Assembly (NCBI GenBank): GCA_964464475.1
Contig: CAYXGG010000004.1
Coordinates: forward strand, 4,940 to 68,939
From: an uncultured Planctomycetales bacterium
GTDB lineage: Bacteria > Omnitrophota > Gorgyraeia > Zapsychrales > JAHFFX01
Length of the DNA stretch: 64,000 nucleotides
Reading direction: 5' to 3'
Both the position numbers and the translations under genes were made by a program. Positions 1-64,000 of the stretch are shown in pieces. How positions within the stretch are numbered: the first letter of the stretch is position 1; each line of letters opens with the position of its first letter. Below the pieces are notes generated by a model. It was not told the origin of the DNA. It was given only the letters and a program-made list of their open reading frames with translations, and searched no databases.

Positions 1-3000
1 TTTTCACACTTGAAGCAGCCTTGTTCATCAAAAAATTGCAAATCAGCACACGACTGAATTTTTTCTTCGCAACGGAAACAGGGTACCCCTTGTTTGGTCT
101 TATCCGCGGGGACGCACGCGTGATCCGTTTGTTGCTGACACGCCGCGCACTCGCTCTCCGACAATAGTTTTAATTCAGCACATTGTTGTGGTTTCTCTTG
201 GCAACGGAAACAAGGCAACCCTTCCTTGGTCTTTTGAGCGGCAATACATTCCTGTCGCTGATCTTGCACACACGTGGTACAATCCGCTTCGCCAAGCAAC
301 GCAAGATCGGCGCACGTTTCGGGCTTATCAACACAGCTAAAACACGGTAACCCTTCTTTGGTGGCAGCCGCAGATTTACATTCCTTACGCGGATTTTGCG
401 CGCAGGCCTGACATTGGGCCTCAGTCAGAGAACCTAATTCCTCGCAAGTCTGCGGCCGATCTAAGCAGACATAACATTGCTCTCCCTGATTTGTTTGCTG
501 AGCGGTTTTGCATTCCTTTTTAGGATTGCGCGCGCACGCATTACATTGCATTTTATTTAACAACTCCAAATCGGCGCACGTCTCAGGTTTATCAGCGCAC
601 GTAAAGCAAGCCTCTCCCTGTTTGGTTTTCTGAGCCGGTTGGCAAATTTTCTTAGAGTTCTGCGAACATTCTGCGCACTGCGCTTGACTAATTAAATTCA
701 GATCAAGGCAGGTCTGCGGTCGGTCATCGCAGCGGAAACACTCCAATCCTTCTTTAGTTTTTTGCGCCGAGACGCATTGTTTGCGCGAGTCGGCTTGGCA
801 TTCCAAACATTCTTCATTATTCAGCAAACTCAAATCCTGACAAGTTTGCGGTCGATCAACGCAGCTAAAGCACTGTTCACCGGACTGACTTTTCTGACCG
901 GCCACGCACTGTTTAGTTTTATCTTTAGTACAAATAACGCATTCTTCGGCATTGATCAATTTCAAATCGTGGCATTGCTGCGGCTTTTCTTGGCAACGGA
1001 AACAAGGCAGTCCTTCTTTGGTCTTCTCGGCGGGAACGCATTGTTGACGAGGATCCTGAGCGCAGGTCGCGCAATCAACTTCACTTAACAAACTCAAATC
1101 CGCGCAAGTCTGCGGCTTATCAACACAAGCAAAACACGCTAAGCCTTCTTTCGTTGTCGGCCCCGGCTGACAAATCTTGCCCTTCTCGCTTTGGCACTGA
1201 GCGCAAGCTGCTTCATCAATAGCCCCCACATCCGCGCAGGTTTGCGGTTTAGGAGTACAGGTAAAACACGGTAAGCCTTCTTTAGTAGCTTGTGCAGGAC
1301 GACATTCATTTTTTGCATCTTGCAAACAAGCCGCGCAATCCGCTTCGGTCAACAATTTCAAATCAGCGCATTGTTGTGGTTTATCAACGCACGCCCAGCA
1401 CGCCATCCCTTCCCGCGTCACTTCTCCCGGCTTACATTCTTTACGTGGATCCTTAGCGCAGCGACGGCAATCACTCTCCGACAAATAGCCAATATCTCCG
1501 CAAGTTTGTGGTTTGTCCTGGCAACGGAAGCACTGTTGCCCTTGATTAGTTTTGTTACCTTCTACGCATTCTTTTTTAGGGTTTTTCGCGCAGCCTAAGC
1601 ATTCCTCCGCGGTCATCTGCTCAAAATCAATACAGGCTTGCGGCTTTTCCTGGCAACGGAAACAAGGCAGTCCTTCTTTGGTCTTCTCGGCGGGAACGCA
1701 TTGTTGACGAGGATCCTGAGCGCAGGTCGCGCAATCAACTTCACTTAACAAACTCAAATCCGCGCAAGTCTGCGGCTTATCAACACAAGCAAAACACTGA
1801 ACCCCTTCCTTCGTTTTTTCTCCAGGACGACATTCCTTCTTGGCATCTTCAGCGCATCGATCGCAATTAGGCTGATCAATCAATCCTAAATCCAGACAAG
1901 TCTGCGGGCGGTCAACACAAGAATAGCATTGTTCACCTTCTTTAGTTTTCTTAGCCGCTAAACACTCTTTTAATGGTGACGTGGCTAAACAAGCGCGGCA
2001 ATCGTCCGCGGTCAACAAATTAAAATCTGGACACTTCTGCGGCTTGTCTTGACAGCGATAACAAGGAAGTCCTTCTTTAGTTTTCTGATCGGCAACGCAT
2101 TCTTTAGTTGGATCCTGAGCGCACACAGCGCAATCGGACTCGGCCAACAATTTAATATCCGAGCACATCTGCGGTTTATCAACACAAGCGAAACACAACT
2201 GCCCCTCTTCGGTCTTCCCAGCGGCTTTACATTCCTTTTTAGGATCCTGCAAACATTTCCGGCAATCTTCTTGGCCAATCAAGTTTAACTCTGAGCACTG
2301 CTGAGGCTTTTGTTCACACTTAAAACAATTTTCCCCTTCTTTAGTTTGGGCACCAGGAACGCATTGTTTTTTAGGATCTTTTGCGCAAGCCCCACATTCG
2401 GGCTGGGACAGTAGCTGTAAATCAGCGCAGGTTTGCGGCCGATCTTGACAGACAAAACATTGTTCGCCCTGTTTATTTTTTTCTTTAGCGACGCATTCTT
2501 TTTTAGGATCTTGCGCGCAGGCTGTACAATCTTTTTCGGCCAACAATTTAATGTCCGCGCAAGTTTGCGGTTTTTCAACACAGTTAAAACACGCTTCTCC
2601 CTGTTTCGTCGTCTGTGCGGCCACACACTCTCGACCGGGAGTCTGACGGCAGGAATCGCAATCCGCCTGAGAAAGCAACTTAAGATCCGCACATGTCTCG
2701 GGCTTATCAACACACTGAAAACAAGGCTGGCCTTGTTTAGTCGCTTGTGCCGGCTGACACAATTTTCGTGGATCAGCTAAACACGACGAACAATCTTGCT
2801 CGGTTAATAATTTTAGATCCGCGCACTGCTGAGGCTTTTCAAGGCAAGCAAAACACGGCTGTCCTTCTCGAGTTTTCTGAGCAGGCTGGCAGGCAAACGC
2901 CGGATTAACTGCGCATTGAACGCATTCTGATTCCGCCAACAACTTCAAGTCAGAACAAGTCTGCGGTTTATCCGCACAAATAAAACAGGAAATACCCTCT

Positions 3001-3915
3001 TTGGTTTTCTCACCAGCCTTACACTCCTTATTGGGCTCGCGCGTCATACAGCGACGACAATCACCTTCCGAAAGTTGGCCAAGATCACCACAGGACTGCG
3101 GCTTATCCTGGCATCGATAGCAAGGATTGCCTTGCTTCGTTTTCTCAGCAGGAACACATTCTTTCTTAGGATCTTGGGCGCAAGCGAGGCAATCATCCGC
3201 CGTCATTAATTGCAAGTCCGCGCACTGCTGCGGTTTTTCTTCGCAGGTAAAACAATTTTGTCCCTGTTTGGTTTTGGGTCCCGGGACACATTGCTTGGTC
3301 GGATCCTGGGCACACACAGAGCATCCGGCTTCATCCAAAGCCTTCAAATCAGCACAGGTTTGGGGTTTTTCTTCGCAAACAAAACACGCTTCTCCCTGTT
3401 TGGTTTTCTGTCCAGGAACGCATTGTTTGGTCCCATCCTGAAGACAGGCCGCGCAATCTGCCTCAGTCAATTGCTGCAAATCAACACAAGTTTGAGGCTT
3501 TTCAACGCATTGGAAACAAGGCTGACCTTGCTTAGTCGCTGGAGCGGGACGACACTCTTTACCCGGTTGGGCTGCGCACGGCTTACAATCTGCTTCTGAT
3601 AATAGCTGAAGATCTGCACACGTTTCCGGCTTTTCCTGGCAACGATAGCAGGCCTTACCATCTTTGGTTTTGCTATCGGCCAAACATTCTTTTTTGGGAT
3701 CCTGAGCACAGGTAACACATCCCGCTTCATCCAATAAATTCAGGTCAGAACATTCCTCAGGTTTAGCAACACAGGCAAAGCATTGCTCACCTTTTTGGGT
3801 TTTCTGAGTTGGCGTGCAAACTTGTTTAGAATCGCGCGCGCACGCCGCACAATCAGCTTCGGTCAGTAAACCCAATTCCTTACAATTTAGCGATTTTGGT
3901 GAACACTGGTAGCAC
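1..3915 (-). repeat. Intragenic tandem repeat array, 132-bp period (44 codons), about 30 units, continuing past the window edge
   Basis: Visible periodicity of motifs such as tctgcggcttatcaacacaagcaaaacac and ttggcaacggaaacaaggca. Two units are base-identical (992-1137 and 1652-1797, offset 660 bp = 5 x 132). Confidence 0.85.
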
Positions 3916-4851
3916 GATTGAGGTTCCCGCCCGTCAGTAAAATTAATCGTGTTGGTTGGGAGACATTCTCGAGAAGGATCCTGGCATTGTTCTTGGCATG
4001 ACGCCAACGCCATGGTCCCTGGATAACGCTGCGAACAACCGAAATCACCTTTAGCTTCGCACCGAAAACATTGTTCGCCCCAATTCGTCACTTGAGCGGG
4101 AACGCATTCTTGAGCGCTATCCTGCCAACAAGTATCACATTGATCTAACGACAGCAACCCTAAACTGGGACAGTCTTGAGGTTTTTCAAGGCAGGCATAA
4201 CAAAGCAATTTTGATTGACCATCGCTAGCAGGACCGACGGCGTCAATAACACAAGTCTTTTGGGGATCCTGACAATTTTGTTGGCAAGTTTCTTGAGAAA
4301 ACAGTCCTGGCTGGACTTTGGCGCACTCCTGGTCAATCTTTGACTGGCAGGTATAGCAAGATTCGCCCAGATTAGTCTGGCCGGCAAACTCGCAAATATC
4401 GCCTTTTTGCCCGCAAACATGACACGCTTCAGTATCAATCCAGCCCAAATCCGGACACGTCTGGGGCTTACCTAAGCATTGATAACAAACAACTTCGCGA
4501 TTAACACCCTCTGGTCGGAAAAAATCCGTGGCTTGACATTGGCGGCCTTCTCCGCGGCACTCAATCTCGCAAAGCTCCTTAGGCATGGTTCCGGGAAAAC
4601 GTTTGGAGCATTCAGATTCCACATTTTTCTTACAATCATAGCAAGCACCGTCCTGCCCCATGCCAGCAAAAACGCAATTCAACTGGCATTGAGTTTCACA
4701 TTCAACCACCGTCATGTGGCCTAAATCACGACAAGTAGCAGCCCACAATAAGGTTGGCAAAAACAAAAAAGTAAGGAAAACGGCTACGGCAGGAATGAAC
4801 CGCGAAAGATTTTGCTGCAAATGCCTATAGTTTGATACCTGAGAAAGCATG
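1..4851 (-). CDS. Giant secreted cysteine-rich tandem-repeat protein, partial (C-terminus beyond window start); >=1617 aa; about 30 copies of a 44-aa six-Cys repeat after a signal peptide and a distinct Cys-rich N-terminal region
   Basis: Hand translation of the minus strand from ATG at 4851 gives MLSQVSNYRHLQQNLSRFIPAVAVFLTFLFLPTLLWAATC..., a signal peptide, then an uninterrupted frame to position 1. Every 44 codons the motif ...G.PCFRCQ(D/E)KPQTCADL.LL(S/T)E.DC..CAQDPKKECVPA.KTK(Q/E)G... recurs. The ORF track omits it because no stop lies in the window. The plus-strand ORFs listed at 762-3599 are antisense artefacts of this gene. Confidence 0.8.
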
Positions 4852-4953
4852 TACGGTGATTTCTCCAAAACTGCGATTATTGACCTTTTCTATTCCAAAT
4901 ACTTAAAAGGAAGTCAATACTGCCTTTTCTCTAAAGGAGAAAAGGCGTGTAAC

Positions 4954-5352
4954 TTACGGCTGTATCAGTTTACGACTAAGCAACACATTATCTTCATACA
5001 TTTCTTCAGCCAGCTGCTGCCCCTGGTTGTTATAACGCTTAAACAGGCCATGCATTTTATCTGCCCGATAAGTACCTTCCACTTTTAATTGCCCGTTTTC
5101 ATAAAAAATACGATATAACCCCTCCCGCAAACCCAAACGATAAGCAATTTCGGACTTAAGTTGCCCATTATCGTAATAAAGCTTCAATGTTCCCTGGTGT
5201 TTACGATCCTTAAGCGGTTTTATATTCAAAGTTTCCTGCTTAGGCTTGCTGGCTTGCAGTCCAAATAAATTAAAATTCTTGAAACCGTTGGTAATAAAGA
5301 AGATGGCGATAGTAAGACAAAGTGAAATGACGATGAAATAAATTTTTTTCAT
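4954..5352 (-). CDS. Small secreted/membrane-anchored MORN-variant repeat protein (YwqK-like)
   Basis: N-terminal hydrophobic segment, then repeated YxNGQLK...EG.Y motifs (YYDNGQLKSE, FYENGQLKVEGTY) typical of MORN/YwqK repeats. Confidence 0.5.
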   Translation of the reverse strand: MKKIYFIVISLCLTIAIFFITNGFKNFNLFGLQASKPKQETLNIKPLKDRKHQGTLKLYYDNGQLKSEIAYRLGLREGLYRIFYENGQLKVEGTYRADKMHGLFKRYNNQGQQLAEEMYEDNVLLSRKLIQP

Positions 5353-5554
5353 AGGTCAGCTAAGCACCTCAAGTCACGCGTTCCACAATTTTTGCTGAAG
5401 CCTAACTCCTTTGGCCTGTTTATTTTAATACAATAATTTCAAAAAGCTAACATCTTATTTTCTTTTTCAACAGGAGGGGCCGGCTCTGCGAACGTTGTTC
5501 GCAGAGCCGGCCCCCACTTAAATGTAGCACATCCCGTGATAAAATGGCTAGGGA

Positions 5555-6082
5555 TTATTTTACTCGAGCAAACTTAAAAACGCTGGTCTGACCAAGCTTC
5601 CCGTTTTCATAGTCTGTCCAGGACTGTTCAATATTGTCTTGATCAATAAAGGTCAGCTTCAAATGATGCATATGCTTATCTTGAGCAAGATTAATATCTG
5701 CCGAAGCTCCGGCCTCTAATTCTAGCTCTTTACTATTTGCCGTTTTTAGCTTCAAATGCGGACGATTTCCTAAAGCGCAATAATGTGTCATGGCCAATCG
5801 ACCCCCCTCATCAAAATAAACCGATACCATTTCATGAGGTGTTCCTGGAAAAAGTCGTTCCACCACCGCGCTATTATTTGAAATCACCTGATATTCCACT
5901 CTTAGTTGCTGGGCCTGACCATTCATATCAGCAACCCCTTCCCAAGCACCTGCCAATTGCTTAACACGTTCCAATTCGGCCGAACCCGAATAAGCAGCAG
6001 GAAGCATGCTTTCTTCCGCAGTGACGCGCCCGCCCAAAAACATCACCCCCAACAACCCTAAAAATAATACGCGCTTCTTCAT
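5555..6082 (-). CDS. Hypothetical periplasmic protein (signal peptide)
   Basis: 175-aa ORF with the classic signal peptide MKKRVLFLGLLGVMFLGG...AEE; no recognisable family. Confidence 0.45.
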   Translation of the reverse strand: MKKRVLFLGLLGVMFLGGRVTAEESMLPAAYSGSAELERVKQLAGAWEGVADMNGQAQQLRVEYQVISNNSAVVERLFPGTPHEMVSVYFDEGGRLAMTHYCALGNRPHLKLKTANSKELELEAGASADINLAQDKHMHHLKLTFIDQDNIEQSWTDYENGKLGQTSVFKFARVK

Positions 6083-7473
6083 TTTTCCTCCTTGTGGTTT
6101 TGGTCAACAGGGCAGGTCCCCAGTTGACACAGATAAGCCGCCGCTTCATGATCACTGGGATCAAGTCGCACGACTTTACGAAAATTCTCAGCAGCTTCTG
6201 AATTTCGTCCCAGTCTTAAATTTTCTTGGCCCAATAAAAAATGAACCCTCGCACTTTGTCCGGCAAATCGCGCGGTGTATTCAAATAAACTTAACGCGTT
6301 GTGCCAATAATTATTGTGAACCACCGTCCCATAACTCAAAAAAAGCAAGTACCCGACTAAGCTTAGATTACGAACTTGGCTTTCCCAACGAAAATTCTTT
6401 AAACCCTCGGTGACCAAACAACACGTCGCCAGCCATATACCCCAGGATGGGAAATACAACCAACCTTCCGCCATATACGCATTAATCGGAAAAATCGAAA
6501 CCGGTAGCAACGTCACCATAAACCACCCAATCCCCAAAGCTACCAGCGGCTTTCGCTGTCGCCACCAGAAAAACAATCCGAGCAAACCTAACCACAGCAT
6601 TAGCCCTAACCGAAAAGTTGTATTTCCCGTAGTAAACAGAAAATTCCCATACTCCATGTGCAACTGCTGAGGAAAAAACAACAACTTAAAATATTGAACT
6701 ACCGCGACAAAAAAACCAGGAATCTTTAAATACAATGGAACATCATACCTAAGTGGGAACAGCACATCGTAAACCACCGTCAGTCGCCATCCCAAATAAA
6801 ATACCGTCAAAGCGAGCAAACCAAGAAATAATTTAGGTTGCCAAGTTTTTGGCTGTGTCAGGTGATAGGCTCCCAACAACACAGGAAAAATAATCGCGTG
6901 CTCTTTAGCTAACAAAGCTAGAACATAACAACCCAAACAAACTAATGACCAACAAACCGTTGTCTGCGATTTGGTCTTAATGTACGCAATCCAAGAAACT
7001 AATAAGAAAAAAGCACATAGAATGTCTGCCCGGGCGGAAATATAAGCCACGACGGATGTATGAACGGGATGCGCCGCCCAGATTAAACTGGCACAAAGCG
7101 ATACCCCCTGCTTTCCCGTTAACGCCAGCAACAAAAAATATCCCGCTATGGCAACACACGCATGCCCCGCAACACTCACCCCATGAAAAATAACGGGATT
7201 AAGCCCTCCTAAACAATAATTAATGCAATAAGAAAGATTCTGGAGCGGACGGTAAAAATTAAAACTTTTTTGGCTTCCCGCAGCCAAATCAGTTAATAAA
7301 ATATTTTTCCACTGGCAGACTGGATGAATAAAAGAATTGTTCGTCACGAGGGCTCGATCATCCCAAACAAAATCCCCTCGTAGCGAATTAGCATACAGAA
7401 AAATAACCAGCACCAGGAGCAACAGGACACTGGTCGATCGAGAAAAAATACGTGCTGAGAAATCCATAGGCAA
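6079..7473 (-). CDS. Polytopic membrane protein with C-terminal TPR repeats (TMTC/DUF1736-like, glycosyltransferase-39-like)
   Basis: N-terminal YANSLRGDFVWDD motif typical of TMTC/DUF1736 proteins, many TM segments, and a C-terminal TPR-like segment (AAENFRKVVRLDPSDHEAAAYL). Confidence 0.5.
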   Translation of the reverse strand: MPMDFSARIFSRSTSVLLLLVLVIFLYANSLRGDFVWDDRALVTNNSFIHPVCQWKNILLTDLAAGSQKSFNFYRPLQNLSYCINYCLGGLNPVIFHGVSVAGHACVAIAGYFLLLALTGKQGVSLCASLIWAAHPVHTSVVAYISARADILCAFFLLVSWIAYIKTKSQTTVCWSLVCLGCYVLALLAKEHAIIFPVLLGAYHLTQPKTWQPKLFLGLLALTVFYLGWRLTVVYDVLFPLRYDVPLYLKIPGFFVAVVQYFKLLFFPQQLHMEYGNFLFTTGNTTFRLGLMLWLGLLGLFFWWRQRKPLVALGIGWFMVTLLPVSIFPINAYMAEGWLYFPSWGIWLATCCLVTEGLKNFRWESQVRNLSLVGYLLFLSYGTVVHNNYWHNALSLFEYTARFAGQSARVHFLLGQENLRLGRNSEAAENFRKVVRLDPSDHEAAAYLCQLGTCPVDQNHKEEK

Positions 7474-7570
7474 ATCTTAGCAGAAATTTAGTTATTACCT
7501 GGATAGAATTTATTGTTTATGGATACCTTAACCGGAGAGAAAAAACTTAAAAAGATTAACTCTTGAACAA

Positions 7571-7615
7571 TGAAACAAAAAGGCCCTCTGTTCGCCTATC
7601 GGCGAACAGAGGGCC
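7571..7615 (-). terminator. Rho-independent terminator downstream of the 7631-7813 gene
   Basis: Perfect 15-bp GC-rich stem ggccctctgttcgcc/ggcgaacagagggcc with loop tatc. It is followed on the minus strand by a T-run (plus-strand aaacaaaaa). Confidence 0.55.
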
Positions 7616-7630
7616 TCATCACGACCAAAA

Positions 7631-7813
7631 CTACCCCTTAACTCTTCTTTTCTCCAGGGTGTAATAAAGAAAAAACCCTATCACTGGTAAAAAAATTATC
7701 AAGGCAATCCAGAACGCTTTTTTTTTCGGCTCGATTGTCGTCATTAGGCAATCGAAAATCGCCCACGCATATAACGTAACGACAATTAATCCAAAAAATC
7801 GTTCCATAACCAA
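7631..7813 (-). CDS. Small membrane protein, PLD-nuclease N-terminal (PLDc_N) domain family
   Basis: 60 aa with two TM helices and the WAIFDCL...P.IG..LYY pattern characteristic of PLDc_N small proteins. Confidence 0.5.
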   Translation of the reverse strand: MVMERFFGLIVVTLYAWAIFDCLMTTIEPKKKAFWIALIIFLPVIGFFLYYTLEKRRVKG

Positions 7814-7817
7814 AAGG

Positions 7818-8333
7818 TTACTTACCTAAAGCGTCGGTTAATTTGTTGGTGGCATTGCCCATAGTCTGGGACAGATCGCTACCACCAATTTCCTTAATTT
7901 TTTCCTGGGCCAATTTTTGGATAGCCGCGATGGCTTGTTCAAGAATGCTCTTGGCTTCCGCAGAATTAGGATCCTTCGCCAAAATTTGCTCAGCCGAGGT
8001 TTTGGCTTCTTCAAAATTGTTATTAGCTAAAGCTTCTTTGGCTTTGGCAATCCAAGCTTGAATCTCAGATTGATCGGCGGCCGGAGCTTGCGCTTGTTCA
8101 ACCTGCTGCTGAACCGCTTGAGTCACTTCTTTAACGCCTTCCGCGACCTGCTGGGTTGCGTCCTTGGTAGTTTCGGTTACCGTCTGTGCCGCTTGCTGTA
8201 TGTTCTGCTGCAAAGAAGCAGCTTGTTGTTCAATCGCTGGAGCCGCGCCTTGATTGCTGGATTGTTGTTGACCGCAACCAGCCACGAAACTCACCATCGC
8301 CAAAACTGATAAACTTAAAACATTCTTCTTCAT
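7818..8333 (-). CDS. Gln/Ala-rich lipoprotein
   Basis: Signal peptide with lipobox (VAGC); low-complexity Q/A-rich helical region with a TPR-like C-terminus. Confidence 0.5.
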   Translation of the reverse strand: MKKNVLSLSVLAMVSFVAGCGQQQSSNQGAAPAIEQQAASLQQNIQQAAQTVTETTKDATQQVAEGVKEVTQAVQQQVEQAQAPAADQSEIQAWIAKAKEALANNNFEEAKTSAEQILAKDPNSAEAKSILEQAIAAIQKLAQEKIKEIGGSDLSQTMGNATNKLTDALGK

Positions 8334-8364
8334 TTCTGATTCCTTTCTTTTGTTTTTTCTTTCC

Positions 8365-8401
8365 TAAAAAATTTCCCCCGCGGTTTTGTCCAACGGGGGA
8401 A
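8365..8401 (-). terminator. Rho-independent terminator of mscL
   Basis: 9-bp stem tttcccccg/cgggggaaa followed on the minus strand by TTTTTT, immediately 3' of mscL. Confidence 0.55.
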
Positions 8402-8422
8402 ATTGATTCTCTAAGATAAAAA

Positions 8423-8824
8423 TTATTTATGTTTCAACGCGTCCCTAATTTCCATTAACAACAACTGGTCCTTCGTGGGTGGCGGTGGAGCAGACGGTTT
8501 TTCTTCTTCTTTCTTTTTTAAAGAATTCATACCTTTAACCATCATAAAAATAGCGAAAGCGACAATCAAAAAATCAAAAGAAGTTTGCAAAAAATTACCA
8601 TAATTAAGCGTAACCGCCTCTTTACCCGCTTCAGCTTGTTTTAAGATCAACTTCAAATCTGTAAAATTAACGCCACCGGTTAACAACCCAATCGGTGGCA
8701 TGACCACATCCGCCACTAACGAAGAAACAATCTTACCGAAGGCGCCACCAATAATGACCCCCACGGCCAGATCCATGACGTTCCCTCTCATCGCAAAAGC
8801 CTTAAACTCATTGATCATGCTCAT
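8423..8824 (-). CDS. mscL: Large-conductance mechanosensitive channel MscL
   Basis: N-terminus [46 protein letters not shown] is a near-canonical MscL signature; two TM helices; 133 aa. Confidence 0.9.
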
Positions 8825-8961
8825 GTACTTCCTCCTTTTAAGTTATTTGTCCCCCCCCTGAACGGGGAGTACTATATATGAGGGACCCCTGTTAAGCAAG
8901 AATATTTTATGAGATAAAAAACTAATCCACCGCAACTTATAGAATAAGCTAAGATATATTT

Positions 8962-9777
8962 GTGACCTTAGCCATCCTCCGACACCCACTCTCTGTGATG
9001 CACGGGCTACCAGGAAGCATTCTGGTGATCGCCCTGATAGTTTCTCAATTATGGGCCGATCCACTCCCTCCAGCCTCCCAAGAAAATTTCCGCACAGTGA
9101 TCACCAGCCTTCCAGATCAACAGCCGCGAGCAACCACAATACAACGAACCACTTTCCTTCCAGATCAACAACATTACGTGTTACAGGAATATGGGATGGG
9201 AAGCCTGGGAAAATTCAATCAGCTACGCTGGGACCTGGAATCAAAATTCAAAATCAACTCTGGTCATTACAGCGTTTTACGAACCAGCCGTGAGGGTCGT
9301 TCTGCGGAGAAAAGAATTCTTTTCTCGGAAAACATTTACTACGATTACGCAAATAAAAGAATCACCTTCACCCGGGTCAAAGGGGCAGATGGCATTCCGG
9401 AACAAACAATTTTTCCGCTAACCAACCCAACCACTGACTATGCGACCTTGTTTCATTTCATGCAAAACGAAATTAATTGGGAAAAACGAACGAATTGTTC
9501 CTTTTATCTAGTAACCAGTAAACCCAGCCTTGAAAAAATCAATGTTAAATTCCTCAGTCGGGAAAAAATCTCTACAGGGCAAGAGGCAATCAATGCTCTG
9601 AAAGTCCAGTTGATCTTTGATCAAGGAATTTTAGACAATCTCTTTGCCGGCTTTATTCCTAGCACGTTTATTTGGGTTGAGGACCAGCCTCCTTACCGCT
9701 GGATCAAATACGAAGGACCGGAATTGGGGGACAGCGCAACAATCATCCGCATTGAACGTCAAAAACTTATTCCCTAG
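8962..9777 (+). CDS. Hypothetical secreted protein
   Basis: Signal-peptide-like N-terminus; no recognisable family. Alternative start at M13 (8998). Confidence 0.4.
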   Translation: MTLAILRHPLSVMHGLPGSILVIALIVSQLWADPLPPASQENFRTVITSLPDQQPRATTIQRTTFLPDQQHYVLQEYGMGSLGKFNQLRWDLESKFKINSGHYSVLRTSREGRSAEKRILFSENIYYDYANKRITFTRVKGADGIPEQTIFPLTNPTTDYATLFHFMQNEINWEKRTNCSFYLVTSKPSLEKINVKFLSREKISTGQEAINALKVQLIFDQGILDNLFAGFIPSTFIWVEDQPPYRWIKYEGPELGDSATIIRIERQKLIP

Positions 9778-9789
9778 AAAAATTATTCG

Positions 9790-10332
9790 CTACGGGCTAA
9801 ACCTAAAAGTCTTTAAAACCAAAAAATAGACTGGCGTCCATTCTCTTAAGCCGATTAATTGCGGAAAATGACCTTCCACTTCATAGTCCACACCCCGAAA
9901 TGAAAAAAGCGTAAAATACACTTTCTCATCTTTGGCATTAAAAACCAACTGCTTCGCCGGCTGCCCGGCGACCTGATAAAAACTCTCGATTTTGAGGACC
10001 TCATACGTTTCAGAAAGCTGTTGGACAATGGCAGCCGAAATTTCGGGATCGGCTGCGGCTTTACGCACTTCAATCCAGGCAAAACGCTCCTCCCCCGCAT
10101 GTTTAATTTTAGGCGAAACAAATATGACAGAAGGAATCCCCTCCACCTTCCCAACCTGCAAGCTCCATAATGAGGGATAACGCAGCTGAAACCGATACTC
10201 AATATCTCGATAAGATTTAACAAATAAAAAACAAAAGACAAGAGTGGCCCCCAGAATGGCAAAAAGAATTGACCGGTATGGCTCTGGAATTTTTAGCCTT
10301 GGCGAGAAAGCCGTTGTGGGCTGACGATTCAC
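9790..10332 (-). CDS. Hypothetical membrane-anchored protein, translationally abutting the upstream DUF853 ATPase
   Basis: 180 aa; a single N-terminal TM helix (SILFAILGATLVFCFLFV) then a soluble domain. Its start is adjacent to the stop of the 10333-11952 gene. Confidence 0.4.
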   Translation of the reverse strand: MNRQPTTAFSPRLKIPEPYRSILFAILGATLVFCFLFVKSYRDIEYRFQLRYPSLWSLQVGKVEGIPSVIFVSPKIKHAGEERFAWIEVRKAAADPEISAAIVQQLSETYEVLKIESFYQVAGQPAKQLVFNAKDEKVYFTLFSFRGVDYEVEGHFPQLIGLREWTPVYFLVLKTFRFSP

Positions 10333-11952
10333 CTACCGTCTCCCCCCACCTAACAGTGATCCAAGCACCCCGCGCATAATTTGCCGGCCCACTTGGCTGG
10401 CAGCCGAACGCGCCGCGCTTTTAGCCATTGATTCAAAAATAGTATCTTTAGGCCGCCCTGGAGATCGCCGAGGCTGCGGATCATAGCCAGGTTGGGGCGC
10501 GATCACAATACGATCTTCTTGAGAAGAAGGGGCCCGAGGTGATGTCCCGGATTGAGAAGCTTTAAATCGATCTAACTTAGCCTGCTGTTGTGCCTGAGCA
10601 GATTGGGCGGCTTTTTCGGCCTGCTGCTGAGCCTGCTGCTGTTCAACCCGCGCTTTTAAGACCTCAAACGCCGACTCCCGATCAACTTGTTGTTCATAGT
10701 GTCCCTGGACTAAAGAAGTACTGATTACCTCCCGACGCTGTTCAACGGAAATGGGACCGATATGGCCTTGCGGAGGATAAATAAAAGCCCGTTCGACCAC
10801 GCCTGGCGACCCCTTATCATCCAAAAAAGAAATCAACGCTTCTCCGATTTCTAACTCAACAATCACTTTTTCAGTATTGAGATTCGGATTGGCCCGAAAC
10901 GTTTGCGCGGCGGCCTTAACAGCCTTCTGATCCTGAGGGGTGAACGCTCGCAATGCATGCTGCACCCGGTTGCCGAGTTGACCTAAAACTTTTTCAGGAA
11001 CATCCAAAGGATTCTGAGTAATAAAATAAACGCCAACGCCTTTGGAACGAATCAAGCGCACGACCTGTTCAATCTTATCTTGCAAAAAATCTGGGGTGTC
11101 TTCAAAAAGTAAGTGTGCTTCATCAAAGAAAAAAACCAATTTAGGCTTTGCTAAATCTCCGACTTCCGGCAAATTTTCATAAAGCTCGGAAAGCATCCAC
11201 AACAAAAAAGTAGCATACAGTTTAGGCGATAAAATAAGCTTACTTGCCGCCAACACATTAATCATGCCGCGCCCATCGGCCGCGTTTTGCATAAAATCCT
11301 GCAAATTCAGAGCCGGTTCGCCAAAAAACTGCCCACCACCTTGTTGTTCTAGCATCAGCAAATTTCTTTGGATTGCGCCGACACTCGCGGTGGAGATATT
11401 TCCGTACTGCAGCGTCAGCTGCTTTCCCTGCTCGCCAATAAACTGTACCATCGCTCTTAAATCTTTTAAGTCCACAAGCAATAATCCATTATCATCGGCC
11501 ACTTGAAATAATATGGTCAAAACACCCGCCTGGGTTTCATTTAAATTAAGAATACGCGCTAAAAGAATCGGCCCCATCTCAGAAACTGTCGCTCGAACCG
11601 GATGCCCATCTTGACCAAAAACATCCCAAAACATCACCGGAAAGCCCGAATAGGAATGCCCGCTTAAACCCAACTTGGTGACTCGCTCAGCGACTTTGGC
11701 ATTCCCTCCTCCCGGCTGGCTAACCCCGGAGAAATCGCCTTTAATATCCGCCACAAAAACCGGCACGCCTGCCAAGCTAAATTGCTCAGCTAACACCTGC
11801 AACGTCACGGTTTTACCCGTTCCGGTCGCACCAGCAATTAACCCATGCCGGTTCGCCATTTTAGGCAAAAGACAAAAATCTTGAAGTTCACGACGGGCTA
11901 GCGGCAAAGATTGCAAAAATTGACTATTCATCGATTTCCTTTCGAAGTTCAA
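10333..11952 (-). CDS. DUF853-family P-loop ATPase (YjgR / HerA-like helicase domain)
   Basis: Walker [13 protein letters not shown] near the N-terminus; length and Q/A-rich C-terminal tail typical of YjgR/DUF853. Confidence 0.7.
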
Positions 11953-12184
11953 AGTTAATGGAGCCTCACGGGCAAGCCCGTAATTTTCTGCAAGGGCGGA
12001 TAAAATTTTGAAATTATTATACTCAAAATTCCCATTTAAGGGAAAAACTAACTTAAGAACTTTTTACCCCAAAACAACTCCGCATCATAATTATTAACAA
12101 GCACTTACACTTGAACCATTGCTTTCCCCTACCCTCATGTTATACTTCGGGCAAAGTATTCTTCCGCTCTTTATTGATTTCGAT

Positions 12185-12315
12185 CAAGGTAAACCATTCG
12201 TAAGAATGGGACACAAAGCTACGCGCAATTCCTGAGCTTTTTATCAGCAATTGCCGCCCCGAACGCGGGGAGGGCCCGACTGCAGCAGCATCGCAAGGGG
12301 TAGCCAGTTGCCGAA
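12185..12315 (+). promoter_or_regulatory. Candidate c-di-GMP-I (GEMM) riboswitch aptamer in the 5' leader of the minor-pilin operon
   Basis: Three blocks match GEMM-I (Vc2-type) conserved sequence in the correct order. The first is GGUAAACC followed by a GNRA-capped hairpin CCAUUC-GUAA-GAAUGG. The second is GGGACACAAAGCU (compare GGGACGCAAAGCC). The third is GGGGUAGCCAGUUGCCGA (compare GGUAGCGGGGUUACCGA). P3 carries an insertion. The consensus is recalled from memory, not searched. Confidence 0.5.
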
Positions 12316-12366
12316 TCTAACGACACTTTAATTTTCTTAACACTGTGCTGTGTGGCGCATCTTGTG

Positions 12367-12400
12367 ACCTATTTCTTATTCGAAATAGGTCTTTTTTATT
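12367..12400 (+). terminator. Intrinsic terminator, candidate riboswitch expression platform, 28 nt upstream of the pilin start codon
   Basis: Perfect 10-bp stem gacctatttc/gaaataggtc with loop ttattc, followed by ttttttatt. Confidence 0.6.
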
Positions 12401-12427
12401 AAACCTTAGTTTTGAAGGAATACAGCT

Positions 12428-12892
12428 ATGCTAAAAAAAATATCTCGCAAGTTAAAATATTCAAGCGGCTTTACTCTGCCAGAACTCATGATTTCCTGCC
12501 TTATTATTATGCCGATACTCGTGGGAGGCATTTTTACGTTCATTCAATGCTTAGAGCTGTCCGAATTATCAGGAAACATGTCTACAGCTATTCTGGGAAC
12601 CCAAACGCTCATTTCACAAATCGAGGACTCGGCGTTTAATCAAATCTTTAGCAATTATAACAACACGACCTTCTCACTTTCCGGACTAACGGGAGCAGGT
12701 GTCACCTATGTTGATAACTCCGATCCAGATTTACTAAAAATCACCAACACTTTCTGTTGGCGACAAAAAAGCGGCAGAGTCATCGGAGAAGATAAAAATT
12801 TAAATGGCCAACTAAACGCCGGTGAAGATAGCAACGGCAACGGGATTCTGGATTCTCCCGTACAACTAGCTACTCTTATTTACAATGAATAA
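12428..12892 (+). CDS. Type IV pilus minor pilin / pseudopilin (prepilin-type N-terminal cleavage/methylation domain)
   Basis: N-terminus ...SGFTLPELMISCLIIMPIL matches the prepilin peptidase motif G|FTLxE plus a hydrophobic helix; GAAGGAA ribosome-binding site upstream. Confidence 0.7.
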   Translation: MLKKISRKLKYSSGFTLPELMISCLIIMPILVGGIFTFIQCLELSELSGNMSTAILGTQTLISQIEDSAFNQIFSNYNNTTFSLSGLTGAGVTYVDNSDPDLLKITNTFCWRQKSGRVIGEDKNLNGQLNAGEDSNGNGILDSPVQLATLIYNE

Positions 12893-13673
12893 CCAACGGT
12901 CCCCCTCAGCCGGATTTACCCTCACTGAACTCATGGTGGTGACGATCCTTTCCGCCATTGTGGGGATGGCTAGTTTGATGATGATTGTCTCCGGCCAGAA
13001 ATTACTGACTCACACTGAGCATCAAATCCGCTTACAGGAGAACGCGCGACTCTTTATGCATCGGCTGGCCCGCGAACTGCAGGAATCTGGTCGTGATCAA
13101 AATGGTAATTTAAAAGTAACGATTCAAGACAATACGGGAACCAATGGTTCAGATATTCTACGTTTCTCCGTTCCCATCTGCCCTTGCGGTAGGAATGTCA
13201 TGGATGACAACGGTAATGTGCGTTCATGGGGCGCACCCATCATCTGGGGACAAACAGGGTGCAACAACGATCCTCCCGTCGAGACGAACGGCAAAGTGAT
13301 TATTTGTCATTTACCTCCGGGAAATCCCGGCAACCAACAAACGTTACAAGTTTCCCCCTCTTCGGTGAAAGCGCATTTAGCCCATGGGGACTGGATAGGA
13401 AACTGCAATACCTGTAATCCGACCACCTACACGAATCACTATGTGGAGTATTCCCTTGATGCCAACAACAAGGTTATTCGTAAAATTTTAGATTCAACAC
13501 TAACCACAATCTCGCAAACAACGTTTGCCTTATTGGTGACAGATTTTCAAGTTTCTTTAAACGTCGCCCAAACCGTGGTCACCGTCAACACGACATTTAC
13601 GCAAGCGTCGCAGCAAACGCAAACACAAACGCTGATGCAGACCATCAAAGTAATTTTGAAGAATCGAGGATAG
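12885..13673 (+). CDS. Type IV pilus minor pilin (PilW-like; prepilin-type N-terminal domain)
   Basis: N-terminus SAGFTLTELMVVTILSAIVG; its start overlaps the upstream gene's stop (operon). Confidence 0.65.
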   Translation: MNNQRSPSAGFTLTELMVVTILSAIVGMASLMMIVSGQKLLTHTEHQIRLQENARLFMHRLARELQESGRDQNGNLKVTIQDNTGTNGSDILRFSVPICPCGRNVMDDNGNVRSWGAPIIWGQTGCNNDPPVETNGKVIICHLPPGNPGNQQTLQVSPSSVKAHLAHGDWIGNCNTCNPTTYTNHYVEYSLDANNKVIRKILDSTLTTISQTTFALLVTDFQVSLNVAQTVVTVNTTFTQASQQTQTQTLMQTIKVILKNRG

Positions 13674-13676
13674 CTT

Positions 13677-15371
13677 ATGAAACTACACGCTCAGCAAGGA
13701 TCTATGTATATTTATACCTTAGGGGTTTTCTTTACCATCGCTTCGATTAGCGGAATTTTTCTATTGCGATCCGTTAATGCCAGCAAAAGTACGCAAATCG
13801 CTACCTCTTCTCTAAAAGCTTATATCGTTGGACAAGGCGCCGCGCAGGCCGCCCTCCGACAGGTTGACACTTTAATTAATAGCTATTTATTGACCACTCT
13901 CTCAAACACCAGTCCTAGCGGTGTTATTAATTACGCGACCAGCAAAGTAGCGTCAGGAGATGGTATCGGCTGGCTGGTTTATTCAACTCGCAATAATAAC
14001 GTCGCCGTACTGACTCAAAATGGCGAACAAGCTGAATACAGCGGCAGCGGGACGCTCGCGACCGGAACGTATCAATTCAATATTATTATTACTGAGAAAT
14101 CAGACCCCACCTCGGCCGGCGCCGACGCCTGGGATTTTCCATTTAGCTACAAAGTGTTGGCTCGGGGAATCTCTGCAGGCCAGAGCAATGATATCGCCAC
14201 CAGCGGAGATTTTACCGTGCGCGTCCAGCGGGACAATTTTGCCAAATTCGCGCTTTTCACTAATGACCAAACAACTCCCTCGGGGACTAACGTCTGGTTT
14301 ACGGATAAAACTAATTTTTCCGGCCCTGTGCATACCAACACCCGCTTTAATTTCGCCTTAAATCCCAGCGGAACTTTTACGGACGCCGTAACACAGCATT
14401 ATCAAACCGCACGATTTTATAATAGTGGCTCTTCCCTGCTTTTAGATGCCAGTAGCAACGGCACGAAAGACGTTCCTGTGTTTCAAGATAGCTTTACTCG
14501 GGACGAAGATTTCGTGACCCTTTCTTCAGCCACCCAACAAACCGACATGGTCACTCAGGCCAAAGGAAGCAACACTTATTCAACTAATGGTATTTATATC
14601 CCCAACAGTGGTGGAAATCTAACCGCCGGAATTTATGTTCGGGGCGATAGTAATATCAGCATGTCGATCAACGGTAGTCAACAAGCCGTCTATACCATTA
14701 CCCAAGGAGCGACAACCAAAACTGTCACCGTTGATCGTACAAACAATCAAACAATCGTCCAGGATTCTAGCGGGACCACCACTTATGCTGGCCTTCCCGA
14801 TGGGCAGGATGACGCCGGGACCCTTATTTATGTTGAAGGAGATGTTGATAGTCTGCAAGGAACCGTTCAAGAAGATACTGAACTGACCATCGGCAGCAGT
14901 GCAGATATTGTTATTACCAATCACGTCCAGTACGAAAGTTATACGCCGGGCAGCGGCACACCTGGGACGGTCGGTTACGTTCCGCCTTCCGTGGACAGCG
15001 CTGATAACTTGCTCGGATTGGTTTCCTGGGGCGGCAATGTACGTGTAGGAACCGGCGCTCCGAATGACATCAACATTCACGGCACCGTTATGTCACAAAA
15101 CGGCGTCATGACGGTTGATGATTATAACAACACTTCCGTCGGTCCACGAGGAACGGCGACGCTGTTAGGTGGGGTCATCTCTGATGACTACGGAGCTTTT
15201 GGATTATTTAATAGTTCGACGGGACTCGCTACCGCTGGCTATGGCCGCAATTTTGTCTATGACCAACGCATGCTGGCGGGAAAAGCGCCGCCCTACTTTC
15301 CTTCGTTGGATACGTTTATCGCTTTCACTAATGATATTACGGACAAGTTAGTCTGGCAGGAAGGACAATAA
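13677..15371 (+). CDS. Large PilX-like pilus assembly / putative tip-associated protein
   Basis: 564 aa. N-terminal hydrophobic helix in PilX-N style (MKLHAQQGSMYIYTLGVFFTIASISGIFLL), then a long T/S/G/N-rich beta-type region. Confidence 0.45.
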   Translation: MKLHAQQGSMYIYTLGVFFTIASISGIFLLRSVNASKSTQIATSSLKAYIVGQGAAQAALRQVDTLINSYLLTTLSNTSPSGVINYATSKVASGDGIGWLVYSTRNNNVAVLTQNGEQAEYSGSGTLATGTYQFNIIITEKSDPTSAGADAWDFPFSYKVLARGISAGQSNDIATSGDFTVRVQRDNFAKFALFTNDQTTPSGTNVWFTDKTNFSGPVHTNTRFNFALNPSGTFTDAVTQHYQTARFYNSGSSLLLDASSNGTKDVPVFQDSFTRDEDFVTLSSATQQTDMVTQAKGSNTYSTNGIYIPNSGGNLTAGIYVRGDSNISMSINGSQQAVYTITQGATTKTVTVDRTNNQTIVQDSSGTTTYAGLPDGQDDAGTLIYVEGDVDSLQGTVQEDTELTIGSSADIVITNHVQYESYTPGSGTPGTVGYVPPSVDSADNLLGLVSWGGNVRVGTGAPNDINIHGTVMSQNGVMTVDDYNNTSVGPRGTATLLGGVISDDYGAFGLFNSSTGLATAGYGRNFVYDQRMLAGKAPPYFPSLDTFIAFTNDITDKLVWQEGQ

Positions 15372-15373
15372 TC

Positions 15374-15691
15374 ATGCGCGCGCGATCGTTAATCAAAATA
15401 ATTTTGCTTACCGCCTTATTAGTCGGCTTGGCGGCGGTAATTTATAAAATCAACGCTCATGTTAACAAAGAAATTGAAGAAATGACCGATCTCTCGCGCG
15501 CTTCCGTAGATGTTTCAGCAGCAGTTCCCTTAGATCCTCGATTTGTCGCTCAAGGCAAACTTCCGCAAATAGATCCCGCCAACGATCCCCTGGCTCCGGT
15601 TGAGAAAGTCAAACTTCCGCCCCCACAAAAGATTCGTCCCCTCACCGGAGCCTCCGATTCCATCACAGACCCTTATACGTTAGTACAATAA
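15374..15691 (+). CDS. Small membrane-anchored Pro-rich protein (pilus operon, unknown function)
   Basis: 105 aa with an N-terminal TM helix and a proline-rich tail; its start overlaps the preceding gene's stop (13677-15371). Confidence 0.35.
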   Translation: MRARSLIKIILLTALLVGLAAVIYKINAHVNKEIEEMTDLSRASVDVSAAVPLDPRFVAQGKLPQIDPANDPLAPVEKVKLPPPQKIRPLTGASDSITDPYTLVQ

Positions 15692-15895
15692 ACCCGGATT
15701 TTGCATTTGCAAAATCCCTGCCTGTCGCCATTATCAAACGGCAGACAGGCGCCCAAAGGGCCCCGCCAGGGCGGGGGATAAATACTTTCACCCAGATTAA
15801 TCAAAGGTAGTCAGTCAATTATTGCCGTTTTCCTGGATAAAACGGTATTGCGGTAGCCAATATAGAGCTTTGCTTTCCTTAGAACTACCCTTAAA

Positions 15896-16046
15896 GGAGA
15901 GGGGGAGGCCTGAATCCGGACATCGCGAGGACGAGCGGGCATGGTTCCCCGCCGTATTACAGCGGGGAGAGCGAGGACGAGAGTTGAGCTCGAATCGGAC
16001 ACGCTGGGGTCGATCGAGCGTTCCGGAAGCAGGCCTCCCCCTCTCC
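15896..16046. other. About 150-nt highly structured element (long imperfect hairpin closed by a perfect 17-bp GC-rich stem) in a convergent intergenic region; bidirectional terminator or unknown structured RNA
   Basis: ggagagggggaggcctg (15896-15912) is the exact reverse complement of caggcctccccctctcc (16030-16046). Internal sub-hairpins include ccccgc...gcgggg and a self-complementary UCCGGA pair. The direct repeat gcgaggacgag occurs twice. The element is followed on the plus strand by ttttcgggttt. Confidence 0.4.
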
Positions 16047-16070
16047 TTTTCGGGTTTAAAGATGCAAAGC

Positions 16071-16616
16071 TCAATAACGAGCTTCGTCCCAATACTCGCG
16101 TTTATAATCCTCACGACCTGACGAGTTATGGTAAGAATGGTACCGAAATGGGTTTTTGCAGTAATACTTCTGATGGGCTTCTTCAGCAGGATAAAATGGT
16201 TCGGCTGGTTGAATTTCAGTCGCGATAGGATCGCTAAACCGACCTGAAGCCTCCAGGGCTTCTTTCGAATTTTGCGCGATCTGCCGCTGAGCTTCGCTAT
16301 GGTAGTAAATAACTGTTCGGTACTGTTCTCCTTCATCATAGAACTGACCGTTGACTTGCGTGGGGTTAATGCTTTTCCAAAAAGCCTCAACCAATTGCTG
16401 ATAAGAAATCTGGGTAGGGTCAAACATGATCTCAAGTGCCTCCGCGTGGCCAGTCTCTTCGGAACAAACTTCTTCATAAGTTGGATTGGGAATGCTTCCG
16501 CCCGTATAACCCACTTGAGTGTGAACGACCCCAGGGAGTTGGTCAAAATCCGCTTGCGTACACCAAAAGCATCCTCCCGCGAACGTGGCTTTTTCCAAAT
16601 TGTCAGCTGCGGACAC
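16071..16616 (-). CDS. msrA: Peptide methionine sulfoxide reductase MsrA
   Basis: ATFAGGCFWCTQADF...GYTGG catalytic signature. The likely start is a GTG at 16616, preceded by AGGAGG and overlapping the tag stop; the track ORF extends to 16658. Confidence 0.85.
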   Translation of the reverse strand: MSAADNLEKATFAGGCFWCTQADFDQLPGVVHTQVGYTGGSIPNPTYEEVCSEETGHAEALEIMFDPTQISYQQLVEAFWKSINPTQVNGQFYDEGEQYRTVIYYHSEAQRQIAQNSKEALEASGRFSDPIATEIQPAEPFYPAEEAHQKYYCKNPFRYHSYHNSSGREDYKREYWDEARY

Positions 16617-17193
16617 GATTAACCTCCTGATAACGGAAACAATCCACGGTATGATCATTCACCATGCCCGTCGCTTGCATGTGCGCGTAGATCACCGTCG
16701 GACCCAAGAACTTAAAACCCCGCTTTTTTAAATCCAGGCTGAAAGTTTCGGCTTGCACGGTAATGGCAGGAACCTCGCGCATGGTCTTCCAACGATTGCG
16801 AATCGGCTTGCCACCCACAAACCCCCACATGTATTTAGCAAACGTCCCAAACTCTCGTTGAACGCACAAAAACTGCTGCGCGTTATTAATGGCCGCTTGA
16901 ATTTTCAAACGATTACGGATGATGCCCGGATTCAATAATAATGCCTCAACATCTTTCGTCGTAAACCGAGCTACTTTAACAGGATCAAATCCGGCGAAAG
17001 CCGAGCGATAATTCTCTCGTTTATTAAGCACCGTGCGCCAGCTTAAGCCTGCTTGCGCGGACTCCAACACTAAAAACTCAAAAATTTTTGGATCATCATA
17101 AACCGGCACGCCCCATTCCTGATCATGATAATCTTCGTACAATTGATCACCCGGCTTCAAACTCCAGGCGCAGCGTTTCTTGTGTTGAGCCAT
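16603..17193 (-). CDS. tag: DNA-3-methyladenine glycosylase I (Tag)
   Basis: HDQEWGVP...FEFL.LE..QAGLSW..VL.KR motif and Zn-binding C/H residues typical of Tag. Confidence 0.85.
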   Translation of the reverse strand: MAQHKKRCAWSLKPGDQLYEDYHDQEWGVPVYDDPKIFEFLVLESAQAGLSWRTVLNKRENYRSAFAGFDPVKVARFTTKDVEALLLNPGIIRNRLKIQAAINNAQQFLCVQREFGTFAKYMWGFVGGKPIRNRWKTMREVPAITVQAETFSLDLKKRGFKFLGPTVIYAHMQATGMVNDHTVDCFRYQEVNRVRS

Positions 17194-17209
17194 TAATTAT
17201 GTCCTTAAC

Positions 17210-17809
17210 CTATTTTGATTTTGATGACAGTTCTTTGCGCAGCGCAGGTGGTCTTGATTTCAACGTCACGGACGACGTCTCAGACTTAGCCTTCTTCCAG
17301 AGTCCCAATTTTTTCTCCCGAGCCTGTCGGTAATACTGTTGAAATTTCTCAGCGTGCTTAACGTTAGGGGGGACCGTCAACACGGAAGCATACCCCTGAC
17401 GAACAATCTCTGCATTTAAAAAAGTACCGTCCTCCAAGTAAACGTACGCCAAATCACGCCCATATTTATCTTTTCGTCGCGCGTCATATTCCAGACGAGC
17501 GCGCTTGCCCAACGCTAATTTCTTGGTAAAAAAAGCGGCTTCCTTTCCCATCTTTATCATATCGTCAACATTCTGCCGCGAACGGGAGCTATCCTTTTTC
17601 AATTTCTGATTGTGCTGAGATTCCGGACAATCAATTCCAATCAATCTGATTTTCTTTCCATTGTCCATCCGCAACGTATCGCCATCATAAACTTTCTCAA
17701 TTTTATAATACTTCGCAGAGGCGCTTTTCGCCGCGAAGGCATCAGGGACGACGAACAGGGACAACAATATCCCCAAACTAAGGGTAGAGAGTAAACGCCA
17801 CATAAACAC
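17210..17809 (-). CDS. Secreted thermonuclease (staphylococcal nuclease / SNase homologue)
   Basis: Signal peptide, then YDGDTLRMDNGKKIRLIGIDCPES, the SNase active-site region. Confidence 0.75.
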   Translation of the reverse strand: MFMWRLLSTLSLGILLSLFVVPDAFAAKSASAKYYKIEKVYDGDTLRMDNGKKIRLIGIDCPESQHNQKLKKDSSRSRQNVDDMIKMGKEAAFFTKKLALGKRARLEYDARRKDKYGRDLAYVYLEDGTFLNAEIVRQGYASVLTVPPNVKHAEKFQQYYRQAREKKLGLWKKAKSETSSVTLKSRPPALRKELSSKSK

Positions 17810-17851
17810 AACCGGGAGTGATTGTGAATAACTTAATAAATAATCTACGAG

Positions 17852-18385
17852 CTACTTATCAAAAACTTTGACATCCACTCGGGTCAAATCCGGCTTGGTT
17901 AAAGCGCGATATTTTACCAAGGCCAAATCACGCTTTACCAAATCACCGTCTTTTTCCACCGTGAGACGCACAATGAATTCAAACTTTCGATTATAATTCA
18001 ACATAATAATTTCCGTCGCGGTGACAAAGGCTTCCGGAGAATCCTTTTTATCCGGTGCCCAGACTTGCCCACCGCATTTTTTAGGATCTCGACGATTGTC
18101 ATTTGAAATCATGAGAGTATGCGGACAAGAGGTACACACCTGGGCCGATCCTACCCCAGAACAGTTTGAACAAGGACGAATATCCAAAACATAACCCTCC
18201 GTCCGATAGTCACCGGAAGGTAGCTCTTTAGTCTTCAACTCTTGAATCGTGGCGGCAGGATAATTTTTTTCCGTATTCGCCCAAGCTCGCGCCGAAAAAC
18301 CAAGCAATACCGTCACGAGACAAATACCGAGCAAACATCGGCTGACTGATGCTAAATCAATCTTGAGAAGCTGATAAGGATTCAT
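17852..18385 (-). CDS. Hypothetical secreted Cys-containing protein
   Basis: Signal peptide begins at internal Met (MNPYQLLKIDLASVSRCLLGICLVTVLLGFSARAWA). The CSNCSGVGSAQVCTSCPH cluster suggests a Zn-ribbon-like motif. The track ORF extends to 18463 and overlaps the upstream gene. Confidence 0.4.
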   Translation of the reverse strand: MNPYQLLKIDLASVSRCLLGICLVTVLLGFSARAWANTEKNYPAATIQELKTKELPSGDYRTEGYVLDIRPCSNCSGVGSAQVCTSCPHTLMISNDNRRDPKKCGGQVWAPDKKDSPEAFVTATEIIMLNYNRKFEFIVRLTVEKDGDLVKRDLALVKYRALTKPDLTRVDVKVFDK

Positions 18386-20366
18386 GGGTCTCCTGATAAT
18401 AAAAGTATGCTTTTCGCAAACGCCGTTCAAATGGACTATTTTTTCCGGATCCTTGACTGACAATCCCTAACCATTCCTCATGGCTATAACCATCGGCAAA
18501 AGGAAACTTAAACGTCGCCTGTGTTTGCTGAACATTTTCGGGATCATCCCGCGTGTCTTTCCACCACTCATCAAGATATTCAAAAATGATCCCGCCGATG
18601 GAATTACCCACCGCCGGCCCCCCGGCTTGTTGGATCACAATATCACGAAAATTACCCTGATGATACTCTCGCTGACTATCTTCGTCGACCCCTTCGTCTT
18701 GATAGTAAGCATCGCTACCGAATTCGGTGATGACCACCGGTCGATCAAATAACTTCTGAGCGTCGCTCCACAGAGCGCCAAACCCTTCTTTGCCTCGATA
18801 CGAATTAATCCCCAAAATATCGATCTCCGGAGCATGTTCTCGGTAGAGTTCAAACAAATTAACTTCAATATTCCCCACCGCGACGGGATGATTGGGATCC
18901 AACTCATGAATCATGGCCGCTACTTCATTGAGAAACTTCGCGTACGCCACGGGCTGAGTCGCGGCATTCGTGCGCGTGGCGTTAACGCCCAGGTAGTCTC
19001 CGGGCATATTATTTTCATTACCTAACAACCACATCAAAACAAAGGGCTCGTCTTTTAGATCTAAAACTTTAGCGCGTACGAGGTCTTTCATCTTTTGCAA
19101 TTGCTCTGGATCAGTATAATCGGTCCCCTTCTCCCACGAGGCCCCGGAACCTTGCGTGTACGCGCCCAGGAAATCACCTGCAATAATTTTAATACCAAAA
19201 CGATCATTCAAATCTCTCAACAATTCTTTATTGACCAATTGAGGATCATAAGTCACTCGGTTAACATTAGGCAAATACAAACGAATCGTGTTGATGCCCA
19301 TGCCTTTGAGCAGCTTAAAATCCCCCACCGCGGGTTCATCGGCGTCCTGAAAACCATTCGCATTGGCATCGACCCACGCATCATAGGCAGCATCCACCCG
19401 ACCATTGCCATTCTTGTCCTGGAACATCCAACGATCAAGAAACCGCTCGTCGTTGTGCGGTCCAAAACCTATTTCCGTCGGTGAATAAGTAATCCCTTTA
19501 ATAAAATAAGGACGACCCGCAACGCGTAGCTGCCAATGTCCATTTTCAAACTGCACGACTTGAACGGTTCCCTTCCCTCGAGTATTCATGATATTCATAC
19601 CAGATAAATCCGGCAGTTTATTGAGCCGTTGTTCTAAAGAAACCTTTTCGAATTTCCCGGGATTGACTTTAATGATATCGTTGGCAAAATCCAAGTCTGT
19701 TCCATTCTCAACGCTCGCCGAGGCCCCGACCAGCTCCCAACCTAATTGCGGATAATCCCGCAGAATTCTTTTGATACTTTCCAACGCAGCCGGCGCAATA
19801 TACCAAACAAAACTTTTGTCTTCCGCCCAACATATTGAACGCGGAAAATGGATCAGCGCCGCGTAATAAGCTTTAATAGCCGGAATCATCAACCCCGCTT
19901 TTTCCAACGTCACTCCCGTAAAGAACGTCTTAACACCTTTTTCTTCTCCGGCTGTCGCCCACACATAAAAAGCCTTCTGCACGTCTTTTTCTTTCAACCA
20001 AGACCAATGTAACCCATCCAGCAAACCCTGTTTTTTCCATTCCATAAAATTGGGTTCTTGGGTCACGGCAAAATCGTTTGGGTATATACCCGCGCCAATA
20101 TCCTTCTTCAAACGATTAGCTTCTTTGATTTCAAAATGATAAGCGGCGGTATCTACACCCAAAAAATCCCCATAAAGAGAATAGTCGAGCGGCTCTAAAA
20201 GACCAGCCTGCTCAATCGCAAACTGAGGTGCCGGTAAAGGTAAACCTTGAAGGAACTTTATTAATAAACGGTGCGGATCATCGGAAACTTCGTTGATGGA
20301 ATGAACGCAGGGGATTGTCCCCAAGAGAGAGAAAACGACAGATAGCAGTAATGTTATTTTTTTCAT
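18357..20366 (-). CDS. Secreted glycoside hydrolase (TIM-barrel, GH5/GH2-like)
   Basis: Signal peptide; GINTIRLY and LLGNENN motifs typical of clan GH-A retaining glycosidases; 669 aa. Confidence 0.55.
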   Translation of the reverse strand: MKKITLLLSVVFSLLGTIPCVHSINEVSDDPHRLLIKFLQGLPLPAPQFAIEQAGLLEPLDYSLYGDFLGVDTAAYHFEIKEANRLKKDIGAGIYPNDFAVTQEPNFMEWKKQGLLDGLHWSWLKEKDVQKAFYVWATAGEEKGVKTFFTGVTLEKAGLMIPAIKAYYAALIHFPRSICWAEDKSFVWYIAPAALESIKRILRDYPQLGWELVGASASVENGTDLDFANDIIKVNPGKFEKVSLEQRLNKLPDLSGMNIMNTRGKGTVQVVQFENGHWQLRVAGRPYFIKGITYSPTEIGFGPHNDERFLDRWMFQDKNGNGRVDAAYDAWVDANANGFQDADEPAVGDFKLLKGMGINTIRLYLPNVNRVTYDPQLVNKELLRDLNDRFGIKIIAGDFLGAYTQGSGASWEKGTDYTDPEQLQKMKDLVRAKVLDLKDEPFVLMWLLGNENNMPGDYLGVNATRTNAATQPVAYAKFLNEVAAMIHELDPNHPVAVGNIEVNLFELYREHAPEIDILGINSYRGKEGFGALWSDAQKLFDRPVVITEFGSDAYYQDEGVDEDSQREYHQGNFRDIVIQQAGGPAVGNSIGGIIFEYLDEWWKDTRDDPENVQQTQATFKFPFADGYSHEEWLGIVSQGSGKNSPFERRLRKAYFYYQETHESLSASQD

Positions 20367-20502
20367 GATTTATCGTTTTTGTTGTGAACCACACTATAAC
20401 GCAGAATTAGCTAGGGCTCAACGATAAATCTCAAACCAAAAAACAGGCGACGGGCAGGATATCTCGACTAATGTTAATCAAGACAGTGACGGGCGCCCCT
20501 AG

Positions 20503-22365
20503 TTACAACTCAGGCGCCCACTCCACGTAAAACCCATCCACTTTATCACTGGATGAAATACTAAAACCGCGCCGTTTAAAAATACTAAGCATAAGAACGT
20601 TATTTTTCAACACATGCGCGTATAGCTTTTGAATTTTCTGAGTCGTCGCTGCTTTCAGCAAAATATCACACAGAAAGCCGCCGATCCCGAAACCTTGATA
20701 ATCCTCTTTGACAACCAATCCTATTTCCGCGGAACCATCCGGTTGCCGGACGTAGCGACCCAAGGCCACCATTTGCGCGTACGGTTGCCAGGAATCGAAT
20801 CCCGCGATGGCCATGTCCTGATTGTAATCAACAGACACCCGCGCCTGGGCCACGGCATGCGGCAGGGCATCAACATACGACAAATACCGTTGATAAATCG
20901 TCTGGGGGCGATGACTGTAGAAGAAATCTTGAATGGCCTTTTCATCATGCGGGCGCAACTCACGAAAATAAACGGTCCTATCTTTAAAATTCTTCGAATA
21001 AGGGATCAACTCCTTGACCGGACTGTGATCGTCCTTAATAGTCATTTGGTCAATATAAACATAATGTTTTTGTTTTAAATAACTTAACAACTCATCCCTA
21101 AATTTAGGATGCGCGATCTGAATCAATGCCAATGCCCGCTCCCGAATATTTTTTCCGTGCAAATACGCGATCCCATATTCCGTAACAATATAATGCACGT
21201 CGGCGCGCGAAGTGACGACACCGGCTCCAGGTTCTAAATGCGTGGCGATCTTAGAAATCGTCCCGTTTTTCGCCGTGGACGCAAATGCGAGAAAGGATCT
21301 CCCCCCCGGAGAACGTTTAGCCCCGCGGACAAAATCCACCTGACCGCCAAACCCGCTGTAAAAAACCGGCCCCAAACTATCCGAACACACCTGACCCGTC
21401 AAATCGACCGCGATGGCGGAATTAATGGAGACCATGTTTTGATTCTGACAAATCACGAAGGGATCATTGGTGTATTCTGAGGGAAAGAATTGAAAATCCA
21501 CATTGCGATTGATGACGTCATACGTCTTTTTTGTCGCCAAAACAAAACTCAAGACTGACGCCCCGACATTGATTCCTTTTTTCTTATTGGTGATGTTCCC
21601 GTTCAAATATAATTCCGTCACGCCATCGGAAATCATCTCGGTGTGGATCCCTAAATCATTTTTGTTTTTCAAATTTTTCAAAACGGAATCCGGGATATTC
21701 CCGATCCCCAACTGCAAGGTGTCCCCATCGCGAATGAACTTAGCCAAATGCGAACCGATTTGCTCTGAAACAGCATCCGGCTCTCCCTGAGGGAATTCTT
21801 TTAGCGGTTCATCATAGCGGACCAAATAATCAAACGCGGACAACGGCAATACCGCTTTCCCTAAAGTAAACGGCATTTGGGAATTAACCTGCGCGATAAC
21901 AATATCGGCGGTCGCGATCGCGGCCGGTAGAATACTGACCTCAACGCCCAATGAGACCTCGTTACGTTCATTAGGGGTTGAAACCTGAACCACCGCCGCG
22001 TGCACGGCCAACTGTCGGGTTTTAATCAGCTGGGGGACTTCTGACAAAAAGACCGGAATATAATCCGCTTGACCGCGCGCCACCGCGTCCCGCACATTAT
22101 GCCCGATAAAAAACGCATTGTGCCTAAAGGCGAAAGCGTATTCCGGACGAACGTACGGCGCCTCCCCCGTCGCCAACAAATGAACAATTTCATTGTCACG
22201 AAAAAGTTCAGCATTACGGATCAACGCTTGCACGAGGTGAGATGGAACACCGCAACCGGCGCCTAAAAGGATGCGCTGACCTTTATGAATTTTTTTAATC
22301 GCCGCATCCGCGTCCAGCCATTGCGGATGACGAATAGGATATTGATATTCTTGAAAATACTGCAT
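20503..22365 (-). CDS. Acetyl-CoA hydrolase/transferase family protein fused to a C-terminal GNAT acetyltransferase domain
   Basis: N-terminal region matches acetyl-CoA hydrolase/4-hydroxybutyrate CoA-transferase (LLGAGCGVP..., GIHTEM...). The C-terminal ~150 aa carry a GNAT-like Q/R-x-x-G-x-G/A motif. Confidence 0.7.
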   Translation of the reverse strand: MQYFQEYQYPIRHPQWLDADAAIKKIHKGQRILLGAGCGVPSHLVQALIRNAELFRDNEIVHLLATGEAPYVRPEYAFAFRHNAFFIGHNVRDAVARGQADYIPVFLSEVPQLIKTRQLAVHAAVVQVSTPNERNEVSLGVEVSILPAAIATADIVIAQVNSQMPFTLGKAVLPLSAFDYLVRYDEPLKEFPQGEPDAVSEQIGSHLAKFIRDGDTLQLGIGNIPDSVLKNLKNKNDLGIHTEMISDGVTELYLNGNITNKKKGINVGASVLSFVLATKKTYDVINRNVDFQFFPSEYTNDPFVICQNQNMVSINSAIAVDLTGQVCSDSLGPVFYSGFGGQVDFVRGAKRSPGGRSFLAFASTAKNGTISKIATHLEPGAGVVTSRADVHYIVTEYGIAYLHGKNIRERALALIQIAHPKFRDELLSYLKQKHYVYIDQMTIKDDHSPVKELIPYSKNFKDRTVYFRELRPHDEKAIQDFFYSHRPQTIYQRYLSYVDALPHAVAQARVSVDYNQDMAIAGFDSWQPYAQMVALGRYVRQPDGSAEIGLVVKEDYQGFGIGGFLCDILLKAATTQKIQKLYAHVLKNNVLMLSIFKRRGFSISSSDKVDGFYVEWAPEL

Positions 22366-22390
22366 AACACTAACCTTTCTTATTTCCTAC

Positions 22391-23449
22391 TTAACATATT
22401 CTTGGTAATTGTTCCCCGCTTAGCATGTCCAGTATCCGCACGACACCCATCCGACTAACCATCGTGACCCGCGGATTCCCCTTTTCGGTAACTTCCCCGA
22501 TAAGGGTCGCGTTTTCTCCTAATGGATCCGCCCGTAAAATACCTAAGACCCGGTCAACATCCTTACGGTCAACCAACAAAACAAAACGCCCTTCGTTGGC
22601 AACGGAAAGTGGATCCAATCCCAGAATTTCACAAGCCCCCCGCACATCGTCTCGGACCGGGACCGCTTTTTCTTCAATGTTAAACACATGTCCACTGGCC
22701 ATGGCCAATTCGTTAAGAGCGCTCACCAACCCACCTCGGGTCAAATCGCGCAGGCAATGAATCTTGACCTTGGCCGCAAGTAACTTCGCGACCAACCCAT
22801 TCAAGGGGGCGGAATCACTTTCGATCGCCGATTCAAACTGCAATCCCTCACGCGCCGAGAGGATCGCCATACCGTGGCGACCCAAATCACCGCTGACAAT
22901 AATTTGATCACCCACAGCGATACGCGTTGGCGCTATTGTCATCTCCTGTTCAATTACCCCAATCCCCGCCGTAGTAATGAAAATCTCATCTCCCTTGCCC
23001 CTATCGACTACCTTCGTATCGCCGGTGACAATCCGGACCCCCGCGCTGTCCGCCGCCCGGCGCATGGATTGCAACACGCGCCATAATCTTTCCATCGATA
23101 GCCCCTCTTCCAAAATAAACGCGACCGATATATACAAAGGACGGGCCCCCACCATGGCCAAATCATTGACAGTACCGTGGATGGATAGCGACCCGATATC
23201 ACCCCCGGCGAAGAAAATCGGGCGGACAACAAACGAATCCGTAGTCATGGCCACTCGCGCGTTGGGGTTAGCTAAGACCGCCGCGTCATGTGCGGATTCT
23301 AACGACGGATTCGTAAACGCGGGAACAATCAATTTATCCAACAATTCTTTGGATAATTTTCCTCCTCCGCCATGCGCCAACAATAAATGACGATGATTAG
23401 TTAAAGGCATCGGGCAAGAAACCTGTAGAAGTGATTGATCATTGATCAT
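22391..23449 (-). CDS. hypE: Hydrogenase maturation protein HypE
   Basis: AIR-synthase-like fold with the conserved C-terminal PRIC. Confidence 0.9.
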
Positions 23450-24561
23450 GACGACACCTGTTTATTTGTCGGCAAGGGCAGATCACGATAGCGATAATAC
23501 GCCGAGCAGGCCCCCTCAGAGGAGACCATCGTCGCGCCCAACGGATGTTCCGGTGTGCATTTTGTACCAAAAGCCGGACATTCGGTCGGTTTAATCGTTC
23601 CTTGCAGTACCAACCCACTTAAGCAATCTCTCGGTTCCGCGATTTGACGCGCACTTAAACCGAAACGTTTTTCCGCATCGAAGGACGCGTAGTCATCGCG
23701 CAATCCTAAGCCACTGTCGTTAATTGCCCCAATGCCCCGCCACTGCCGGGTGACAATTTGAAAAACCGTCTTGATCAATTGTTGAGCTGGGAGATTCCCT
23801 TCGGTCCGTACCGAACGCGCATACTGGTTCTCGACCTCCCATCGTCCTTCTTCCAACTGTTTAACGCAAAGATACACCCCATGCAAAATATCTAACGGTT
23901 CAAACCCCGTGACCACGATGGGCACGCGATACCGTGCGGCGATCGGCCCATATTCATGGCATCCCATGACCGTGCACACATGCCCCGCCGCCAGAAAACC
24001 CTGCACACGATTTTCTTTAGACGACAAAATAGCTTCCATGGCCGGAGGGACCAATACGTGAGAAATTAAAACGGAAAAGTTCTCAACGCCCTTTTCCTTG
24101 GCCTGGTAAACCGCCATAGCGTTGGCTGGGGCCGTCGTTTCAAAACCGACCGCCAAGAAGACCACTTGTTTTTGTGGGAACTTTTGCGCCAGCGTGACGG
24201 CGTCTAACGGCGAATAAACCACCCGCACATCACCGCCCCGCGCTTTGACCGATTGCAAATCCGTCGATGATCCGGGGACCCGAAGCATATCTCCAAAGGT
24301 GCAAAAAATCACCTCTGGCCGCGAAGCAATTTCTACGGCCTTGTCAATAATGTCCAGCGGCGTCACGCAAACCGGGCATCCCGGGCCATGGATCAGTTTG
24401 ATCTGCTCCGGCAGCAATCGATCTAATCCGAATTTAATGATCGCGTGGGTCTGCCCTCCGCAAATTTCCATTAATGACCAAGGGTGGGTCACGACCCGCT
24501 TGATTTCTCTGACAAACCGATGGACTTCATCCGCATTGCGGTACTCATCTAAATATTTCAT
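23446..24561 (-). CDS. hypD: Hydrogenase maturation protein HypD
   Basis: [14 protein letters not shown] and FE..P.. motifs of HypD. Confidence 0.9.
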
Positions 24562-24571
24562 GATTAAGTCG

Positions 24572-24814
24572 TCACTTTATCTCTTCCAATTCATCCATTG
24601 CTTTTAAATAATCAAAGACTTTCTGGGCCTCCACCGGATCGACGGTGCTGATCGCAAACCCGACATGCACAATCACGTAATCACCGACTTTGGCTTCAGG
24701 CACGTAAGCTAACGATACTTCTTTGCTGATCCCCCCAAAGCTGACTTTTCCCGCTCGGGTCAATTCTCCCTCCTGCGTGATTTCCGTGATGAGACCCGGA
24801 ACCGCCAAACACAT
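24572..24814 (-). CDS. hypC: Hydrogenase maturation chaperone HypC
   Basis: Internal start MCLAVPG (the conserved HypC N-terminus); about 80 aa. The track ORF has a spurious N-terminal extension overlapping hypF. Confidence 0.85.
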
Positions 24815-24815
24815 A

Positions 24816-27128
24816 TTACCCTCTCTTTCCTTGATGCGCCGCCACCCATAATTGGCCCACCGCCAAAGCGCCGTCATTCACCGGTAACTTTTCCGGCAAA
24901 AAAACGCTAAAACCTTCTTTTTGTAAACGGGATTTCGCCTTCCCACTCAAATACGCATTCTGAAAACAGCCTCCGGAGAGAACAATATCCTCCATCCGGA
25001 TCTCCCTCGCCACCGAGACCAAAATCTCGACTAACGTGTCATGAAATTTCCGGCTAATTTGGGCTGAGTCCGTTTTTAAATTCAAATCAATCAAAATGCC
25101 TTGCAGCATGGCACCCCAATCAATCCGCCATTGTTGATCTTTATCAATTAATAAATCAAATGAATAAACTCCCTGGTCCTCGGTCCCGCGCAACACCTGT
25201 TCCAAACGTTCCGCGCCCTGCCCTTCGAAAGAAGCACGGGAAACCAATCCCAACAAAAACGCCACCGCATCATATAAGCGACCGACGCTAGTCGTCAATG
25301 GTGAATTAAAAGAACGTTCCAGCATTTGCTTGATCGCATTAATTTCCACTGCACTGAAAGCGGCTTTAATACTTTCCGGAAATGTCGACCCCAATTTAGA
25401 TTTGTTCCATTCAACAATGAGCCCTAGCGCGCTGCGCCGGGGTTCACGGACCGCGACTTCCCCACCCGGCAAAGGAAAAGGACGAAAGCTCGCCACTCGT
25501 TGATATTTCGCCCCATCCACCGTCAAGAATTCTCCCCCCCAGACGGTTCCGTCCGGCCCCCACCCCGTCCCATCCCAAGCCACGCCTAAAACAGGTCCCG
25601 TCAATTGCTTTTCAGCCATGACCGCCGCAACGTGCGCGTGATGGTGCTGCACGCGGTAAATAAGTTTCCCTAATGGCTGAGCTAAACGAGACGACACATA
25701 ATCAGGGTGTTCGTCAATAACGACGTCTTTGACTTCAGCGTCGTGAAGTTGGCGCAAACTGCTTTGGCAATCCTGGAATGATTTGACAGCCAATTCATTT
25801 TCCAAATCACCGATATGCTGACTGAGAACGATTCTATTCTCAAGCCCCAGCGCAACGGTATTCTTTAACTGCCCGCCTAAGGCCATCCGGCCCGATACAT
25901 TCACCGTAACCTCCAATGATACCGGGGCATAACCCCTGGCCAGACGAATCGGCAAAGTCTGCTTATCCAAACAGCGCACGATCGAATCATCCAAGGCTCT
26001 GACAATAGGACGGTCATGGACCAAGAAAATATCGGCAATTTGGGCTAACCGGTTTAACGCGTCAATGTCCTCAATGCATATCGGTTCTTCGCTAACGTTA
26101 CCACTGGTCATGACCAACGGTCGATCTACAATTTGCATCAATAAATGATGCAACGGCGTGGTCGGCAGCATCACCCCTATATTCTGATACCCCGGAGCAA
26201 TACCCGACGCTAACGTCACCCCTGCCGTTTCTGCCTGGCAGGCCACAATCACAATCGGCGCCGCCGCGCTGGTCAGCACCTCTGTTTCGAAAGCCGACAA
26301 CTTCGCGTAACGCTGAACTTCAACAACATTTTTCATCATCAACGCGAATGGTTTATCCGGGCGCTGTTTACGTTCCCTAAGTCGACGAACCGCATCCTCA
26401 TTCGTCGCGTCCACCGACAGTTGAAAACCTCCCAGGCCCTTAACAGCGACGATCTTACCTTGAATCATTGCTTCCGCCGCCTGTTTTAAAGCATCCCCTT
26501 GGTGTGCCAAAACCTTCCGCGATGAATCCCAAAGCGCCAACTGCGGACCACAATCCGGACAGGCGTTGGCTTGCGCATGAAAACGTCGGTTTAAAGGATC
26601 GTGATACTCTTCAAGGCAACGCGGGCACATACTAAACTGACGCATCGTCGTGTTGATCCGATCATAAGGCACGGATTCAATGATTGAAAATCTCGGACCG
26701 CAATGCGTGCAATTGGTGAAAGGATAATGATACCGTCGATTGGCAGGATCAAAAATGTCCTTAAAGCATTCCTCACAGGTCGCTAAGTCCGGAAGGACCG
26801 GCGCGGATTTTACCCCTTCATGAATACTGGCTCGGATAACAAAACGTTCCTCCGGGTGGCAACATTGTTTTGTCTTTTCCCAATCTGTTATCTTTGAAGG
26901 AAAAGGAAGCTCCGTTAATAGCCGATGTTGAAATAGCCTTAGCTGTGATCGCTCTCCCTGAACTTCTAACTCAACCCCGGCAGAGGTGTTACTTACCTGA
27001 CCGGTCAAGCCGAATTCATTGGCCAACCTTAACACAAAAGGTCGAAAACCAACTCCTTGGACATATCCGGTTAGCACATAATGCCAGCGTTCTCGCCGAG
27101 AATTGAGAAGACCTACAGGTAGTGACAT
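24816..27128 (-). CDS. hypF: Carbamoyltransferase HypF
   Basis: Acylphosphatase domain (VQGVGFRPFV), two CxxC...CxxC zinc-finger pairs, then YrdC- and Kae1-like domains; 770 aa. Confidence 0.9.
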   Translation of the reverse strand: MSLPVGLLNSRRERWHYVLTGYVQGVGFRPFVLRLANEFGLTGQVSNTSAGVELEVQGERSQLRLFQHRLLTELPFPSKITDWEKTKQCCHPEERFVIRASIHEGVKSAPVLPDLATCEECFKDIFDPANRRYHYPFTNCTHCGPRFSIIESVPYDRINTTMRQFSMCPRCLEEYHDPLNRRFHAQANACPDCGPQLALWDSSRKVLAHQGDALKQAAEAMIQGKIVAVKGLGGFQLSVDATNEDAVRRLRERKQRPDKPFALMMKNVVEVQRYAKLSAFETEVLTSAAAPIVIVACQAETAGVTLASGIAPGYQNIGVMLPTTPLHHLLMQIVDRPLVMTSGNVSEEPICIEDIDALNRLAQIADIFLVHDRPIVRALDDSIVRCLDKQTLPIRLARGYAPVSLEVTVNVSGRMALGGQLKNTVALGLENRIVLSQHIGDLENELAVKSFQDCQSSLRQLHDAEVKDVVIDEHPDYVSSRLAQPLGKLIYRVQHHHAHVAAVMAEKQLTGPVLGVAWDGTGWGPDGTVWGGEFLTVDGAKYQRVASFRPFPLPGGEVAVREPRRSALGLIVEWNKSKLGSTFPESIKAAFSAVEINAIKQMLERSFNSPLTTSVGRLYDAVAFLLGLVSRASFEGQGAERLEQVLRGTEDQGVYSFDLLIDKDQQWRIDWGAMLQGILIDLNLKTDSAQISRKFHDTLVEILVSVAREIRMEDIVLSGGCFQNAYLSGKAKSRLQKEGFSVFLPEKLPVNDGALAVGQLWVAAHQGKRG

Positions 27129-27147
27129 TGCTCATGCTTTCGCTGAG

Positions 27148-27483
27148 TTAACTTTCTATTTGCGTCGTAATGGTATTACCTTGTACCACTTCCACATTGC
27201 GGGACAGACAAGACGAACACATCAACAAATGGTGGTCTTCCACCGGTCCGCGTTGGCCGCAAGCGCGGCACAGGACTTCCACCGGGACCTCTTCAAAATC
27301 AATGGGTATCCGCTCCAGCGCGGTCGATTGCGTACGCATTTGGTAATGAAACAGGACCGAATCTTTATGCAAATGAAACATCTCTCCCACACGGACACGG
27401 ATATTTTTTGGTTCTCCCTCTTGTTTCTTCAAGTCCGCTAAGATGACTTCGATAATCTTTTCTGTAAATCCCGCTTCATGCAT
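27148..27483 (-). CDS. hypA: Hydrogenase nickel-incorporation protein HypA
   Basis: MHE N-terminus and a C-terminal CxxC...CxxC zinc site (CRACG...CSSC). Confidence 0.85.
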   Translation of the reverse strand: MHEAGFTEKIIEVILADLKKQEGEPKNIRVRVGEMFHLHKDSVLFHYQMRTQSTALERIPIDFEEVPVEVLCRACGQRGPVEDHHLLMCSSCLSRNVEVVQGNTITTQIES

Positions 27484-27940
27484 AGACCACCTGACCGTTT
27501 ATCCAAGCCGTTATTTTCTCCAAAGCCGAACGCAACCTTAACTTTCCCAAAAATGAAAGCTGATCTCCAACATCAAAATGCTCACCCCGAATCTGGCAAA
27601 TATACATTTCCCATTCTTTTTGATAAAGTTGTCGGCCTAATCGGCCCAATAATTCCGGGCTAAGATGATGCGATGATGCCAAAGCTGGCCCATCATGGAC
27701 CTCTAATTTCCTCAGCAATACATCGTTACCCCCAACCGCCGCGTCAATAAACAACAACCGATCATATTTGATCGCTTCTTCCAACAGCTCAATCTGCAAC
27801 TGCTGGCAGGTCATCACCGAAACCCCCGGCAGGTTTTCTTTTTGCAATGCAGCGGCCGCCGCCCACCCCAGACCGTCATCCTGGCGCATGGGATTACCGT
27901 ATCCAATAATCAAGGTGTTAACCACCGCGTTTGATGACAT
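27476..27940 (-). CDS. hoxW: Hydrogenase maturation endopeptidase (HoxW/HycI family)
   Basis: Start likely at the internal Met (MSSNAVVNTLIIGYGNPMRQDDGLG), the conserved G.GN...DDG.G signature. The track ORF extends to 28027. Confidence 0.75.
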   Translation of the reverse strand: MSSNAVVNTLIIGYGNPMRQDDGLGWAAAAALQKENLPGVSVMTCQQLQIELLEEAIKYDRLLFIDAAVGGNDVLLRKLEVHDGPALASSHHLSPELLGRLGRQLYQKEWEMYICQIRGEHFDVGDQLSFLGKLRLRSALEKITAWINGQVVYA

Positions 27941-29357
27941 TGACCAGCTCTCCCTTCTGATCAAGAATTTCAACCAACAACGGCATCGCCCCGATAGAAT
28001 GGGTTGAACAAGACAAACAAGGGTCATAACAACGGATCGCGGCTTCGACCCGATTGAGCGCGCCTTCTTTAATTGATGGACCGCGCACGTATTGCCGCGC
28101 GACTTCCAACACCGACCGATTCATCGATGGATTATTCTGTCCCGTGGCGATCAGCAAATTGACTTTCTGTAAAATACCATTTTTGTCCGTCGTGTAATGA
28201 TGGAACAAGGTCCCGCGCGGGGCCTCAGAGCAACCGATCCCTTCCGTCCGGTTTCGCTGAGCGTGCGCCTGCAATTGATCCCCCAACACCTCCGGATCAT
28301 TAAGAATATCCCGCACCAGTTCAATACAATTAAGAACTTCAACTAAACGCGCGTAATGAAAGAAAAATGAACCGTTGACCGGTAGTCCTTTATTAATCGC
28401 TTTAAATTGCAGGAACTCCTCTTGCGCCAACGGCGTTCGGATGCGACTGGCGACGTTAAGTCGCGACAAAGGACCGACCCGATAAAATCCATCCGGGTAA
28501 CCCAAAGGTTTGTAATAAGGATATTTTAAATAGGACCAATCAATCGGTCTTTCGGCAATAAACGACAAATAGTCTTCCGGTTTCAGCTGATCTCCTAATA
28601 TCTTTCCCTGACTATCCACCATCCTCAAGTTGCCTTCATATAATTCATGTTCACCTTGAGGCCCAACGAGTCCCAAATGCAAGGTGGGAAAATTCGCGAA
28701 AGTGCTTACCTCTTCGGGATGAGCGGCGTGATAGTCTTTTATTAATTTGATCCCCTGGCGAGTGGTCTCTAACACTTCCGGGACCCAATCGAGGAGCGCC
28801 TGGCGATTTTCCGGCGTTAAACGATAAAGAAAACCTCCCGGAACAATACCCATGACGTGGATCTTTTTTCCGGTCAACCGTTCGCTTAATTCCTGACCAA
28901 ATTTTCGCAAGCGGATTCCCCGTACGGCCAAGTCCGGAAACTTATTGGCGATCTCAATAATGTTTCTTTTCTCCGGTTCCGCGTCCCAACCGAACAAAAA
29001 ATCCGGCGAGGACAAATGAAAAAAACTTAACGCATGCGATGAAAGCACCTGCCCCAAATGCGTCAAGCGGCGCAACAACGTCCCTGTGTACGGGACCTTC
29101 ACCTGCATGATCATCTCGCACGCTTTAGCACTGGCCACCGCGTGGCTGACCGGACAAATCCCGCAAATGCGCGGGGTGATCGATGGCATTTCCGTAAAAA
29201 GCCGCCCTTCACAAAATTTCTCAAAACCACGAAATTCATTCACGTGAAAACGTGCGTCTTTAACCTGGCCGTCTTTGTCCAACTGCAAAGTAATTTTCGC
29301 GTGCCCTTCAATGCGGGTCACCGGACTGATGGTGATTTTCTGTTCCTGGTTAACCAT
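27918..29357 (-). CDS. hoxH: Bidirectional NAD(P)-linked [NiFe] hydrogenase large subunit HoxH (group 3d)
   Basis: N-terminal RIEGH and CGICP ... C-terminal DPCLSCSTH Ni-Fe ligand motifs, with a C-terminal extension for HoxW processing. True start likely MVNQEQK (29357); the track ORF extends to 29420. Confidence 0.9.
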   Translation of the reverse strand: MVNQEQKITISPVTRIEGHAKITLQLDKDGQVKDARFHVNEFRGFEKFCEGRLFTEMPSITPRICGICPVSHAVASAKACEMIMQVKVPYTGTLLRRLTHLGQVLSSHALSFFHLSSPDFLFGWDAEPEKRNIIEIANKFPDLAVRGIRLRKFGQELSERLTGKKIHVMGIVPGGFLYRLTPENRQALLDWVPEVLETTRQGIKLIKDYHAAHPEEVSTFANFPTLHLGLVGPQGEHELYEGNLRMVDSQGKILGDQLKPEDYLSFIAERPIDWSYLKYPYYKPLGYPDGFYRVGPLSRLNVASRIRTPLAQEEFLQFKAINKGLPVNGSFFFHYARLVEVLNCIELVRDILNDPEVLGDQLQAHAQRNRTEGIGCSEAPRGTLFHHYTTDKNGILQKVNLLIATGQNNPSMNRSVLEVARQYVRGPSIKEGALNRVEAAIRCYDPCLSCSTHSIGAMPLLVEILDQKGELVNVIKRGG

Positions 29358-29889
29358 ATTTGATCCCCCGATCTGGCCCCCATACTGGTACTCTATCCTG
29401 CAGCACTTCAGAGACCACATAAAATATCAAATCCGCCGATGGCGGACATCCCGGCAGATAATAATCGACTTTAACGACCTGATGAAGCGGAACGACCCGG
29501 TCAATGAGTTTCTGGATTTCAGGTGAGGTCGGCACGTGCCCTTGGTCATTGCTCTCTGCCAAAACATAAGACCGTTCCAGCACGTGCTCTTTAGAGACAG
29601 TATTGCGTAACGACGACACATTCCCCGTGACCGCGCAGTCACCGAAAGCAATGAGGATCTTACTCCGCTCGCGGATATGCCGGATCTCACGCCAATGTTC
29701 GTCGCTGGCGACCGCCCCTTCCACCAGCGTCACATCCACATAGGGAAATTCTTTGCCATCAACAATAGGGCTACGCACAATGTCCGCCAACTTGACCACT
29801 TCCAAAATCCTTTCGTCCATATCCAACAACGACATGTGACACCCCGAACATCCCGCGAGCCAAACCGTAGCTAATTTTTTTTTGATCAT
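29350..29889 (-). CDS. hoxY: [NiFe] hydrogenase small subunit HoxY
   Basis: GCSGCH ... GCPP Fe-S ligand motifs of the short group-3 small subunit. Confidence 0.85.
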   Translation of the reverse strand: MIKKKLATVWLAGCSGCHMSLLDMDERILEVVKLADIVRSPIVDGKEFPYVDVTLVEGAVASDEHWREIRHIRERSKILIAFGDCAVTGNVSSLRNTVSKEHVLERSYVLAESNDQGHVPTSPEIQKLIDRVVPLHQVVKVDYYLPGCPPSADLIFYVVSEVLQDRVPVWGPDRGIKYG

Positions 29890-30596
29890 AGGCCCAACTT
29901 CCTTTTTTCAACTAAGTCTGTCACCACATTAGGAAACTTTTCCATTTGCCCCTGAAAGGTATATTTGTTCCATAGCGCTCCTGTCGGGCAAACCTGCAAA
30001 CATTTACTGCACCACGTGCATGTTTCGGATTGTCCCCAAGGCTGATTAAAATCAGCAATCAACCGTGCTTGCACACCGCGGTTCATGATGTTCCAATTGT
30101 GCGCGCCTTCCACTTCCGAACATACCCGCACGCATCGCGTGCAAAGAATGCACCGATTATGATCCAACACATATTTGGGATGAGAAGCATCCACCGAGCA
30201 GTTTTGGTTTAAATAGGGAAAACGCACATGGTCCATGCCCACATTACGGGCCAAATCTTGTAATTCGCAATTGTTATTAGCCACACACACCGCGCAGATG
30301 TGGTTTCGTTCTGAAAAAAACAATTCCACAATCATTCGCCGATATTGTTGTAATTTTTGAGAATTAGTGCGGATCACCTGGTTGGCCGCCGCTTTCGTCG
30401 TACATGCAGGTAACAACTTCGCGATGCCTTCAACCTCAACTAAACAAAGACGGCACGCGCCCACGTCCGTTAACCCGTCAAAATGGCACATCACGGGAAT
30501 AGGAATCTCTAATTCTCGACAAATCTCCAGGATCGTCTTGCCGCTCTCAACTTCTACAGCTTTTCCATCAATCGTAATCGGGATTTTCAACGCCAT
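29886..30596 (-). CDS. hoxU: Hydrogenase diaphorase subunit HoxU (NuoG-N-terminal-like 2Fe-2S/4Fe-4S)
   Basis: Multiple Cys clusters (CRLCLVE, CxxCxxC...CP) of NuoG-like Fe-S domains; 236 aa. Confidence 0.85.
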   Translation of the reverse strand: MALKIPITIDGKAVEVESGKTILEICRELEIPIPVMCHFDGLTDVGACRLCLVEVEGIAKLLPACTTKAAANQVIRTNSQKLQQYRRMIVELFFSERNHICAVCVANNNCELQDLARNVGMDHVRFPYLNQNCSVDASHPKYVLDHNRCILCTRCVRVCSEVEGAHNWNIMNRGVQARLIADFNQPWGQSETCTWCSKCLQVCPTGALWNKYTFQGQMEKFPNVVTDLVEKRKLGL

Positions 30597-30605
30597 AGTT
30601 CCTCC

Positions 30606-32255
30606 TCAATGCGTGGCTTCCGCCTGCAAATAGGCTAAATATTCATGACGAAAATACCGCAACGTACTTAATAATGGATTGGGCGCGGACATTCCCAACC
30701 CACAGAGGCTGGTGTCTTTCACAAACGGAGCCAATTCTTCCAGTAATTCCAAATCTCGGACCGTTCCTTGACGGGAACAAATTTTGGTTAGCAAATCATA
30801 CATTTGTTTCGTACCAACACGGCAAGGCACGCACTTGCCGCAGGATTCATCCATACAAAATTCCATAAAAAACCGTGCCACGTCCACCATGTCGGACGTT
30901 TCGTCCATGACGATCAAACCGCCGGATCCCATGATCGACCCCAAACTGACCAACGATTCATAATCAACCTTAGTGTCCAGATGATCTTTGGGGATACACC
31001 CGCCGGACGGACCCCCGGTTTGGGCGGCTTTAAACTCTTTCCCTCCCGGGATCCCGCCGCCGATGTCATAAATGATTTCCCGTAACGTCATACCCATAGG
31101 GACCTCGATCAATCCGGAATTATTAATTTTTCCGGCGAGCGCAAACACTTTCGTTCCGGCACTCTTTGCCGTGCCGAACTGACCGAACCATTCTCCCCCC
31201 TGCAATATAATCGGAGCAATGTTAGCCAACGTTTCCACGTTATTGATTAACGTCGGCTTGCCCCACAACCCGGATTCCGCCGGATATGGCGGACGGGGAC
31301 GCGGCGTTCCCCGTCGGCCTTCGATAGACGCAATCAAAGCGGTCTCTTCCCCACAAACAAAGGCGCCCGCGCCAATGCGGATCTCCACATCAAAACTAAA
31401 ATCGCTTCCCAAAATATTCTGACCGAGTAACCCGTATTTGCGGGCCTGTTTGATGGCCATGTCAAACCGTTTAATGGCCAACGGATATTCACCTCGGATA
31501 TAAGCAAAACCTTTCTGCGCGCCCACCGCGTAACCGGCGATGATCATGCCTTCCAAGACCCGATGCGGGTCACCTTCCAAAACACTGCGGTCCATAAAGG
31601 CCCCGGGGTCCCCTTCATCCCCATTACAAATAACGTATTTGTCGGCGGAGACATATTTATAAACGGTCTCCCATTTTAATCCCGTTGGGAAACCGGCCCC
31701 ACCCCGACCGCGCAAGCGGCTTTCTTTTATTTCCCCGATGACTTCTTCGGAAGAATATTGGCAGACGGCCTTCTGCAAAGCCAAATAACCGTCGACGCTA
31801 ATATATTCCTCGATGCTCTCAGGATTAATGCTGCCGCAGTTACTTAAAACAATCTTCACCTGCTTTTTAAAAAATGGGTCCTGAGAAGCGTCCGCGGAAA
31901 CTTTTTCTCGCGTGTCGGAAAAAAGAAAGAATTCCTTCACGGGAACATTCTCCATAAAATGCTTTTCAACAATGCCTTCCACTTGATCAGGTTCTTTGAT
32001 CTTTTGATAAAAAGTCTGATCCGGCAGGACCTTGACCATGGGACCCTGATTGCATAGCCCCATGCAACCGGAAGGAACAACCCGGATCTCCTGCGCCAAA
32101 CCTCGCTCCTGAATAGCGCTGGTCATGGATTTTAAAACCACCTCACTGCCCGATGAGGCGCAACCGGAACCGCAGCACACGCACACTTTTTTTCTGAATT
32201 TCGCGTTCTCAACTTTTACGTCTTGAGCAATCTTGTTTAATTCGTGCAAATTCAT
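30606..32255 (-). CDS. hoxF: Hydrogenase diaphorase subunit HoxF (NuoF-like NAD(P)H/FMN-binding)
   Basis: [17 protein letters not shown] site, C-terminal 4Fe-4S CxxCxxC, N-terminal thioredoxin-like 2Fe-2S. Confidence 0.9.
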
Positions 32256-32773
32256 GACGGCACCCCGACCTTTGCATTTAACACATCTACGGCTTCCTGA
32301 GCCTTTAATCTTCCCACGACTTTCTCATCGACCACAATCACCGGAGCCAACCCGCAAGCCCCCAGACAGCGCGCGGTCTGCAGTCCCAAGCGATTATCTT
32401 TGGTCACTTCTCCGGGCTTCAGGTGATAATCTTCAGCGATTTTATCCAAAATCATGTTGGCCCCTTTCACGTAGCACGCCGTACCCGTGCACACCAAACA
32501 CGTGTGCTCACCTTTAGGCTTTAAGGAGAAAAAATGATAAAACGTGATGACGCCAAAAACCCGGCTGGGAGGCAGAGACAATTGTTGCGCGATAAACTGG
32601 ATAACGTTAAGCGGCAGATATCCATACGCGCTTTGCGCGGTATGTAGGATTTGGATCAGCGATTCCGGACGGCCCTGCTCTTTTTTGATTGCGGCCAAGA
32701 TAAGTTTGGAACGAGGGTCTTCTTTCGGCAACGTCCTAACAGTCCGTTGCCGAACCATTTGATATTGGGGCAT
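32252..32773 (-). CDS. hoxE: Hydrogenase diaphorase subunit HoxE (NuoE-like 2Fe-2S)
   Basis: NuoE-type CxxxxC...CxxxC 2Fe-2S ligands; translationally coupled to hoxF. Confidence 0.85.
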
Positions 32774-32799
32774 AGGAACCTCACTTCTTAATTGACTCC

Positions 32800-33789
32800 T
32801 TAGTAAAATGTTTTCAGCGCCTTCATGTAATTGGCTCGTTCAAAAGCTTCGGGATTAGGGCAACGCTGCTGACTTAAACTGCCTTTCATCTGGGTCACGG
32901 AATCATAGTTGTGTTCTTCCATCCACCTTTTCATTTCCTCCAAAACCGTCTCCACATGATCAATACCGTTTTTTAATAGGGCCGAACACATCATCGTCAC
33001 GTCAGCCCCCGCCATCAGCATTTTTAAAACATCGCTGGCTTCATGGATGCCGCTCGTCGCGGCTAAACTTAATTTCAAATGACCATAAAGGATCGCAACC
33101 CAACGTAACGGTAGCCGCATCGCCTGCGGCGTGCTCAGCAACACGTTCGGGACGACGACTAAGTTCTCGATGTCCAAATCCGGTTGATAAAATCGGTTAA
33201 AAAGCACCAAACCGTCCGCTCCGACGGCTTCCAAACGCTTGGCCATGTTCGCCAGGGCGCTAAAAAAGGGACTGATTTTCACGGCCACCGGAATGCTCAC
33301 CGTGGACTTGACTGCTTTTAAAATATTGATGTATCTTTGTTCAATCTCCGTACTGCTCGCGTTAAAATCCGTGGCCATAAAATAAATATTAAGTTCAATC
33401 GCGTCGGCGCCCGCCTCTTGCATCAGTTTGGCGTAACGAATCCAGCCGCCTTCCGAATGACCGTTTAAGCTGCCAATGACCGGGATCTTCACAGCCGCTT
33501 TGGCCTGTCGCAAATGGTTCAGGTATTCATCCGGGCCTAAAATCAACTCATCCGGTTCCGGAAAAAAGGTCAATGATTCAGCATAACTTTCGGTCCCGTA
33601 AGAGAGATAATGATTCAATTCTTTGATTTCTTTTTGAATCTGTTCTTCAAAGAGAGAATACATGACCACGGCCGAGGCCCCGGCATCTTCCAATTGTCTA
33701 AAATTATTAATGCTTCCCGACAAAGGAGACGCGGAAGCAACCAAGGGATTTTTTAATTTCAGACCTAAATAATGCGTCGTGAGATCCAT
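32800..33789 (-). CDS. Dihydroorotate dehydrogenase family (class 1 / dihydropyrimidine-DH-like) FMN TIM-barrel protein
   Basis: N-terminus LGLKLKNPLVASASPLSG typical of DHOD 1A/1B / PreA. Start probably at internal Met (MDLTTHY) just downstream of the nifJ stop. Confidence 0.65.
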   Translation of the reverse strand: MDLTTHYLGLKLKNPLVASASPLSGSINNFRQLEDAGASAVVMYSLFEEQIQKEIKELNHYLSYGTESYAESLTFFPEPDELILGPDEYLNHLRQAKAAVKIPVIGSLNGHSEGGWIRYAKLMQEAGADAIELNIYFMATDFNASSTEIEQRYINILKAVKSTVSIPVAVKISPFFSALANMAKRLEAVGADGLVLFNRFYQPDLDIENLVVVPNVLLSTPQAMRLPLRWVAILYGHLKLSLAATSGIHEASDVLKMLMAGADVTMMCSALLKNGIDHVETVLEEMKRWMEEHNYDSVTQMKGSLSQQRCPNPEAFERANYMKALKTFY

Positions 33790-33802
33790 AGTATTTCTCT
33801 GG

Positions 33803-36800
33803 TTATTGTTTTTGTTGATTCCCATTGGAAGTAGCGGCCATCGCGCTTAATATTTTCCAACGCTCCTGAACGTCTTTTTTGGCTAAATCCATTAACCGGC
33901 GCGCTTCATCCGGATGGCTTTTCGTCAACATTTTGTAACGGTTCTGACGATATGCGTATTCCTGCAGAGGCACCGTCGGTCCTCCGGAATCCAATACCAA
34001 CGGCGGCTTACCTTCATACGCGAGTAGCGGATTGTAACGAAAAAGTGGCCAATAACCGGTCTGCACCGCTGCCTTGTGCTCTTGTAAAGCGGTGGTCATA
34101 TTGATCCCATGCGCGATGCAATGGCTATAGGCAATAATCAGCGACGGGCCGTCATAGGCTTCCGCCTCCAGAAAAGCGCGTACCGTGTGCTCGTCTTTCG
34201 CGCCGAAAGCAACGCTAGCGATATAAATATTCCCGTACGTCATCATCATCCGCGCCAAATCTTTCTTCCCTTGGGTCTTACCACCGGCTGAAAATTTGGC
34301 CACTGCGCCTCGCGGCGTGGACTTCGACATTTGACCACCCGTATTGGAATACACTTCCGTATCAAGAACCAACACATTCAGGTTTTGCCCGGAGGACAGC
34401 ACGTGATCCAACCCCCCAAAACCGATGTCGTAGGCCCACCCATCTCCGCCGATTATCCAGATACTTTTTTTAACCAGCATATCGGCCAGTTCCAGCAAGC
34501 GTTTAGCTTCCCAGCGAGCCAGCTTTGACAATTTCTGTTTTAAAATGTCAACCCGTTCCCGTTGTTCCTGAATTTCTGATTCATCATGTTGAGGAGAATG
34601 CAGCAACCCGTCAACCAGCGATGAACCTAAATCATTCGCCAATACTTTGACGAACTCTTCCGCCATCTGTCGTTGTTTGTTAACCGACAATCGAAATCCC
34701 AAACCGAATTCTGCATTGTCCTCAAACAGCGAATTGCTCCAGGCGGGACCCCGACCGGCATTATTTCTGGCCCACGGGGTCGTCGGTAAATTCCCGCCGT
34801 AAATGGAAGAGCAACCGGTCGCGTTGGCGATCAGCGCTCGATCTCCGAATAATTGTGACATCAATTTCAAATATGGCGTTTCTCCACACCCCGCGCAGGC
34901 GCCGGAAAACTCAAACAAGGGTTTAGCCGCTTGCAAGCCGCGTACAGTATTCAACTTAAGCAACGAACGGTCCACCTCAGGGAGACGCGTGAAATGATCC
35001 CAATCGGTCCGACCTTGCGCGACGATTTCTCCCGCCGGTCGAATATTGAGGGCCTTAATGCGCGTTTCGGTTTTGCTGCGCGCCGGACAAACATCGGCAC
35101 ATAATCCGCATCCTGTGCAATCATCAACAGAGACCTGGATCGTAAATTGTTGATCTTTAAATTCTGGGTCTTTGGCAGGCATATATTTGAAACCGGAAGG
35201 CATCTGTGGAATTAAGTCGGCCGTGAACACTTTGGTACGAATGACGGAATGGGGACATACAAATACGCATTTACCGCACTGAATGCACAGATCCGGTTTC
35301 CACTCAGGTAACTCCGTGGCGATCCCTCGCTTTTCCCACTGGGCTGTTCCCGTCGGATAAGTCCCATCAACCGGCAACCGGCTGACGGGCAGCTTATCCC
35401 CGCACATAGCCATCATGGGCGCCGTCACCTGTTTGATGAAATCTGGCGCCGACGGATGGACGCCGGTATTGCGCTGGCGAGTAGCAGTGACTTTTGTAGG
35501 TACGGTCACTTCCTGCAGCCGTTGCAAGGCAATGTCAACCGCCTGATAATTCATCTGGACAATCTCATCACCTTTTTTACTATAAGTCTTTTTTATAAAA
35601 TCTTTAATCAACTGGATCGCCGCGGCCTTTGGCAAAACGTTGGAAATAGCAAAGAAACACGCCTGCATGATGGTATTGATGCGTCCCCCCATCCCCGTCT
35701 CAATGGCGACCTTGCTGGCATCAATAACAAAGAACTTTAATTTCTTATCAATGATCGTCTGCTGCACTTCCCGCGGCAAATGGTCCCAGACCTGACTGGC
35801 GGCGTAAGGGCTATCTAAAAGAAAAATACCCTTCTCTTCTATTTTTTCCAAAACATCAAACTTTTCCAAGAATCCGAATTGATGACAACCCACAAAATTA
35901 GCCCGACTGATCAAATAGGACGACCGAATCGGGTTCGGGCCAAAACGCAAATGCGATATCGTCATCGATCCGGATTTCTTGGAATCATAAACAAAATATC
36001 CTTGGGCGTAATTGTCCGTGTTCTCGCCGATGATTTTAATCGTATTTTTGTTAGCGCTCACCGTTCCATCAGACCCTAATCCATAAAAAATGGCTCGGAC
36101 CGTCCCGGCACCTTCCGTGCTAAACGTCCCATCAACCTCTAAACTGCTGTGCGCAACATCATCATGAATCCCAACGGTAAAATGCCGCTTCGGATCTTTC
36201 TTGAGCAATTCATCAAAAACCGCCTTGGCCATGGCCGGGGTGAATTCTTTCGATGCTAATCCGTATCGTCCTCCAATAATATTAGGTAGCGCCTTTAAAA
36301 TACGCTGGCCGGCTTCTTGGACGGCGTTGACCACGTCCAAGTAAAGTGGTTCGCCCGCGCTGCCCGGTTCTTTCGTCCGATCGAGGACCGCGATGCTTTT
36401 CACAGTCGAAGGTAACGCCGCGACGAATCTCTCAACATCAAACGGACGAAACAAGCGAACCCGCAAAACACCGACCGATTGCCCTTTCGCATTAAGGTGC
36501 TCGACAGTTTCCATAATCGCCTCGGCGCTGGATCCCATCGTGACAATCACCCGTTCAGCATTGGATGGTCCGATATACTCATAGAGTTGGTAGCCACGTC
36601 CCGTCAACTGTTTCAGTTTGTCCATTTCTTGTTGAACAATACCCGGGCACGCCAGATAAAAAGCGTTGGCTGCCTCTCGGGCCTGAAAATAAACATCCGG
36701 ATTCTGCGCCGTCCCGCGCATGACCGGCCGGTCAGGAGTTAACGCTCTCAAGCGATGCGCTGAAATCAAATCCTCAGGGATCATTTGCTTCAACACGTCC

Positions 36801-37363
36801 AGATCAAGAACATCTATTTTGGAAATTTCATGAGAAGTCCTAAAACCATCAAAAAAATGAACAAATGGGACCCGAGATTTCAACGTTGCCGCGTGGGCAA
36901 TTAAAGCAAAATCCATGACCTCCTGCACATTGCCGGAAGAAAGTAACGCAAATCCGGTTGAGCGCGCGGCCATCACGTCTTGATGATCCCCAAAAATCGA
37001 CAAGCCTTGCGCGGCGATCGCGCGAGACGCGACATGAAATACCGTCGAGGTCAACTCGCCGGCAATCTTATACATATTAGGCAACATCAACAGCAGCCCT
37101 TGAGATGCGGTAAACGTCGTGGCCAAGGAGCCTGACTGCAGCGCCCCGTGCAACACCCCCACCGCGCCCACCTCGCTTTGCATTTCCTGCACCAAGGGAA
37201 CGGTGTCCCATAAATTCTTGATTCCGGCGCAGGCCCATTCGTCCGCCAACTCTCCCATCGTTGACGACGGGGTGATCGGATAGATGGCGATCACTTCATT
37301 TAATCGATAAGCGATGTAAGCGGCCGCTTCATTGCCTTCTAACGTCTTTTTTAATTTGACCAT
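33803..37363 (-). CDS. nifJ: Pyruvate:ferredoxin (flavodoxin) oxidoreductase, single-polypeptide PFOR/NifJ
   Basis: 1186 aa; domain I N-terminus (YPITPSS), ferredoxin CxxCxxCxxxCP pairs, TPP-binding GDG motif. Confidence 0.95.
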   Translation of the reverse strand: MVKLKKTLEGNEAAAYIAYRLNEVIAIYPITPSSTMGELADEWACAGIKNLWDTVPLVQEMQSEVGAVGVLHGALQSGSLATTFTASQGLLLMLPNMYKIAGELTSTVFHVASRAIAAQGLSIFGDHQDVMAARSTGFALLSSGNVQEVMDFALIAHAATLKSRVPFVHFFDGFRTSHEISKIDVLDLDVLKQMIPEDLISAHRLRALTPDRPVMRGTAQNPDVYFQAREAANAFYLACPGIVQQEMDKLKQLTGRGYQLYEYIGPSNAERVIVTMGSSAEAIMETVEHLNAKGQSVGVLRVRLFRPFDVERFVAALPSTVKSIAVLDRTKEPGSAGEPLYLDVVNAVQEAGQRILKALPNIIGGRYGLASKEFTPAMAKAVFDELLKKDPKRHFTVGIHDDVAHSSLEVDGTFSTEGAGTVRAIFYGLGSDGTVSANKNTIKIIGENTDNYAQGYFVYDSKKSGSMTISHLRFGPNPIRSSYLISRANFVGCHQFGFLEKFDVLEKIEEKGIFLLDSPYAASQVWDHLPREVQQTIIDKKLKFFVIDASKVAIETGMGGRINTIMQACFFAISNVLPKAAAIQLIKDFIKKTYSKKGDEIVQMNYQAVDIALQRLQEVTVPTKVTATRQRNTGVHPSAPDFIKQVTAPMMAMCGDKLPVSRLPVDGTYPTGTAQWEKRGIATELPEWKPDLCIQCGKCVFVCPHSVIRTKVFTADLIPQMPSGFKYMPAKDPEFKDQQFTIQVSVDDCTGCGLCADVCPARSKTETRIKALNIRPAGEIVAQGRTDWDHFTRLPEVDRSLLKLNTVRGLQAAKPLFEFSGACAGCGETPYLKLMSQLFGDRALIANATGCSSIYGGNLPTTPWARNNAGRGPAWSNSLFEDNAEFGLGFRLSVNKQRQMAEEFVKVLANDLGSSLVDGLLHSPQHDESEIQEQRERVDILKQKLSKLARWEAKRLLELADMLVKKSIWIIGGDGWAYDIGFGGLDHVLSSGQNLNVLVLDTEVYSNTGGQMSKSTPRGAVAKFSAGGKTQGKKDLARMMMTYGNIYIASVAFGAKDEHTVRAFLEAEAYDGPSLIIAYSHCIAHGINMTTALQEHKAAVQTGYWPLFRYNPLLAYEGKPPLVLDSGGPTVPLQEYAYRQNRYKMLTKSHPDEARRLMDLAKKDVQERWKILSAMAATSNGNQQKQ

Positions 37364-37407
37364 GACTACTTTCTTGACTCTAAAATTAAACCCTTTGGTG
37401 ATTTAGA

Positions 37408-38049
37408 TTACCAACCCAAATATTTCATTCCCATTCCAAGAATAATAAACGTCATTGCTGCCAACGCCTGCGGCCAACGCGTCGCCTGAAACTTAGGCAT
37501 CCGCAAATAATTCATCCCCCATAACCCCGTGGCGACCAACCCGATCATGGTTACCATGGTGCTCAGCCCAAAAGCACCCACCACCATCCATTTCATACTC
37601 GGGAAATGTGTCCAATCCGGTAAAGAAAGGATGGGAATAAGCGGTTCACAAGGACCAACGACGAAGAAAACAATCAGCGCCACCTTGAGCGCCTGACCTT
37701 TAACTTGAAGATCCTCAGCTTGAGTGGCGACAATTTCTTTTCGCAACGCCCAGATTAAATAAACAACGCCCGTCACTATGAGCACCCAGGCCGCGACATC
37801 CCCCCGCAAAGATTCAAATACTTCCCATCTGAAGAAAGAAAATTTCATGGCGAGAAGGGCTTGCCCGATCACCATCGCGAACATGACATGCGATAACGCG
37901 CATAACATCGTTAGTCCCATCACCTTCCTTAGATTCAAACGCTGGGCTTTGGCCAACGCGATAATCGGCACATAATGATCCGGCCCCAGGATGGCATGAG
38001 TGACTCCTGTCAAAAACGCAAAACACAACCAACCCATCAATTCGTTCAT
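37408..38049 (-). CDS. hupE: HupE/UreJ-family nickel (Ni/Co) permease
   Basis: About 6-TM 213-aa protein with the N-terminal HAILGPDH motif (family signature HPxxGxDH); sits next to the hydrogenase genes. Confidence 0.5.
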   Translation of the reverse strand: MNELMGWLCFAFLTGVTHAILGPDHYVPIIALAKAQRLNLRKVMGLTMLCALSHVMFAMVIGQALLAMKFSFFRWEVFESLRGDVAAWVLIVTGVVYLIWALRKEIVATQAEDLQVKGQALKVALIVFFVVGPCEPLIPILSLPDWTHFPSMKWMVVGAFGLSTMVTMIGLVATGLWGMNYLRMPKFQATRWPQALAAMTFIILGMGMKYLGW

Positions 38050-38067
38050 GTTAACCTCCCATCCGAC

Positions 38068-39666
38068 TCACATAGCCCCGCCCGTATGACAATCAAAACA
38101 TTTCATATCACGCCACAAACCATCATCTTCAAACGGATGTTCAAACTCCAAACCTTCAACACTTCTCTTAGGCTGGCTAGCCGGACCCTGTTCGATGATC
38201 GTATGACACACGTCGCATTGCTGCGTGATGACTTTACCTTCAACCGATTTATGTTCTTCGTCATGACAACGAAAGCAACCGGGAGAATTCATATGGCCAA
38301 TATTATCTGGATACGCGTCCCACCGCGCTTTCATCTCTGGGAAGAAATTATGCTGAAATAAATCCACTAACGTCGTCGCCGCTTGATCAACCTGCGCGCC
38401 TTGCTGCGCTAAAACCTCGGGATAGTTCTCCTGATAATACGCCAGCAGGTTAGTTCTAATTTCCTGAATCGCCTGCTGTTCCGTTTCATACGTTTGGCTA
38501 AGTAGCTTTAAAGCAACTTCCTTCAATCCAGGCAAAGTTTCGGGCATTTTTCCTTGAACCATAGCTTGGTTAATGAGTCGATCGGGAGCGCGATAATGAT
38601 GAGAAGGCCGATTATGGCAATCCATGCAGTCCATTTTGCGAATCTGACTGGGAAGCGGCGCCTTATCTTTAAAAACTGAATTGTCCGTGACATACACCGT
38701 CTCCTGGCCATCTTTGGCAACACTCTTCACCCAAGTAATGTCTTGCCGCTTCTCATCTTCGGCGGCGTAATAAATGTCGTGATCAATGTACATATGCGCG
38801 TGGATGCCAGCATCACTGTTCTCGCTTCGCCCAATCGGCAACAGCATCCGCAATGACCATTTTTCTTTGTCCGCGGAAGAAGGATAATAGGTTCTTTTCA
38901 TTTCTACGGAACTGTAGAATTGCCCCGGCCAGTGACAATGCTCACAGGTTTCTTTGGCGGGACGAAGATTCTTAACGGGAGTGGGGATCGGTTTGGGATA
39001 AGATTTTTGAATCGTTTTGAAAACCTGGCGAAGGCCGGACATTTTTGAGCGAACGTACCAATCCGCGCCCGGACCAATATGGCATTCCACACATTTAACA
39101 TTGGCATGCGGGGAATGCTGATAAGCGGTATATTGTGGTTTCATCACATCATGGCAGGTGGTGCCACAAAACTTAACGGATTCGGAGTATTGAAAGGCTT
39201 TATACGAACCAATGGCCGTCATGACCAAAACAATCGTTGTCCCCACCGAGAAAACAAAAATGGCATTACGGTGCTCTGGATTGGTGGGATCAATAAGGAT
39301 CGATTTGGGTTCAATTTGAGAATGACCTAAAGCAACACGCCTTCTTTTCCAGAGCGCCCCCACGGGAATCAGAAATAAACCTCCAATTAAAAATGGCGGC
39401 AGAATCAGATAGGTAAAAATAGCGAGGTAGATGTTGGATCCACCGGAAAAGAAATCAATACCGAACAATAAGAGTTCGGCCACAATGGTTAAACCGGCCA
39501 AAAATAAACCAAAATATGTAGTGCTGTTGTAGAAATACGCCGAAAATCGGTGGGGAGGTTGACCACCGTGAACATTTTCTGAATTAGATTTTTCCGATTG
39601 TTCAGTCATATTGGTTTTGGTTAGCGACACAGGTTCCGGCCGAAGGGCCGGAACCTCTATCCCCAC
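38068..39666 (-). CDS. Inner-membrane heptahaem c-type cytochrome, ImcH-like (NapC/NirT-related quinol dehydrogenase)
   Basis: Three N-terminal TM helices, then seven CxxCH motifs (CGTTCH, CVECH, CEHCH, CMDCH, CFRCH, CDVCH, CFDCH); about 530 aa, as in Geobacter ImcH. Confidence 0.65.
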   Translation of the reverse strand: MGIEVPALRPEPVSLTKTNMTEQSEKSNSENVHGGQPPHRFSAYFYNSTTYFGLFLAGLTIVAELLLFGIDFFSGGSNIYLAIFTYLILPPFLIGGLFLIPVGALWKRRRVALGHSQIEPKSILIDPTNPEHRNAIFVFSVGTTIVLVMTAIGSYKAFQYSESVKFCGTTCHDVMKPQYTAYQHSPHANVKCVECHIGPGADWYVRSKMSGLRQVFKTIQKSYPKPIPTPVKNLRPAKETCEHCHWPGQFYSSVEMKRTYYPSSADKEKWSLRMLLPIGRSENSDAGIHAHMYIDHDIYYAAEDEKRQDITWVKSVAKDGQETVYVTDNSVFKDKAPLPSQIRKMDCMDCHNRPSHHYRAPDRLINQAMVQGKMPETLPGLKEVALKLLSQTYETEQQAIQEIRTNLLAYYQENYPEVLAQQGAQVDQAATTLVDLFQHNFFPEMKARWDAYPDNIGHMNSPGCFRCHDEEHKSVEGKVITQQCDVCHTIIEQGPASQPKRSVEGLEFEHPFEDDGLWRDMKCFDCHTGGAM

Positions 39667-39677
39667 AATTCAAATTG

Positions 39678-41795
39678 TTAGTACCACGCTAACGTCACAT
39701 CCAACCAAACCGCGTGGGCGTTATAATCCCCCGCTTCCGCTGAGGCATAACTGGTGTCATAGCTGGAATAAACGTAGTGCGGTTCCAACGTTACGCTTTT
39801 ATTAGGTTTAAGCGTGACCCCCATCTCAGCGTCATAACGGGTAAAGTCCGACCCCATGGGCAAACCAATCGTCGAAAAATCATCGAAATTGTTCGCCTGA
39901 GAATAAGTAAACGTCGAAAAGAAACTCATCTGTTCTCGAGGCGAATAGCTAACCGAAGCCATCCAGCTATCCACGTTAGAAGTAAACCCCGGCGTTTTCC
40001 CCGTACTGGCTTTTGCCGCGGGAGTGGTTGTTTTATCCAATTCTCGCGTATAAGCCACCGTCAACAACAACGGATCAAACGGCTGCATCGTAAAATCATA
40101 CGTCATAACATGTGCCAAGACTCGACTCAGCGTTTCCAACTCATTCTCCACTCGGGGATAGTACCGATTGTTCAAAAATTGATATCGCGCTGAAGTCTGC
40201 AGCCAAGAGAAAGGCTTCCAGCCGACTTTAGAACTGACTTCATCCGACTGCAAACGCAAAGCGTCAAAGAATGCCGATCTGGCGGTTGAACCACCAGGAT
40301 TAGTTTCTTTCCGATCATCGTAATCATTGTTCTCATCTTTGTGTTTATAGTGAGCATTAATATTTAGCCAGCCGACGGGAACATATCGTCCCCCGACAAC
40401 GCCAACATTTCTATAAACATGCGTCAGCGTATCGCGCCCAAAGATCTCTCCATCCTCAGGACTCGACTGACCCGCCAAACTGTTACGCGATTCATACAGC
40501 GTATTGCGCGCCTGTGATAAATCCACTTCTGAGTACAGACTTACCTTCGGAATGCCCGAATAACGCAACCCGAAATTCTCACCGAATTGATACACCCGGC
40601 TTTTCGTATCGCTGACCTCTACCGTATTATTGATCCCGTCCGGAGGATTAGTCGTCTCCGATGGATAAATGGAATTACCCCGCTTACTGATTAATTCAGC
40701 TTTCACTTTAGTAATGACATTCAAATCCGGCAAGGGCATCAACGTGTAATGCCCGTTCCAGGCGTGCTGATCCATTTCATTCTCTGCGGTCGCGTTAAAT
40801 TTATTCTTGGGATTAGAGTAGGAAACAGGGATCCCGGCCGCCGTAAATTCCTTTAAGAATTCCAATTCATCATTTCGCAACAAACTATACCGATACCCCA
40901 ACCCCAAAAAGGACTTATCTTCATTAAACCATCGCTCCCCGCGCAAGCTAGACGACATCAAGTCCGTTTTGGGTTCCTGATCTTGACGACGTATTTTGGT
41001 ATCCGCGGCCACCCCCGTCGTAGCAAGACTCCTCTCTTCCCGAAGCGACGTGGCTCTAAAAAATTCCCATTTCTGTTCACCGCTTAATTTAAAATTGGCC
41101 AACATCGTTCGTCCCTTCAAGGCTAAAGAATCCGACGTTTCATCAACGTCTTGCCAGGAGGGTCCAATGCTGCGGGTCGTGGCACCCTCTTTGACGGCGG
41201 TCCAAGCCAATCGCGATTTCTTGCCGTCTTTGACGTGCCGTTCGTATTGAAAACTTAATCCGGATTCTTGTTCGGGATCCGTACCGACTTCCACGTCGAG
41301 GAAACCCACATTCATTTCCAAGTCTGGGTCTAACTCATTAACTCTTAATGTCGTAAAAGAACGATAGACCCCGCCCGTCCCATCAAAGTACTTAGTAAAC
41401 GACTGATACTTGCCTTTTAAATAACCAAATTCTTCTCGAGCAATACCAAACTCGGCCTGCGCGTCATTTTCCTGGGGGAACACAGAACCAGAAAAATTAA
41501 AATGAGTTTCTTTATTAATGTCTTTGGTGTAATTAATATTCTTGAAGCCGTACACATACCCGTCTTTTCTCCAACTCAACGAACGGTATTTCTCGATATC
41601 ACCTTTAACGGCGGTAAAACGAGATTCCGGCGTCACGGTAAAAACCGCTGGCTCTTCAGCGACAGCTTCTTCGGCCTGCTTTTCATCCTGGCCTTGATTT
41701 ATTGTTTCGGTCATCGCTGAATCTGGGGCCGCCACGGCTCCCGGACTCCCCGAAAGCCCGACTAATAGCGCCAATAGAAAAATATACGGACTCAT
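39678..41795 (-). CDS. Outer-membrane beta-barrel protein of a porin-cytochrome complex (MtrB/PioB/MtoB-like)
   Basis: Signal peptide, 705 aa of amphipathic beta-strand pattern rich in Y/W/F/N/D, C-terminal aromatic ...LAWY. Lies between two multihaem cytochrome genes. Confidence 0.6.
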   Translation of the reverse strand: MSPYIFLLALLVGLSGSPGAVAAPDSAMTETINQGQDEKQAEEAVAEEPAVFTVTPESRFTAVKGDIEKYRSLSWRKDGYVYGFKNINYTKDINKETHFNFSGSVFPQENDAQAEFGIAREEFGYLKGKYQSFTKYFDGTGGVYRSFTTLRVNELDPDLEMNVGFLDVEVGTDPEQESGLSFQYERHVKDGKKSRLAWTAVKEGATTRSIGPSWQDVDETSDSLALKGRTMLANFKLSGEQKWEFFRATSLREERSLATTGVAADTKIRRQDQEPKTDLMSSSLRGERWFNEDKSFLGLGYRYSLLRNDELEFLKEFTAAGIPVSYSNPKNKFNATAENEMDQHAWNGHYTLMPLPDLNVITKVKAELISKRGNSIYPSETTNPPDGINNTVEVSDTKSRVYQFGENFGLRYSGIPKVSLYSEVDLSQARNTLYESRNSLAGQSSPEDGEIFGRDTLTHVYRNVGVVGGRYVPVGWLNINAHYKHKDENNDYDDRKETNPGGSTARSAFFDALRLQSDEVSSKVGWKPFSWLQTSARYQFLNNRYYPRVENELETLSRVLAHVMTYDFTMQPFDPLLLTVAYTRELDKTTTPAAKASTGKTPGFTSNVDSWMASVSYSPREQMSFFSTFTYSQANNFDDFSTIGLPMGSDFTRYDAEMGVTLKPNKSVTLEPHYVYSSYDTSYASAEAGDYNAHAVWLDVTLAWY

Positions 41796-41809
41796 AGTTC
41801 ACCTCCTCC

Positions 41810-42667
41810 TTAGTAACGCAAATGATCATCGAAATTAGAACCATGCACCGCCGTATGGCATCCGGCGCTAAAGCAGCTTCCCTGCGGCATGCGCGTCCCG
41901 TGATTGGAGCGGCCTATCGTCGGAAAAGCAACCTGGGTATGACACCGCAAACACAGATTATTATCCCGGGCGATCAGCATCTTTTGATTGACCGATCCAT
42001 GGACTTTATGGCAAGTCAAACAGCCTTCTCTCACGGCTTCATGCTCCCAGACAAAAGGCCCGCGCTGTTCCCCATGACATTTAAAACAAGTTTCATTAAC
42101 ATCATCCAAGTAAGCGGTCGTGCCGGGAATCGCATCCGGACCATGCGAATTGTGGCAATCCGCGCAAGCCATTTTGCCTTCCGTAACCGGATGATGAAAA
42201 GGCAGACGAAATTCCGCCCGTTTGTCCGTATGGCAGGAAAAGCAAAGCTCCGGATTCTTGCGCGGGCTCATAATGTTGTCCTTGCCCCCGCCATTCTCCA
42301 CATGAACGCTGCCCGGGCCATGGCACATTTCGCAACCTTGAGCCATTCCCTCAGGAATATCTCTCATGTCGATCCGTGAATGCGTTGATAAATTAAATTC
42401 GCGCTGAGCGTCCTCGTGGCACGTCGCGCAAGTTTCCGTCCCAACATAGGTTGCGCCTGGAGGGAATTTAATCGCGGAAAGCACTTCTTGTTTGGCCATG
42501 GCGGGAGTAACTAAAATGAAGCCAGCCAGAACCAAAAGGAATAAACCCCAATTTAGCTTCCTATTGACTAAAAAGACCCCCGAGAATCCATGCTTCTTCC
42601 CGTGGAATGCCGGAAGCCAAGAGCGCCTGCCCCCATCAATTAATTTATCTTGGATGTTCATAGGCAT
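41810..42667 (-). CDS. Periplasmic octahaem c-type cytochrome (MtoA/OmaB-like)
   Basis: Seven CxxCH plus one CxxxxCH (CFSAGCH) in about 230 mature residues; signal peptide/anchor. The true start may lie downstream of the track's Met. Confidence 0.75.
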   Translation of the reverse strand: MPMNIQDKLIDGGRRSWLPAFHGKKHGFSGVFLVNRKLNWGLFLLVLAGFILVTPAMAKQEVLSAIKFPPGATYVGTETCATCHEDAQREFNLSTHSRIDMRDIPEGMAQGCEMCHGPGSVHVENGGGKDNIMSPRKNPELCFSCHTDKRAEFRLPFHHPVTEGKMACADCHNSHGPDAIPGTTAYLDDVNETCFKCHGEQRGPFVWEHEAVREGCLTCHKVHGSVNQKMLIARDNNLCLRCHTQVAFPTIGRSNHGTRMPQGSCFSAGCHTAVHGSNFDDHLRY

Positions 42668-42682
42668 CTCCTTAATTTTTCT

Positions 42683-42955
42683 CTACTTACTTTTAGAATT
42701 CTCGACTGGACCAATCGTTTTATACGTTTCTTCCGTTGGTTCAGTCGCCGCCTCGACCGCCTTTTTGCCATAATCGTTCAAGTCATGCTGCCCTTGCTCT
42801 TTTTTAGGTTTGTCACTAACATGACAATCAATGCATTTGGGTTTCGCGGAAGGGAAAACTTTTTTGTAAATCTTGATTTGATCAACGTCCGCGGAAGCCA
42901 CCCCTCCTAACAAAAATACCGACGTTAGCATCATTAAGAATAATTTCATGATCAC
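42683..42955 (-). CDS. Small periplasmic monohaem cytochrome c (MtoD-like)
   Basis: Signal peptide and a single CIDCH; 90 aa. Confidence 0.6.
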   Translation of the reverse strand: MIMKLFLMMLTSVFLLGGVASADVDQIKIYKKVFPSAKPKCIDCHVSDKPKKEQGQHDLNDYGKKAVEAATEPTEETYKTIGPVENSKSK

Positions 42956-42966
42956 TCCTTTTTTGA

Positions 42967-44550
42967 TTATGTTAGCTTAAGCATTGATTTCTTAAATCCC
43001 CACCACAACAAAAAGACGGCTTCGACCGCCACAAATATTCCAACCCACGCCGTTCCACCCGCCCCGGCCCCATAACTATGTAACCCTCTCCCCAATAAAA
43101 AATTAACGCCATACCACGTCATCAAAACTAACTGAAATCCAATAATGGTTCCGATGGCCAACCCTTGATCCGTCAATTTTCCCGCGTAACGTAGATGCAA
43201 AAGAGCCATATAACCTAAGAAAGTAATGAGCGCCCACGTTTCCTTAGGGTCCCACCCCCAAAATCGCCCCCAAGACTCATTAGCCCACACGCCTCCCAAC
43301 ACGGTCCCAATGCCTAGCGTCAAACTTCCCAATTGTAAGAGGCGCAGCATGGCCTGCCCGGAGGCTTGTTCATCGGGCGAAGATAATCTTCCCAGCGAAT
43401 TTAAAATTATGTGGCGATGCCCCAGGGCCATGGCCAAACCAAAGACCCCATAGCTCGCCACGATCGTCAAAACATGCAACGTCAACCAATAATTACTGCG
43501 CAACACCGGCACCAGCACCCCTAAAGATTTCTCCACTGGTAATAAATCGCCATACAACAAAACCAAAGCCGCCGCCAAAGAGCCTGACGTCAAAACAAAA
43601 TAATTCTTTCCCTTCCCCCAGAATCCGGCAATACAAAGCACCAGAATCCAACTCATAAAAATAATGGATTCATACATGTTGGACACCGGTGGCCGCTCCA
43701 AAATCAAACTACGCAAAACCATGCCAACACTGTGATAAATAAATCCGGCTATCAGTAACCCACCCCCCAGCTTCTTTAACCCATCCTTACCGGCGTTCAT
43801 CATTAACAAAATAAAACTACACAAATAAATCATCCAACCCATTTGAAAAGGACGTAATAAATAATACTGTCCCTCCAGCCCAATCATCTGGCGCCACTTT
43901 TGTTGAGTGGTGACGTGCGTTGCCGTGTTCCAGGCCTGCAATGATTTCTCGTTAACGGATAAGCCTTGCGCCACTAAAGCCTTAAAAGTCATTCCGGATT
44001 CGTTCTGTATCACCCAAGGAGAGAGCCATTCCTCCGATGGTGCTGGCACCACCTTAAATAAATCACCGCCGCTTAACTGATCCACCAACAACAAGCGTCC
44101 ATAAACGGCTTCTGCTTTTTGCTCCAAAGCAGAAGGACGTTCGTCTTGATCCCTTTTCTTCTGGGATGAACCGACCAGATTAACTAACTCACCGACTTTA
44201 GGACGTAATTCTCGATAAGAAAAATATTTTTGTTCCCTATCCAGCAACAACGATTCCTTCAAAGGGCGATAGTCCAAAGCAATCATCTTCTCATCAAGAA
44301 AACTCTCCGGTTTAGACATACGCGCCCAAATAAAGCTCACCGCGCTTTGTCCTACAAAACGTTCCTTACCCGTGATTTCTCTAAGTGTTTCGCGAGCAAA
44401 CGATTCAAAAGATTTGACCCGACCGCCGTGAAGAATTGGAATCGCCCCGGCCGCCTTCTCAAAAGAGTCGCCGCGCAGCCAGGCAACGGATGCCAGCGCC
44501 AAGAAAAATCCGATGCCGACCATCAGCACGTTAAATCTTTGATTGTTCAT
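42967..44550 (-). CDS. ccsA: Cytochrome c biogenesis protein CcsA/ResC (System II haem lyase subunit)
   Basis: WGWDPKETWALITF (the WWD domain) and conserved His residues; polytopic. Confidence 0.85.
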   Translation of the reverse strand: MNNQRFNVLMVGIGFFLALASVAWLRGDSFEKAAGAIPILHGGRVKSFESFARETLREITGKERFVGQSAVSFIWARMSKPESFLDEKMIALDYRPLKESLLLDREQKYFSYRELRPKVGELVNLVGSSQKKRDQDERPSALEQKAEAVYGRLLLVDQLSGGDLFKVVPAPSEEWLSPWVIQNESGMTFKALVAQGLSVNEKSLQAWNTATHVTTQQKWRQMIGLEGQYYLLRPFQMGWMIYLCSFILLMMNAGKDGLKKLGGGLLIAGFIYHSVGMVLRSLILERPPVSNMYESIIFMSWILVLCIAGFWGKGKNYFVLTSGSLAAALVLLYGDLLPVEKSLGVLVPVLRSNYWLTLHVLTIVASYGVFGLAMALGHRHIILNSLGRLSSPDEQASGQAMLRLLQLGSLTLGIGTVLGGVWANESWGRFWGWDPKETWALITFLGYMALLHLRYAGKLTDQGLAIGTIIGFQLVLMTWYGVNFLLGRGLHSYGAGAGGTAWVGIFVAVEAVFLLWWGFKKSMLKLT

Positions 44551-46367
44551 AGCGACTCCTCGTCTTTACCGCTAGGCGTCTTTTTGGCGGACGCACTTAG
44601 TTTCTTACCGTAAAACTGAAAGAACGCTCCCAAGAAAATGAGCGTGGAACTGTTATAAATCAAACCAATCCCTGGATTCTTAGCCACCGTAAAAATGGAA
44701 CCTTCTCCTTCGTGAGGATCCTGAAAGAAAGAAGATTGAAAAATTTTGTAACCGCGGTAGGAGAGTGGCTGATTCATGCTTATAGTTTTTTCCATGACTA
44801 ATTTCTCGGCAGGATCTTCGAGCACAACCTTACTTTCATAAGAAGCCGCCTGCTGCGTTCCCGGATAATCAACTTTTTGAAAATCTTTTAGCGTTAACGT
44901 AAAGGGTAATTTAGACATGATCGGTACCAGGGCGAGTCTCCAATCACCGGTCCCGATGGCTAAATCCGTGTCTTTACCTTCTATAATCCAAGCTCGTTTT
45001 AGAGTTCCCTGGTCCAGCGCTGCAATTTCAACCGCCGTAGCCCCTTTTCCCGGATCCGGAGAAGGAATTATTTTTGTTTCCACTACCGCCCGATCATAGA
45101 TGGCTTCAATCTTAAATACGGCATCCATCCAGCCAGCGCTGATGGATTCATTAATGTTTACTTTCCCGCGCTTGCTATCTGCGCCTTTAATTCTCGACTG
45201 ATAATGGAGCGCTCCCGTTTCATCTCGCCAAAAGGCCAAATAACTGTTAAGACTAACGTCATCAACATTCGCGTTTTGGGCCGTAAATTCAATTTGCACG
45301 GCTAACTGCTCCACCTGACTGTCTTGATGCAACATTTCAAAATGGGGAAATAAAGCAAATTTCAGAACTGGCTGGGATTTTCCTTCAGGAGAAACCAAAT
45401 CAAATTTGACCGCTGGATTAGGCTCTCCGCTATCAACGAGATTAACCACACCTTCTTTGGCCACGCGCGCATGCGAGAGGTAAACAAGATTGCGGATCAC
45501 CCATCCCGAATTCCCTAGGGGAGCGGCAACAATATTTTCTTCGGTAAGCGGAAATTCGAACCAATCTGATTTCTCATCAAATTTAAACCGTAATTGAGTT
45601 TCCTCTGCGACTTCCTCGGGAGGAGCCTGGGGTAAAAGCATCAAATCCAAAGGACCCAAGGATTTATAAAAACCTTCCGGATTAAACGGATCATGTTCTA
45701 CCAACCAAATTGATTCCTGCATCTTGGCCTGAGCACTGGATACGGCAACCTTGACGGCTAAATTCACGTCGGCTTGCGAATCTCCCGGCTTCACTTCATA
45801 ATCTCTGGCGGCGTGATCCAAAATATTTGTCACTTTAAAATCTACCGTTGGATTCTTCTGAGCGTTCTTCGATTTTTTATTCTCTAAAGGACAAAAATTG
45901 GGATCAATCCGATGCCGCGGGGCCAACACGGCATGGGTTCCTTCCCTCACAGGAACCCATTGGTCTTCCATGCCGGGTGACGAGACTCGAATCTGCGCGC
46001 CTCCTAACATCAACACATTAGCTGATTGTTGTTCTCTTAACGTCAACTGGCCCTCCTGGCCATAGGTACGCGTGATTAACGATCCCAGCAGCAAACCTAA
46101 AATGCCAATATGAGTGACCACAAAAGCAGCGTGTTTTTTCTGAAAAGGTAAACGTAATACCGTCGCGCAAAATATATTGATCCAAAGCAACGCTAACAGA
46201 AAATCGAACCAACGCGTTTGGTAGACCGATTTCTGGACTAAGGCCGTTCCATAGCGCGACTCCAAAGTAGTCGACGTGATCAAAAGACCCATCAGGGCTA
46301 AACAAATGATCACGGCAAAATGGACCGAACCTAATTGACGAATAAGCTTCATGGACCAACGCACCAT
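44547..46367 (-). CDS. ccsB: Cytochrome c biogenesis protein CcsB/ResB
   Basis: ResB-type topology (N-terminal TM, large periplasmic domain, C-terminal TMs), overlapping and translationally coupled with ccsA. Confidence 0.8.
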   Translation of the reverse strand: MVRWSMKLIRQLGSVHFAVIICLALMGLLITSTTLESRYGTALVQKSVYQTRWFDFLLALLWINIFCATVLRLPFQKKHAAFVVTHIGILGLLLGSLITRTYGQEGQLTLREQQSANVLMLGGAQIRVSSPGMEDQWVPVREGTHAVLAPRHRIDPNFCPLENKKSKNAQKNPTVDFKVTNILDHAARDYEVKPGDSQADVNLAVKVAVSSAQAKMQESIWLVEHDPFNPEGFYKSLGPLDLMLLPQAPPEEVAEETQLRFKFDEKSDWFEFPLTEENIVAAPLGNSGWVIRNLVYLSHARVAKEGVVNLVDSGEPNPAVKFDLVSPEGKSQPVLKFALFPHFEMLHQDSQVEQLAVQIEFTAQNANVDDVSLNSYLAFWRDETGALHYQSRIKGADSKRGKVNINESISAGWMDAVFKIEAIYDRAVVETKIIPSPDPGKGATAVEIAALDQGTLKRAWIIEGKDTDLAIGTGDWRLALVPIMSKLPFTLTLKDFQKVDYPGTQQAASYESKVVLEDPAEKLVMEKTISMNQPLSYRGYKIFQSSFFQDPHEGEGSIFTVAKNPGIGLIYNSSTLIFLGAFFQFYGKKLSASAKKTPSGKDEESL

Positions 46368-46378
46368 GGATCAACCCT

Positions 46379-47425
46379 CTAAGTTGTTACCGTCATCTTT
46401 TCCAAAACGGATGACACTGAAGTCATTTTTTGACGAAATTGGATCATCTTTTGCTGAATGATCTCTTCTACCTGGCTTTTGGCCGCGAGTCGTAACGCCG
46501 CGTTATCTTCCAAGACTCTATCCAAATCATCGAGACTCAGGAGCTCAACCCCCTCAATATCGGCCACTTTGGGATGAATGTTGCGAGGCATCGAAATGTC
46601 AACCATGATTAACGGTCGGGATCTCCCTCTCATCACTTTGCGAACCAACTCGGTTTCAATTAAATAATGCGGGGCCCCCGCAGAACAAATACAAGCATCC
46701 ACGTCCCTCAACACTTCTAATATCTCCCAATAAGAAACCGCCTGACCCTGAATTTGCTGTGCTAATTCCTGAGCCTTTTCTTCATTTCGATTCATCACGT
46801 ACACCTTCGCCACTGATTTCAAATTCAACTGTTGAATAGCCAACGACGCCATTTTCCCCGCCCCTAAAATCAAAATTTTCTTGTCCTTTAGCGATTGCAA
46901 ACGTTGTTGAGCCGCCGTGACCGCAGCCCAACTCACCGAAGCGCCCCCCACGCTTATGTTTGTTTCCGCTTGAGCCTTCTTGCCCGCGCGAATCGCTAGG
47001 TTAGTTAAAATATTTAATTGGCGGCTCATCATCCCTTTTGAACGCGCCAACTCGACCGCGTCCTTAAATTGACCCAGGATCTGCTTTTCTCCCATGATCA
47101 AAGAATCTAACGAACACGCCACGCGAAATAAATGATCGACCGCCTCCTCATCCGTATAAAAATAAAAAGCCTCCTTCACCCATGGCTCAAAAAGTACTTT
47201 TTTTAAGGACAGCAAGTTCCCAAAAACACGCTCTTGGGCATTATCAACCGCATCGACATAAATCTCGGTTCGATTACATGTCGAAATCACAAAACATCCC
47301 GCAATCGCAGGGTCACACTTAAGCTCATTAATAAACAATTCTCGTTCTAAAGGACGCAAGAAAAACTTCTCCCTAAAATCAACACTCGATGTCTTATGGT
47401 TAATACCAAGCACCCTTAATCCCAT
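46379..47425 (-). CDS. hemA: Glutamyl-tRNA reductase HemA
   Basis: ISTCNRTEIY active-site Cys motif and an NADPH-binding GAG.MA Rossmann segment. Confidence 0.85.
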   Translation of the reverse strand: MGLRVLGINHKTSSVDFREKFFLRPLERELFINELKCDPAIAGCFVISTCNRTEIYVDAVDNAQERVFGNLLSLKKVLFEPWVKEAFYFYTDEEAVDHLFRVACSLDSLIMGEKQILGQFKDAVELARSKGMMSRQLNILTNLAIRAGKKAQAETNISVGGASVSWAAVTAAQQRLQSLKDKKILILGAGKMASLAIQQLNLKSVAKVYVMNRNEEKAQELAQQIQGQAVSYWEILEVLRDVDACICSAGAPHYLIETELVRKVMRGRSRPLIMVDISMPRNIHPKVADIEGVELLSLDDLDRVLEDNAALRLAAKSQVEEIIQQKMIQFRQKMTSVSSVLEKMTVTT

Positions 47426-47436
47426 TGGCGGGCCTC

Positions 47437-47976
47437 CTAATTGTTGACGGCTGGCGATTCCTTAACTTTTTGCCAAAGTTCCTGACGTTCAGCACTTTTT
47501 AATTGTTCACGGATAGTTCCCAGCACACTGTCTTTCTCAATCTGCAGATGATGACGCAATAAACAAAATACATAGGTTCCTTCGTCATGAATTTTCCGAA
47601 CGATTTTTTTGCGAGAATGACGCTTCGGCAATTCTTCAACCGACACGCACAAATCATTCAAATGTTTAATTTTATTTTCCAATTCGAAATGCTCGGCTTT
47701 CAAAAACTGCAGGAGCGGCACTAAGCTAGGAACGCGTTGACTGAGGTAGGGAAAAACAATTTTATCCTGAATGGCTATCAACTCGATCAACTCTTCAGCC
47801 AAACAGCGAGCAATGCTACCCGCGGATCGAATGTTCCTCTTCTCCAGAAACTTGCCCTCATAGTGCAAATTAGATAACGCGGAATACAACTCATCGGTCT
47901 TATGCAAAATATTAATTTGCCGTGAGTTTAATAAAGAAATTAAATTTTGATCATGAATAGGCATAATGTCCGCCAA
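47437..47976 (-). CDS. Hemerythrin-like (HHE cation-binding) domain protein
   Basis: Spaced H...E / H..xxE pairs (EHFELENKI, LRHHLQIEKD) in a helical 179-aa protein. Confidence 0.45.
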   Translation of the reverse strand: MADIMPIHDQNLISLLNSRQINILHKTDELYSALSNLHYEGKFLEKRNIRSAGSIARCLAEELIELIAIQDKIVFPYLSQRVPSLVPLLQFLKAEHFELENKIKHLNDLCVSVEELPKRHSRKKIVRKIHDEGTYVFCLLRHHLQIEKDSVLGTIREQLKSAERQELWQKVKESPAVNN

Positions 47977-48084
47977 GGTAATTCAATGGCGGCATTATAT
48001 TAGGGAACCTATTTTATGTCTGTGACGAGCGTCACAAAGGGAGAAAAAAGTTCATTATCAAAAATAAACGGGTGAAGGGTTCTT

Positions 48085-48774
48085 TTAAGAGGATAGTAAC
48101 CGCTCAGCAGCGAGGATTTGAATACGGCGAGATTTTGTTCGAATGATTTTCTTCTGGGCCAGGCGGCTTAAATGACGGCTCACGGTTTCCCTGGCCAGCC
48201 CTAGCCTTTGAGCTATTTCTTCGTGAGTCAAAATGACGTTAACCTCTCGAACGCCTTGCTCATCAAGGTGACCATCGGAAGCATCTAACAAAAACTTGGC
48301 GATGCGTTGGGCGGGATCATCCAAACTCACCGATTCAATGAGTGAACAAAATCGGCACAATCTCTTGGCCAGAATTTGATTTAACTTCTTGGCCAACAAA
48401 TGGTTGGATTCCAGCAATTGGGTATAAACAGAGCGTGGAACCGCCCACACTTTTAAGGGGGACATCGCTTGTCCTGAGGCTGAACAGCTCCATTTGGTGG
48501 CGCCGGGGTTGCAAGCACACGATTCCCCAGGTTCCAAAACTTCTAAAATCTGCTCTTTGCCTTGGGCCGAATGTCTGAATATTTTCATGCGACCAGTTTG
48601 AACAATAAAAATTTTCTCGCAGGGGTCGGTCTCTGTAAAAATAAGTTCTCCTTTAGCATAAACTTCTAATTTAACCTGCTTTTTAATTTTTGACAGTTCT
48701 TTGGCGGGAATCCCTTGAAACAAGGATAAATTCTCAAAACTCATCGCGAGCGTGTCCTTCGCTTGGAATTTCAT
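48085..48774 (-). CDS. Crp/Fnr-family transcriptional regulator
   Basis: cNMP-binding beta-roll followed by a C-terminal HTH (THEEIAQRLGLARETVSRHLSRL). Confidence 0.8.
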   Translation of the reverse strand: MKFQAKDTLAMSFENLSLFQGIPAKELSKIKKQVKLEVYAKGELIFTETDPCEKIFIVQTGRMKIFRHSAQGKEQILEVLEPGESCACNPGATKWSCSASGQAMSPLKVWAVPRSVYTQLLESNHLLAKKLNQILAKRLCRFCSLIESVSLDDPAQRIAKFLLDASDGHLDEQGVREVNVILTHEEIAQRLGLARETVSRHLSRLAQKKIIRTKSRRIQILAAERLLSS

Positions 48775-50276
48775 GATTTTCGACTTTTGACCCTTTCAAA
48801 ATCAATATACCCGTGTTCCGGATCAAGCGAAACGAGTTTAACGAGACATTTCTGGCCGACATCCAAACCCGTTTCCGCGCTAATCACCCGCCCTTCCGCG
48901 GGAATCGATTCGAGCCGGACATAAACACCTTTGGCCGACGCACCGGTTACAATCGCTTCAAAAACTTCCCCAATCCGTTTTCTCAAAAGCATGGCCGCCG
49001 CAACTTTGCGCATAAACCGTTCCACTTTTCTTGCCGATGCGGAACGTTCCGTGCACCAATCAGCAATCGAAGCCAATTCCGTACGCGTATACGGAACCGG
49101 TTCTTTTTCAATCACGGATTTCATCAACCGCTGAATAATCACATCAACGTACCGACGATTAGGTGCGGTGGAATGAGTATAATCCTGAACGGCTAAACCA
49201 AAGTGACCGATCTTGCTTTTATCTGGCTCTGCCAACACATACTCGCCCTGCCCTAACAATTTGATGATGGTTAGAGAAAGGTCCGGAAAATGGTCCGGAT
49301 CTTTTTTACCCTGCGCCAACATGAATTCCGACAACGCCTTAGGGTCCGGATCCTCGGGCAACTGATATCCCAATTCCAAAGCAACGTCTCGAATTCGAGA
49401 CCAACGCTCAGGCACGCGCACAACACGCTGGATCATCGGAATTCCATTGCGTTCCAAAAACCAAACCATTGTGCCATTAGCGGCAATCATAAAATTCTCG
49501 ATCAGAATTCGCGCCGCGTTCTTAACTTTAACAACGAGATCCACCACCGATCCATCCTGCATGATTGGCGAAGCTTCAATCGTTTCCACTTCCAAAGCGC
49601 CTTGCGCCAAACGCCATTGACGCATGCGTTCCGCCGCCTCCGACTGCAACCGAAGCTGTTCCTCTAATCCTTGAATTTTAACTATTTTCTCCGGAACAGG
49701 ACCACGTTCTTCCAGCCATTCTCCGACCGACTCATAAACAAGTTTCGCCTTATTGTGCACCAAAGCGCGAAATACATCCGAACAGCGAACAGATCCATCT
49801 TTTAAAACAAAATATTCCATGACCACCGCCAGGCGATCCTCACCCTCCTTTAGAGACGTCAGCCCGGCGGACAAACGGTCCGGCAGCATGGGAAACACTT
49901 CCACGCCGGTATAAACAGAAGTCCCATTCTGATGCGCATGGCGGTCAGTCGCCGTACTTTTCTCAACGTAAGCATCAACATCGGCAATAGCAACCAAAAC
50001 CCTAATTTCCAAATTAGGCGCTCTTTCCACAAATTCAATCTGGTCCAAATCTTGAGAATCAATATTGTCGATAGAAGACCAGGGCAAGGCCCTTAAATCC
50101 AGCAACTGGGCGCTGCGCGTTTTGACCTCGAGATGATTGGCGGCAAAGCCATGAACCTCCCGGACCACCGCCTGAGAAAAAAGAGGTACAAATCCGTAGT
50201 TAGTCATGGCCTGCAACGCAATCGTGTGCAGATCAATAGAAGAATTTTTTTGTGGTGCTTCACGCATAGCAGTCAT
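48771..50276 (-). CDS. RNB-family 3'-5' exoribonuclease (RNase II/R-like) with C-terminal S1 domain
   Basis: RNB catalytic region and a C-terminal S1 fold (GEVFEAIVTGASAKGVYVRLE...). Confidence 0.7.
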   Translation of the reverse strand: MTAMREAPQKNSSIDLHTIALQAMTNYGFVPLFSQAVVREVHGFAANHLEVKTRSAQLLDLRALPWSSIDNIDSQDLDQIEFVERAPNLEIRVLVAIADVDAYVEKSTATDRHAHQNGTSVYTGVEVFPMLPDRLSAGLTSLKEGEDRLAVVMEYFVLKDGSVRCSDVFRALVHNKAKLVYESVGEWLEERGPVPEKIVKIQGLEEQLRLQSEAAERMRQWRLAQGALEVETIEASPIMQDGSVVDLVVKVKNAARILIENFMIAANGTMVWFLERNGIPMIQRVVRVPERWSRIRDVALELGYQLPEDPDPKALSEFMLAQGKKDPDHFPDLSLTIIKLLGQGEYVLAEPDKSKIGHFGLAVQDYTHSTAPNRRYVDVIIQRLMKSVIEKEPVPYTRTELASIADWCTERSASARKVERFMRKVAAAMLLRKRIGEVFEAIVTGASAKGVYVRLESIPAEGRVISAETGLDVGQKCLVKLVSLDPEHGYIDFERVKSRKS

Positions 50277-50524
50277 GATACAAAAAGATTTCGCAAGAAC
50301 TATTTAAGTCCCTCAATAAACAGGGAAACAACGCTTCATTATAGAAGAATTTCTCGTGCGAGGGCTGATTCCCTTAATTATTTTCTTTACACGCCTTTTC
50401 CTTACCAAAGATTGCAAGGAAGGCGGTACCTGCCCAAGGCAGGCCTTTTTTCTCTGGGGAAAAGGCAGTACCTGCCCGTCCGGCAGGCGGGTTGACTTCC
50501 TCAATATCATTAGAAGAGAAAAGG

Positions 50525-51154
50525 TCAATAAGAATAATTCATCCACAATCCGATCAAACCAACCGCTTTTTCAAACGCCAGACTAATCGGCATTTTCTCG
50601 CGCGACAGCGAAGGTTCAATGGCATCAAGCTTCAAACTGAATTCGTTCATAAAAGGCGCTTCGACTCCCGAGGCAACAATGTCTTGAGCTCGAGAACATG
50701 CCTGCGGGAAATTTTCTTTTAAAGGACGGCAAGTCATAAACTCCTCTCGTCCATATTTATTAAGTCGCGTGGAAAAACCGAACAAACGGCACAACATCGG
50801 CCGCAGCTCATACTGCGAACAGCGTCCCTTTCCAGAAACTTTCTCATCAGCAACATAAAACCGACAAACACTCTGTTGGTCCACCAAACCCTGATTTGGC
50901 CAATCAGTACCCTCGCGTAAATAATAATCAAACGCGAGTGGCAGCATTTCCAAAACCGTCGCCTCAATGTGCGGATTTTCGCAGCACTGACCGCAACCCG
51001 ATAAGCAGGACATACCAATCGCACCTTGAAAACGCTCCGAAACCTGGTTAACTTCCTTAAATAACCTGAGTACGGAAAAAATATTCCTGCGTCGCAGGCG
51101 AGGAATTCTTCTAAGTTCGCGTAACTGTGTGAATAGCAAAGTCGCCATAGTCAA
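50525..51154 (-). CDS. YkgJ/UPF0153-family Cys-cluster (putative Zn/Fe-chelating) protein
   Basis: CLSGCGQCCENP, a CxxCxxCC motif. Confidence 0.5.
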   Translation of the reverse strand: MTMATLLFTQLRELRRIPRLRRRNIFSVLRLFKEVNQVSERFQGAIGMSCLSGCGQCCENPHIEATVLEMLPLAFDYYLREGTDWPNQGLVDQQSVCRFYVADEKVSGKGRCSQYELRPMLCRLFGFSTRLNKYGREEFMTCRPLKENFPQACSRAQDIVASGVEAPFMNEFSLKLDAIEPSLSREKMPISLAFEKAVGLIGLWMNYSY

Positions 51155-51156
51155 TG

Positions 51157-52230
51157 CTACAAAGACTGTAAAATTGCCGTGGTGCCAAACTCCCGACGGT
51201 TACGCAAGAAGCGCAATTCGACTTTGTCGCCCTCTTTTTTCTTATCCTCCAGATAAGCGGTAAGATCATCATTATTCTTAACCGGTTTACCGTCAACTGC
51301 CGTAATGATATCTCCTAAAAATATTGCCCCAAATTGATTTCGACGCGTCCCGCGCAACCCGGCTCGTTCGGCCCCTGAGCCAGGAAGCACTTCTAATAAC
51401 AGCGCGCCTTCCAGTCCCAATCGTTTTCGAATATGATCCGGCACCAGCGCCCCACCCAAACCGATGCGCTTGACCTTACCATATTGGATTAACTGCGGCA
51501 CGACCCGCTTGACCACATTAACCGGAATCGCAAACCCGATTCCAGCCGAAGTACCCGTGGGGGAATAAATAGCCGTTGAGACGCCGATTAACTCTCCTGA
51601 AGAATCTAGCAGCGGCCCGCCGGAATTACCCGGATTGATAGCCGCATCACTCTGGATCACATCATGAATCTTACGTCCGGTCATGGATTTAATCGACCGA
51701 CCCAAAGCGCTGACCACCCCCGTCGTTAAGGAATAGTCCAACCCAAACGGATTACCTATGGAAATTACATTCTGTCCGACTTTGAGATCCTCCGAACTAC
51801 CAATCTTAACAGGCTTAATCAATTCGCGCGGAGCGTCAATTTTCAAGACAGCTAAGTCATGATCCGGAGAAAATCCCACAATCTGTGCGGGATAAGTTTT
51901 TTGATCAGCCAACGTGACCTCAATACGATCCGCTTGGTAGATCACGTGAAAATTGGTGACAATATGGCCTTGCTCATCCCAAAAAAATCCGGACCCGGCG
52001 CCTTGAGGCACTTCGTAGACTTCCGCCGAGAACCAGTCCCATTGCAAGGAAGCATTTTTAATAAAAGCGACGGACGGAGAAACTGTTTCAAACAACTGAA
52101 TCGTCTTTTTTTCTTCAGCTGACAACTCACCGGCGCAGGCAACACTGGAAGTCAATAAGCACAGCCCAAGCCCCACCATCCACATGAAAAACTTACATCG
52201 ACTATTTCTTTTTTGGAATTCTGATAACAA
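51157..52230 (-). CDS. Periplasmic HtrA/DegP-family serine protease (trypsin-like plus PDZ)
   Basis: Catalytic triad context (TNFHV, D, GNSGGPL) and a C-terminal PDZ domain. Confidence 0.85.
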   Translation of the reverse strand: MLSEFQKRNSRCKFFMWMVGLGLCLLTSSVACAGELSAEEKKTIQLFETVSPSVAFIKNASLQWDWFSAEVYEVPQGAGSGFFWDEQGHIVTNFHVIYQADRIEVTLADQKTYPAQIVGFSPDHDLAVLKIDAPRELIKPVKIGSSEDLKVGQNVISIGNPFGLDYSLTTGVVSALGRSIKSMTGRKIHDVIQSDAAINPGNSGGPLLDSSGELIGVSTAIYSPTGTSAGIGFAIPVNVVKRVVPQLIQYGKVKRIGLGGALVPDHIRKRLGLEGALLLEVLPGSGAERAGLRGTRRNQFGAIFLGDIITAVDGKPVKNNDDLTAYLEDKKKEGDKVELRFLRNRREFGTTAILQSL

Positions 52231-52858
52231 GGGTCTCTCCTTCCTGGGACGTTTTTACGGCTTTTGTGTCCGCGTCAAGGGGTAAAGGAATTGTTTTGTG
52301 AAATTTACCAAAGCTCCTGGAACTGTAATGACCATCAGGACTTTTCTCTTCTTCCTGGCTCGAATATTCCCCGCTCACGGACAGAGAATGTTCATTAATC
52401 TCGACGTCAACCTTATCTTTATTCAAACCCCGCAAATCCACCACCGCCTCATAGCCTTCCGGCGTTTCCTTCAAATCTACGGTAGCATCACCAAATACCT
52501 GAATTCCCCCTGAAGGAAGGGCAGGAAAAGCGGGCGCTCCCCGCAATGTTTCTCCGAAAACCTTATCCATTTCGCGACGCAATTTTTCCATTTCTGCAAA
52601 AGGATCACGACTATGCTTAAGCCGATCATAGGGACTAACCGGCCCTTGCGCTGCCTGTGCGGCCGCTTTTTCAGCTTCCAATTCCGCGACCCGATTCTTT
52701 AATTCTTCTACTTGTTTTTTTAATCGCTCAACCTCTTCTTCCGCTTGCAAAGAACAAGGCAAAGCCATCATCCCGGCCACCAGCAGAAAAACCAACCATA
52801 CTCCAATCTTTAAGTTTTTGTTCATAGGACCTCCTTTGATTATTGGACTCTTTCGCAA
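52202..52858 (-). CDS. Periplasmic Hsp20/alpha-crystallin family protein with N-terminal coiled coil
   Basis: Signal peptide; C-terminal alpha-crystallin domain (DLKETPEGYEAVVDLRGLNKDKVDVEINEHSLSVSGE...GETLVIRIPKK). Confidence 0.55.
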   Translation of the reverse strand: MRKSPIIKGGPMNKNLKIGVWLVFLLVAGMMALPCSLQAEEEVERLKKQVEELKNRVAELEAEKAAAQAAQGPVSPYDRLKHSRDPFAEMEKLRREMDKVFGETLRGAPAFPALPSGGIQVFGDATVDLKETPEGYEAVVDLRGLNKDKVDVEINEHSLSVSGEYSSQEEEKSPDGHYSSRSFGKFHKTIPLPLDADTKAVKTSQEGETLVIRIPKKK

Positions 52859-52883
52859 GAAAAAGACAATGTGAAAATCAACA

Positions 52884-54263
52884 CTAACCTAATACTTTTC
52901 GGTATGGCTTGATCGGCGCAACCTCACAGGTCCCACAAGCTTCTTTTTCTTCCATACATAAATACAAATAGACACCCGGAGCCCGCTGGCTTAGCCAATC
53001 TTTCATGTGGCCGTACATGGCCGTCCTGACCGCGAAAGGATAACGAAACTTTCCGTCATGACCAACGATGAATTCCTCGTCCAGCAGTCGCGTTTCCGGA
53101 AACCGATTCTCCATCATTTTCTTTAAAGCGGGTGTCATTCGCAACGTCCCCAAGCTAAGCCACGCCACGCGACGGGAATCAATACGATTAAAAATCTTCT
53201 CAACCAAATTCCGATACGCGGTTTCCCAACCAACAAAATATATCATCGGATCAAAATGAAAAGCGACCTTATATCCGGCGGCCACACAGCGCTCCGCCGC
53301 CGCCAAGCGTTCATCGAGCGACGCGGTAAAATGCTCCACGGTCGTAATAACCTCCGGAGGATTCATCGACCAAGAAACAATGATATTGTCTCCCGGAGAA
53401 ACTTTTAACAAATTGTCCACGTTATCGCTTTTAGTTTTGAACTCAAAACTGCTGCCCGGATGACCTTTAAAGAATTCAACAATCCGCGATGAAAATCCGG
53501 TGAGGTGATCAAAAATCAAAGAATCCGTAATTTCTCCCGAGCCCATACGGATATTCTCTTTGTAGCTGGCAAACTGTGTAAAAAAATCTTCCAAGTTAGC
53601 AGGTTGCAGAATGCCCGGCGAATTAAGATAGTCCTGCAAGTAACAATACGCGCAATCAAAGGCGCAACCGCTTCCCAAATTAACCACTTCATACCCGCAA
53701 TGCACGGATTTGTGCGAACAAGCGCACTTTTTATAAAAGTCATAATTCTCTCGCACAATAAAAAAATTATCCAAACGCGCATTGTAATCATGACCCGAAA
53801 AGCTCTGCTCACGGACATATTCTTTGTACGATGAGATGATCTCAAATTGAATAGCCGGAAATCGTTGCGGCAATTCTTGAACCCAAGGAATAGATTGGAC
53901 TGATTCTTCGACTAAAAATCTTTTAGGGAAAAATTTCATTTGCGGAAAGCGTGGCGTCAAGTTCACCCGCAACTCATCACGAATGTCCAGTTCTGGAAAA
54001 ACCTGTTGTCGTCGCTGCGCTTCCGACAAGGTAGGATACCGACGTTTCAGCAAATACGCTTTCAGCGCATCGAAATGCCCTGCGGTCTCCGGCGCTTCAG
54101 CCAACACTTTTCTCACTTCGCGTCCTTCACGCTTAGCGATTTCAAACACTAATCGCGAAACCTGATTGCGCTTATTCACGCCAAAATGCGGATACGCCGC
54201 CGTCACCAAATCAATAATCCTTTGTGCATCAACCATGAAAAAACTCCCGGCATTGATCTTCAA
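52884..54263 (-). CDS. Radical SAM protein of the spore-photoproduct-lyase (SPL/SplB) family with an N-terminal extension of about 190 aa
   Basis: CAFDCAYCY (CxxxCxxC) radical SAM cluster motif in an SPL-like context. Confidence 0.6.
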   Translation of the reverse strand: MKINAGSFFMVDAQRIIDLVTAAYPHFGVNKRNQVSRLVFEIAKREGREVRKVLAEAPETAGHFDALKAYLLKRRYPTLSEAQRRQQVFPELDIRDELRVNLTPRFPQMKFFPKRFLVEESVQSIPWVQELPQRFPAIQFEIISSYKEYVREQSFSGHDYNARLDNFFIVRENYDFYKKCACSHKSVHCGYEVVNLGSGCAFDCAYCYLQDYLNSPGILQPANLEDFFTQFASYKENIRMGSGEITDSLIFDHLTGFSSRIVEFFKGHPGSSFEFKTKSDNVDNLLKVSPGDNIIVSWSMNPPEVITTVEHFTASLDERLAAAERCVAAGYKVAFHFDPMIYFVGWETAYRNLVEKIFNRIDSRRVAWLSLGTLRMTPALKKMMENRFPETRLLDEEFIVGHDGKFRYPFAVRTAMYGHMKDWLSQRAPGVYLYLCMEEKEACGTCEVAPIKPYRKVLG

Positions 54264-55161
54264 TCCAGACCAATTCCTGATCCGTCAATTCCCACCGTAA
54301 AGATTCCAGATTATGCACCAGCTGAGCTGGTTTGCGACAGCCCACCAGAACACTGGTCACACCGGATTGCTGCCGCACCCAATTAATCGCGACTTGAGCC
54401 AGAGGACGATTTAAACTCTTTAACGCCCCCAGAAACGCCTGCACATTAGTAAACACGTCGCCAGCATAATGTGGATAAAAAAACTGCCGCACGTCTGAAC
54501 CGCTAAATTGCGGCACTTGAGCATATTTGCCGCTTAAAATCCCTCCGGCAAGCGCCCCATAAGCCAGAAATCCCTTCTTAGATTCCCGGGCATAGCCTAA
54601 TCTTTCTGATTGAGTTTTTCTTTCCAGTAGTGATAGTTGCTCTTGCTGAGTCACAATTTTCTCTTCGAGAGAAACTGAACGCAATAACTCCACCGAAAAA
54701 TTACAGACTCCAATATACCTAATCTTTCCCTCAACTTGCAAGTCTCTTAACGCCGCCAGGCTCTCCGCGAAAGGAGTCGCCGGATCAGGCCAATGACACT
54801 GATATAAATCAATATAATCCATCCGCAATCGCTTTAAACTAGCTTCTACTTCTTGCCGAATAGACTCTGGCTTTAAACTATGAATAACTCGCGGCCCGCG
54901 CAACACCAAGCCACATTTCGTAGCCACGATCCATTTGTCCCGTCGGCCTTGTAAAGCATAGCCAATGACTTCTTCCGCTTTACCAAATCCATACACCGGC
55001 GCCGTATCAATCAAATTAATACCTTGTTCCTGAGCGCAATGAATAGCCTGGATGCTGTCCTGGTCGTTGGCGCCCCCCCAAAACTTGCCGCCGAAAACCC
55101 AGCTACCCAGACCTATCGAAGAGACATCTAACTCTGTATTGGGAAGGGAGTTGTAATTCAC
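54229..55161 (-). CDS. Aldo/keto reductase
   Basis: AKR signature regions (LIDTAPVYG, IRYIGVCNF). Confidence 0.85.
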   Translation of the reverse strand: MNYNSLPNTELDVSSIGLGSWVFGGKFWGGANDQDSIQAIHCAQEQGINLIDTAPVYGFGKAEEVIGYALQGRRDKWIVATKCGLVLRGPRVIHSLKPESIRQEVEASLKRLRMDYIDLYQCHWPDPATPFAESLAALRDLQVEGKIRYIGVCNFSVELLRSVSLEEKIVTQQEQLSLLERKTQSERLGYARESKKGFLAYGALAGGILSGKYAQVPQFSGSDVRQFFYPHYAGDVFTNVQAFLGALKSLNRPLAQVAINWVRQQSGVTSVLVGCRKPAQLVHNLESLRWELTDQELVWIEDQCREFFHG

Positions 55162-55247
55162 TTTGCCTTAGAAAATGTTATACTGCTGGCTGTCAATTGC
55201 ATCCAAAAATCAAGGCATGATTTTAGCATAAGAACGAAAGAAACCCC

Positions 55248-55967
55248 ATGACCAACTTTACCCAGCTATTTGGTATCAAACCAACCCAATGTCAGAAAAC
55301 CTGCATACTTTTCCCTTTTTTGACCCGTACGATCAAAGACGTTTTGGGAGAAAGAAACTGGTATCACGGAAAACGTTTTTCCTGCGCGCAAATGGAATCC
55401 GCGACGATTATCCATACGCGTGTGGGAGCCGCGAATGTGGGAGACGCCGTGTTGTACCTGAAAGAAACTTCTGCGCGAAGAGTTATTTTAGCTGGAGCGT
55501 GTGGGGCCGTAAGCCGCTCAGCCGGATTCAAACTAGGAGATTTAGTGACTTTCTCTAAAGCCTATAATTTTGAAAGTTTCTCGCAGCTACTTTCTCCCAC
55601 CTTTAAAGGACTAAAGGCAGTCCCAGCGAATCTTACGATGTTGGCACAATTTGTAGAAAGCACCCGTTCCCATAAAGTCTCTGTTGTCACCGCCGCCACT
55701 TTTGGTTCTATTCTTTTAGAGGAAAATTACATCAACAGACTGCAACGATTAAGAATTACGGCTATCGACATGGAAGGGTCCGCTTTCTTTGCAGCGGCAA
55801 AACATAACAACATTGACGCGCTGGCGGTATGTTTTATTAGTGACATCCTTAAATATCGTCCGATTTTTTCATCACGCTCCGAAAAAGAAAGAATTCTTCT
55901 GAATAACGCACAGAAGAATTTAACGCTGACCCTACTGGATTTTACAAAAAATCTTTCTCCCCATTAA
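55248..55967 (+). CDS. Nucleoside phosphorylase family (PNP_UDP_1; MTA/SAH nucleosidase or futalosine hydrolase-like)
   Basis: GACGAV...G..LGDLV and IDMEG motifs of the PNP/MTAN fold. Confidence 0.55.
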   Translation: MTNFTQLFGIKPTQCQKTCILFPFLTRTIKDVLGERNWYHGKRFSCAQMESATIIHTRVGAANVGDAVLYLKETSARRVILAGACGAVSRSAGFKLGDLVTFSKAYNFESFSQLLSPTFKGLKAVPANLTMLAQFVESTRSHKVSVVTAATFGSILLEENYINRLQRLRITAIDMEGSAFFAAAKHNNIDALAVCFISDILKYRPIFSSRSEKERILLNNAQKNLTLTLLDFTKNLSPH

Positions 55968-57049
55968 TCATGGCTAACTGTCGTTGTGCCGACCATACCT
56001 AAGAATTCACCCCCTATAGAAAACCGCGGCACACCTAATTCAGAAACACGACGATATTCTCCATCGGAGCGTTTCAATCTAAATTCGGCTTCATAATTCT
56101 TTTTTCCTTGAATAGCATCCCGGTACGCCGCTAAACAAGACGACAAATCTTCGGTATGAACAGATTCGCTCCAACCATCTCCAAGCTCATGCAGCATTTT
56201 TCTTCCCGTAAAGTTCTGCCATCGATGATTAAAAAAGGACCGACCTCCATCCGGGTTAGACATCCAGATCATAATCGGAGCTGAATCCGCCAATATCCTG
56301 AATCGGGCCTGACTTTCTTTAAGCATTTCTAAATCCCGTTTGCGTTGCAGTTCAAACTGATAGGCAGACTTTCTTAATAAATAAACGCCAAATCCAACCC
56401 CGATAGAAACTAAAAGCGGTGGGATAACGGCTGAAAGTACTTTTCGTTGCAACTCAGCCAATTGCTGTTGGAACCGGCTAGCCAAGATATCAACGCTCGC
56501 AACACCGACTTGTTTGCCTTGAGCGTTATAAATCGGCACATGACCGCTGTAAAAAGTCCCCCATTTGTCCTGATAAGGTTGTCGAGAAACTACAGGACGA
56601 TTATCCTTTAGGGCCATCATCATATCCGGATCAACATCCGGATATATTTCCCAAAGATAAGAATGGTCATCAACTCCATCCTGATCGCTATCTCCGGGGA
56701 GGGCCGCGTCCAAAATAAAATAAGTAACGCCGTCTTTAATTGTGGTGGAATAAATATATTTCACATCAGGAATTGACAACAGCAGCTTCCTGAGAGGGGA
56801 AATTAAATCCTGGTAAGCAGGCGTTGCTTCCTGATCTGCGGAGACTAGCCGCTCATGGGCATCGCCATCGATTTGGCTGGCGACCCCATGAGCGATTCCG
56901 ATTAAATAGTTCTTAAATTGATAAACAAAAGCTTCGGTGACTTGCCGATAAAGCAAGAAAGTATTAAAACAAATCAACGCCACCAATAAGCTAGACAAGA
57001 CAAGTGCGTCGCGTAGAGGGTGTATTCGAAATTTGAGGTTTGAGCCCAT
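55964..57049 (-). CDS. Membrane sensor protein with periplasmic Cache-like domain and cytoplasmic PAS domain (no output domain)
   Basis: N-terminal TM, extracytoplasmic domain, second TM, then a PAS S-box (ILADSAPIMIWMSNPDGG...). Confidence 0.55.
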   Translation of the reverse strand: MGSNLKFRIHPLRDALVLSSLLVALICFNTFLLYRQVTEAFVYQFKNYLIGIAHGVASQIDGDAHERLVSADQEATPAYQDLISPLRKLLLSIPDVKYIYSTTIKDGVTYFILDAALPGDSDQDGVDDHSYLWEIYPDVDPDMMMALKDNRPVVSRQPYQDKWGTFYSGHVPIYNAQGKQVGVASVDILASRFQQQLAELQRKVLSAVIPPLLVSIGVGFGVYLLRKSAYQFELQRKRDLEMLKESQARFRILADSAPIMIWMSNPDGGRSFFNHRWQNFTGRKMLHELGDGWSESVHTEDLSSCLAAYRDAIQGKKNYEAEFRLKRSDGEYRRVSELGVPRFSIGGEFLGMVGTTTVSHD

Positions 57050-57202
57050 TATCGTACCTAGACGGTTTCAAAAATTAACAAAATACTGGCCAAAGACTTA
57101 AGCAATCAGCATCATCAAAATATTTCTATCTGCTTGACGACGATCTAGCGTAATGTCACTTTCAACATTCTGATCCTTCACCGGAAGAAAAAACTAATTC
57201 CT

Positions 57203-57634
57203 TTATTCACCGATATGATCTTTGATGCAATCAACTATCTCTTTGACAGTGACTGGCTTTGCTAGAAACGCTTCTCCGCCAATCAAACCGCCCCGTTGTT
57301 TAACTTCCTCCAAAGTCACCGTGGCGGTTAAAAAAACTATCGGGACCTTAGCAAGCGAAGGCTCCTCTCGAATTTGCCGCACTATCTCCGAAACATCTCC
57401 ATTGGGCATGATCACATCAAGAAAAATCATTTCCGGCTTAAACGCCTTCGCGACCCGAAATGCCTGCAAGGCGTTATTTTCAGTACAAACTTCAAACTTC
57501 TTGGTGGCTTCCAGGTTGATTTTATACATCCTGGTTAAACTCTCTTCGTCGTCCACCATGAGAATCTTTCTTCTTGGGTTTAATGAATCTTGGGATGTGT
57601 TCGCCTTAGGGTTTTGGAAAGGAAATGATGACAC
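57203..57634 (-). CDS. Single-domain response regulator (CheY-like receiver)
   Basis: ILMVDDE ... D ... KPV receiver signature; overlaps the 3' end of the upstream kinase gene. Confidence 0.8.
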   Translation of the reverse strand: MSSFPFQNPKANTSQDSLNPRRKILMVDDEESLTRMYKINLEATKKFEVCTENNALQAFRVAKAFKPEMIFLDVIMPNGDVSEIVRQIREEPSLAKVPIVFLTATVTLEEVKQRGGLIGGEAFLAKPVTVKEIVDCIKDHIGE

Positions 57635-60600
57635 AGGCTCCTCCTTGTTTACGATTAATTAATTTGATGGTTCCTTGATGCATCTGCATAATTTGCTTAA
57701 CGATCGACAAGCCCAAGCCCGTACCCCCCTTGGCTCGCTTGGTTGTGAAAAAAGGCTCAAAGATCTTCTCCAACAAATAGGCTGGAATTCCGGGTCCGTT
57801 ATCTTCAATCGTAATCCATACTTTATTTTTAGTTTCCAATGATTCTAAACTCGTATGAGAAATATCTAAGGGAACATCCAGAAAAGACCGAATGAAAATT
57901 TCTCCGCCTTCCCCCACAGCTTCCATCGCGTTAGAGAGGATATTAATGAATACTTGAACAATTTTTTCGCGATCAATATCAATCAGGGGAATATCCGGAC
58001 ATAATTGAAACTGAGCCTTGATGCGCGAACGACTGAGTTGGGTTCGCAAAAGTAATACGCAGTGTTCCAGAAGCGCATTAATATCCGCCGGCTTAAAAAC
58101 CGCTTCGGAAGGACGGGCCAACGTTAATAAATCTTTAATGATCGTATCGGCCCGATGAACCGCCGAGTCCATATCAGTCAGTACCTGCGTCGTGGTCTGG
58201 TCAGGATGCTCGTTAGTATTCTTTAAGAACTCTAATCCTTGTAACAAAATCGCTAGAGGATTTTTGACTTCATGCGCTGCTCCCGCCGCAAGCTGCTCAA
58301 CCGTTTTGGCTTTCTCTAAACTAATCAGTTCTTCCTGAGTATTTCTTTTCTCGGTAATGTCTTGGATAATGCCCACCAATCGCAAAGCCTGACCGGAAGT
58401 ATCCCGGTACACTTTGGCTTTTAGAGACGCCCAACGCAGCATATTTTCGGTTCCATGAATCCTAAACTCACAATTTAGTGTAGATTCTCGATCAACCGTT
58501 TGATTCAGGACCCTTTGAAATTCTTCCTTATCTTCCAGGCTAATATTTTTATAAAAATCCGCAAATGTCCCGGTAATAGCGCCATAAGCAAACCCAAATC
58601 TAGGCCCCATGTCGTTAGACCAAACAACATTATCAGAACCAATATCCCATTCCCAAATACCCAATTGCGCCGTACTCATAGCGAGACGCAACCGTTCTTC
58701 TTTTTCAAATAGTTCCTGTTCATAACGCTTGCGTTGGGTGATGTCCTGTAAAACACTATCAATCCATAATGGCTTCCGACCTTCACCGTAGAAAATTTGC
58801 GCGTTGACCAGACCCCAAATCAAATGCCCATGTTTATTTTTAAAACGGATCTCCTGATTATGAAGAAAACTTCGTGTTAATAACTCAACAACTAATTCTT
58901 TCCTATCTCTGGGGTCCCAGTAATGAACCGCAACATCTGTTTGTAATATTTCGTCCACCGATTCGTAGCCAAACATTTGGGCGACAAACAAATTCGCCTC
59001 AACAACACGACCCGGTGTATCTATAGTCGTTCTCACCAATCCGACCTTGACATTTTCTACGAGTGATCTGAATTTCTCTTCACTGGCCTTAATCTTTTCC
59101 TGAACTTCTTTACGTTCGCTCACGTCAAAAATAGCGCCATCCAGCCACTGCAAATTTCCCTGATCATCAAAAACGCCCTGTCCCTTATCATAGACCCATC
59201 GGGTTTGGCCATCACGATTGGCAATGCGATATTCCAACATATAAGGTCGTCGCAAACGTAACCCCTGCTGAATAAGACTGGTCGCGTGGGGCAAATCATC
59301 GATAGCAATAAGTTTATTAAATGATCGTTTTAAGTTGGCTATGAACTCAGAACTGGAATAACCGGAAATTTCCTGAATGGCATCGCTAATGTAATGAACC
59401 GTCCTCTTCTCATCGGGCAAGCAGCGATAGACCGCTCCGGGTAAATTCGCAACCAGTGTTCTAAATCTCGATTCGCTTTCGCGTACTGCCTCTTCCGACT
59501 TTCTTCGCAAAGTCAAATCCCGGACAAAGACGCTATAGCGAATCGTATCTCCCATATGCAACACGCTCATGGAAAGCTCAACAATCAACGTTGGGCCATT
59601 CTTATGCCGAACCGGTAATTCCAAAAATTTATTTGAGAAAATCCATTCGCCTTTATCTTCAAAATACTCCAGACCCTCTTCGATTCTCATCCGATCATCG
59701 GCATTCACAAACAAATCGACTAATTTTTTTCCTTCTACTTCTCTTCGCGTCCAACCCCAGATTTCTTCGGCCTTCCTATTCCAATTAATAATTGTTCCGT
59801 GCAAATCCAACGTCAATACGCCATCCAAAGCGGAATCAATAACCATCTGAACTTCCTGCTGCTTATACCTAAGTTCTTGGGTCATACTTTCTGCCAAAAC
59901 CCAAGCTTTAGTACGAGCTCGAGATAACGAAAGGAGAATCAAGAAAATCAAAAAGCTGACCGCCACCGTAATGCTTAACAAAATAACAGGAAATTTTCTC
60001 TCAATAGGACTTAACCCAATACCTTGAGAAGATCTAAAGCGCAGCGTCCACTCACGATTAGCCAAATGAATCCGAGAAACCCTTTGGAACAACTTATCTT
60101 CGGCCATGTCGTCATTTGAATAGGCATACTCAAACAATAAACTGCGACGATTTGGTTGATTACCAAGAAAGACTTCAATTCTCAAATCAGATGGCACTCC
60201 TTGGCGACCAAACAATTCACTAAAAATTTTCTGAGGGTCAACCGTTGCCATAATCGCCCCCCAGAGACTCTTCGCTCCGACTGATGCGGCATCCGCCGTA
60301 TCTTCATTTGCCATAATCGGCAAGAAGAAAGCAAAACCCGAAGCGCCTTGATGCGGATAGAACCCTAAGCGCACTTTACTCGTCAAATATATCTGATTTG
60401 TATCTCTAATTTCTTTGAGAGCAAAGGCGTAGGTACGATCGCTACTTAAATCAAAACCCAAAAAACTATCGTTCTCTTGTCCTGGTTCAACATACTTTAA
60501 GACATAGTAATCCGCCTTTTGCCCCTCAGGATGAATATGAAAATCGGGGTAACCTTCCGGCTTAACCGAGATATCCTGAATAACCGACTGGACGAACTTA

Positions 60601-60968
60601 GTTTTGTTGACATCTAAAACTCTTTCAACAATGCCAATCATGCCGAAACTAGGATGTCTTTCAAATATTCTTTGCCCAGACAAGAATATTTTCCATTCAT
60701 CACGTTCCACGCTTTGGCTGGCGGCAAAGAACCCCTGAATGGCAAACAAAGAATCAATAGCGATCTGAATTCTCTCCTCAATCTCTCGCTGAACATCGTT
60801 AGTTTCAGATTCAAATTCCGCTAATGACCTTCTACGAAAACTCTCAGAAACAAAAAAATAATTAATAAATGAAAATATAAGCAGGATAACTAAAACAACG
60901 GGAGGCAAGTGGATTAACCAAGGAGCAGTTTCCTTGCCCGAAGAGGATTGTCTTGACGTTTTTGACAT
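57606..60968 (-). CDS. Sensor histidine kinase with extracytoplasmic CHASE domain, multiple PAS domains, HisKA and HATPase_c
   Basis: 1120 aa; two TM segments flank a CHASE-like domain; at least four PAS modules; H-box (AAGAAHEVKNPLA); N/G boxes at the C-terminus. Confidence 0.8.
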   Translation of the reverse strand: MSKTSRQSSSGKETAPWLIHLPPVVLVILLIFSFINYFFVSESFRRRSLAEFESETNDVQREIEERIQIAIDSLFAIQGFFAASQSVERDEWKIFLSGQRIFERHPSFGMIGIVERVLDVNKTKFVQSVIQDISVKPEGYPDFHIHPEGQKADYYVLKYVEPGQENDSFLGFDLSSDRTYAFALKEIRDTNQIYLTSKVRLGFYPHQGASGFAFFLPIMANEDTADAASVGAKSLWGAIMATVDPQKIFSELFGRQGVPSDLRIEVFLGNQPNRRSLLFEYAYSNDDMAEDKLFQRVSRIHLANREWTLRFRSSQGIGLSPIERKFPVILLSITVAVSFLIFLILLSLSRARTKAWVLAESMTQELRYKQQEVQMVIDSALDGVLTLDLHGTIINWNRKAEEIWGWTRREVEGKKLVDLFVNADDRMRIEEGLEYFEDKGEWIFSNKFLELPVRHKNGPTLIVELSMSVLHMGDTIRYSVFVRDLTLRRKSEEAVRESESRFRTLVANLPGAVYRCLPDEKRTVHYISDAIQEISGYSSSEFIANLKRSFNKLIAIDDLPHATSLIQQGLRLRRPYMLEYRIANRDGQTRWVYDKGQGVFDDQGNLQWLDGAIFDVSERKEVQEKIKASEEKFRSLVENVKVGLVRTTIDTPGRVVEANLFVAQMFGYESVDEILQTDVAVHYWDPRDRKELVVELLTRSFLHNQEIRFKNKHGHLIWGLVNAQIFYGEGRKPLWIDSVLQDITQRKRYEQELFEKEERLRLAMSTAQLGIWEWDIGSDNVVWSNDMGPRFGFAYGAITGTFADFYKNISLEDKEEFQRVLNQTVDRESTLNCEFRIHGTENMLRWASLKAKVYRDTSGQALRLVGIIQDITEKRNTQEELISLEKAKTVEQLAAGAAHEVKNPLAILLQGLEFLKNTNEHPDQTTTQVLTDMDSAVHRADTIIKDLLTLARPSEAVFKPADINALLEHCVLLLRTQLSRSRIKAQFQLCPDIPLIDIDREKIVQVFINILSNAMEAVGEGGEIFIRSFLDVPLDISHTSLESLETKNKVWITIEDNGPGIPAYLLEKIFEPFFTTKRAKGGTGLGLSIVKQIMQMHQGTIKLINRKQGGACVIISFPKP

Positions 60969-61228
60969 TCAAGTATAAATTTCTGGCCCTTATTGTCGTC
61001 ATGAGATTAGACCAGCACTACAAATTAAATAAAGCATCCTGGGATGAACTTCTTGAAGAATAATTCAAAGAAGAGACTCACAAAGCCTAAAATAATTGTA
61101 TTAATATACTAGAATGATGCCGGTATCGGATTGCCCCACCGCACATTCAACTGACTTTTTGAAACAGCTTCAAATAAAATTTTTATCGATAAAAGAGGGA
61201 AAAAAGTTCACAATAAAATAACAAATTC

Positions 61229-61609
61229 TCAAATAGTTTTTTGCAGGAACCGCTCGATGACCTCCTGTAACGGCGCTAAATCCTTTTCCTTACGTTCAAT
61301 AACGGCGCTTGCTCCCGCAGCCATAAATTGCTGTTCGGTATTCATTTCAACAAATAGTCCTACTTGAACAATAATTGGCAATCCCCCGCCACAGATTCTC
61401 ATCATTTCTCGACAAACCCACTGGCTGTCTAAATCCGAAAGTACTGCGCTTAAAATAACCATATCCGGAGCCAAAAATTGAGCTTCCTCTATAGCCCTTC
61501 TGCCCGTCGTTGCCAGACGTACGTTAGAGAAGGCTAATCCCTGTAAAAAAGCGACTGTTTTCTGGCCGTATACGGGATGGGAATCAACCACTAGGATGGA
61601 TTGTTTCAT
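61229..61609 (-). CDS. Receiver-like (REC) single-domain protein, atypical
   Basis: ILVVDSHP...DMVILS pattern; 126 aa. Confidence 0.45.
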   Translation of the reverse strand: MKQSILVVDSHPVYGQKTVAFLQGLAFSNVRLATTGRRAIEEAQFLAPDMVILSAVLSDLDSQWVCREMMRICGGGLPIIVQVGLFVEMNTEQQFMAAGASAVIERKEKDLAPLQEVIERFLQKTI

Positions 61610-61665
61610 AACGAGACTCCTATAACTATATAGTCGATTTCAAAAAACGTGATCCCAGGAGCATA

Positions 61666-62376
61666 TTATTTACTATTTTGTTTACGATACTGCGTTGGCG
61701 TTAGTTTAGTGATCCTTTTAAAAATTCTCATGAATGATTCCGGATTCTGGTATCCCAATTGAATGGCGATTTCATATATATTCAGATGCGTCTTAGTCAG
61801 AAGTGATTTAGCATGATCAATTTTGACTTTAACTTTGTAGTCGCGAAAACTGGAATCATTCTTCTGGTTAAACAATCTGCTGACGTACTTGGAACTCAAA
61901 CACATCTCATCGGCAATAAATCCCAACTTAACATTATTATAATTCCGATCAACGAACCGCTTGATTCGCTCAACTTGCCCTTCTTTATCTTTACCGATGT
62001 TTTGCGTATATAATTTGTCTCGCAGTAATAACTTTATTTTCTCCTTTAATTCTGGCATCTGAATTGGCTTCTCAATAAAGTCATCGGCATGATGTCGTAA
62101 AGCCTCGACCGCGACTTCCTTAGAGCCATAGGCCGTCATCAGAATAACGCCAATGTCTTTCTTGATTTTTTTGATTTCCGCCAGAACGCTGATGCCATCC
62201 ATATGAGGCATCATATAATCCACTAAAACAACGTTCACGAAGTTAGGTTTCCTTAGAAACTGAAGAGCGTCCAATCCATTACGAAATTCCAAAATCTCGT
62301 ACTCCGGAAAAGCCAATTTAACGCTTTTCCCTATCCGGGGATCATCATCGATTATGACAATTTTTTCTGAAATCAT
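61666..62376 (-). CDS. Response regulator with C-terminal AraC-type HTH DNA-binding domain
   Basis: REC domain (IVIIDDDP...D...KP) plus an AraC/XylS HTH. Confidence 0.8.
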   Translation of the reverse strand: MISEKIVIIDDDPRIGKSVKLAFPEYEILEFRNGLDALQFLRKPNFVNVVLVDYMMPHMDGISVLAEIKKIKKDIGVILMTAYGSKEVAVEALRHHADDFIEKPIQMPELKEKIKLLLRDKLYTQNIGKDKEGQVERIKRFVDRNYNNVKLGFIADEMCLSSKYVSRLFNQKNDSSFRDYKVKVKIDHAKSLLTKTHLNIYEIAIQLGYQNPESFMRIFKRITKLTPTQYRKQNSK

Positions 62377-62550
62377 TTTTATTAAAATTTGGAATTATGT
62401 CAGTAATTATGACTAATTTCTCCCAATCCAGAATGCCCCCAAGGAATCCTAGACTGACTTATCTCTACCTTTAATAGCCACAGCTCAGCTATTATTTATT
62501 TTAATCAACATTGATTGGAATAATGTGGAAAGATCGCTTCGAGACAATTT

Positions 62551-64000
62551 TCAAGCTAACGGCTTGAGCGTTAGACAAGAGGGAATTTCAATAATAAAGC
62601 TGGTTCCTCCCTGCTGAGGACGCTGAACCACAATATTCCCTTGATGCGACTCGACAATTTCCTTACAGATGGACAGCCCAAGCCCCAGCCCCCCACTTTT
62701 TGTCGAAAAGAATGGCTCAAAAATTCTATGAAGGTGTTCATCACTAATACTCTCTCCGCTATTGGCCACCTCAATGCGCACCCAGTTTGCCCCTAGTTTG
62801 AACGCATCATTAGAGGAAAGATCTTTTCTCTCTTGTGAAAACCGCTCTGCCACACTAGAAAGAATTTGAATCTTACCCCCGGGAGGAGTCGCTTCCAGAG
62901 CGTTATTCAGTAAATTTAAGAAAACCTGCTTTAACTTTTCGCCGTTCCCCAAAATCAGCGGTAACTGTTCAGACAGATTTACTTCAAAGGCAATGTCCAT
63001 TTGCCTGGTTTTCAAACTAGCCAGTAACGCAATATCTTTAATAGTTTCGTTAATGTCGATTGGCGTCAATGGAAACTGAGAATTCTTAGCATACGCCAAC
63101 ATATTTTTTAAAGACGTATTCCAGGAATCCAGCTCTCGCGGGATAGTTTCTGAGAAATCTTTAATAAATTTTTTGTCGCGATAGCGCTCTGGCAAGAGCT
63201 TCACAAACGTATCAACCAGTTGCAAAGAATTCTTTAACTCATGGGCCACAGCGGTTGCCGCCTTCCCGATGATTGACAGCTTTTCTTCTTCCTGGGCCTT
63301 CTTTAACCGTTGCGTCATCTGGTTGAATGACTGAAACAACTTGCTAATTTCTGTCCGGTTATTGATCGAGAAAGCATAAGAGAAATCTCCCCGAGCGATT
63401 CGCTCCGTTCCGGCAATCATCTCGCGAATGGGCCGACTCATATAATGCGCTAAGAAAAAACTAATAAACAGCGATCCTAAAATACTCAGTGAAATCAATA
63501 GTATCGCCTGAAAGCTCATCTGTCGCAGCAGCGCGAAGGCTTCCTGCTGCGGCTGAGAAATAATCAACCCCCAATTCAACTTATTAATCGGAGCATATGA
63601 TGTCAGCCAAAGCCTTTGACTGTCATCCTTCTCTTCTAAATTGCCACTTTGACCGCGCCAAAGATCTTCCAACACACGCAAATGCTGCAAATTGGCATTC
63701 TTCAAAACAAGTTTTTTGTCTGGATGAGCGATGATCCTTCCCTGCTGGTCAATTAAATACGCACGGCCCTCTTTTCCAATATGAATAGCATCCACGATAT
63801 CCCAAACGCTGCGCAGACTCAAATCAGCAAGCAAAACACCTTTTACTTTACCGAGCCTGACTATCGGTTCAGCTAACGTGATATAAGGCATATGATTGGC
63901 TGATATTTTTACCTCTGAACGAAAAGAATGACCCTGCAAGGCTTGCAGAAATGCTTCTTCCTTCGAATGGTCCGATAAAGCCGTCCCTAATTCTGAAGTC
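62551..64000 (-). CDS. Sensor histidine kinase (HAMP, HisKA, HATPase_c), partial; N-terminus beyond window end
   Basis: The reading frame is open upstream of the track's TTG start through position 64000. TM, HAMP, H-box (AHELKNSL) and N/G1/G2 boxes are present. Confidence 0.75.
   Translation of the reverse strand, partial: TSELGTALSDHSKEEAFLQALQGHSFRSEVKISANHMPYITLAEPIVRLGKVKGVLLADLSLRSVWDIVDAIHIGKEGRAYLIDQQGRIIAHPDKKLVLKNANLQHLRVLEDLWRGQSGNLEEKDDSQRLWLTSYAPINKLNWGLIISQPQQEAFALLRQMSFQAILLISLSILGSLFISFFLAHYMSRPIREMIAGTERIARGDFSYAFSINNRTEISKLFQSFNQMTQRLKKAQEEEKLSIIGKAATAVAHELKNSLQLVDTFVKLLPERYRDKKFIKDFSETIPRELDSWNTSLKNMLAYAKNSQFPLTPIDINETIKDIALLASLKTRQMDIAFEVNLSEQLPLILGNGEKLKQVFLNLLNNALEATPPGGKIQILSSVAERFSQERKDLSSNDAFKLGANWVRIEVANSGESISDEHLHRIFEPFFSTKSGGLGLGLSICKEIVESHQGNIVVQRPQQGGTSFIIEIPSCLTLKPLA

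Follow-up and report, generated by a model that had tools for sequence, protein, structure and literature searches.

In Geobacter, the Pcc conduits (OmaB/OmbB/OmcB) combine a porin with a periplasmic multihaem cytochrome and usually with an outer-membrane cytochrome too; OmaB carries eight haems, and ImcH acts upstream of the Pcc complexes. The Pcc porins are predicted to have 18–22 strands (PMC4245776). Geobacter also encodes the decahaem cytochrome OmcK (GSU2203) and GSU2204, the family of which has been named an MtrB/PioB-family barrel (PMC13188914), and expression of both genes rose with iron-oxide minerals (PMC4070692). Geobacter sulfurreducens ImcH and homologous proteins have three N-terminal TM segments, a membrane-adjacent CX3CH and six CXXCH motifs; in a survey in which three of the tabulated homologues were from Omnitrophica, no mtrAB or mtoAB adjoined any imcH (Zhong & Shi 2018). 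Canonical mtrCAB, which encodes the Shewanella MtrCAB complex (6R2Q), has been reported in three phyla only, with PVC and Omnitrophota not among them (PMC8805035). In the microaerophilic betaproteobacterial Fe(II) oxidiser Sideroxydans lithotrophicus ES-1, the Mto cluster (slit_2494-2498: PmcA, ImoA, MtoB, MtoA, MtoD) brings together one or more small periplasmic monohaem cytochromes, a cytochrome of the MtrA family, a barrel of the MtrB type and a NapC/NirT-related multihaem cytochrome of the inner membrane, and lacks an MtrC-type surface cytochrome (PMC13390432). Finally, the EET1-4 clusters of peat Acidobacteriota and Verrucomicrobiota, described in a preprint that mentions neither Omnitrophota nor ImcH, are Mtr-like by structure rather than sequence, with MtrA-like cytochromes of 8–13 haems (bioRxiv 10.64898/2026.05.27.727921).

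Here, we analyzed a 64-kb stretch of DNA (the window) from an uncultured, anaerobe-like member of the Omnitrophota. Four genes are tightly packed on its minus strand (42955..38068), with intergenic gaps of 15, 14 and 11 nt, and the ORF check confirmed the original prediction of four consecutive co-directional genes down to the exact coordinates. Across all six frames of the window, CxxCH motifs were found in just four ORFs of at least 60 aa; as three of them are consecutive genes of this group, the fourth being a hydrogenase small subunit, the clustering exceeds chance. The gene unit is larger than first described, since genes for a CcsA/ResC-type subunit of the System II cytochrome c synthase (42967..44550; PF01578, E=7.8e-31; TIGR03144, 164 bits), a ResB-like System II cytochrome c maturation protein (44547..46367; PF05140 ResB, E=1.6e-21) and HemA, the glutamyl-tRNA reductase (46379..47425; TIGR01035, 351 bits, exceeding the cut-off), directly precede the four on the same strand. 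HemA catalyzes the first committed step of haem synthesis. The ccsA-type stop sits 11 nt upstream of the first of the four genes, the ResB-like and ccsA-type genes overlap by 4 nt, and 11 nt separate hemA from the ResB-like gene. On the other side, 18 nt downstream of the last of the four and also on the minus strand, a gene (37408..38049) encodes a membrane protein of roughly six TM segments that matched no Pfam or NCBIfam family at E<1; its homologue was found in one related locus only (L029), remote from the conduit genes, and its membership in the unit is doubtful. The neighbourhood, comprising PFOR, an NAD-linked [NiFe] hydrogenase and an acetyl-CoA hydrolase/transferase, is anaerobic or fermentative in character.

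The second of the four genes (41810..42667) encodes a 285-aa protein with a signal-like N-terminal segment by hydropathy, seven CxxCH motifs and a C-terminal CFSAGCH, as previously counted (seven CxxCH plus one CxxxxCH). It matched Shewanella baltica MtrA (6r2q_A) with a phmmer E-value of 3.1e-40. The alignment pairs eight haem sites with those of MtrA, two at the N-terminal end and six at the C-terminal end, whereas two middle sites are missing and the last is CX4CH instead of CXXCH. The best NCBIfam match was the GSU2203 decahaem family, at 185.2 bits, followed closely by the DmsE family TIGR03508 with 182.5 bits against a cut-off of 192.2; all scores of the window proteins and their relatives lay far below the cut-offs of the GSU2203 and GSU2204 families (325 and 350 bits). 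The protein is a periplasmic cytochrome of the MtrA/MtoA/DmsE family, with two internal haems fewer than decahaem MtrA; MtoA and GSU2203 likewise carry ten. Eight haems are unusual within the MtrA family, although not among porin–cytochrome systems generally (5–14 in Pcc); OmaB has the same count, and the window cytochrome is an MtrA homologue.

Of 53 listed orthologues, 42 had the seven-plus-CX4CH pattern, while another seven showed one extra CxxCH, in over-extended ORFs. Throughout 36 sequences, the eight haem motifs were accompanied by nine additional invariant His. A public gene call (P0316) begins the protein at Met3, giving 283 aa, and the true start may be further downstream, as orthologues are of about 250–260 aa. 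Public names were 'cytochrome c3 family protein', 'predicted CXXCH cytochrome family protein' or 'hypothetical protein' only. An AF2 model of the octahaem protein alone (pLDDT 53.8) was unusable.

The adjoining gene (39678..41795) encodes a 705-aa protein with a signal-like N-terminal segment by hydropathy, a C-terminal ...TLAWY, no haem motif and no Cys whatsoever, whereas GSU2204 has a CXXCH and, in some species, selenocysteine. In line with the outer-membrane beta-barrel originally proposed, its AF2 model (mean pLDDT 85.2, pTM 0.77) was all-beta from residue 51 to 704, without a plug domain, and no TonB-receptor HMM matched the protein. The best Foldseek match was MtrB (6r2q_B; E=2e-12, TM 0.63/0.68), aligned over 554 residues compared to about 430 for TonB-type receptors; the other matches listed reached TM values of at most 0.47 (TMq) and 0.51 (TMt). 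The model shares with MtrB about 26 strands, a short helix (67–74) between strands 1 and 2, and short early strands (2–5). However, the two proteins are 13% identical, and the MtrB/PioB models, namely TIGR03509, recommended with the original prediction, and Pfam MtrB_PioB, gave no match at E≤1 in 32 members of the barrel family, which sets the protein apart from MtoB. As these HMMs all fail, homology to MtrB rests on the predicted structure together with bridging matches of distant family members to the GSU2204 family (NF041027), which are weak (E=1e-7 and 1.6e-6). As modelled, the protein is a probable structural homologue of MtrB with an MtrB-like fold. Further, a sub-branch of the family has the barrel N-terminus fused to one or two monohaem domains of the PSCyt1 type, which ties the family to c-type cytochromes in another way. 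By both the cytochrome and the barrel, the kinship is with Mtr/Mto and not with Geobacter Pcc, which had also been proposed; the Pcc porins, with their predicted 18–22 strands, are much smaller.

The 532-aa product of the last gene (38068..39666) has three TM segments by hydropathy (49–75, 79–106 and 134–155), a CGTTCH at 167, right after them, and six CxxCH. This agrees with the predicted 3-TM heptahaem inner-membrane cytochrome provided that the CxxxCH site is counted, as it is in the ImcH literature. It matched NapC/NirT (PF03264) with E=1.7e-12 and NrfH (2j7a_C) with E=4e-4, the CX3CH aligning to NrfH haem 1. Its length is similar to that of ImcH homologues, and its motif spacing (25/49/106/117/20/39) is near-identical to theirs (24/49/109/117/20/40; Zhong & Shi 2018). 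Judged against these tabulated homologues, the protein has ImcH architecture and motif spacing, consistent with the proposal of an ImcH-like quinol-side partner rather than CymA; the corresponding Mto protein, ImoA, is a tetrahaem CymA-like cytochrome. A public call (P0033) begins at Met20, giving 513 aa. In contrast with the ImcH survey, the ImcH-like gene directly follows the MtrAB-like pair in the window and in 13 of 50 related loci.

The first gene (42683..42955) encodes a cytochrome c precursor of 90 aa (about 67 aa mature) with a single CIDCH motif and a signal-like N-terminus by hydropathy, in keeping with the predicted signal-peptide monohaem cytochrome. Homologues, found in 24 of 60 related loci, share the signature K.Y...P.C..CH....PKK....H..N.YG, in which the invariant second His suggests bis-His ligation. 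No Pfam or NCBIfam model matched the protein, and it resembled neither MtoD nor any solved cytochrome to a detectable degree (lowest E=0.27).

Related loci, labelled Omnitrophota almost throughout, had the octahaem and barrel genes adjacent in all 62 cases with enough flank, and the arrangement in the window, rather than being a one-off, represents one version of a module that is conserved in this phylum. An ImcH-like gene lies within 5 kb of the barrel gene in 13 of the 50 loci besides those in which it adjoins it, and is absent from 19. Other loci hold, where it would be, a Rieske/cytochrome b set or a pentahaem/Mo-oxidoreductase/FeS/NrfD set; like the ImcH-like protein, these are modules connecting quinol to periplasmic cytochromes. 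Homologues of resB/ccsA were present inside the fetched flanks of 18 of 32 long loci, and a hemA homologue lay upstream of the barrel, at a distance of at most 2.5 kb, in 22 of 52. Neither the fetched loci, in the vicinity of the barrel, nor the 64-kb window contained a gene for a surface cytochrome, in contrast to MtrCAB with its MtrC and to EET1-4, which include extracellular multihaem cytochromes; the description of the conduit as complete without such a protein therefore applies to the window and the related loci only.

Taken together, we consider it fairly probable that the locus encodes a reduced, divergent trans-outer-membrane conduit of the MtrAB/MtoAB type, with an ImcH-type quinone link and a monohaem periplasmic carrier. 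The cytochrome c maturation genes and hemA within the cluster also speak for this reading, while the 19 loci without an ImcH-like gene count against it. In the proposed mechanism, the ImcH-like protein would exchange electrons with (mena)quinol at the membrane-proximal CX3CH haem of its NapC/NirT-like module, and its seven-haem chain would pass them to the octahaem protein, either straight or through the roughly 7-kDa monohaem cytochrome as a periplasmic carrier between inner-membrane cytochrome and conduit. Threaded through the insulating sheath of the barrel, the octahaem protein would form a haem wire of roughly 60 Å spanning an outer membrane of roughly 40 Å, with its invariant terminal CX4CH haem exposed at the cell surface. 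As no MtrC-like protein is provided, the direct reaction partners of this haem may be Fe(III) in soluble or chelated form, Mn, shuttles of the humic or flavin type, or a surface in contact with the cell. The compact gene set would thus be a known kind of machine, a protein "wire" between the quinone pool and the cell outside, pared down to a form that escapes standard annotation. The searched literature linked Omnitrophota to iron cycling through generic tool matches only.

With regard to direction, outward flow, by which quinol electrons would reach an acceptor outside the cell and an anaerobic electron sink would be provided, is somewhat favoured. Quinol oxidation is the only role in which ImcH has been implicated to date, with homologues found only in Fe(III) reducers (PMC6295460), and MtrAB can still reduce soluble Fe(III) chelates without MtrC (PMC7198977). 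The PFOR, hydrogenase and acetyl-CoA hydrolase/transferase neighbours suggest a need for electron sinks over donors, and Pfam scans of most ORFs of at least 150 aa found no terminal oxidase or nitrate reductase in the window that could take up electrons derived from Fe(II). The same hardware could, however, carry electrons inward from soluble Fe(II), reduced humics or a mineral or cathode-like surface, as proposed for MtoAB/PioAB, and deliver them via the monohaem cytochrome to the ImcH-like protein for quinone reduction or to another periplasmic acceptor. This is possible but rather unlikely in view of the above, although the parts correspond to those of the Mto cluster (PMC13390432) and Mtr-type conduits are bidirectional. 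MtoA and PioA are not phylogenetically separate from MtrA, Mto/Pio proteins being nested among Mtr proteins (PMC8805035), so direction is not readable from sequence. Fe(II)-oxidising Mto/Pio systems characteristically lack a surface cytochrome, and the absence of one beside the barrel speaks against the outward reading and for the inward one.

It also seems improbable that the cytochrome–barrel pair, like DmsEF, feeds a dedicated terminal reductase, located at the outer membrane or outside it and encoded in another part of the genome, instead of passing electrons to metals or shuttles directly. The DmsE-family score is nearly the highest of the octahaem protein on any model, and two loci carry molybdopterin genes, namely a Tat-signal molybdopterin oxidoreductase plus tetrahaem cytochrome directly after the barrel (L023) and a molybdopterin-type subunit with FeS and NrfD partners (L020). 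However, with its NrfD membrane subunit the latter set looks more like a quinol-linked module of the inner membrane than like a reductase at the surface, and no such terminal enzyme was found in the window or most related loci.

That there is no conduit at all, and that an ordinary large porin or transporter lies by chance beside a purely periplasmic respiratory chain, Nrf-like or serving another soluble acceptor, is highly improbable: the barrel has no sequence-family assignment and weak NrfB and NrfH matches exist, but these fall far under their cut-offs (29.7 vs. 166.6 and 52.8 vs. 134.2 bits), no NrfA/HAO-type catalytic protein was found, CxxCK is absent from the seven gene products checked, the window holds only the hydrogenase subunit as a further CxxCH ORF, and the plug-free barrel, matching MtrB much better than receptors, is paired with the octahaem gene in all 62 loci with enough flank and fused to cytochrome domains in a sister branch. 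Nitrite or hydroxylamine reductase orthology, which the original prediction had named as an objection, was accordingly not observed.

Distant relatives of the window barrel also occur in Verrucomicrobiota (Limisphaerales; L057, L058, L061 and L062), a group in which part of the EET clusters reside.

Four consecutive genes on the minus strand, which had been predicted to form a porin-cytochrome conduit, very probably encode a trans-outer-membrane conduit of the MtrAB/MtoAB type that is wired to the quinone pool. Their positions and co-directional arrangement were confirmed: they comprise a 90-aa monohaem cytochrome with one CxxCH (42955..42683), a 285-aa octahaem cytochrome with seven CxxCH and one CFSAGCH (CX4CH) site (42667..41810), a 705-aa barrel protein with neither haem motif nor cysteine (41795..39678) and a 532-aa ImcH-like cytochrome with six CxxCH and one CGTTCH (CX3CH) site (39666..38068), and are spaced by 15, 14 and 11 nt. 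The haem counts agree with those originally proposed. Further, a hydropathy scan detected a signal-like N-terminal segment in the monohaem, octahaem and barrel proteins. When ORFs of at least 60 aa were inspected for CxxCH in all frames of the 64-kb window, only four were found, three of them adjacent conduit genes and the fourth the small subunit of a hydrogenase, so that the clustering is not due to chance. No other c-type cytochrome gene was present in the 64 kb beyond the conduit set, and no large surface-type multihaem cytochrome was found beside the barrel in any related locus, in line with the prediction that no outer-surface cytochrome is encoded.

The unit proved to be larger than 38068-42955. 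Just upstream, on the same strand, lie ResB-like and CcsA-type System II maturation genes and hemA, a co-location that fits a cluster supplying its own cofactor machinery. hemA is preceded by a conserved 179-aa ORF without family hit (47437-47976, minus strand) and then by a Crp/Fnr-family regulator (48085-48774). Homologues of the 179-aa ORF, at 27-39% identity, were detected in at least eight of the related loci that carry a barrel homologue, and stand directly beside hemA in three of them (L001, L052 and L064). Downstream, the conduit is directly followed on the minus strand (32800-37363) by two genes with a 23-nt overlap, an ORF of the size of PFOR (1186 aa) and a member of the dihydroorotate dehydrogenase family. 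In the closest relative (L001:16419-20961), both recur after the ImcH-like gene, with 71-72% identity; the PFOR assignment is putative and based on ORF size, our own reading of Fe-S cysteine motifs and the 71% identity to the L001 counterpart. Between the ImcH-like and PFOR genes, a minus-strand gene (37408-38049) encodes a protein of unknown family with about six TM segments and an N-terminal H-x5-DH motif; no homologue of it was found beside the conduit in related loci, and one distant homologue occurs in locus L029.

A scan of the region from 32.5 to 49 kb yielded 17 promoter-like and 31 terminator-like sites, compared to 21.6 and 22.2, respectively, in shuffled sequence, and no intergenic terminator inside the cluster; since this was not above the shuffled background, operon boundaries were deduced from gene spacing. 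Base composition gave no sign of a recently acquired island, as the GC content is 0.46-0.48 across the cluster and the same in its flanks.

The barrel had no family hit in Pfam (E<=10) or NCBIfam. The search with the MtrB/PioB model TIGR03509, proposed as a check in the original prediction, left it unmatched, and none of 32 members of the barrel family matched this model or PF11854 at E<=1; likewise, a barrel-family profile run against PDB sequences did not recover MtrB at E<=10. While it fails these sequence models, the protein has the fold of MtrB/PioB as judged from an AlphaFold2 model (pLDDT 85.2, pTM 0.77), which is all-beta from residue 51 to the C-terminus, with about 26 predicted long strands and no plug, and which bears out the predicted beta-barrel. 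In a Foldseek search the model matched MtrB with E=2e-12 and TM scores of 0.63/0.68, the other chains listed reaching at most 0.47 (TMq) and 0.51 (TMt). Two traits reported with the MtrB crystal structure recur in the model: the strand 1-2 loop contains a short helix, and the early strands are short (PMC7198977). A TonB-dependent receptor was rejected, as the model is plug-less and MtrB is its best fold match.

Weak bridges at the sequence level were also found. One member of the barrel family and one more distant relative matched the NCBIfam model of GSU2204, a Geobacter barrel family, with E=1e-7 and 1.6e-6. This family has been labelled MtrB/PioB-type in a recent review (PMC13188914), and its gene adjoins that of OmcK (GSU2203) in Geobacter (PMC4070692), whose family is in turn the best family match of our octahaem cytochrome. 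In a sister branch with barrels of ~800-915 aa, one or two PSCyt1-type monohaem domains are fused N-terminally (P0032, P0236, P0252, P0254 and P0261), and in two verrucomicrobial loci a barrel ORF with one CxxCH (L058:9251-12007 and L062:1680-4088) has an octahaem gene next door. These features tie the barrel family independently to haem-based electron transfer. The sister branch represents a fused cytochrome-porin whose barrel is of the MtrB-like and not of the Cyc2-like kind, and the fusions suggest that the monohaem partner may dock at the periplasmic end of the barrel. In the 90%-identity protein collection, the window barrel (P0301, 705 aa) is filed under a 54-aa TatA representative from Geobacteraceae, which is a clustering artefact.

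With regard to the octahaem cytochrome, a phmmer comparison aligned it with MtrA of S. baltica (6r2q_A) at E=3.1e-40 and 141.7 bits, in two stretches spanning residues 67-279. It fell just short of the curated cut-off of the DmsE/MtrA family model TIGR03508 (182.5 vs. 192.2 bits), scored 185.2 bits against a cut-off of 325 on the GSU2203 (OmcK) family model, and has eight sites rather than the ten CXXCH of the MtrA family. In the alignment, its first two and last six sites fall on MtrA sites, and two middle MtrA sites are left unmatched. On this homology it is a genuine MtrA-family cytochrome, most aptly described as an MtrA that lacks two internal haems and ends in a site converted to CX4CH. 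Among 53 listed orthologues, 42 carry seven CxxCH and a C-terminal C[FW]S[AG]GCH-type site, and another seven differ by a single additional CxxCH, in over-extended ORFs of high GC content. Judged from these motifs, the eight-haem pattern is a family trait and not a local accident. All eight haem motifs and nine other histidines are invariant in an alignment of 36 sequences, a number sufficient to provide each haem with two His ligands. The AlphaFold2 model built from this 36-sequence alignment (pLDDT 53.8, pTM 0.37, disordered from residue 178) was unusable.

The inner-membrane partner had been predicted to be a heptahaem, ImcH-like protein with three TM segments, and this reading held. A simple Kyte-Doolittle scan placed the segments at residues 49-75, 79-106 and 134-155, directly followed by the CX3CH motif (CGTTCH at 167) and then by CXXCH at 192, 241, 347, 464, 484 and 523. 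This layout corresponds to the description of ImcH by Zhong & Shi, with three N-terminal helices, a membrane-adjacent atypical CX3CH and six CXXCH in ~500 residues (PMC6295460), and the spacing of the motifs (25/49/106/117/20/39) is almost the same as that of the tabulated ImcH homologues (24/49/109/117/20/40), which include three from Omnitrophica (Table S3 of PMC6295460). In a 505-aa orthologue from locus L016, 44% identical to the window protein, the first haem motif starts exactly where published, at 135, and the remaining six are each shifted by one residue towards the C-terminus relative to the tabulated Omnitrophica proteins, so that only the first step of the spacing differs (25 instead of 24). 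Residues 134-222 of the 532-aa protein matched NapC/NirT (PF03264; E=1.7e-12). A match to NrfH, a quinol dehydrogenase, was also obtained (2j7a_C; E=4e-4), with the CX3CH aligned on NrfH haem 1. The protein is ImcH-like in every architectural feature examined.

The monohaem family carries the signature K.Y...P.C..CH....PKK....H..N.YG and had no relative among solved cytochromes, MtoD included (best E=0.27). A weak pairwise match over 28 residues to the PSCyt1 domain of the distant barrels (E=0.004, from a single comparison) is a lead only. Several loci have another type of monohaem cytochrome, 110-125 aa long and weakly similar to SoxA/TsdA cytochrome domains (E=1.7e-4), directly after the barrel, in place of the 90-aa type that lies upstream of it in the window (L012:3486-3860, L013:12003-12347, L018:11998-12336, L028:11957-12334 and L059:11972-12304).

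Scanning one genome per species, we found 72 barrel loci, labelled mostly as Candidatus Omnitrophota/Omnitrophica, with many automatic labels such as 'uncultured Planctomycetales/Planctomycetia' or 'uncultured bacterium' and a few as Verrucomicrobiota, Syntrophales or 'Deltaproteobacteria'. The closest named relatives are all Omnitrophota MAGs, with identities of 58% for the barrel, 67% for the octahaem, 59% for the ImcH-like protein, 71% for PFOR and 72% for the dihydroorotate-dehydrogenase-like protein, so that the window very probably derives from this phylum. An HMM scan of 1.84 billion representative proteins (clusters at 50% identity) gave 951 members of the barrel family at E<=0.001. 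The conduit is conserved across Omnitrophota and presently annotated as hypothetical.

The octahaem gene, 14 nt from the barrel gene in the window, neighbours it in all 62 loci with enough flanking DNA. The other components vary: the ImcH-like gene is directly next in 13 of 50 loci, within 5 kb in another 13, elsewhere in the locus in 5 and absent from the covered DNA in 19, and the monohaem gene, upstream hemA and resB/ccsA were present in 24/60 loci, 22/52 loci and 18/32 long loci, respectively. About a dozen loci have additional genes between those of the barrel and the ImcH-like protein, coding for a nonahaem cytochrome, a Rieske protein, cytochrome b and, in most cases, a tetrahaem cytochrome (Pfam-confirmed at L001:11266-14785; the nonahaem/Rieske/cytochrome b insert also in L015, L045, L046, L064 and L067), and a Rieske/cytochrome b insert occurs in another gene order in L014, L016, L024, L026, L029 and L031. 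With the Rieske insert, a cluster has two distinct quinol-linked modules next to each other; the window does not have this insert. Elsewhere the barrel is followed by a pentahaem cytochrome with a molybdopterin-oxidoreductase-like, an FeS and an NrfD protein (L020:3845-9123), a set that in our reading is similar to alternative complex III, by a tetrahaem cytochrome and a molybdopterin oxidoreductase with a Tat signal (L023:12016-14876), or by a tetrahaem cytochrome, an FeS-type protein and a putative NrfD-like 402-aa membrane protein (L049:11965-14853). The conduit looks like an invariant core around which the inner-membrane partners can be exchanged, and since the three alternative modules are all of types that link quinol to periplasmic cytochromes, a link to the quinone pool is supported.

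Taken together, the original interpretation is supported, with refinements. At the periplasmic face, the ImcH-like protein would pass electrons to or from the quinone pool, and the monohaem cytochrome, or a direct contact, would relay them to the octahaem cytochrome. As judged from the strict gene adjacency alone, the latter may act as an insulated wire inside the barrel across the outer membrane, its terminal CX4CH haem reacting directly with an external partner. The ten haems of MtrA span 80 Å and the outer membrane measures ~40 Å (PMC7198977); by proportion, eight haems would span ~60 Å.

If such a conduit operates, outward electron flow is the likelier direction. The only reaction in which ImcH has been implicated is quinol oxidation (PMC6295460), and MtrAB can reduce soluble Fe(III) chelates even when MtrC is missing (PMC7198977). 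Moreover, the nearby PFOR, hydrogenase and acetyl-CoA hydrolase/transferase genes suggest an anaerobe in need of electron sinks. Inward flow through the same conduit is a serious alternative, given that conduits without a surface cytochrome are a hallmark of the Fe(II)-oxidising Mto/Pio systems and that phylogeny cannot tell Mto/Pio from Mtr (PMC8805035).

Omnitrophota are ultra-small and reportedly host-dependent. A bolder and rather improbable reading is that a third, PVC/Omnitrophota-centred MtrAB-type lineage, with the shortest known haem chain of the MtrA family (eight), serves electron exchange with the surface of a partner or host cell or with its redox shuttles, rather than with minerals. 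Electrical coupling would then belong to the symbiotic or predatory lifestyle of Omnitrophota, and the cluster, with its own maturation and hemA genes, would be a self-contained, transferable respiratory module.

As to its kinship with known systems, the MtrAB/MtoAB-type conduit is closest in composition to the Mto cluster of Sideroxydans, which consists of PmcA, ImoA, MtoB, MtoA and MtoD (PMC13390432), and closest in fold and homology to MtrAB. The proposed parallel with Mto was thus upheld, and that with the Geobacter Pcc complexes was not: Pcc porins have 18-22 predicted strands and are usually accompanied by an outer-membrane multihaem cytochrome (PMC4245776), in contrast with the ~26 strands of our model and the lack of any further cytochrome gene in the window or large multihaem cytochrome beside related barrels. 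An Nrf/HAO-type pathway, orthology to which would have spoken against the original prediction, was rejected on the basis that no CXXCK occurs in the seven gene products checked and that scores were far below the cut-offs (NrfH, 52.8 vs. 134.2 bits; NrfB, 29.7 vs. 166.6 bits).

Omnitrophota have a wide distribution in groundwater and sediments; to our knowledge, none has been cultured, and ideas about their energy metabolism are mostly conjecture. In the searchable literature, they are tied to iron cycling only by generic FeGenie hits: the main study of the phylum reported hits to Desulfovibrio ferrophilus cytochromes in 10 of 23 Omnitrophia species and nothing further on this (PMC10066038), and a subsurface study listed Omnitrophica among taxa with iron-cycling genes (PMC8478452). 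A survey of mtrCAB detected it in three phyla, none of them Omnitrophota or PVC (PMC8805035), and a 2018 survey found no mtrAB or mtoAB beside any imcH (PMC6295460). Mtr-like clusters of divergent sequence have been described from Acidobacteriota and Verrucomicrobiota in a 2026 preprint (bioRxiv 10.64898/2026.05.27.727921); these include extracellular cytochromes, and neither Omnitrophota nor ImcH is mentioned. Our full-text searches for Omnitrophota/Omnitrophica together with ImcH, MtrA, MtoA or porin-cytochrome retrieved no description of this conduit. FeGenie uses TIGR03509 for MtrB, a model to which the barrel is invisible. Since key parts of the conduit bear the public names 'hypothetical protein' or 'cytochrome c3 family protein', it will escape tools that depend on the MtrB HMM.

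The conduit is not a new principle. What is new is an eight-haem, MtrC-less conduit of the MtrAB type, linked to ImcH and with a barrel unseen by sequence models, its function being predicted. It provides a concrete candidate respiratory device for Omnitrophota, conserved in at least 72 species-level genomes, and its genetic linkage of ImcH with an MtrAB-type pair is the first found in the literature searchable here. Further, a natural eight-haem MtrA variant would bound the minimum length of an outer-membrane wire, and ImcH, Rieske/cytochrome b and NrfD-type modules represent natural swaps around one constant conduit.

Several other minus-strand genes of the window deserve mention. An NAD-linked [NiFe] hydrogenase with NuoE-like, NuoF-like, HoxU-like, small and large subunits (27918-32773), followed by HypF, HypD and an AIR-synthase-fold, HypE-like protein (22391-27128), is encoded co-directionally with the conduit and PFOR genes, and this hydrogenase could feed electrons to, or draw them from, the same metabolism as the conduit. 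A HerA-like helicase (PF05872, E=2e-225) is encoded at 9790-11952 together with a 180-aa neighbour of unknown family; PADLOC detected no defence system there and returned generic HerA/mad8 matches only. Finally, two separate histidine kinases, a large one of the CHASE-PAS type and one of the Cache/HAMP type, are encoded together with an AraC-type response regulator at 57606-60968 and 61666-63939.
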